DNA from: Archangium sp.
GTDB taxonomy: Bacteria > Myxococcota > Myxococcia > Myxococcales > Myxococcaceae
Direction of reading: 5' to 3'
NCBI GenBank assembly: GCA_031367385.1
Contig: JANLPS010000255.1
Span: 1-27,303 of the forward strand
DNA length: 27,303 nt
The first letter of the stretch is position 1. Each line of letters begins with the position of its first letter. A program made the translations under genes and the position numbers. Below the pieces are notes generated by a model that saw only the letters and a list, made by a program, of their open reading frames with translations, made no database searches and was not told where the DNA came from. This document shows positions 1-27,303 of the stretch, one piece after another.

Positions 1-1
1 C

Positions 2-811
2 GACGAACTCGACGAAGGGCTCGACGATCTGCAGCAGGTCGATCTTCGACATCGTCGGGGTGACGACCTCTTTGAGACGTTGCCGAAACTCGAGCACGTT
101 CTTCTTGTCTTGTGCGCGCAGCGCACGCCAGGCGGCGGTTCGACCGAAGGCGTGGAGCTCTTTCTCGAGTTGTTGGGCGTTCCACTCCACGTCTTCTGGC
201 GCGGCTTCAGAGACCTTGGAGATGCGCGAGTGCATCAAGCGGCGCAGGTCGGCGGTGGTCGAGCGAACGATCAGCGTCGAGGCGAGCAGCTCATCGTAGC
301 CGGGGTCGACCTCGCGGCGACGGCACTCGGCGAGGGCCGAGGCGGTCTCGAAGACCATTGCGCCGATGCGATCGCGAAACTGAAAGCGAAAGGTCTGGAG
401 CTCGGCGATCAAGTTCCACCGGTCGCCGACCACGCTCGGGTCTCGAATGCGCATGCCAAGCGCTGAGACGGCGTCGCGCAGCTCCTTGGCGGCTTTCTGA
501 AGCAGCTCATCGACCTTGAAGCGGCGCTCCTCGGCCAAGAATTGCCCGGAGGGGAACCGCGCGGTCAGCTCGGTGAGCAGCGCGTTGACGTCTGAAATCG
601 TGTTGCCGACGACAGGTGCGACCTCCTCCCACAAGGAGAGATCGGCGGTGCCATCGATGGGCGAGTCTTCGTATTTGATGAGGTCGAGCTCGCCCAACTT
701 GCTGATCGCCCTGGCGGCGGCCTCGTGCACGCGACGCAGCTGATCGCCGAACTCGACGTCGGTTTCCAACGCGAGAATCGCCCCGAGGCGAGCTGGCAGA
801 AGACGTTCCAC
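2..811 (-). CDS. Hypothetical protein, partial (runs off the left edge; not in the supplied ORF track)
   Basis: Frame read by hand at both ends: from GTG at 811, MERLLPARLGAILALETDVEFGDQLRRVHEAAARAISKLGELDLIKYEDSPIDGTADLSLWEEVAPVV..., ending at the edge with ...KIDLLQIVEPFVEFV. Both ends are in the same frame, codons are G/C-ending and the sequence looks helical. Divergent from corA. Confidence 0.8.
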   Translation of the reverse strand, partial: MERLLPARLGAILALETDVEFGDQLRRVHEAAARAISKLGELDLIKYEDSPIDGTADLSLWEEVAPVVGNTISDVNALLTELTARFPSGQFLAEERRFKVDELLQKAAKELRDAVSALGMRIRDPSVVGDRWNLIAELQTFRFQFRDRIGAMVFETASALAECRRREVDPGYDELLASTLIVRSTTADLRRLMHSRISKVSEAAPEDVEWNAQQLEKELHAFGRTAAWRALRAQDKKNVLEFRQRLKEVVTPTMSKIDLLQIVEPFVEFV

Positions 812-874
812 TCCAGAAATGAGATTAAACCCCTGCGTCTGCGAAGCGAACAATTCGACGGTCGGAGATCACCA

Positions 875-1819
875 ATGTTGCGAGTTTGCGTGCTTGACGG
901 CGACCAGCTGAAGACGGGAGGCGCGGAGCTGCTCGACCTGCCGGGCCCGATGTGGGTCGATTTGCAGCCCCCGAATGCCGAGCTGTTGGCGAGCCTCAAG
1001 GCCCGATTCGGCCTGCATTCGCTCGAAATCGAAGACTGCTTACACCTCGATCAGCGCCCCAAAATCGAAGAATACCCCGGTCACCAGTTCATCGTGATGC
1101 AGGGCTTCACCGCGCAAGGCGGAGACGTCAGCGACGTGATCATGCACGAGCTGCACCTGTTCGTCGGAGCGACGTGGGTGCTCTCGGTGCACGATCAGCC
1201 TCACCAAGATCTCGAGGCATTGATTGCGCGCATCGGGGCCGACCCGAAGGCCACTCTGGGCCGAGGCGCTGATTTCGTTGCTTATTTGCTGGCCGACGCC
1301 TTGGTCGACCGCAACTTCCCGCTCCTCGACGCCTTCAACGACGCGCTCGAAGACATCGAAGAACGCATCTTCAACGACCCCTCGACCGACCTGATGCAGG
1401 AGGTCTTCAAGGTCAAGCGCACGTTGGCCGAGGTTCGGCGAGTGCTGTCTCCGCAGCGCGACGTGGTGGGGTTGTTGGCCCGGCGGGGCATGGCGTACAT
1501 CGGCGAGAACACGACCCTGTATTTTCGCGATGTGTACGACCACCTCGTACGCATCTACGAGCAGATCGACGCGGCGCGAGACCTGTTGGGCAACGCGATG
1601 GAGGCCCACTTGTCGGTCGTCGCCAACCGCACCAACGAGGTGACGAAGCAGCTGACGATCTTCGCGAGCATCTTTCTGCCGTTGTCATTCGTGGTCGGGT
1701 TTTTCGGGCAAAATTTCGTTCAGGTGCAGTCGACGGCGATGTTTTGGTTGATGGTCGTACTGGTGCCGTTGATACCTGTGGTGATGATCGTGTGGTTTCG
1801 CTCGAGAAAGTGGTTTTGA
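875..1819 (+). CDS. corA: CorA-family Mg2+/Co2+ (divalent cation) transporter
   Basis: WVDL, FGLHSL.IEDC, QRPKIEEY and YFRDVYDHL motifs; two C-terminal TM helices with FLPLSFVVGFFGQNF. ATG at 875 follows a GGAG. Confidence 0.93.
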   Translation: MLRVCVLDGDQLKTGGAELLDLPGPMWVDLQPPNAELLASLKARFGLHSLEIEDCLHLDQRPKIEEYPGHQFIVMQGFTAQGGDVSDVIMHELHLFVGATWVLSVHDQPHQDLEALIARIGADPKATLGRGADFVAYLLADALVDRNFPLLDAFNDALEDIEERIFNDPSTDLMQEVFKVKRTLAEVRRVLSPQRDVVGLLARRGMAYIGENTTLYFRDVYDHLVRIYEQIDAARDLLGNAMEAHLSVVANRTNEVTKQLTIFASIFLPLSFVVGFFGQNFVQVQSTAMFWLMVVLVPLIPVVMIVWFRSRKWF

Positions 1820-1821
1820 CC

Positions 1822-2586
1822 ATGCTTCGTTTCGAAGAGTCGGGCCAGGGCTCGCCGTTGATCATGCTCCACGCGTTTCCTCTGACCGGGCAGATGTATT
1901 GGCAGCAGCTCGAGAAGCCGCCCGACGGGGTAAGGTTCATCGCGCCCGATTTTCGCGGGTTCGGCAAGTCTGCTTCGAGTGCGGGCTCGATGACGATGGA
2001 GTCAATGGCCGACGATGTGCTCGCGCTGATGGACAGGCTCGAGTTGCCCAGTGCCTTCATCGGCGGCGTCTCGATGGGGGGCTACGTGGCGATGGCGCTG
2101 ACACGGCGTGACCCTGGCCGGGTGCGCGGGTTGGTGCTGGCAGATACGCAGCTGGGCGCCGACGACGAGGCGGGCCGGGCGAAGCGCGAGACGACCGCGA
2201 AAGAGCTCGAGTCGAAGGGCATCGAGCCACTGATCGCGTCGATGCTGCCGAAGTTTTTGACGTCAGCAGCCCCGACCGCGCTGCGAGAACGACTCGAGCA
2301 GATCATGCGCTCGGTGAGTGCCCAAGCGGCGGCCGCGGCGACGCGTGCGATGGCGCTGCGAGTCGACGCGAGAGACATTTTGTCTCGATTTGGCGGGCCT
2401 TCGTTGGTGCTGGTGGGTGATGGTGATGCGGTGACTCCGCTCGAGAAGGCGAAGGCGATGGCAGATCTGCTGGGTGGCGCGAAGCTCGAGGTGATCGTGG
2501 GCGCGGCGCATCTGTCGAACGTGGAGCAGCCCGAGGCATTCAACACAGCACTGGCTCGTTTTTTCGCGGCGGCCGAGCGCAGGTGA
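1822..2586 (+). CDS. Alpha/beta fold hydrolase (PcaD/enol-lactonase-like)
   Basis: LHAFP oxyanion region, PDFRGFGKS, GVSMGG nucleophile elbow, GDGDAVTP acid and AAHLSN His. Starts 2 bp after the corA stop. Confidence 0.9.
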   Translation: MLRFEESGQGSPLIMLHAFPLTGQMYWQQLEKPPDGVRFIAPDFRGFGKSASSAGSMTMESMADDVLALMDRLELPSAFIGGVSMGGYVAMALTRRDPGRVRGLVLADTQLGADDEAGRAKRETTAKELESKGIEPLIASMLPKFLTSAAPTALRERLEQIMRSVSAQAAAAATRAMALRVDARDILSRFGGPSLVLVGDGDAVTPLEKAKAMADLLGGAKLEVIVGAAHLSNVEQPEAFNTALARFFAAAERR

Positions 2587-2638
2587 ACGGGTCTGAAGTG
2601 CATGACGACGGTGCCGCACCGAAGGCAGGTCAACGAAC

Positions 2639-3241
2639 ATGACTCCCGCTCAAGTGCGCAGCCGATTTTGGGGCGTTCGGCAGGGCGATTCAGAGGCCGG
2701 CATCGCTGCCGCCGAGCGAAGGTTGGGCGTCCTGCTCCCTCCGATGCTCCGTGAGCAGTACGCGACCACCCGGCTTCGAAGCAGTCAGCAGCTGCACCTC
2801 GCCGAGCTCGACGACATCGAGGTTCGCAACGAGCACCTCATCTTCGGGTCAGAGCAACAGGGCGTGTTTGAGTGGGGCATTCGGTGTGATGCGCTCGCCG
2901 AGCCCGACCCATGGCTTCAGACGAACGCGGCGGGCTGGGAGCATGACGGCATTCGGCTCTCGCAGTGGCTCGTGCTCTTCATGCTGTTCAACCGGGTCTA
3001 TGAACCGCCGTGCGCACACGAGTGGGGGCCGAGCGAGGAGCAGTTGGATGGTTGGGCTCGAATCGAGCTTTCGTCGTCGTCGTTCGGCACGCTCAGCGTG
3101 TACTGCAAGGGTGACGTGGTCGCAGACGAGTACGCATCGATGGGAGCGCGCACCGAGGCCGGTCTGCGAGCAGCGCTCGCCGAGCTCGAGCTCACGCCGG
3201 ACGAGGCTGATCTCGATCTGGGACCCCGCGCCGAAGAGTGA
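2639..3241 (+). CDS. SMI1/KNR4 (SUKH)-like protein
   Basis: N-terminal GDSEAGIAAAERRLGVLLPPMLREQY matches the typical SUKH start (EEI..AE..LG..LP..LR..Y); LIFGSEQQGVFEWGI follows downstream. Confidence 0.65.
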   Translation: MTPAQVRSRFWGVRQGDSEAGIAAAERRLGVLLPPMLREQYATTRLRSSQQLHLAELDDIEVRNEHLIFGSEQQGVFEWGIRCDALAEPDPWLQTNAAGWEHDGIRLSQWLVLFMLFNRVYEPPCAHEWGPSEEQLDGWARIELSSSSFGTLSVYCKGDVVADEYASMGARTEAGLRAALAELELTPDEADLDLGPRAEE

Positions 3242-3253
3242 CGGTGTGGGTCG

Positions 3254-3637
3254 TTACGGGTTGCAGACGACGGTATCGCCGTTGACCGAGCACGAGCGGC
3301 AGGTGTTGGTTTTGACCAGCTTGCCGTCGTAGCACTGCAGGGTACCGAGGCCGTCTTTGGTGCAGAGGCCCTTGGTGTCGGCAGTCGACGCGCAGTTGTC
3401 ACCGACGTCGTTGCCGGTCATGTCGCACTTGACCAGGTCAGCGGTGCGCACGCAGCCACCGGGGCCCTTGCATGGCAGTGAGACCCACGACCCGACCTTG
3501 CACTCGAGCGCGTTGGCGGCGTCGGCGCAAAGAAACCCCGAGGTGTCGCACTTGTCACCGGCTTTGGGCTGACCGCATGCGGCGACGAAGAACAGCGCGA
3601 GAAGAGAGACAGCGAGTCGGGGAGTGGCGCGAATCAT
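3254..3637 (-). CDS. Small cysteine-rich lipoprotein with two 6-Cys modules
   Basis: Signal peptide with lipobox VAAC, plus 12 further Cys in two similar halves. Confidence 0.8.
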   Translation of the reverse strand: MIRATPRLAVSLLALFFVAACGQPKAGDKCDTSGFLCADAANALECKVGSWVSLPCKGPGGCVRTADLVKCDMTGNDVGDNCASTADTKGLCTKDGLGTLQCYDGKLVKTNTCRSCSVNGDTVVCNP

Positions 3638-3669
3638 CGAGTTTTTTTCAGGGGAGAAAGACGAAACGG

Positions 3670-3698
3670 ACTGTGCGTCACCGCCCGAACCGAGTCAA
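3670..3698 (-). promoter_or_regulatory. Candidate sigma70 promoter for the Cys-rich lipoprotein
   Basis: Minus strand TTGACT, 17 bp, CACAGT. Confidence 0.35.
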
Positions 3699-3705
3699 AC
3701 GTTTC

Positions 3706-4755
3706 TCAGAGGACTTCGCCGAAGAACCGGCGGAAGTTTTCGCCCAGCACCTTTTCGATGATTCGCACCGGCAGGTCGCGTCGAACCATCGCCTCGGTCA
3801 ACTTGGGGAGGTCGCGCACGTCGCGCATGCCCCTGGGCAGCGGCACCAGCCCATCGAAGTCAGACCCCAGCGCCACCCCGTCTTCACCCATCACCGACAC
3901 GGCGTGCTCGATGTGCTTGCAGACGTCATCAAAGGCCCGGCCTCCGATGTACTGGGGCGCGAAAATGATGGCCGCAACGCCACCCTTCTCGGCGATGGCC
4001 CGCAGGGTCTCATCGGGGAGGTTTCGCCACAGGGGGGTGACGCCCTGAACGCCGGTATGGCTCGAGAAGACCCGGGCCTTCGGGTGCGCCAGGAGCTGCG
4101 GAATCATCGCCGCAGAGGCGTGGGCCAGGTCGACCGCCATGCCGGTCTGCGCCATCGCGTCGAGCACCTCGTGCCCCAGCGCGGTCAGCGGTCGGTTGCC
4201 GTGCATCGGGGTCGAAGTGCCTCCCAGCTCGTTGTTGCCGAGGTGGGTGAGCGACATGAAGCGCACCCCTCGCTGGTGCAGCGCCCGAACCCGGTCGACC
4301 TCCCCCTCGAGCGCGTGGCCCCCTTCGATGCCAATCACCGCAGAGATGCGATTTTCCTGAAGATTTTGCTCGAGCTGGGCTTTCGAACCGGTAATCGCGG
4401 CGCGCCCGTCGGCCTGGCAGAAGTGCTCGAGGCGGTCGACCTGCCAGGTGCACCGCGTCCACTCCGAGCGGCGGGCTTCGGCGGGCCAGCGGTTCTTGAG
4501 CATGAAGGGGGTGAACCCATCGATGACGGGCAGGCCCCGGGTCACGATGGTGAAGCACTGAATTTTGACGCCCCCCTCTCGCAGCCGGGGGAAGTCGACG
4601 TGGCCTGACTCGGAGGCCTGGGTCAAATCGCGGTTCCACATCAATGAGTCGGCGTGCCCGTCGGCGACAGCCACCCGGCGGTGCAACTCTTCGGCAACGG
4701 TGCTCACGGGGCCGCATGGGGCCACGACTCGGGGCCGGTCGTCAATGAGAGTCAT
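3706..4755 (-). CDS. Membrane/renal-type dipeptidase (peptidase M19, amidohydrolase fold)
   Basis: ADGHADS, IEGGH, LTH, VDLAH, SSHTG and GSDFDG metal/catalytic motifs. Start uncertain: ATG 4755 with GAGG, or GTG 4707. Confidence 0.9.
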   Translation of the reverse strand: MTLIDDRPRVVAPCGPVSTVAEELHRRVAVADGHADSLMWNRDLTQASESGHVDFPRLREGGVKIQCFTIVTRGLPVIDGFTPFMLKNRWPAEARRSEWTRCTWQVDRLEHFCQADGRAAITGSKAQLEQNLQENRISAVIGIEGGHALEGEVDRVRALHQRGVRFMSLTHLGNNELGGTSTPMHGNRPLTALGHEVLDAMAQTGMAVDLAHASAAMIPQLLAHPKARVFSSHTGVQGVTPLWRNLPDETLRAIAEKGGVAAIIFAPQYIGGRAFDDVCKHIEHAVSVMGEDGVALGSDFDGLVPLPRGMRDVRDLPKLTEAMVRRDLPVRIIEKVLGENFRRFFGEVL

Positions 4756-4760
4756 GCCTC

Positions 4761-4775
4761 TATTAACCATGAATA
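4761..4775. promoter_or_regulatory. AT-rich inverted repeat TATT-N7-AATA (LysR-box-like)
   Basis: TATTAACCATGAATA satisfies T-N11-A, lies in an unusually AT-rich divergent spacer and is followed by TATAAT. Confidence 0.4.
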
Positions 4776-4823
4776 TAATAATGGATACGATCGCCATGAC
4801 TGCGATTCGCTATGAGGCGGGGC

Positions 4824-6215
4824 ATGTCATTGCTCATCGCGCTGGCGGCGCTCGGGCTGCTGATGTGGGTGGCGTACCGGGGGTTCAGCGTCATCTTGTT
4901 CGCGCCGATCGCCGCGCTGTTGGCGGTGCTGCTGACCGACCCGTCAGCGGTGCTGCCAGTTTTCTCGGGCCTGTTCATGGACAAGCTGGTCGGCTTCATT
5001 CGCAACTACCTGCCGGTGTTTCTGCTGGGTGCGATCTTTGGCAAGGTGATCGAGCTGTCGGGCTTCTCGAAGGCGATCGTCGCGGGGTTGCTGGGTGTGG
5101 TGGGGCCAAACCGGGCGGTGTTGTCGATCGTGCTGGTGTGCAACCTGCTGACCTACGGAGGGGTCTCGCTCTTCGTGGTGGTCTTCGCGGTCTACCCTTT
5201 CGCCGCCGAGGCCTTTCGACTGGCGAACATCCCCAAGCGGTTAATACCCGGGGCGATTGCGCTGGGAGCCTTCTCGTACACGATGGATTCGCTGCCCGGC
5301 ACGCCGCAGATTCAAAACCTGATTCCCACGACGTTTTTCAAGACGACGACCTGGGCCGCTCCGGGGCTGGGGGTGCTGGGGGCGCTGTTCATCTTCAGCT
5401 GCGGCATCGCGTACTTGAGCACCCGGGTGCGCCAGGCCAAGGCCCGAGGAGAGGGGTATGGCGAGAACCACCTGCTCGAACCAGAGCCAGTGGCGAAGGC
5501 GTCGCTGCCCAGCGCCTGGGTGGCGTTGATACCGCTGGTGCTGGTGGGGGCCTTGAACCTGGTCTTCACCGGGCTTCTCGAGCGTTGGTACGCCCCGTCG
5601 ACCGAGACCACCCTGGCCGGCCTCGAACACCCCCTGGTGACGCAGATCTCGAGCGTGAAAGCGGTCTGGGCGGTCGAGCTCGCGTTGCTGGTGGGCATCG
5701 CCTCGGTGATCGTGCTCGCCTGGCGCCCGGTGACCGCGAAGTTCGCCGAGGGCTCGAAAGCGGCCATCGCCGGGGCGCTGTTGGCGGCGCTGAACACCGC
5801 CTCGGAGTACGGGTTCGGGGCGGTCATTGCCGCGCTCCCCGGGTTCGCGGTGATCAAGAGCGCCCTTTCGGCGATACCCAACCCCCTGGTGAACGAGGCG
5901 GTGACGGTGACGACGCTGGCCGGCGTGACCGGCTCGGCCTCGGGCGGCCTGAGCATCGCCCTGGCTGCGATGTCAGCACAGTTCATCGCAGCTGCAGGTA
6001 CCGCGAACATCCCCCTCGAGGTGCTGCACCGGGTAGCCGCGATGGCGAGCGGAGGGATGGACACGCTGCCGCACAATGGCGCCGTGATCACCCTGCTCGC
6101 GGTGACCGGCCTCACGCACCGGCAGTCGTACCGTGACATTTTCGCGATCACCGCGATCAAGACCGCGGCGGTCTTCGTGGTGATCGCTGCCTACACGGTG
6201 TTCTCTCTGGTGTGA
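4824..6215 (+). CDS. GntP-family H+/organic acid permease (D-3-hydroxybutyrate permease-like)
   Basis: Highly hydrophobic multi-TM protein with TYGGVSLFVVVF, LPGTPQIQN, TGSASGG and DTLPHNGAVIT motifs. Confidence 0.9.
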   Translation: MSLLIALAALGLLMWVAYRGFSVILFAPIAALLAVLLTDPSAVLPVFSGLFMDKLVGFIRNYLPVFLLGAIFGKVIELSGFSKAIVAGLLGVVGPNRAVLSIVLVCNLLTYGGVSLFVVVFAVYPFAAEAFRLANIPKRLIPGAIALGAFSYTMDSLPGTPQIQNLIPTTFFKTTTWAAPGLGVLGALFIFSCGIAYLSTRVRQAKARGEGYGENHLLEPEPVAKASLPSAWVALIPLVLVGALNLVFTGLLERWYAPSTETTLAGLEHPLVTQISSVKAVWAVELALLVGIASVIVLAWRPVTAKFAEGSKAAIAGALLAALNTASEYGFGAVIAALPGFAVIKSALSAIPNPLVNEAVTVTTLAGVTGSASGGLSIALAAMSAQFIAAAGTANIPLEVLHRVAAMASGGMDTLPHNGAVITLLAVTGLTHRQSYRDIFAITAIKTAAVFVVIAAYTVFSLV

Positions 6216-6263
6216 TTCGCAGGTGTCACCTTCATGAACCGGGGCCCCCAGCGCGCTTAACCC

Positions 6264-6290
6264 GAGCTTCGGTTGCTATGCTCGAAGCTC
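6264..6290 (+). promoter_or_regulatory. Extended -10 (TG-C-TATGCT) enclosed by an 8-bp inverted repeat directly before the ATG
   Basis: GAGCTTCG(6264-6271), GTTGCTATGCT, CGAAGCTC(6283-6290), ATG(6291). No Shine-Dalgarno. Confidence 0.45.
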
Positions 6291-7289
6291 ATGTCGCGTT
6301 CTCCCCTGCTTCGTCTGTTGGCTGTGTGTCTCGCACTGACGCACCTGACCGCCTGTCAATGTGGCTCTGACGTCATCATCTTCAACCCAGACGCCGGCGG
6401 AGGCCGGCGTGATGGCGGAGGTGGCGGCACCGGCACTGGCGGAGGGACCGGAACGGGTGGGGGCACTGGCGCTGGCGGCGGCATCGGGAGTCAACGCGAC
6501 GGCGGCTCGACCTCCGAAATCTGCGATGGCCTCGACAACGACAACGACGGCATCATCGACAACGTCGACGTCAGCGGCGACGGCGTGTGTGACTGTTTGA
6601 AGATCGCGACCCTCGGGTACAAAGGCACCGCGGGCGTCGGCGACGTCTTCAACCAGTGGCTCAACGGCAAGAGCGTGGCGGGGGCAGTCTCGCTCGACAA
6701 ACAAACGCTGACCGCGGCGCTGTTGGCTCCGTACCAGGTCATCGTCATTCAGAACGTGCGAGACGGCACCAAAGCCGGGGTGGGCACGGGCATCGGCCGG
6801 GTCTACGCGCAAGCCGAGGTCGACGCGCTCAAGGCCTGGGTGGCCGCGGGCGGAGGCATCATGACGCTGATCGGCTACAGCGACGCGACCGAGGTCAAGA
6901 ACGTCAACCTGCTGCTCGCGCCCTACAACATCAACTACGGCTCGAAGCAGATTCTCGGCAAGGTCGGCGGCTCGACGGTGCCGGTGGTGCATTGGGCAAC
7001 GCACCCGCTGACCGAGAACATCAAGAAGGTCGGCGTCGACAACGGCTACGAGGTGCAAGGCGACGGCGGCGTGGTGGTCAGCTACGAGCCGAACCCCGGC
7101 GATTACGACACGGCGCGGGCGACGCCGTATGGCAAGGGTCACGTCTTCGTCTGGTGCGACGAGTGGATCACCTTCGACTCGGAGTGGACGCAGCACACGG
7201 ACTACCAGGTCGAGCGCTTCTGGCTGAATTCGCTCAAGTGGTTGACCCCAGCAGACCAGTGCCAGGTGGCCCTGCCGGTCATCAACTAG
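6291..7289 (+). CDS. Secreted lipoprotein with Gly/Thr linker, acidic putative metal-binding motif and a GATase-like (flavodoxin-type) domain
   Basis: Lipobox LTAC; GGTGTG-type linker; EICDGLDNDNDGIID motif; C-terminal YQVIVIQ...EVDALKAWVAAGGGIM...YGKGHVFVWCDEW resembles non-catalytic class I GATase-like domains. Confidence 0.75.
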   Translation: MSRSPLLRLLAVCLALTHLTACQCGSDVIIFNPDAGGGRRDGGGGGTGTGGGTGTGGGTGAGGGIGSQRDGGSTSEICDGLDNDNDGIIDNVDVSGDGVCDCLKIATLGYKGTAGVGDVFNQWLNGKSVAGAVSLDKQTLTAALLAPYQVIVIQNVRDGTKAGVGTGIGRVYAQAEVDALKAWVAAGGGIMTLIGYSDATEVKNVNLLLAPYNINYGSKQILGKVGGSTVPVVHWATHPLTENIKKVGVDNGYEVQGDGGVVVSYEPNPGDYDTARATPYGKGHVFVWCDEWITFDSEWTQHTDYQVERFWLNSLKWLTPADQCQVALPVIN

Positions 7290-7374
7290 GGCCCGCCCCG
7301 CGAAAAGGCCAAAACATCAGCGGTTTGCAGAACCGGGCCTGGGGTCGCCAGAGGCACGAAACACGCGACAAGCG

Positions 7375-7403
7375 TTGACTCCGTGCATCAGCGACGGTAG
7401 GAG
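7375..7403 (+). promoter_or_regulatory. Candidate sigma70 promoter of rpsT
   Basis: TTGACT, 17 bp, TAGGAG; RBS GAAGGAG at about 7424-7430. Confidence 0.5.
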
Positions 7404-7437
7404 CGCCACCTCTCATCATCTTTGAAGGAGCAGTACC

Positions 7438-7719
7438 TTGGCCAATACGCACTCTGCCGAGAAGCGTCACCGTCAGTCTCTCAAGCGCAATGCGCGCAAT
7501 ACCGCCGTGAAGTCTGAAGTGAAGACGGCGATCAAGAAGGCGCGTGAGGCGATCACCTCTGGCGACGCCACCAAGGCGAAAGACGCTCTGAAGGCGGCGA
7601 CCAGCCTGCTGAACCGCGCCGCCAGCAAGGGCGTGCTGCACGTTCGCAATGCGCAGCGCCGAGTCGCCCGGTTGTCGCACGGCGTGTCGTCGAAGTTCGC
7701 CGCGCCCGCCGCGAAGTAA
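7438..7719 (+). CDS. rpsT: 30S ribosomal protein S20
   Basis: MANTHSAEKRHRQSLKRNARN...KGVLHVRNAQRRVARL; TTG start (as is known for rpsT) with a strong RBS. Confidence 0.98.
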   Translation: MANTHSAEKRHRQSLKRNARNTAVKSEVKTAIKKAREAITSGDATKAKDALKAATSLLNRAASKGVLHVRNAQRRVARLSHGVSSKFAAPAAK

Positions 7720-7742
7720 TTCGCATCGGTTGTGCCGACCTG

Positions 7743-7778
7743 AAAAAGCCATTCCACCCTCGGGTGTGATGGCTTTTC
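7743..7778. terminator. Bidirectional intrinsic terminator
   Basis: AAAAGCCAT...ATGGCTTTT stem with inner CACC/GGTG pairing, between convergent genes. Confidence 0.8.
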
Positions 7779-7783
7779 GTGTT

Positions 7784-8272
7784 TCACCGGGTCATCGAGC
7801 AGTCGGTCAAAACGGTCACCCGAGACTCGCTCGCCGAGACGCCGGCGTCGGCATCGATGCCCATGTCGAGGGGTTAGCTCAGGGTGATGAGCGCGAGCCC
7901 GTCATCGGTCAGCGCGAAGGTGGTGTTCTCGCCGCCGTACATCTCAGTCAACCCGCTGAACGAGCCCAGCGCTTCGACCGAGACGATTTCGCCGAGTTGA
8001 TTGGTGGTGACGGCGACCGAGGTGCTGACGTCTCCGCAGAGGCTGCCGCTGGCCACGGTCACGACGGTCAACAGACACGAGCCGAAGGCGTGGGCGATCG
8101 GCCGCCCGATTGACGACGAGGTGCCGAGCTCGTCGTTGGCTTCTCGAAGCGGGGCCTTCATGAAGGCAAGCCGGGGGTCGGCTGATTCGAAGAGCGCCAC
8201 CGGGACGCCCAACTCGGCGGCTTTGGACTGCGGCGTGGCGGCCACGGCGATGAGAAGGAGACGCAAGAGCAT
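7784..8272 (-). pseudogene. Secreted hypothetical protein with a probable premature TAA at 7874-7876
   Basis: Signal-peptide-like start MLLRLLLIAVAA. The 132-aa ORF ends at TAA, but the same frame continues 29 codons (PLDMGIDADAGVSASESRVTVLTDCSMTR, 26/29 G/C-ending) to a TGA next to the terminator. Confidence 0.55.
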
Positions 8273-8283
8273 GCGGGCGGTTC

Positions 8284-8299
8284 AGCAACCCGCCTGCCA
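8284..8299 (-). promoter_or_regulatory. Sigma54 (-24/-12) promoter
   Basis: Minus strand TGGCAG-GCGGG-TTGCT with exact GG-N10-GC spacing; predicted +1 at about 8273, adjacent to the ATG at 8272. Confidence 0.65.
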
Positions 8300-8335
8300 C
8301 AGTCGATTCACGAGCCGTCGCGGGTGGTTAAGACC

Positions 8336-8827
8336 CTACCAGCCGGTGGCGAGTCGCTCAGCGCCCTCGCGCATCATGGCCTCGGCGACACGGCGAATGG
8401 CCGCACCTCGCCAGGTCTCGGCCCAGAGCAGGTCAGCACCGCTGGGAAATTCTTCACCACCGGAGACGACGACTTGATTGAGCTGTTGCGGGCCACGCAT
8501 CAGCTTGAGCGCGACCACGATGTTGACTCGGTAGTTCGGCAATCGGCCAGGCGATGCCACCAGCGGCGTCGAGTAGATCGAGAGCAAGGTGCCTTCGATC
8601 TGCGTTTCGGACGAGTCGTCACCGAGCTTGCCCGAGTGCAAGTAGAGCTCACGCAGGGCATCGGTGAAGAGCTCTTCGGCCCCAGGCTCAGAGGTGTTGT
8701 TTCTGAACACCGGCACCTGCACCTTGTCGACGCCCTTCGGCAACGTGCTGTTGGGCGCGACGAATCGGTAGCCGCAGCTGGTGAGGAGCAGCAGGAGGAC
8801 CAGGGCGTGGTTCGACAGGCTCACCAT
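8336..8827 (-). CDS. lptE: LPS assembly lipoprotein LptE (alternative in-frame starts at 8869, 8911 and 8953 inside the repeat)
   Basis: Lipobox LTSC-GY, VQVPVFRNNTSEPGAEELFTDAL motif, and position directly downstream of leuS (conserved leuS-lptE linkage). Confidence 0.88.
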   Translation of the reverse strand: MVSLSNHALVLLLLLTSCGYRFVAPNSTLPKGVDKVQVPVFRNNTSEPGAEELFTDALRELYLHSGKLGDDSSETQIEGTLLSIYSTPLVASPGRLPNYRVNIVVALKLMRGPQQLNQVVVSGGEEFPSGADLLWAETWRGAAIRRVAEAMMREGAERLATGW

Positions 8828-8957
8828 GAGATTCGGTGGCCTCGTTCCATGCTTCGACGGGCTCACCATGAGATTCGGTGGCCTCGTTCCATGCTTCGAC
8901 GGGCTCACCATGAGATTCGGTGGCCTCGTTCCATGGTTCGACGGGCTCACCATGAGA
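8808..8957. repeat. 42-bp tandem repeat, about 3.5 copies, with REP-like core TTCGACRGGCTCACCATGA
   Basis: Units start at 8811, 8853, 8895 and 8937 and are nearly identical. On the minus strand they encode (MVSPS[KN]HGTRPPNL)x3 followed by MVSLSNH. A degenerate inverted core lies at 8966-8983. Confidence 0.95.
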
Positions 8958-8980
8958 GTTCCGTTTCTCGGGTGAGCGCG

Positions 8981-11545
8981 TCAGCCGACAACGAAGTTCA
9001 CCAACCGCTTCGGCACGAAGACGAATTTCTTCACCGTCTTGCCCGCCAGCGCCGCCTTGACCTTCTCATCGGCCTCGGCGAGCGCACGCACCTCCGCCTC
9101 CGTCGCGGCGACGGGTGCTTTTACCTCCGAGCGCAGCTTGCCCATGATCTGCACCGCGTAGGTCACCGAGTCTTCGGCGATCAGCGAGGCGTCGAACTTC
9201 GGGTACTCCTGTTGGCAGCAAAAACCCGTCTGCCCAAGCCGAGCCCAGAGCTCTTCAGCCAAGTGCGGGGCATACGGCGAGAGCACCTTCAAGAAGGTCA
9301 GCGCCACCGACTTCGGCAAAGTCTTCGCCGAGGTCGCCTCGTTCGCGAAGGTCATCATGTGGCTGATGGCCGTATTGAAGCGCAGGTTCAGCGTGTCTCG
9401 CTCGACTGCCTGAATGCACTTGTGCAACGCCTTGCGAAGCTCAGGCTCGCTGGCCTCATCGGCAAGGGTGAGCTTGTCGACGGGCAACCCCGTGCCCTCG
9501 TTGACGACCAGGCGCCAAATTCGGTCGAGAAAACGCTGCACTCCGGCGACCTGCGACATCTGCCACGGCTTGACCTGCTCGAGCGGGCCCATGAAGAGCT
9601 CATACAGGCGCAACGCGTCGGCGCCGTAGTCACGCACCACGTCATCAGGCGACACGACGTTGTAGCGGCTCTTCGACATCTTCTCGACTTGCTTGCTCAG
9701 CGGCTCGCCGGTCGCCTTCGCCGTCGCCGTGTCACCCGCGTCGTTCACGTCGGTCGGCAGGTAGTACTTGCCCGCTTTGTCTTTGTACGAGTACGCGAGA
9801 ATCATGCCCTGGTTGAAGAGCTTCTGAAACGGCTCCTTGGTCGAGACGAGGCCGCAGTCGAAGAGCACCTTGTGCCAGAAGCGCGCATACAAGAGGTGCA
9901 ACACCGCGTGCTCGACGCCGCCGATGTAGAGGTCGACGGGCATCCAATACTTCTCGAGCGCCTGCGACCACGCCTCGTGATCATTTCGCGCGTCGATGAA
10001 GCGCAAGTAGTACCAGCACGAGCCAGCCCACTGCGGCATCGTGTTCACTTCACGTACCCCGTGCCGGCCATCGGGCAAGGTCACGCCGAGCCAGACGTCT
10101 CCCGCGCGGGCGAGTGGAGGCCGGCCATCGGCGGTCGGCTTGTACTCATCGACGTGGGGCAGCTCGACCGGCAGCTGCGACGCCGGCACCGTGACGATGC
10201 TGCCATCAGCCAGGTGAACGACGGGAAAGGGCTCGCCCCAATAGCGTTGCCGCGAGAACAACCAATCGCGCAACCGGTACTGCACGCGCTTGACGCCGTG
10301 GCCGTGCTTCTCGACCCACTCGGTCATCTGCGCCTTCGCGGCCACCGTCTGCAACCCATCGAGGGGGCCCGAGTTCACCGCCACGCCATCACCGGTGTAC
10401 GCCTCGGCCTGTACGTCTCGGCCGCCCTTCACCACCTCGATGATCGGCAACCCAAACGTCTTCGCGAAGGCATGATCTCGTTCGTCGTGCCCCGGTACCG
10501 CCATGATCGCGCCGGTACCGTACGAGAGCAGCACGTAGTCGGCGACCCAGACCGGCACCTGTTGGCCAGTGGCGGGGTTGATGGCGAAGCCGCCGGTGAA
10601 GACACCGGTCTTCTCTTTCTGCAAATCAGTACGCGCGAGGTCTGACTTGTTCTTCGCCTCGGCCACGTACTTCGCGACCGCCTCTTTCTGCGCGGCGGTG
10701 GTCAGCTGCGCGACCAGCGGGTGCTCAGGCGCGAGCACGGTGTAGGTGCAGCCGAACAAGGTGTCGGGCCGCGTGGTGAAGACGGTGAGCTTTGCGTCAC
10801 TGCCCGCGAGCTTGAACGAGACCTCGGCGCCTTCAGACTTGCCGATCCAATTCCGCTGCATCTCCTTGATGCCGTCGGGCCAATCGAGGCCGTCGAGGTC
10901 GGCGAGCAGGCGGTCGCCGTACTCAGTGATTCGCAACATCCACTGCTTCATCATGCGGCGTTCGACCGGGTCGCCAGTCTCGACATACTTGCCGTCTTTG
11001 ACCTCTTCGTTGGCGAGCACGGTGCCGAGTGCAGGGCACCAATTCACCGGCACCTCAGCCAGGTAGGCCAAGTTGCGCTCGAACAGCTTCAGAAAAATCC
11101 ACTGCGTCCACTTGTAGTAGCTGGCCGACGAGGTATCGATTTCGCGATCCCAGTCGTAGCTGAAGCCGAGGCGTTTGATCTGCCGGCGAAAGTTATCGAC
11201 GTTGCGCTTGGTGATGATGGCGGGGTGAATGCCATCGCGCATCGCAGCGCGCTCGGCGGGCAGACCGAATGCGTCCCACCCCATCGGGTGCAAGACGTTG
11301 AAGCCTTGCATGCGCTTGAGCCGGGCGAGCACGTCGGTGGCGGTGTAGCCCTCGGGGTGGCCCACGTGCAGCCCCGCGCCCGACGGGTACGGAAACATGT
11401 CGAGCACGTAATACTTGGGTTTCTTGATCAGCTCGGTGAGGTCGGTCGGCGTCTTGAAGGCCTTCGCGGCCTCCCAGGCGTCTTGCCACTTGGGCTCGAT
11501 GACTGACGGCTCGTATCGGTGCTGTGGCGGTTGCTGCGAATCCAT
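8981..11545 (-). CDS. leuS: Leucine--tRNA ligase
   Basis: [14 protein letters not shown] (HIGH), FTTRPDT and [15 protein letters not shown] editing-domain motifs, SRQRYWG, KMSKS; 854 aa. Confidence 0.99.
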
Positions 11546-11554
11546 AGTGACGGG

Positions 11555-11583
11555 CTTGTAGGAGACGACTCAGCACGACGCAA
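11555..11583 (-). promoter_or_regulatory. Candidate sigma70 promoter giving a (near-)leaderless leuS transcript
   Basis: Minus strand TTGCGT, 17 bp, TACAAG, then 9 nt to the ATG; no SD. Confidence 0.5.
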
Positions 11584-11601
11584 CGAGTCACCGTCACGAA
11601 T

Positions 11602-11979
11602 TCACCTCGCGGTGCACTTGCCGGTCTTGGCGAAGGAGCCCTCGTCGCAGGTCACTCCGTTGAGCGTGCAGGTGGCTGCGCTCGTGGTGGCGGTCTTCAC
11701 GTTGGTGACCCGGCCTCCGTGAGTGGAGCAGTACGACGCTTCTTGGCCGCACTCGGCCCGAAAGAACGCCCACTCCTCGCACGCCCCGCCGTCAGCGAAA
11801 TTGCACAGCGCGGCTTCGACCCCCGCGTCGTTGACCGACGCGCTCAAGGTAAACCCGGCTTGCTGGCAGTAGGCCGACGAGGGGTTGCCAGGGCCGATGG
11901 GGGTGCGCTCATCTTCAGCGAGGGCGCAGGCGGTCAGGCTGAGCACCGCCAGGCCAATGCAGAGGGTTCGAAGTCGCAT
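11602..11979 (-). CDS. DUF333-type (putative hemolysin-annotated) Cys-rich lipoprotein
   Basis: Lipobox LTAC; NPSSAYCQQAGFTL...CNFADGGACEEWAFFRAEC, followed by a second degenerate module. Confidence 0.8.
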   Translation of the reverse strand: MRLRTLCIGLAVLSLTACALAEDERTPIGPGNPSSAYCQQAGFTLSASVNDAGVEAALCNFADGGACEEWAFFRAECGQEASYCSTHGGRVTNVKTATTSAATCTLNGVTCDEGSFAKTGKCTAR

Positions 11980-11985
11980 GGTCAA

Positions 11986-12477
11986 TTACTCACAGCCACA
12001 GGTACGAGAGAAGGTCACTTCGGAGCAACGCGCGCCGGTCGACAGCGTGCACACCCCGGTGACCGACGTCCAGCCGCCTTCGTCTTTCGTTTCGGTGCTG
12101 ATGGTGCCGCCATGGAGGTTGCAGAATGAGAAGGCCTGACCGCAGGCGCCATCGAAGAAGGCCCATTCGTCGCACTGCAACCCGCCGGGAAAGTTGCAGA
12201 ACCCTTGCTCGCCGGCCTCGGTCGTTTTGCTCGAAAGGGTGTAGCCAAGCTGCTCGCAGTACACCGCGGCAGGGTTGGCGAGCGGCGCTTTCGGGAGCGG
12301 CTGACAGGCGACGCCGCCATCGGTTGCCGAGCCGCCATCGGTTGCCGAGCCGCCGTCGTGGGTCTTCTTCGACCGAAGTGCGTCGGCCTCGCTGGCATTG
12401 GGGTCGGTCGTCAGAGAACCGGGGCCGCAGCCGATGGCGAGAACAATCAGGGTCAACAGGGTGGTCGTGGTTTTCAT
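11986..12477 (-). CDS. DUF333-type Cys-rich lipoprotein, paralog of the downstream gene
   Basis: Lipobox AIGC; ANPAAVYCEQLGYTL...CNFPGGLQCDEWAFFDGAC, plus a second module; DGGSAT linker repeats. Confidence 0.8.
   Translation of the reverse strand: MKTTTTLLTLIVLAIGCGPGSLTTDPNASEADALRSKKTHDGGSATDGGSATDGGVACQPLPKAPLANPAAVYCEQLGYTLSSKTTEAGEQGFCNFPGGLQCDEWAFFDGACGQAFSFCNLHGGTISTETKDEGGWTSVTGVCTLSTGARCSEVTFSRTCGCE
12313..12357. repeat. 18-bp in-frame tandem repeat (DGGSAT), about 2.5 copies
   Basis: GCCGCCATCGGTTGCCGA repeated twice, then GCCGCCGTC. Confidence 0.85.
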
Positions 12478-12596
12478 GGTTTGGGGCTTTCGTGCTGCGG
12501 TGTGTGCCCCCCTGACACGGGCACGCGCGCGGCATCCCACATTGGCGCCAAAATATTCGTAACCCGTTCATATCTCTGTCGAATCGCCTTGGTATC

Positions 12597-13106
12597 GTGT
12601 CGTCCGTGAGCTCCGCTTTACCGTCTGTCGTCGCCATCGAAGACCTGGTGCGCCAACCCGATGTGCACATCGCGCACGTTGGCTCGGTGGTGATCGCCAA
12701 GCTGACCAAGAACTCGGTGCCAGACATCGAGCTCTTGTTCAAGCAGCTCCACCTCACCGCGAAGCAGCACACCAACCAAGTGACGCTGCTGACCCTCGTG
12801 CCGCAGTTGGACACGGTGACTCGCATTGGCGACGACGTGCGCAGGCGTGCGGGCGAGCTGATCAAAGAGCTGAACCCCATTTGCATCGGCAGCGGGACGG
12901 TGGTGCTGGGCAAGGGCCTGGGGCCGTCGATGATTCGCATGTTCATGACGGGCTTCAACATGATCTCGAAGACGCCTTTTCCCCAGCGCACGTTCTCGAC
13001 GCTCGCCGAAGGCATCACGTGGATTCAGGGCCTGCCGCGGCAACACCCAGAGGCGCGCTCGGTGACCCGCAGCGCGGTGGTGAAGCACTTCGAAATCGAG
13101 GAGTGA
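12597..13106 (+). CDS. Hypothetical cytoplasmic protein, STAS/SEC14-like alpha/beta fold (start may be GTG 12606)
   Basis: Pattern VTLLTLV...DDVRRRAGELIKE...TVVLGKGLGPSMIRMFM...RTFSTLAEGITWI resembles SpoIIAA-like/STAS-SEC14 proteins that are common in myxobacteria. Confidence 0.6.
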   Translation: MSSVSSALPSVVAIEDLVRQPDVHIAHVGSVVIAKLTKNSVPDIELLFKQLHLTAKQHTNQVTLLTLVPQLDTVTRIGDDVRRRAGELIKELNPICIGSGTVVLGKGLGPSMIRMFMTGFNMISKTPFPQRTFSTLAEGITWIQGLPRQHPEARSVTRSAVVKHFEIEE

Positions 13107-13925
13107 TTACTCTTTGAGAAACTGGCTCATCGTCAGCTGCAAGTGACTGCGAGCGCCGGTGAGCAAGCTGTTCACCTCGGAGGGCGTGAGTCGATGCGCC
13201 TCGGTGAGCAGCCGCTCGGTGCCGCTCAAGATGTCTTTGCGAACCGCCTCAACCCGCCGCGCGATGGTCGAGCGCGGCGTCTGAAACATGCGCGAGAGCT
13301 GATCCATCGTCAGGCCTTCGACGTAGTGCAGGCGCAAGAGTGAGCGCTCAGAGGGTTCGAGCAGCTCGACGGCGCGGGTGAAGGCATCGCGAAAGAGGTG
13401 CTGGGCCTGGGCTTTGACGTACGAGAGCTCTGGGTCGAGCACGACGATCGGCGCGTGATCGGGCTCGAGCGCCTCGGTCTGCGCGGCGCCCCGAACCAGA
13501 TTCAAGGCGGTGCGAACGGCGGTGATTCGCAGCCAGCCCCCGAGGGCTCCAGCGCCTGAATACTCGAGGATCTTGGGGCCTGAGGTTTCTCCGATGACGA
13601 CTGCTTGCCGAAGCTTTTGCTTCACCTCGGCGACGAGGTCTTTGTCGACGGTGACACGGACCAGGTACGAGCCGACGTGCGACATGAAGTGCCGCTCGAA
13701 GGCCTCGAGCGCGATTCGGTTTTGCTGACCGACCGCGCAGGCCAGGTAGAGATCAGAGAGGTGGGCCGGCACTCCGCTCGCGGCGTGGCGCTTCACGTGC
13801 TTCGCAAAATCGCTGGCGCTCAGGTCGACGCCCGGCCAGGTGCTGCGGGCCTCATCGAACCGCGCGTCGAGCTCAGCCTGGGTGCCGGCACCGAGCAGCT
13901 CGGAGAAGTTGGGGCCGTTGGCCAT
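13107..13925 (-). CDS. ECF-type sigma-70 factor with N-terminal extension (Myxococcales family, TIGR03001-like)
   Basis: HLSDLYLACA, YSGAGALGGWLRITAVRTALNL (region 2), DPELSYVK, and ERSLLRLHYVEGLTMDQLSRMFQTPRSTIARR (region 4 HTH). Confidence 0.85.
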   Translation of the reverse strand: MANGPNFSELLGAGTQAELDARFDEARSTWPGVDLSASDFAKHVKRHAASGVPAHLSDLYLACAVGQQNRIALEAFERHFMSHVGSYLVRVTVDKDLVAEVKQKLRQAVVIGETSGPKILEYSGAGALGGWLRITAVRTALNLVRGAAQTEALEPDHAPIVVLDPELSYVKAQAQHLFRDAFTRAVELLEPSERSLLRLHYVEGLTMDQLSRMFQTPRSTIARRVEAVRKDILSGTERLLTEAHRLTPSEVNSLLTGARSHLQLTMSQFLKE

Positions 13926-13952
13926 CGGGGTGGACTATATGTCTGTTCGCGA

Positions 13953-16676
13953 ATGCCCTGCCCGACCGAAGACGTGTTGCTGGGCTTCGTCGACGGGCAG
14001 CTTGGTCAAGCCGACCTGGCTCACGTCTCATCGCACCTCGACGGGTGCATGACCTGCCGCGCAGTGGTGGGCGCTTCGTTGCCGGTACGCGATGACAGTG
14101 ATCAGCTGGGCCGCTACGTACTTCGCCGGGTCATCGGCTCAGGCGGCATGGGCGTGGTGTACGAGGCCTTCGACCCCGAGCTCGATCGAAACGTGGCGCT
14201 CAAGTTGCTGCGGCCGGAGCTGGGCACGCAGACCTTGCAAGACCGGTTGGTCGCAGAGGCTCAAGCGCTCGCGCGGCTCTCGCACCCCCACGTGGTGTCG
14301 GTGTACGACATCGGCCGCGCGGCTGATCAGGTCTTCATCGTGATGGAGCTGGTCAACGGGCTTTCACTTCGAGAGTGGCTCTCGGCGGCGTCTCGTCGCA
14401 TCGACGAGGTGCTCGAGGTGTTCACCCACGCCGCCGAAGGGCTCGACGCGGCGCACTCGGTCGGCCTGGTTCACCGCGACTTCAAGCCCGAGAACGTGTT
14501 GATCACCCGGGGTGGGCGAGCGCAAGTCAGCGATTTCGGTCTGGCATTTTCGCTCACGAAGCCGCCCGACGCGGTCGACGAAGGGTCTGCGGGGTACATG
14601 GCGCCTGAGCAGCGGGCTGGGCTGAGCGTCGACGCGCGATCTGATCAGTACAGCTTCTGCTTCTCACTCGCAGAGGCCACGCGCGGGGCTGCGCCGAGGT
14701 GGCTTCGCAAGATCATCGAGCGAGGCACGCAGCCGAGCCCCGAGCGCCGCTTCGCTTCAATGCGCGAGGCGATCACCGCGCTCCACCGCGGCCGGCGCAT
14801 GCGGGTGACCCAGCGCGTGGTGGCGGCGATCGCCGCAATCGTGCTGGTGGGCGGAGTCTTCGGAGCTGTCGAGCTGGCTCGCCGCCATCAAGCCCGCGCG
14901 AGCTGTGAAGCCGAGGCAGCGTCGATTGATCAGGAGTGGAGCTCGGCCTCGGCCGCCACCGTGCGAAACGCCTTCGAGCACACAGCCAGCCCCCTGGCGA
15001 CCCGAGCCTTGAACACGGTGAATGCTGGGTTCGACACCTACACCCGTGAATGGCGCGCGGCGCACGTGCGGGCGTGCGAGGCGACCCGTTTGTACGGTCA
15101 GCAATCAGAGGCAGTGCTCGCCCAGAAACTGAGCTGCCTGGCTGATCGCGCCCAGCTGTTTCGTTCAGTGAGGTCGGCGCTCGAAGGCGTCGACGCACCG
15201 ATGCTCGAACGCGTTGGGCCGATTCTGCAGACGCTGCCACCGGTCTCGGCGTGCGACGATGCGCGGGCGTTGGCAGCGGCCCCGGCGGCGCCTCCGAGCG
15301 CGGTGGCACGCGAGGTCAGCCAGGCTCGCGGGCTCATCGGAGAGGCGTCAATCGCGATCACCGCTGGGCACTACGATGATGGGTTGGCAACGGCGCAAAA
15401 AGCGGTGCTGGCCGCGCACGCGACCGGGTATTTGCCGGTGATCGCTGAGGCCTCGCTCTGGGCGGGCATCGCGCATGGCCGGCTGGGAGCACTCGGGCCA
15501 GCACTCACGGCGCTCGAAGAAGCGGCATCGGCGGCCGCCGCGAGTCACGTCGAGTCGATCGCGGTGCGGGCATGGGTGCAGCTGATGCACTTCGTCGGGT
15601 TCGACGGCAAACGGCCCGACGACGGGTATCGCTACAACGCCTATGCAGAGAGCGCGCTGAAGACGATGTATGGCGCTGCCGAGCTCGAGGCCGAGCGCCT
15701 GTCGTGGCTGAGCGCGCTGCTCGCTGATCAAAAACGTTTCACCGAAGCCCAAGCCGCCTCTGAGTCGCAACGCGCCGTCGTCGAGACCCAGCTGGGCAAA
15801 TCACATCGGCTGTATGCGGTGGCGCTCGATGGTTTGGCGGGAGTGCTTGCAGGGCGAGGCCGAAATCGCGACGCCCTGCCCTTTCAGCGCGAAGCCTGTG
15901 AGGGGGTCGAGCGCGAGCTGGGGCCATTGCACCCGCAGCTGGCGATGTGTTTGAGCAACCTGGCGGCGCTGAACGCGAACGTGGGTGAGCACGAGCCGTC
16001 GATTGCGCTCAAGCTGCGGGCGCTCGAGATGTTCGCCCAGCTGCCCGGGCACCCGAGCCATGTCGCGATGACGGAGCGGAACCTGGCGCGCTCGTACCTC
16101 GAGTTGGGGTCGCTCGACGAAGCAGCGAAGCACCTCGAGGCCGCAGAGAAATTGGGCAAGACGGCGAGCGATCAGCTGAGCCTGCTGCGGCTGCGCGGAG
16201 ACCTGGCCCGGGCCCGAGGCAACCTGAGCCTCGCGTTCGAAACGCATGAGCTGGCCGCTGCAGAGGCGAGAAAGGGCGCGCTGCCGGCACAGCTCGATCC
16301 GCTCCTCTCGCTGGGGTGGAGCGCCTTGGCCGCCGAGCAATTCACCGAGGCAGACGAAGCGGCCCGGCAGGCGCAAGCGGTGGCGCGCGCGGTGTATGGC
16401 GAGAGATCGTTTCGGCTCTCGGAGCCGATGCGCTTGGCGGCTCAATCGTTGATCGCACAACATCACCCCGAGCTGGCCCGCCCGTACGCCGAAGGTGCGC
16501 TGCAGTTGCTCGGTGACGCGCAAATCGACCCAACGGTGCTGGCGCGAGCACGCTTTGCGCTCGCGCAAGCGCTGACCGATGATCGGCCACGCGCGCTGGA
16601 GTTGGCGGGGCTCGCGCGACAGTCGCTCAATCGCCAGTTGGCCGAAGAGATCGACGCATGGAGCGCAGGACGCTGA
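13953..16676 (+). CDS. Membrane Ser/Thr protein kinase with N-terminal ZAS-like zinc finger and extracytoplasmic TPR region
   Basis: C...HLDGCMTC; IGSGGMGVVY, VALK, HRDFKPEN, DFG, YMAPE; TM VVAAIAAIVLVGGVFGAV; TPR-like repeats (LGPLHPQLAMCLSNLA). Confidence 0.93.
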   Translation: MPCPTEDVLLGFVDGQLGQADLAHVSSHLDGCMTCRAVVGASLPVRDDSDQLGRYVLRRVIGSGGMGVVYEAFDPELDRNVALKLLRPELGTQTLQDRLVAEAQALARLSHPHVVSVYDIGRAADQVFIVMELVNGLSLREWLSAASRRIDEVLEVFTHAAEGLDAAHSVGLVHRDFKPENVLITRGGRAQVSDFGLAFSLTKPPDAVDEGSAGYMAPEQRAGLSVDARSDQYSFCFSLAEATRGAAPRWLRKIIERGTQPSPERRFASMREAITALHRGRRMRVTQRVVAAIAAIVLVGGVFGAVELARRHQARASCEAEAASIDQEWSSASAATVRNAFEHTASPLATRALNTVNAGFDTYTREWRAAHVRACEATRLYGQQSEAVLAQKLSCLADRAQLFRSVRSALEGVDAPMLERVGPILQTLPPVSACDDARALAAAPAAPPSAVAREVSQARGLIGEASIAITAGHYDDGLATAQKAVLAAHATGYLPVIAEASLWAGIAHGRLGALGPALTALEEAASAAAASHVESIAVRAWVQLMHFVGFDGKRPDDGYRYNAYAESALKTMYGAAELEAERLSWLSALLADQKRFTEAQAASESQRAVVETQLGKSHRLYAVALDGLAGVLAGRGRNRDALPFQREACEGVERELGPLHPQLAMCLSNLAALNANVGEHEPSIALKLRALEMFAQLPGHPSHVAMTERNLARSYLELGSLDEAAKHLEAAEKLGKTASDQLSLLRLRGDLARARGNLSLAFETHELAAAEARKGALPAQLDPLLSLGWSALAAEQFTEADEAARQAQAVARAVYGERSFRLSEPMRLAAQSLIAQHHPELARPYAEGALQLLGDAQIDPTVLARARFALAQALTDDRPRALELAGLARQSLNRQLAEEIDAWSAGR

Positions 16677-16696
16677 ATCAGCGGTGCCGCGAAGCT

Positions 16697-16722
16697 GGAA
16701 CTCGCGAACTCGGGTGCTGTCA
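16697..16722 (+). promoter_or_regulatory. Candidate ECF sigma promoter
   Basis: GGAACT, 16 bp, GTCA, ending 12 nt upstream of the ATG at 16735. Confidence 0.45.
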
Positions 16723-16734
16723 GGAGGTCACGGA

Positions 16735-17886
16735 ATGAAGTCGATACTCGCGGCGGTCGTGGTCGGGCTCGTGGTGATGGCCCTCTGGTGGTGGCTCGAG
16801 CCCAGTGCGGTGGTGACCTTGCCCCCGGTGCCCGAGACACCTCGGTCAGCAGGCCTGGCAGCCGCCGTGCCGAGTGAGGCGCCGCCTGTGATTCACGGTG
16901 CAGCCAGTGAACCCATCGATGCGTCGGTGGTCACCGAAGCCGAGGTCGACGACGACGGCTACACCGGCCCAGTGAACAAGGTCAGCGACGAAGAGATTCA
17001 ACAGACGCTCGCGCTGAACGCGGCATTTGCTCGAGCCAATGTCGGGCGCTTCTGCGAGCTCGCAGAACGACTTGCCAGCGACCCGCTCTTCAAGCCCCTG
17101 CAAGGCTCACGTGATGCGACGCGTGACTTGACCCGGCTCTTCGGCGTCACCGAAGAGGAGCGCCGGGTGCGACTGCCGATCGAGGTACGCCAGTCGTTGA
17201 TGGCGGGCACGGGGCTCGAGCTCACCGCCGAACAGCTGAGCCAAATCGACTTCGGGTGGATGCGACACATGCGCGACTTCGATCGAATCACCGGCCAGAT
17301 GGAGGGACCGATGGCGTGGGGCGATGTGGTGTATTCGCCGGCCTCGAAATTTCCCTACTACTTCGTGAGGTTGCGCATTCTGCGTGCGGCGAAGGTTCAC
17401 GACTGGGAAGACGCCGCGAGAGACATCGAAGCGTTCGCCGGCCTGCTGCACTCGACGAGCTCGCCGCACGCAGAGGCGGAGGCGGCACGCGTGATGGAGC
17501 TCGAGCTCGAAACCATTGCCTTGCTGCGAGAGAACGGCGCCGCGGTGCCCAGCCTGCCGCTGCCCAGCATTGAGAAGGTGCGGTTGCACGCCGCGTTGGG
17601 TCATGACGCGTTTCGCTTTGTAGCGCCTGGCGTTGACGTGGCCGTGCAGCAGCAAGCCTTCGACTGCGCGAAACGTGCGGGTTTCGAGTGCGCGACGGCG
17701 CTCGAGTCGGTGGCCATGTCGAACAATCTGCGGCGAGTGATCGAGACCACCCCACCGGCCTTCGATCGCTCGCGCTGCAACGAATACAGATTCAAAGTAC
17801 TCGGCCGCACCGTTGACTACTGGGGTGCCGCTGGCGAGAACGCGCGGCTGCGAGAGGGCTCGCCCCTCTTCGGCGAATTGCGATAG
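16735..17886 (+). CDS. Membrane-anchored/secreted hypothetical protein
   Basis: GGAGG before the ATG; N-terminal TM (MKSILAAVVVGLVVMALWWWL), Pro/Ala/acidic linker, and a helical domain with 4 Cys. Confidence 0.75.
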   Translation: MKSILAAVVVGLVVMALWWWLEPSAVVTLPPVPETPRSAGLAAAVPSEAPPVIHGAASEPIDASVVTEAEVDDDGYTGPVNKVSDEEIQQTLALNAAFARANVGRFCELAERLASDPLFKPLQGSRDATRDLTRLFGVTEEERRVRLPIEVRQSLMAGTGLELTAEQLSQIDFGWMRHMRDFDRITGQMEGPMAWGDVVYSPASKFPYYFVRLRILRAAKVHDWEDAARDIEAFAGLLHSTSSPHAEAEAARVMELELETIALLRENGAAVPSLPLPSIEKVRLHAALGHDAFRFVAPGVDVAVQQQAFDCAKRAGFECATALESVAMSNNLRRVIETTPPAFDRSRCNEYRFKVLGRTVDYWGAAGENARLREGSPLFGELR

Positions 17887-17890
17887 CGCG

Positions 17891-18790
17891 CTACTTGAAA
17901 CGAGGGTGATCTTTGCTGCTCATTTCTCCGCGAAATTTCTGAAATTCTTTCGGGTCGAGGTCGAGCACGATGTCGGGCCGCAGCGACGCCAGCTTCATCG
18001 AGGCCTTTCTGTGCAAATCAAGCAAGTCGTCAAAGATGGCTTGGCTGGTCGGCAGCGTAATTTGGGGGTCGTTGCGTTCGAAATAGAGCCAATGAGGGTT
18101 GGCTGGCGTCTTGGGCAGCGCCCCCCACGCGTCTTTGGTCTTCTGCTCGAACGTTCGCAAGTCGAGCCGCATGGCAACCGCGAGGGCCGAGCGATCGAGG
18201 GCGGGGTATTCGCGAACCGGGCCGATGCGCTCGAAGGTCAGGGTCGCAGCGTACAGGTCGGCGGCGTCAGGGTGCACCGCCATGACCAGGTCATCGACGC
18301 CCAGCAACTTCCACGCGGTGAGAAACATCGTCTTGTAGAGCAGAAAAGACATGCCGTTGCCGCGGCGGCCCGGGGTGATGCAGAGCGCTCCGACCTCGGC
18401 GGCCGCACGACCTTGATCACGCAACGCCTGAATCTCGTCGCCGTAGATCTTCTGCATCGGTAAGCCGACTGGGCCGTCTTTGACCAGCGAGAGGGTGCCG
18501 GCGACCTGGCCCGACTCGAGGGCCACGAAGACGATGGTCGAGGGCAGGGCCAGGTAGTGCGTCATTCGTATGCGCGACTCGTGGGGTGCCATGATGCCGC
18601 GATTGACGTAGCCGTCATGCACGAGGGTCATCGCCGCGACGTACTCATCGATGGTGCTCGCGATGCGAACCGCGTCAACGCGCCGAAGCTCGTCGTCGTT
18701 GAGCTTCATGCCATTGCGAATGATGTTGAAGCGAACGGGCCGCGGCATCAATCGAAGCGCGAGTTGGGTCAGGCGTCGTGAGAGCTTCAT
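17891..18790 (-). CDS. N-acyl amino acid synthase, FeeM-type (GNAT/AHL-synthase-like fold)
   Basis: RIA.T..E..AA..LVHDGY..RG, TIVFVA, GTLSLVKDGPVGLPMQKIY..EI..LR, AEVGAL and LVMAVHP, all as in FeeM/NasY-type enzymes. Confidence 0.85.
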   Translation of the reverse strand: MKLSRRLTQLALRLMPRPVRFNIIRNGMKLNDDELRRVDAVRIASTIDEYVAAMTLVHDGYVNRGIMAPHESRIRMTHYLALPSTIVFVALESGQVAGTLSLVKDGPVGLPMQKIYGDEIQALRDQGRAAAEVGALCITPGRRGNGMSFLLYKTMFLTAWKLLGVDDLVMAVHPDAADLYAATLTFERIGPVREYPALDRSALAVAMRLDLRTFEQKTKDAWGALPKTPANPHWLYFERNDPQITLPTSQAIFDDLLDLHRKASMKLASLRPDIVLDLDPKEFQKFRGEMSSKDHPRFK

Positions 18791-18803
18791 TTCGGCTCGC
18801 TGC

Positions 18804-18812
18804 GTTATAGCA
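18804..18812 (-). promoter_or_regulatory. Extended -10 element upstream of the N-acyl amino acid synthase
   Basis: Minus strand TG-C-TATAAC, 13 nt before the ATG; no SD. Confidence 0.45.
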
Positions 18813-18832
18813 AGACCCGCTCGACCCCTGCT

Positions 18833-19771
18833 TCAAAACCTGGCACAGACACCGAGGGCCGCGCCGCCCTCGAAGCGCCAGGTCTGGAGCGCGGTGATCG
18901 ATTGATCGACCTTCTGAATTTGGTACCGGGTGTCACGCAGGGCGATGTCGCCCCACCCTTCGAGCACCAGGTCGAGCGGCCCGACGAGCCGCAACGCCAA
19001 CGTCGTACCGACGAGTGCGACCACGCCCACATCGGTGCCTGGCGGCGTGGGGTCGACGCCCTCGGCGATCGCCCGAGGCGTGACCCGAACGAAGCGCATG
19101 GCGAACCCCACGCGTGGGCGCAGCGTGAGCCGGCCGAGGTGCAGGGCCCAGTCGACGCCCAGGCCAACCTCGTTGCGCTGAAAGTCGACGCGAACCAGCT
19201 CGTCGGTGAAGGTCGTGGGCAGCTCGAACCGACCCCACCCCGTGAGAGAAAAGGGCGCGCTGAACACCCAAGACGCCTCGACCACCGGCCCTTGGGCCCA
19301 CGGCACGGCGGCAGCCCACTTGGTGGCGTGCCAGAGGGCCGAGAGCCGAAACCGCTCGTCGTGCAACACACTGCTCGGCGGCTCGGCGTCTTGCTCGACG
19401 AAGCTCGCCACCGCGCTGCGCACCATCAACGCGGCCGCCTCCCGACCTCCGCTGTCGATGACGAGGTCGCGTTGTACGTGCCGGCCGGTCCACACGTCGG
19501 CGACATGAACTCGCCACGGCACCGTCTCGACCCAGATGGCCACCCGGGTGCGCTTGCCGAAAAGCAACCGGCGAACCTGCCGGAGCTGCCCGGCTTCGGT
19601 GCTTTCCCATGGCTCGGTTTCGCGAACGGTCTCGAGCACGACCTCGAGGTCGGTCAATTGGGCGGTGATGGCCGCGGTGAGCTGGGCGTCTGAGTTCGAC
19701 CCGAAGAGCGTGACCTCGACCGGCCCGTTCGAGGCAGACAAGCACGTGAGGAGCAACACGGCGGCAGTCAT
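18833..19771 (-). CDS. Exported protein with periplasmic N-domain and probable small C-terminal outer-membrane beta-barrel
   Basis: ATG overlaps the upstream stop (ATGA). The C-terminal ~160 aa show alternating amphipathic strands (EVGLGVDWAL, LTLRPRVGFAMRFVRV, LDLVLEGWGDIAL) and the protein ends in Phe. Confidence 0.7.
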   Translation of the reverse strand: MTAAVLLLTCLSASNGPVEVTLFGSNSDAQLTAAITAQLTDLEVVLETVRETEPWESTEAGQLRQVRRLLFGKRTRVAIWVETVPWRVHVADVWTGRHVQRDLVIDSGGREAAALMVRSAVASFVEQDAEPPSSVLHDERFRLSALWHATKWAAAVPWAQGPVVEASWVFSAPFSLTGWGRFELPTTFTDELVRVDFQRNEVGLGVDWALHLGRLTLRPRVGFAMRFVRVTPRAIAEGVDPTPPGTDVGVVALVGTTLALRLVGPLDLVLEGWGDIALRDTRYQIQKVDQSITALQTWRFEGGAALGVCARF

Positions 19772-21084
19772 GGCGAGCTCGGAATGGGGAAGGTCGGGCT
19801 GAAGGGCCCAGTGTTGCCGTTGGTGGTTTCGGTGAACAGGGTGCCAGCCTCGAGGCCGAAGGCCAGCGCCTGAGACGCCAGGCTCCAGGCCGAAGCGGGG
19901 GTGCAGGTGACAGAGCTGACGGGGGCCCACGTCGAGCCTGAGCGGGTGTACACCTCGACGGTGCCATCGGTGGGGCAGGCGCCGGTGACCGAGCCCAGGC
20001 CAGCGTCGGCGATTGGTGCGGTGAGCCCATTGCTGGTGAACGAGCCGACGATGACGTTTTGAAAGAACGAATTGCCCCCGCTCGTGAAGTTGTTCACGCT
20101 GCCCTCGAAGTGATTGAGCGGGCCGATTCGCCAGCCCGAGCCGCTCACCGTGACGTACGGCGCTCCGTTGCCGACCTGAAGCAGGGTATTCGAGGCGACC
20201 GTGCCTCCTTCGGTGCCGGTCAACTGCAGCGCCGCGTTGCCGACATTGTTGGTGAAGCGCGCGCCGGTGAAGAGCGTGACAGCGACCCTGAGATCGAGGC
20301 CCCGCATCGTCGTGGGCTCGAGGCCAAAATAGTTGCCATCGATGACCACCTGGGTGGGGTTCGCGCCGAAGTAGAAGTCGAGGCGCACGCCGTAGGTGCC
20401 GTGGCCAAACACGTTCCACGGGCCGATGACCGACCCGTTGGTCACCTGGAGCGCCTGGTACGCGATCATCAGTCGATTGCCGGCGACCAGCGCCTCGGAG
20501 ACGCCGATCTTCCCCATGTTGCCCTTGAGCACGAGGCCGGTGAGCTGGGAGCCGCTGCCGAGCGCCCACGAGCAGAAGTGGGCGCATCGGTCGGTGAAAG
20601 CGAACTCGACGATCACCCCACGGCCGCGCCCGTCGATGCAGGTGTCGACGAGCACCCCGCCGGGGTACGGCAGCGCGTCATCGGTGACGTGAATGGTGGT
20701 CGCCGCCCCGGGGGGAAACACCGCAGGGTCGAAGGTCACCAAGTGCGGGCCCGGGGTGTTGGTCGCGAGAAACAAGGCTTCTCGCAGCGAAAGGGTGGTG
20801 CCCGCGGCGGCTCGGTCGTTCAAGCCCGGGCCGCCTTCGAGCAGATCGTCGAGGGTGTCGACCACCAACACGCCTCCGTCGGTGCACCTTCGAATGGGCA
20901 GCGCGTCAGCGAACACGCCCCACTGCCGCTCGAGCGCGAGCTCTTCGAGGCCGCCCGCATCAGCGACCTCGCCGCCGTCGACGCCGCCACCGCTGATGGC
21001 GACGACGCGATCGACGGTGCAGTGGCAGCTCAGAGCCCAGAACGCCAAGGCGCAACCCCACAGCACCCCGCGGGGTGTGGTCAA
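19768..21084 (-). CDS. CSLREA-type surface lipoprotein with parallel beta-helix region
   Basis: TTG start overlapping the upstream TGA; signal peptide ending ALSC; VVDTLDD...TLSLREALFLA...VTFD; Asn/Gly-rich beta-helix turns (IDGNYFG, FTNN, FFQN); C-terminal VEVY...GNTGPFS Ig-like segment. Confidence 0.75.
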   Translation of the reverse strand: MTTPRGVLWGCALAFWALSCHCTVDRVVAISGGGVDGGEVADAGGLEELALERQWGVFADALPIRRCTDGGVLVVDTLDDLLEGGPGLNDRAAAGTTLSLREALFLATNTPGPHLVTFDPAVFPPGAATTIHVTDDALPYPGGVLVDTCIDGRGRGVIVEFAFTDRCAHFCSWALGSGSQLTGLVLKGNMGKIGVSEALVAGNRLMIAYQALQVTNGSVIGPWNVFGHGTYGVRLDFYFGANPTQVVIDGNYFGLEPTTMRGLDLRVAVTLFTGARFTNNVGNAALQLTGTEGGTVASNTLLQVGNGAPYVTVSGSGWRIGPLNHFEGSVNNFTSGGNSFFQNVIVGSFTSNGLTAPIADAGLGSVTGACPTDGTVEVYTRSGSTWAPVSSVTCTPASAWSLASQALAFGLEAGTLFTETTNGNTGPFSPTFPIPSSP

Positions 21085-22712
21085 TGAGGCGTCGCAGGTT
21101 GAAGCGCGGCCCTGCGAAGCACCAGGCGTGGCGCGTTGAAGTCGTTGGGCCATCGGGCGAGAAACGAATCTATCGCTGCGAGCTCATTCGCGCTCTGGCC
21201 AAGACGCGCAAAGGCGCGAATCTGACACAGCTCGGCCTCGGCCAGGAGCGCACCGGAGGGGTTGCGCTGAATGTAGGTCTCGCACTGCGCCTGCCCCTGC
21301 CCCGGCGCTCCGAGCTGATCGACCTGCAGCTGGCCCAGCGAGAGCCGAGCAACCTCGGCGGCGGCGCTCATCGGGTGCCGCTCGATGATCGCCGAGTAGG
21401 CGCGGGCCGCGAGGCGCCAGTCTTTCTGGGTGCGGGCCTCCTGGGCCTGCTGGAGCAGCTGCTCGGTGGTTTCGGCCGGCGAGGTGTCGACCGGAGCGAC
21501 CGACGGCTCGGGTGAGCCTGTGCCGCCCGCGTTCGTTACCGAAGCCGGCGGCTGAACCTGCCCGCGCGCTACTTTCTCAGGCGCGGGGGGCGGGCGGTCG
21601 GTGATGACGCTCTCGCGGCCACTGACAACCACGAGGGTCGAGCGCGTCGCCCGGCCGCGCGGGTCGAGGCGGCTGACCGAGTGGGGGCCCAAGGCCAGCA
21701 TCAGCTTCACCGGTGCGGCACCGACCGAGACCGAGTCGACGGTGACCTCTTTGCCCGAGAGCACCGAGAGCCCGCCTGCTCCTGCGCTGACCAGTTGCTC
21801 GTGAGCCAAGCTCTCGCGAGCGCTCGAAAGCTCGCTCTTCGAAGCCATCGACGGTCGGGCCGCGCCCAACGACAGCGCAAACCCAGCGCTGACCCTGCTC
21901 TGGTGGCCGCCCGCGTCGACCTGAACGGTGCCCTCGACGACGACCAGCCGGGTCTTGGCCTTGGCGGTGTCGAGCGCGAACGCGGTGCCGATCACCTTCA
22001 CCTGGCCGTGCGGGGTGCGCACGCTCAAGTCGATGCCCTGGCCGTGCGGCACGTGCACGTCGAGGTGCCCAGCGCGCAGGTCGAGCACCAGGTCGTGATC
22101 TGTGAGCTTTGCGAAGGTGAAGTCGGTGCCGGGCCGCGCCCGCACCCAAGCCTGGCCCGGCACGGCGAGGCCCAGCGTGGCGGCGCCCGTTTGCACAACC
22201 GTGCCCTGGGCGATTTCGAGACCGGGCGAACGCTCGTCGCGGCCCGAGACCGAGAGCACCCGCGCCAGCATCGGCGCCACCGAGGGCATTGGCGGCGCGG
22301 GCTCAGGTGGGGTGACCGGCGCGACCCGAGGCACGGTCGGGGCGACGGCCACCTGGGGTCGAGGCGGCGGCGGCCCCTGCCGCAGGTACAACAGGGCCCC
22401 AGCCAGCACGAGAAGGCCCGCGGCCATTGCCGCAACGCCGCGCCCCCACCGCCGCGGTGTTGCTGCCCCAAGCTCGCCCTCAGCCGTCTGGGCCCCCCGC
22501 AAGACCGCGTCGACGGTGCGGCGTTGCGCCAGCGCATCGAGCGGAAAATGGTCATCATCGTTCGGCCGCAGGGCGATGGCCGCCAGCGCGCGCTCGAGCT
22601 CGCGGCAGTCGGCACACCCGGCCAGATGCGCTGAGACGAAGTCGGCGCTGGCCTGATCGCTCGGGCCGCCGGCGTCGACGAGTGCCTCATATCGTTCGCA
22701 GTCGGGGCTCAT
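21081..22712 (-). CDS. Anti-sigma factor: ZAS zinc finger, TM, FecR domain, PEGA-like segment and C-terminal TPR
   Basis: C...HLAGCADC; TM; FecR motifs VRTPHGQVKVIGTAF and TRLVVVEGTVQV; TPR AARAYSAIIERHP...YIQRNPSG. Overlaps the sigma gene stop (ATGA). Confidence 0.88.
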   Translation of the reverse strand: MSPDCERYEALVDAGGPSDQASADFVSAHLAGCADCRELERALAAIALRPNDDDHFPLDALAQRRTVDAVLRGAQTAEGELGAATPRRWGRGVAAMAAGLLVLAGALLYLRQGPPPPRPQVAVAPTVPRVAPVTPPEPAPPMPSVAPMLARVLSVSGRDERSPGLEIAQGTVVQTGAATLGLAVPGQAWVRARPGTDFTFAKLTDHDLVLDLRAGHLDVHVPHGQGIDLSVRTPHGQVKVIGTAFALDTAKAKTRLVVVEGTVQVDAGGHQSRVSAGFALSLGAARPSMASKSELSSARESLAHEQLVSAGAGGLSVLSGKEVTVDSVSVGAAPVKLMLALGPHSVSRLDPRGRATRSTLVVVSGRESVITDRPPPAPEKVARGQVQPPASVTNAGGTGSPEPSVAPVDTSPAETTEQLLQQAQEARTQKDWRLAARAYSAIIERHPMSAAAEVARLSLGQLQVDQLGAPGQGQAQCETYIQRNPSGALLAEAELCQIRAFARLGQSANELAAIDSFLARWPNDFNAPRLVLRRAALQPATPH

Positions 22713-23290
22713 CGGTCGCCTCCCTCAGTCGAATCTGGGGCGCTCAACCACGCGCGCAGCTCGGCGCGAGCGACCCTCAGGCGGTCACGAACGGTGTTGA
22801 CCTTGGTGTTGGTGGCGACGGCGATCTCTTCGACCGAGTAGCCGTGTACGTGCTTGAGCACCATCGCCTCGCGGCGCTCCTCGGGCAGCCGCGCCAGCAC
22901 CAGCGCCATCGCGCTGCGTTGATCAGAAGCCTCGGCAGGCGCCTGGCTCTCGCGCGACCACTCGGGGTACTCCGGCATCACCTCGACAGCCTGCTCGCGG
23001 GCCTCGGCGGTGCGGCGCTGCTTGATCAGCCGCATCACGGTGCGGGTGGTGATGCTTGCGGCCCACGACTCGAGGGGGCTCTCGCCGCGGTAGGTCGAGC
23101 ACGAGCCCAAGACTTCAATCAGCGCCCGCTGGGTCATGTCGTCGACGTCGGGGCTACGTGCCGCGAGATACATGACCGTGCTCCTCACCCGCCCCAGGAG
23201 GCGGCCCACCAGCTCGCGCCGGGCGCGCTCGTCGAAGCGAGCCGCAGCGGCCACCAGCTTGGCGTCCTCCTCGTGCACCCGTGGGCTCAA
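22709..23290 (-). CDS. ECF RNA polymerase sigma factor
   Basis: DVDDMTQRALIEVL, YRGESPLESW (region 2); LPEERREAMVLKHVHGYSVEEIA...NTVRDRLRVAR (region 4). Confidence 0.93.
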   Translation of the reverse strand: MSPRVHEEDAKLVAAAARFDERARRELVGRLLGRVRSTVMYLAARSPDVDDMTQRALIEVLGSCSTYRGESPLESWAASITTRTVMRLIKQRRTAEAREQAVEVMPEYPEWSRESQAPAEASDQRSAMALVLARLPEERREAMVLKHVHGYSVEEIAVATNTKVNTVRDRLRVARAELRAWLSAPDSTEGGDR

Positions 23291-23323
23291 TAGTTGACGC
23301 TCGGAGCGGTTGCGAGGGGCGAA

Positions 23324-24523
23324 TCATGCCGCGATTCTCTTGCCGACGACGCCGTCGAACCACGACCGAAACCGCGTGGGCGCGAGGCTCGCCGAGAAAC
23401 GGGGCTGCAACGCTCGTGCGCTGTGGGTGTAGCGGGGGTTCTCCATCAGCTCCTTGAGGGCTGCACCGACGCGTGAGGCGTTGGCTTGCGACGCTGGCAA
23501 GACGAGCCCTGCGCCGGCCGCGACCAACGGCTGGCAGGCGAGAAACTGATCCATGTTCGAGCAGATGCCCAAGAAGGGGCGACCGGCGGCGATGGCCTGC
23601 GCGGTCGAACAGCTGCCGCCGTTGCAGACCACCAGACGCGATCGCTTCGCCGCCTGGTAGCCGGGAATGTAGGGGGCGGTGAGCACGCCGTCGGGGGCCG
23701 AGCCGCGCTCGGCAGTCGCCAACATGACGCGCAACCCGAGCGCGCGCATCGTCTCGATCATGGTGCGCTTCATCAACTGGCCCGCGCCCGTCGACCCCAC
23801 GGTCAGCAGCGCCAGGTCGTCGGCCGGAGCCATCGCCTCGAGCCACGACGGCGACGGGGTGGGCGGCTCCCACACGATGGGCGCCAGAAAGGTCGAGCGC
23901 TTCAACGAAGGGTAGAAGCCGGCGTCGTCGACGAAGAGCAGGTCATCGGCGTCTTGGTAGCCCTCGCGCATGTCGGTGAACGGGGTGAAGCCGTGGCGCC
24001 GGCGCATCGCGTTGAGCGGCTCGACGTGCTGGCGAAAGAAGAAGCCGGTCAGTTTGCGAAACACGGGCTCCGAGATGCTGCGAGGCATCAGCGACATCAC
24101 CGGGTGCTCGGGCATCGGGTAGGTCGACAGCGGGAGCGAGGGGCTCCAGTGGGCGTTGCTGAGCATGGCGAAGCGCACTCCGGCCAGCCGCGCGCTCACC
24201 TGCAACGAGAAGCGCAGGTCGCCCACGATCAGGTCGGGCTGCACCTTCTCGATCAAGCGCAGGTCTTCGTCGACGTCGGCCAACAAGGTCGCCTCATCGA
24301 AGAGCGGCTTGCCCACCGCCATGCGGGCGACGAAGGTGTCGGGGGTCATCGTCTCGGCAAGCTCATGCTGGGTCGCGTGCGGCAGCCCGACGAAGCGAGC
24401 CATGCGGGCGGTGCGAGCGAAGTGCACCTCGGCGTCGGGCAGCGCGGCCGCCAGCGCGGCGGGCCGGGCAACGTGGGCCAAAGACACACCTTGCGACATC
24501 ATCAGCACCCGAAAAGAAGACAT
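23324..24523 (-). CDS. GT-B (GT1-like) glycosyltransferase resembling mycobacterial PGL/pHBAD glycosyltransferases
   Basis: GVSLAHVARP, PDLIVGDLRFSLQVSARLAG...NAHWSP, TVGSTG, VVCNGGS and NMDQ motifs. GGAGGT RBS before ATG 24523. Confidence 0.88.
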   Translation of the reverse strand: MSSFRVLMMSQGVSLAHVARPAALAAALPDAEVHFARTARMARFVGLPHATQHELAETMTPDTFVARMAVGKPLFDEATLLADVDEDLRLIEKVQPDLIVGDLRFSLQVSARLAGVRFAMLSNAHWSPSLPLSTYPMPEHPVMSLMPRSISEPVFRKLTGFFFRQHVEPLNAMRRRHGFTPFTDMREGYQDADDLLFVDDAGFYPSLKRSTFLAPIVWEPPTPSPSWLEAMAPADDLALLTVGSTGAGQLMKRTMIETMRALGLRVMLATAERGSAPDGVLTAPYIPGYQAAKRSRLVVCNGGSCSTAQAIAAGRPFLGICSNMDQFLACQPLVAAGAGLVLPASQANASRVGAALKELMENPRYTHSARALQPRFSASLAPTRFRSWFDGVVGKRIAA

Positions 24524-24682
24524 GGTTGCGACCTCCACCGCTCCAGTGGTCGCGAGTCGCCCAAACAGACGGGAGCCAAATTCAGTCAATGAAGCGAGGG
24601 GGTTACGCGGCTCGATTCGCCGCCGTCCATTTCAGCCGGCCGGCGCCACTGAGCATGCGAACCCCCTCCTTGGAGTATTTGA

Positions 24683-25228
24683 ATGCGTGAAGACTCGAAC
24701 CAGTCGCTGCTCAAAGTGTCGGTCGCGACGCTCATCGAAGAAGCGAAGGCGATGAGCGCCGAGACCTTCGTCGAGCGCTACGGGGCGACGGCGCTGCTCT
24801 CGCGGCCCTCAGACGAGCAGATGAAACGAGCGGCGCTGCAGTTGACCATGGCCTCGACGGCGGTGAGCGCCCAGGCGAACGAGTACCTCGACGACTTGCT
24901 GATCATGCTGCGTGGGTTTCGCAGCCTGGCGGCGTTCTTCTTGAGGCCGTCGAGCGCCGGGCAGATCTTCACCGTGGGGCGCGAGGCGTCGTGCGACGCG
25001 ACCATCGATGACCCGTCTGTCTCGAAGCTCCACGCCTCCCTGACGTGGACGGGCCAGACCTGGCGTATTCGAGACGAGCGATCGCTCAACGGCACTTACG
25101 TGAACGCAGACGAGCTGGTGCGGCATGAAGGCGAGCTGACCAACGGCGATGCGGTCGCCTTGGGTGACTGCCAGTTGGTCTTCATTCAGACCCGCACGTT
25201 GCGCTCGCAGTTGCTGGCGATGAGCTGA
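24683..25228 (+). CDS. FHA domain protein
   Basis: FHA motifs VGRE, VSKLHA, D..SLNGTYVN and L.NGD.V.LG in the C-terminal half. Confidence 0.9.
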   Translation: MREDSNQSLLKVSVATLIEEAKAMSAETFVERYGATALLSRPSDEQMKRAALQLTMASTAVSAQANEYLDDLLIMLRGFRSLAAFFLRPSSAGQIFTVGREASCDATIDDPSVSKLHASLTWTGQTWRIRDERSLNGTYVNADELVRHEGELTNGDAVALGDCQLVFIQTRTLRSQLLAMS

Positions 25229-25242
25229 AGGCCCCCGCTGCG

Positions 25243-26898
25243 TCAGCGGGTCAGTTCATCGGCGACCCGAAGGGCGTTGGCGGCGATGGTCAGGCTGGGG
25301 TTTGTGCCCCCGCTGGAGGGAAAGAACGAGCTGTCGACCACGAAGAGGTTCTCGAGCTCGTGGCAGCGGTTGTGCTTGTCGAGCACGCTGGTCTGGGGGT
25401 CGTCGCCGAAGCGACAGGTGCCGCAGACGTGGGCCAGCCGTTCGTTGTTTTCAGCCTGTTTGACCACTCGAAAGGCCCGCCCCTTCAAGGTGCTGCGCAT
25501 CACGCTGCGAAACTTGGCGATTCGCGCTCGATCTGGCTCGCGCAGTCGGTACGAGAGGCGCACCGAACCGACCGGGCCTTCGAGGTCGGGGGTGATCTGG
25601 TTCTCGAGGTAGGGCAGATCTTCGATGATCGTGGCCAGGGTGATCGACCGGTCGACCATTTTCTTGAGAAACGAGACCATGACCGGCCTGGCCAGCGACA
25701 TGGCGCCGGCCAGCCACGGGAGCGCCCCGGCCTTGAGCTCGCTCTTCAGGGTGCCGAAGATCATCTCTGGGGGAGGCAGTCGCCCGAACGATTGAACCGA
25801 CCCGAGCCGAACCCCATCGACGCGGTAGAAATCGTTGAAAGCGAACTCTTTGAACCGGTTGTCGAAGCCCGCCGTGAGCGAGGCGCGATCGGCTTCGACC
25901 AGATAGAGATCGATGAAGTGCCGCATCAGGTTGCGCCCGACCAACCCCGAGCCATTGGCCAGCCCCTGCGGCCAATCGGCGCTGGCCGAGCGCAGCAGCA
26001 GATTGGGGGTCTGCAGCGCGCCCGCCGCCAAGAAGACCTGGGTGCCTCGCAGCAGCAGCTCGCGGCCTTGCCAGGTACACGAGACCCCGGTGACGCGCGT
26101 TCGGTCGGCCTCGATGCGGGTGACCTGGCAGTCGGTCAGCAACGTGGCTCCGAAGTCGCGGAGCGCGGGAGTCAGCCCAATTCGGCCGCTGTCATTCTTG
26201 CATTCGAGCGCGCACAGAACGCTCTGGCACGACTGACACTCGGGCAGCGATTCGCAGGCGACCGGCAACGGGTATGGGTGCAGACCAGCCTTGCCGAAGA
26301 ACTCGCACAGCTCGGCCACCGCAGGCGAGAGCGGCCGGGGCGGCGACTGATACCGCGGTGGGTGGTCGAGGTTGAGCGGGTCGCGGGTGCCCCGCACCCG
26401 GTAGAGCGCCTCGGCCTGCGCATAATACGAGCAAAAGGCGTCGTACCGAATCGGCCAAGCGTCTGGGAGCGACGACTGGGTCTCGTCGGCGTGGTTCGAC
26501 CGAGGCGAGAAGTCTGCCGCAGCGAAGCGCTCGAGCGACATGCCGTACAGCCCGGTCGACCCGCCGGTGCCCGAGCCGATGAAGGGCACGAAGCGATGAG
26601 GCCTGGAGGTTGACACGTCGAACACCTCGTCGACCGAGCGACCGGCGCTGGCTAACAACGCCGCGGCCTCGGCCTCGAGCACGTCGCCTCGCCGCGACCC
26701 TGCTTGCTGCTGCTCGGGGTACTCGCCTTTGAGCCCGTCGCTCGAGAGCAGCGTCATGCGGCCCCGTTCGCAGAAGAGCACCCGCTTGCCGCGCTTGGCC
26801 AGGGCGTAGCCGAGGGTCGCGCCCCCCATGCCGGTGCCGATGACGATTGCGTCCCACACGGTGGAGCTCAGAGCGTCAGCAGAAGGACCGGGGATCAA
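25243..26898 (-). CDS. GMC-family FAD oxidoreductase
   Basis: DAIVIGTGMGG FAD loop, G.GGST, LAAGALQTPNLLLRS, VGRNLMRH, HVCGTCRFG and GTNPSLTIAANALR. Confidence 0.92.
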   Translation of the reverse strand: MIPGPSADALSSTVWDAIVIGTGMGGATLGYALAKRGKRVLFCERGRMTLLSSDGLKGEYPEQQQAGSRRGDVLEAEAAALLASAGRSVDEVFDVSTSRPHRFVPFIGSGTGGSTGLYGMSLERFAAADFSPRSNHADETQSSLPDAWPIRYDAFCSYYAQAEALYRVRGTRDPLNLDHPPRYQSPPRPLSPAVAELCEFFGKAGLHPYPLPVACESLPECQSCQSVLCALECKNDSGRIGLTPALRDFGATLLTDCQVTRIEADRTRVTGVSCTWQGRELLLRGTQVFLAAGALQTPNLLLRSASADWPQGLANGSGLVGRNLMRHFIDLYLVEADRASLTAGFDNRFKEFAFNDFYRVDGVRLGSVQSFGRLPPPEMIFGTLKSELKAGALPWLAGAMSLARPVMVSFLKKMVDRSITLATIIEDLPYLENQITPDLEGPVGSVRLSYRLREPDRARIAKFRSVMRSTLKGRAFRVVKQAENNERLAHVCGTCRFGDDPQTSVLDKHNRCHELENLFVVDSSFFPSSGGTNPSLTIAANALRVADELTR

Positions 26899-26904
26899 GA
26901 GGCC

Positions 26905-27303
26905 TTACCCCTTCGCCGGTTTTCGCAAGACGACTGCCGGCTCGAAGGCCGACGGCATCAGGTAGCCGAAGAAGCCGTAGAACCAGAGGCTGGGGTGGCG
27001 CCCGACGGCGGCGCCGGCGGCGGGCTCGAAGGCACGGTCGAGGTTGTTGCCGAGCACTCCGTTGAGCTCATCGAGAAAGCGGTAATTCGAGAAGGGCAAC
27101 CAGGTGTCCATGTACGAGCGGCGGTAGCTTTTCACGACTTCGAGCCCGGCCTCGCGGGCCAGCTTCTCGAGCGTCTGCTGGGTCATCATCAGGCGGTGAA
27201 AGGGCTGGTGGAGCCGCATGATCTCGGGCTCGAGGTTGCTCATGTCGACCGGGGCCGAGTCTGAGGTGCCGATGTAGAGAAGCCCTCCGGGCCGGCAGAG
27301 GCG
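26905..27303 (-). CDS. Class I SAM-dependent methyltransferase, C-terminal part (runs off the right edge)
   Basis: Frame is open to the window edge: RLCRPGGLLYIGT (motif L.PGG.L.I), followed by HQPFH...TLEKLAREAGLEVV. Confidence 0.75.
   Translation of the reverse strand, partial: RLCRPGGLLYIGTSDSAPVDMSNLEPEIMRLHQPFHRLMMTQQTLEKLAREAGLEVVKSYRRSYMDTWLPFSNYRFLDELNGVLGNNLDRAFEPAAGAAVGRHPSLWFYGFFGYLMPSAFEPAVVLRKPAKG

Follow-up and report, generated by a model that had tools for sequence, protein, structure and literature searches.

A 22-gene cluster in Archangium sp. that may make and export an O-glycosylated N-acyl-tyrosine-derived lipid, with an FHA protein as the predicted partner of its synthase

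In FecI/FecR signalling, an ECF sigma factor is translationally coupled to a FecR-domain membrane anti-sigma factor, beside an outer-membrane protein, and the short FHA proteins GarA and OdhI bind enzymes via their phosphothreonine pocket and are switched by phosphorylation. For bacterial N-acyl-tyrosines, PMC11959600 and PMC4897644 describe the physiological role as largely unknown. Myxobacterial lipids of this kind include myxotyrosides A and B from Myxococcus sp., which are rhamnosylated, acylated and tyrosine-derived (PMC2854365); the papers found link no genes to these compounds, and nothing ties the organism studied here to them. The roles proposed for the hye cluster of Hyella patelloides (i.e., acyltransferase, FeeG-like flavin oxidase, glycosyltransferase and LpxA-like acetyltransferase, with a transporter in the cluster) would lead to hyellamide, an O-glycosylated, acetylated N-acyl-tyrosine enamide, although this assignment is itself bioinformatic (PMC11959600). 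The fee cluster from eDNA encodes the synthase FeeM (structure 2G0B) and the oxidase FeeG (reaction given in PMC8762209), and in Nas343 and Nas354 an N-acyl-tyrosine synthase is coupled to a PilZ domain (PMC4897644). Finally, OxzAB/TyzABC stand for oxazolone and dehydrotyrosine pathways, and ExoAT (TIGR03694) for PEP-CTERM loci (PMC10404671, bioRxiv 2020.06.11.147165, PMC12479983).

The locus compared with these systems lies in a 27,303-nucleotide contig of Archangium sp. (JANLPS010000255.1; hereafter the window). A first-pass annotation had described six co-oriented genes with overlaps or gaps of at most 42 bp, and all six open reading frames were found to be real, on the minus strand and of coding-type GC3 (0.79-0.87). 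The glycosyltransferase (GT) and sigma factor genes are 33 bp apart and the barrel and synthase genes 42 bp apart, while the other three junctions overlap, i.e., by 4 bp between sigma and anti-sigma factor, by 4 bp between lipoprotein and barrel protein and by 73 bp between anti-sigma factor and lipoprotein if the latter starts at ATG 21153; the in-frame TTG at 21084 as start would leave a 4-bp overlap with the anti-sigma stop. The unit had been taken to end at 24523, but the cluster continues past this position: the six genes represent the left end of a cluster of 22 genes and at least 24.5 kb, which spans two adjoining contigs (C43 and C251) and also encodes a GMC oxidoreductase, a methyltransferase, a hexapeptide acyltransferase, an SDR, a phenol-type FAD oxidase, ABC/LolA-like export proteins and a second ECF cassette. 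The contigs are joined by exact, unique end overlaps of 67 bp (window to C43) and 141 bp (C43 to C251); both joins are read through by ORFs (two ORFs), and both ends of C43 are spanned by contigs from other assemblies. Genes, gene order, contig overlaps, family matches and co-occurrence counts were observed directly. Overall, we consider it somewhat better than an even proposition that the lipid made and exported by this cluster is an O-glycosylated derivative of N-acyl-tyrosine, with an FHA-bound synthase predicted and two ECF sensor cassettes possibly setting transcription.

Table 1. Features of the window; positions refer to the 27,303-nucleotide contig
Feature	Position	Strand	Basis
FeeM-type N-acyl amino acid synthase, 299 aa	17891..18790	-	PF21926, 2G0B alignment, E132 conservation
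Weak extended -10-like word upstream of synthase	18804..18812	-	Sequence; failed promoter scan
Predicted outer-membrane protein, TolB N-terminal-like domain and 8-stranded barrel	18833..19771	-	Model, fold searches
Predicted lipoprotein, LSLREA motif and beta-helix	19768..21084, ORF open to 21153	-	Invariant Cys, Atlas, paralogues
Anti-sigma factor, FecR-type	21081..22712	-	Sequence, Pfam, NCBIfam
ECF sigma factor	22709..23290	-	Pfam Sigma70_r2, r4_2; TIGR02937 above cut-off
Family-1-type glycosyltransferase, 399 aa	23324..24523	-	Pfam, alignment, tree
Short FHA protein, predicted synthase binding partner	24683..25228	+	Family match, predicted complex
GMC oxidoreductase	25243..26898	-	Family match, neighbour comparison
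3' part of 311-aa SAM methyltransferase	26905..27303	-	Gene begins on contig C43

The assignment to the N-acyl amino acid synthases (NAS) was confirmed by a match to the Pfam FeeM family (E 4e-40; 137.5 bits against a cut-off of 27), and the only PDB match of the protein is 2G0B. In the alignment with 2G0B, residue E132, which is invariant in 22/22 and 57/57 homologues, is paired with the AEV-motif Glu (position 96 in chain count), in the place of the FeeM catalytic Glu95 (catalytic role as given in PMC4897644). As in fee, a phenol-type FAD oxidase is also encoded in the cluster; the synthase differs from FeeM by a 90-residue C-terminal extension that is absent from 2G0B, and from HyeC, which is an SGNH/GDSL protein. 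By family, its product would be a long-chain N-acyl-tyrosine. No ACP or acyl ligase gene is present among the 22 cluster genes, while the GT module, FHA and ECF genes are additions relative to fee. PilZ-bearing relatives were present among the synthase homologues searched. The closest relative of the synthase is a paralogue in its own genome (65% identity), and it is only 24-33% identical to the synthases that adjoin the GT in metagenomic loci, which makes the cluster a composite. The main producer in Stieleria was not the synthase located in the cluster (PMC12479983).

The GT gene, present as a single copy in the genome, encodes an EryCIII-like C-terminal domain (PF06722; E 2e-12, 47.7 bits against a cut-off of 31.7). 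H17, D102, D325 and Q326 are invariant in 42 aligned sequences; we take H17 to be the N-terminal His with D102 as its Asp partner, and D325-Q326 to be the D-Q sugar motif. Some homologues of the GT lie beside a tyrosine isonitrile synthase or carry the annotation PGL/p-HBAD glycosyltransferase, the function of the M. tuberculosis proteins Rv2962c/Rv2958c to which the first-pass annotation had likened the GT; one homologue with this annotation shows 28% identity over 377 aa. Phylogenetically, carotenoid-linked GTs form a separate clade (support 1.00), while the window GT nests among GTs linked to N-acyl amino acid pathways; as it falls outside the carotenoid clade and no crt gene occurs among the 22 genes, it was rejected as a carotenoid-cluster GT. 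The sister clade is located in carotenoid clusters in 8/11 other Myxococcota genomes with the GT, which suggests that this GT family changes acceptors.

The first-pass annotation had named a lack of NAS and GT neighbours elsewhere as its own refutation. Such neighbours were found in 24/80 metagenomic loci of this GT clade (NAS or ExoAT; i.e., 24/42 loci of at least 10 kb), in 3/7 non-carotenoid Myxococcota loci and on a Bdellovibrio plasmid, and the synthase lies directly beside the GT in genomes G155 (twice) and G212 as well as on this plasmid. On contig C208 of G212, a GT, a desaturase, a synthase and an FAD oxidase form one cluster. The 80 metagenomic loci also carry genes for nitroreductase (44), ThiF (35), hexapeptide acyltransferase (25), GMC (24), SDR (19, of which 19/19 with GMC), FAD oxidase (1) and carotenoid synthesis (1). 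After clustering of the loci at 70% identity, NAS/ExoAT genes were present in 11/42 clusters, and NAS, ThiF or nitroreductase genes in 26/42. An unlikely alternative is that the GT module (i.e., GT, GMC, SDR, methyltransferase and hexapeptide acyltransferase) decorates a molecule other than the product of the synthase, e.g., the beta-helix lipoproteins of the surface or some other envelope lipid, and that the synthase-FHA pair joined it separately. This would be consistent with PEP-CTERM-type surface proteins beside the GT in 44/80 metagenomic loci, with the four beta-helix lipoprotein genes of this genome, 4/4 of which adjoin module genes, with nearest relatives that differ between synthase and GT module, and with the carotenoid link of the sister clade. 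Conversely, the recurrence of synthase-GT adjacency argues against it, as does the presence, in 17/21 clusters with a long locus, of ThiF, nitroreductase or synthase genes tied to the GT clade; the enzymes that these genes encode act on N-acyl amino acids (PMC10404671).

Synthesis of an acyl-tyrosine lipid, the reading we prefer, was next compared with the content of the cluster beyond the first six genes. Best matches among the metagenomic GT neighbours were 59% for the GMC (540 aa), 68% for the SDR and 60% for the hexapeptide acyltransferase, as well as 55% for the methyltransferase and 48% for the FAD oxidase (one locus each). The FAD oxidase on C251 (FAD_binding_4) represents the VAO/PCMH family, to which FeeG presumably also belongs, and its nearest solved relatives are 4-alkylphenol oxidases. 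A GT and an LpxA-like (hexapeptide) acetyltransferase both occur in the cluster, as in hye/fee-type enamide clusters. Compared by described roles, the cluster resembles hye in acyltransferase, GT and LpxA-like acetyltransferase, with its FAD oxidase as the candidate counterpart of the FeeG-like oxidase; additional here are two ECF cassettes and the genes for GMC, SDR, methyltransferase and FHA. With the OxzAB/TyzABC and ExoAT loci, which are of proteobacterial type, it shares the GT clade, the GMC/SDR pair, the hexapeptide acyltransferase and the ABC/LolA-like genes; it has beta-helix lipoproteins and ECF cassettes instead of PEP-CTERM genes, of which the cluster contains none.

The proposal of the first-pass annotation that NAS and GT yield an O-glycosylated N-acyl-tyrosine was thus upheld in part: the genes are neighbours elsewhere and such lipids exist (PMC11959600, PMC2854365), but as synthase and GT are only part of 22 genes, the pathway probably does not stop at plain N-acyl-tyrosine carrying a single sugar. 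Judged from gene content, the most likely product is an N-acyl-tyrosine enamide with O-glycosylation; hyellamide and the myxotyrosides are known compounds of this class, and the myxotyrosides are the kind of product that the first-pass annotation had predicted. The synthase would couple a long acyl chain to tyrosine, the FAD oxidase may convert the acyl-tyrosine by decarboxylation into a 4-hydroxystyryl enamide, the reaction proposed for FeeG/HyeB, and the GT would add a sugar to the phenol; GMC and SDR, methyltransferase and hexapeptide acyltransferase would then modify the sugar, and ABC/FtsX, LolA-like and outer-membrane proteins may move the lipid outwards. Alternatively, though we regard this as quite improbable, the same pathway could yield, as its final product, an N-acyl-tyrosine acid or an oxazolone in glycosylated form, with a ThiF encoded beside the synthase paralogue on contig C291 acting in trans. 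The frequencies of ThiF (35/80) and nitroreductase (44/80) as compared to FAD oxidase (1/80) in GT-clade loci point in this direction, as do the 61% identity of the genome's ThiF to the GT-locus ThiF and the oxzB genes noted beside predicted glycosyltransferases (bioRxiv 10.1101/2020.06.11.147165). On the other hand, neither ThiF nor nitroreductase is found among the 22 cluster genes, beside the window synthase; a search of the 98%-complete genome with two queries gave no such nitroreductase, and the FAD oxidase is encoded within the joined cluster, whereas ThiF is on a separate contig.

The FHA gene, just outside the coordinates of the first-pass annotation, is the tightest partner of the synthase that we observed, at a distance of 5.9 kb on the opposite strand. 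A short FHA gene is located near 4/4 strong synthase paralogues of this genome and 1/1 strong synthase in the sister species, giving five pairs in all, from two genomes within a single genus. The window and C367 pair together in both the synthase and the FHA tree, as do C291 and G001. Outside the genus, FHA genes were found at 0/23 synthase loci, and no FHA-synthase fusion occurred among 58 homologues of 164-524 aa. The predicted synthase-FHA complex scored 0.87 (best of 3 controls, 0.00), above a mark that was reached by 116/157 solved as compared to 2/215 mismatched pairs, counts that are only a rough guide for our own alignments; runs agreed in at least 95% of contacts, with a partner pLDDT of 87. 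In the model, the C-terminal extension of the synthase (258-291) contacts the FHA extension, and the phosphothreonine pocket would be left free. Neither the synthase helix 258-291 nor residues 65-79 of the FHA extension are covered by the matches to solved structures.

The N-terminal extension of the FHA protein comprises 80 residues with a conserved loop Thr (T59), a Thr being found within one column of this position in 32/32 aligned relatives, and the phosphothreonine-binding residues (G99-R100, S114, H117 and N136-G137) are invariant. The protein thus resembles GarA/OdhI in its short FHA form, its conserved Thr in an N-terminal loop and its predicted binding of a metabolic enzyme, although its match to the NCBIfam OdhI model (53 bits against a cut-off of 200) falls short of orthology. 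It differs in that the extension is folded without a solved homologue, in that the target is a lipid synthase, and in that the predicted contact avoids the pocket that GarA/OdhI use. We propose that the FHA protein docks on the C-terminal helix of the synthase, and phosphorylation of Thr59 would switch it, presumably in the manner of GarA/OdhI. Like Nas343/Nas354, the locus couples an N-acyl-tyrosine synthase to a signalling module, here a separate FHA protein that points to Ser/Thr phosphorylation rather than c-di-GMP.

The window cassette consists of a sigma factor with Sigma70 regions r2 and r4 and an overlapping membrane-type anti-sigma factor with a FecR domain, an HxxxCxxC zinc motif, one hydrophobic segment and weak zf-HC2, PEGA and TPR-like matches. 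The barrel protein is supported by a model (pLDDT 89.6, alignment-based; single-sequence folding gave only 34.8) that resembles OmpA/NspA barrels with eight strands (Z 17.1, rmsd 2.9, 149 aligned); its second domain is a TolB N-terminal-like alpha/beta fold (Z 10.1, rmsd 3.0, 103 aligned). The 312-aa protein ends in Phe, has no Pfam family and falls into Myxococcota hypothetical clusters at 0.98. The "CSLREA lipoprotein" was retained as a lipoprotein of beta-helix type, with an invariant Cys following a hydrophobic stretch, an Atlas NosD/Beta_helix score of 0.91 and Beta_helix in 2/7 members, but the motif reads LSLREA and no Pfam or NCBIfam family matched at E 0.01, NCBIfam being, we presume, where the CSLREA model belongs. 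Its profile gave no significant match to solved structures (best E 0.024). The genome encodes four such paralogues, this protein included; a C277 protein initially considered a relative was not homologous and was dropped. The cassette thus resembles FecI/FecR in its coupled pair next to an outer-membrane protein gene, and differs in TPR/PEGA parts, the beta-helix lipoprotein and a small barrel with a TolB-like periplasmic domain that replaces the TonB-dependent receptor; TonB had no Pfam match among the scanned cluster proteins.

The ECF cassette is a module in its own right: it occurred without pathway genes at 3/5 newly found loci, and it was present at 0/80 metagenomic GT loci, at 0/8 loci of the FAD-oxidase-linked group, at 1/5 FeeM loci of this genome and, in complete form, at only 3/24 other synthase loci; as the cassette is autonomous and absent from most relatives, the controller or receiver role assigned to it by the first-pass annotation was not established. 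Promoter evidence was likewise sparse: no promoter passed a sigma-70 scan, terminators (5 found) matched chance expectation (5.2), an Rfam search of the three contigs gave no match, and of the candidate -10 described for the NAS the word TG-C-TATAAC exists, but its last T is missing and it did not pass the consensus scan. A word common to the upstream regions of the GT, SDR and second barrel genes was rejected as ECF promoter, being ribosome-binding region or coding sequence that is frequent genome-wide. One could thus regard the six-gene run as a rearrangement accident, in which unrelated genes came to flank the cassette and the synthase has no connection with either cassette or GT; the autonomy of the cassette (in this genome, 10/12 FecR genes are more than 10 kb from any pathway gene), the failure of any shared promoter motif in the cluster to survive testing, and the sister species, where this GT clade was not found (best E 2e-11; genome 87% complete), would all fit. 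We nevertheless judge an accident very unlikely, as five Myxococcota genomes from four families (G000, G337, G142, G116 and G155) have a cassette no more than 10 kb from a synthase or GT gene, against a chance of 1.4-10% per gene, and cassettes occur at 4/7 pathway-type as compared to 0/8 carotenoid GT loci. In addition, 2/12 FecR genes of the genome lie in the cluster, whereas approx. 3% of positions have such a gene within 10 kb.

For a connected cluster, the weakest step would be the passage of an envelope cue by barrel, beta-helix lipoprotein and anti-sigma factor to the ECF sigma factor. A full lipid-signal circuit, in which a GarA-like FHA protein gates the synthase and the exported glycosylated acyl-tyrosine enamide is sensed at the surface by the cluster's own beta-helix lipoprotein and small barrel, acting through the TPR/FecR anti-sigma factor on the ECF sigma factor with no TonB-dependent receptor, appears doubtful, with only a small chance of being correct. 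The kind of pathway is already known, while its regulatory side is new, and no description of this arrangement was found in the literature searched. As the short FHA family is present in 19/22 related genomes of the host's family, finding its first target would be instructive for more than this one locus; binding of the FHA protein to the synthase, if true, would couple the lipid to the kinase signalling of the cell.

ORF reading of the window confirmed the strand and junctions of the six genes claimed by the first-pass annotation, and its FeeM-type synthase was borne out by PF21926 (E = 4e-40) and a match to 2G0B. In the 2G0B alignment, Glu132 of the synthase aligns with the Glu of the FeeM AEV motif, which is catalytic according to the available part of PMC4897644. 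The glycosyltransferase (GT) has an EryCIII-like domain, its residues H17, D102 and D325-Q326 are invariant (Pfam search and homologue alignment), and the ECF sigma and anti-sigma genes are, as claimed, a standard ECF pair by family models. The barrel protein, modelled from 19 sequences (pLDDT 89.6), is predicted to combine a TolB N-terminal-like domain with an 8-stranded OmpA/NspA-like barrel; its nearest Atlas clusters are mostly from Myxococcota, which, along with a sigma factor of the window that passes the model TIGR03001, points to a myxobacterial source. The "CSLREA" assignment did not hold, as no family model matched; the product is predicted to be a lipoprotein with beta-helix features. 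Next to the synthase lies a gene for a 435-aa protein of no assigned family; only 4 bases separate its end from the stop of the synthase, and contig C428 carries a paralogue.

The gene cluster is larger than the six-gene run. The window is the entire contig C203 of its genome, G000 (8.0 Mb, 98% complete); its right end overlaps contig C43 exactly over 67 bases, C43 and C251 overlap exactly over 141 bases, and both links are unique (182 of 1124 contig ends in G000 show such a link, 2 ambiguous). Two ORFs, one for a methyltransferase of 311 aa and one for an anti-sigma of 594 aa, cross the joins uninterrupted, contigs of other assemblies extend beyond both C43 ends (2 of the 4 sequencing runs are possibly G000's own source), and the GT protein is also recorded on a 44,576-base contig. 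Joined, C203, C43 and C251 carry a run of 22 genes that spans at least 24.5 kb, i.e., synthase, barrel, lipoprotein, anti-sigma, ECF and GT (1-6); FHA, GMC, methyltransferase, lipoprotein 2, hexapeptide acyltransferase and SDR (7-12); lipoprotein 3, anti-sigma 2, ECF 2, barrel 2 and a 234-aa protein without assignment (13-17); and FtsX-type permease, FAD oxidase, a 621-aa protein without assignment, ABC ATPase and a cut LolA-like gene (18-22).

Coordinates of the window features and compared loci
Feature	Location	Coordinates	Content
Six-gene run	window, minus strand	17891-24523	
FHA gene	window	24683-25228	
Adjoining genes	window	13107-17886	TIGR03001 (Myxococcales-family) sigma factor, divergent from TPR Ser/Thr kinase; then 435-aa protein
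L006	G000:C367	6411-13022	convergent synthase/FHA between Ser/Thr kinase with phosphoesterase and GAF-containing Ser/Thr kinase
L007	G000:C291	3851-12109	second cluster: methyltransferase, ThiF, FHA, synthase, MMPL, LolA-like
L084	G001:C524		second cluster, as L007
L008	G000:C1	5627-12694	FHA-synthase pair amid family-2 glycosyltransferase, hexapeptide protein, PPK2-like gene, two alpha/beta hydrolases
L010	G000:C165	1430-4055	fourth beta-helix lipoprotein, after stand-alone 2-oxoacid-dehydrogenase-type acyltransferase
L012	G000:C400	769-1841	short FHA with N-terminal extension
L082	G212:C208	4764-10978	LysR, divergent GT, fatty-acid desaturase, synthase, FAD oxidase
L107	Bdellovibrio plasmid	8640-17456	nitroreductase-GT-hexapeptide fragment; synthase (annotated hypothetical)-GT-dTDP-glucose dehydratase

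The chemistry of the pathway is of a known kind, and the predicted enzymes point to an O-glycosylated N-acyl-tyrosine enamide as the most likely product. The nearest solved relatives of the FAD oxidase are vanillyl-alcohol-oxidase/p-cresol-methylhydroxylase enzymes, a group that presumably includes FeeG, and a related oxidase faces the synthase at 8 further loci of the family. FeeG converts N-acyl-tyrosine to the enamide by decarboxylation (available part of PMC8762209), and the cluster proposed for hyellamide similarly contains an acyltransferase, a FeeG homologue, a GT and an LpxA-like acetyltransferase (PMC11959600, in the portion available). Rhamnosylated acyl-tyrosine derivatives, the myxotyrosides, are described from Myxococcus sp. 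in the accessible text of PMC2854365. The alternative dehydro-oxazolone route (PMC10404671, available part) is disfavoured because two queries found no TyzC/OxzB-type nitroreductase in the 98%-complete G000; a GT beside oxazolone genes is mentioned in passing in the part seen of bioRxiv 10.1101/2020.06.11.147165. Certainty on the product is limited by the four strong synthase paralogues in G000, a substrate specificity that is not readable from sequence, and the dispensability of Stieleria's clustered synthase (PMC12479983, as far as available). L082 is a candidate locus for myxotyroside-type compounds, and seven other genomes carry the synthase-FAD oxidase pair with no accompanying GT. L010, whose acyltransferase shares 53% identity with a GT neighbour elsewhere, is possibly a detached piece of the pathway.

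GT neighbourhoods were compared in the best 80 of at least 520 confirmed metagenomic loci, with neighbours labelled by BLAST against a purpose-made reference set. Neighbours in these best 80 included nitroreductase (44), PEP-CTERM-type proteins (44), ThiF (35), hexapeptide acyltransferase (25), GMC (24), SDR (19) and FtsX (18); carotenoid genes occurred in 1. Co-occurrence of synthase and GT elsewhere, which the first-pass annotation had proposed to check, was found in 24 of the best 80 (FeeM-type or ExoAT; 24 of the 42 loci of at least 10 kb), in Myxococcota and on a Bdellovibrio plasmid with consecutive synthase-GT-rfbB, where a second GT is annotated as PGL/p-HBAD glycosyltransferase. Clustering the best 80 at 70% GT identity gave 42 clusters; a synthase was present in 11 of them, and at least one of synthase, ThiF and nitroreductase in 26. 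For the enzymes of the 22-gene cluster itself, best matches among these neighbours were 68% for SDR, 60% for hexapeptide acyltransferase, 59% for GMC, 55% for methyltransferase and 48% for FAD oxidase, and only 33% for the window synthase. In this sample, every locus with SDR beside the GT also has GMC (19 of 19, e.g. L133, L135, L136, L151-L153), a fixed pairing that possibly serves oxidation-reduction epimerisation of the sugar.

Across 401 genomes of the phylum (four candidates scored per genome; clade cut-off E < 1e-70), the GT clade was found at 14 loci in 11 other genomes, plus one by deeper search. Eight of these 15 loci lie inside carotenoid clusters and 7 outside, 3 of the latter with a FeeM gene at most 2 kb from the GT (twice in G155; in G212 with a divergent GT). 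The carotenoid-cluster GTs form a sister clade in eight Myxococcota genomes (L074-L081), some with a MerR-B12 regulator. In a tree of 85 representatives, carotenoid-linked GTs stood apart (support 1.00) and the window GT was nested in the pathway-linked clade; deep branches were weak. A Burkholderia GT homologue lies after a tyrosine isonitrile synthase.

The ECF cassette is an autonomous module, because full-length lipoprotein and ECF genes occur without pathway genes at 3 of five newly found loci; the ECF gene adjoins at all five, and both loci with pathway genes are in G155. The cassette is nevertheless enriched beside the pathway: the cluster contains 2 of the 12 FecR genes of G000, none of the remaining 10 having a pathway gene within 10 kb; anti-sigma and barrel genes accompany 4/7 pathway-type vs 0/8 carotenoid GT loci, and 24 other synthase loci include 3 full and 4 partial cassettes (by profiles derived from the very loci scored, with Pfam support), with a chance of 1.4-10% per gene for a FecR gene within 10 kb. 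Only five genomes, from four families, show the association; the best 80 of at least 520 metagenomic GT loci contained no cassette and had PEP-CTERM genes instead, and cluster promoter scans and a shared-motif search found no promoter motif. For the embedded sensor proposed as controller or receiver, we consider a functional link to the pathway an even call, and sensing of its product improbable.

The literature covered, which included few subscription papers, gave no description of a myxobacterial FeeM and GT enamide set, of embedded ECF cassettes in such a cluster, or of an FHA-synthase pairing. FHA paralogues lie near all 4 strong synthase genes of G000 (three as direct neighbours, the window's at 5.9 kb) and the sister species G001 likewise has one near its strong synthase; the weak fifth FeeM gene of G000 (C519) has no nearby FHA. 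The synthase and FHA trees both pair the window with C367 and C291 with G001. The pairing is known from five pairs in one genus, with no FHA near the synthase at 23 loci outside it and no fusion among 58 homologues of 164-524 aa. In the C291 second cluster, where ThiF matched PRK08223 above cut-off, G000 has an added 621-aa protein and the other six genes are conserved in G001. Within the family, 19/22 genomes have short FHA proteins of the L012 type, frequently encoded in tandem pairs (L210-L238).

The predicted synthase-FHA complex scored 0.87 (best control 0.00; partner pLDDT 87), and three runs shared at least 95% of contacts; the score mark, only a rough guide for our own alignments, was reached by 116/157 solved vs 2/215 mismatched pairs. 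Synthase residues 258-291 would contact FHA residues 65-79, 141-143, 154-157 and 166-180, a list without the phosphothreonine-binding residues. Recall of a similar solved complex is unlikely because the interface regions fall outside the stretches matched to solved structures (FHA domains from profile position 68 on only, most from approx. 80; FeeM only to 211). FHA R77 occurs in 5/5 synthase-linked vs 2/27 unlinked proteins and V166 in 5/5 vs 0/27, these being related rather than independent sequences, and most of 40 close uncultured homologues, sequences without neighbourhood information, retain the synthase helix motif.

Around the C367 synthase-FHA pair lie two kinases and a phosphoesterase, and in all 32 aligned FHA relatives a Thr is found no more than one alignment column from T59. 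With the GarA/OdhI mechanism, which we take as the model for T59, this loop Thr suggests a similar switch in the FHA protein, the step itself being one that we infer by analogy.
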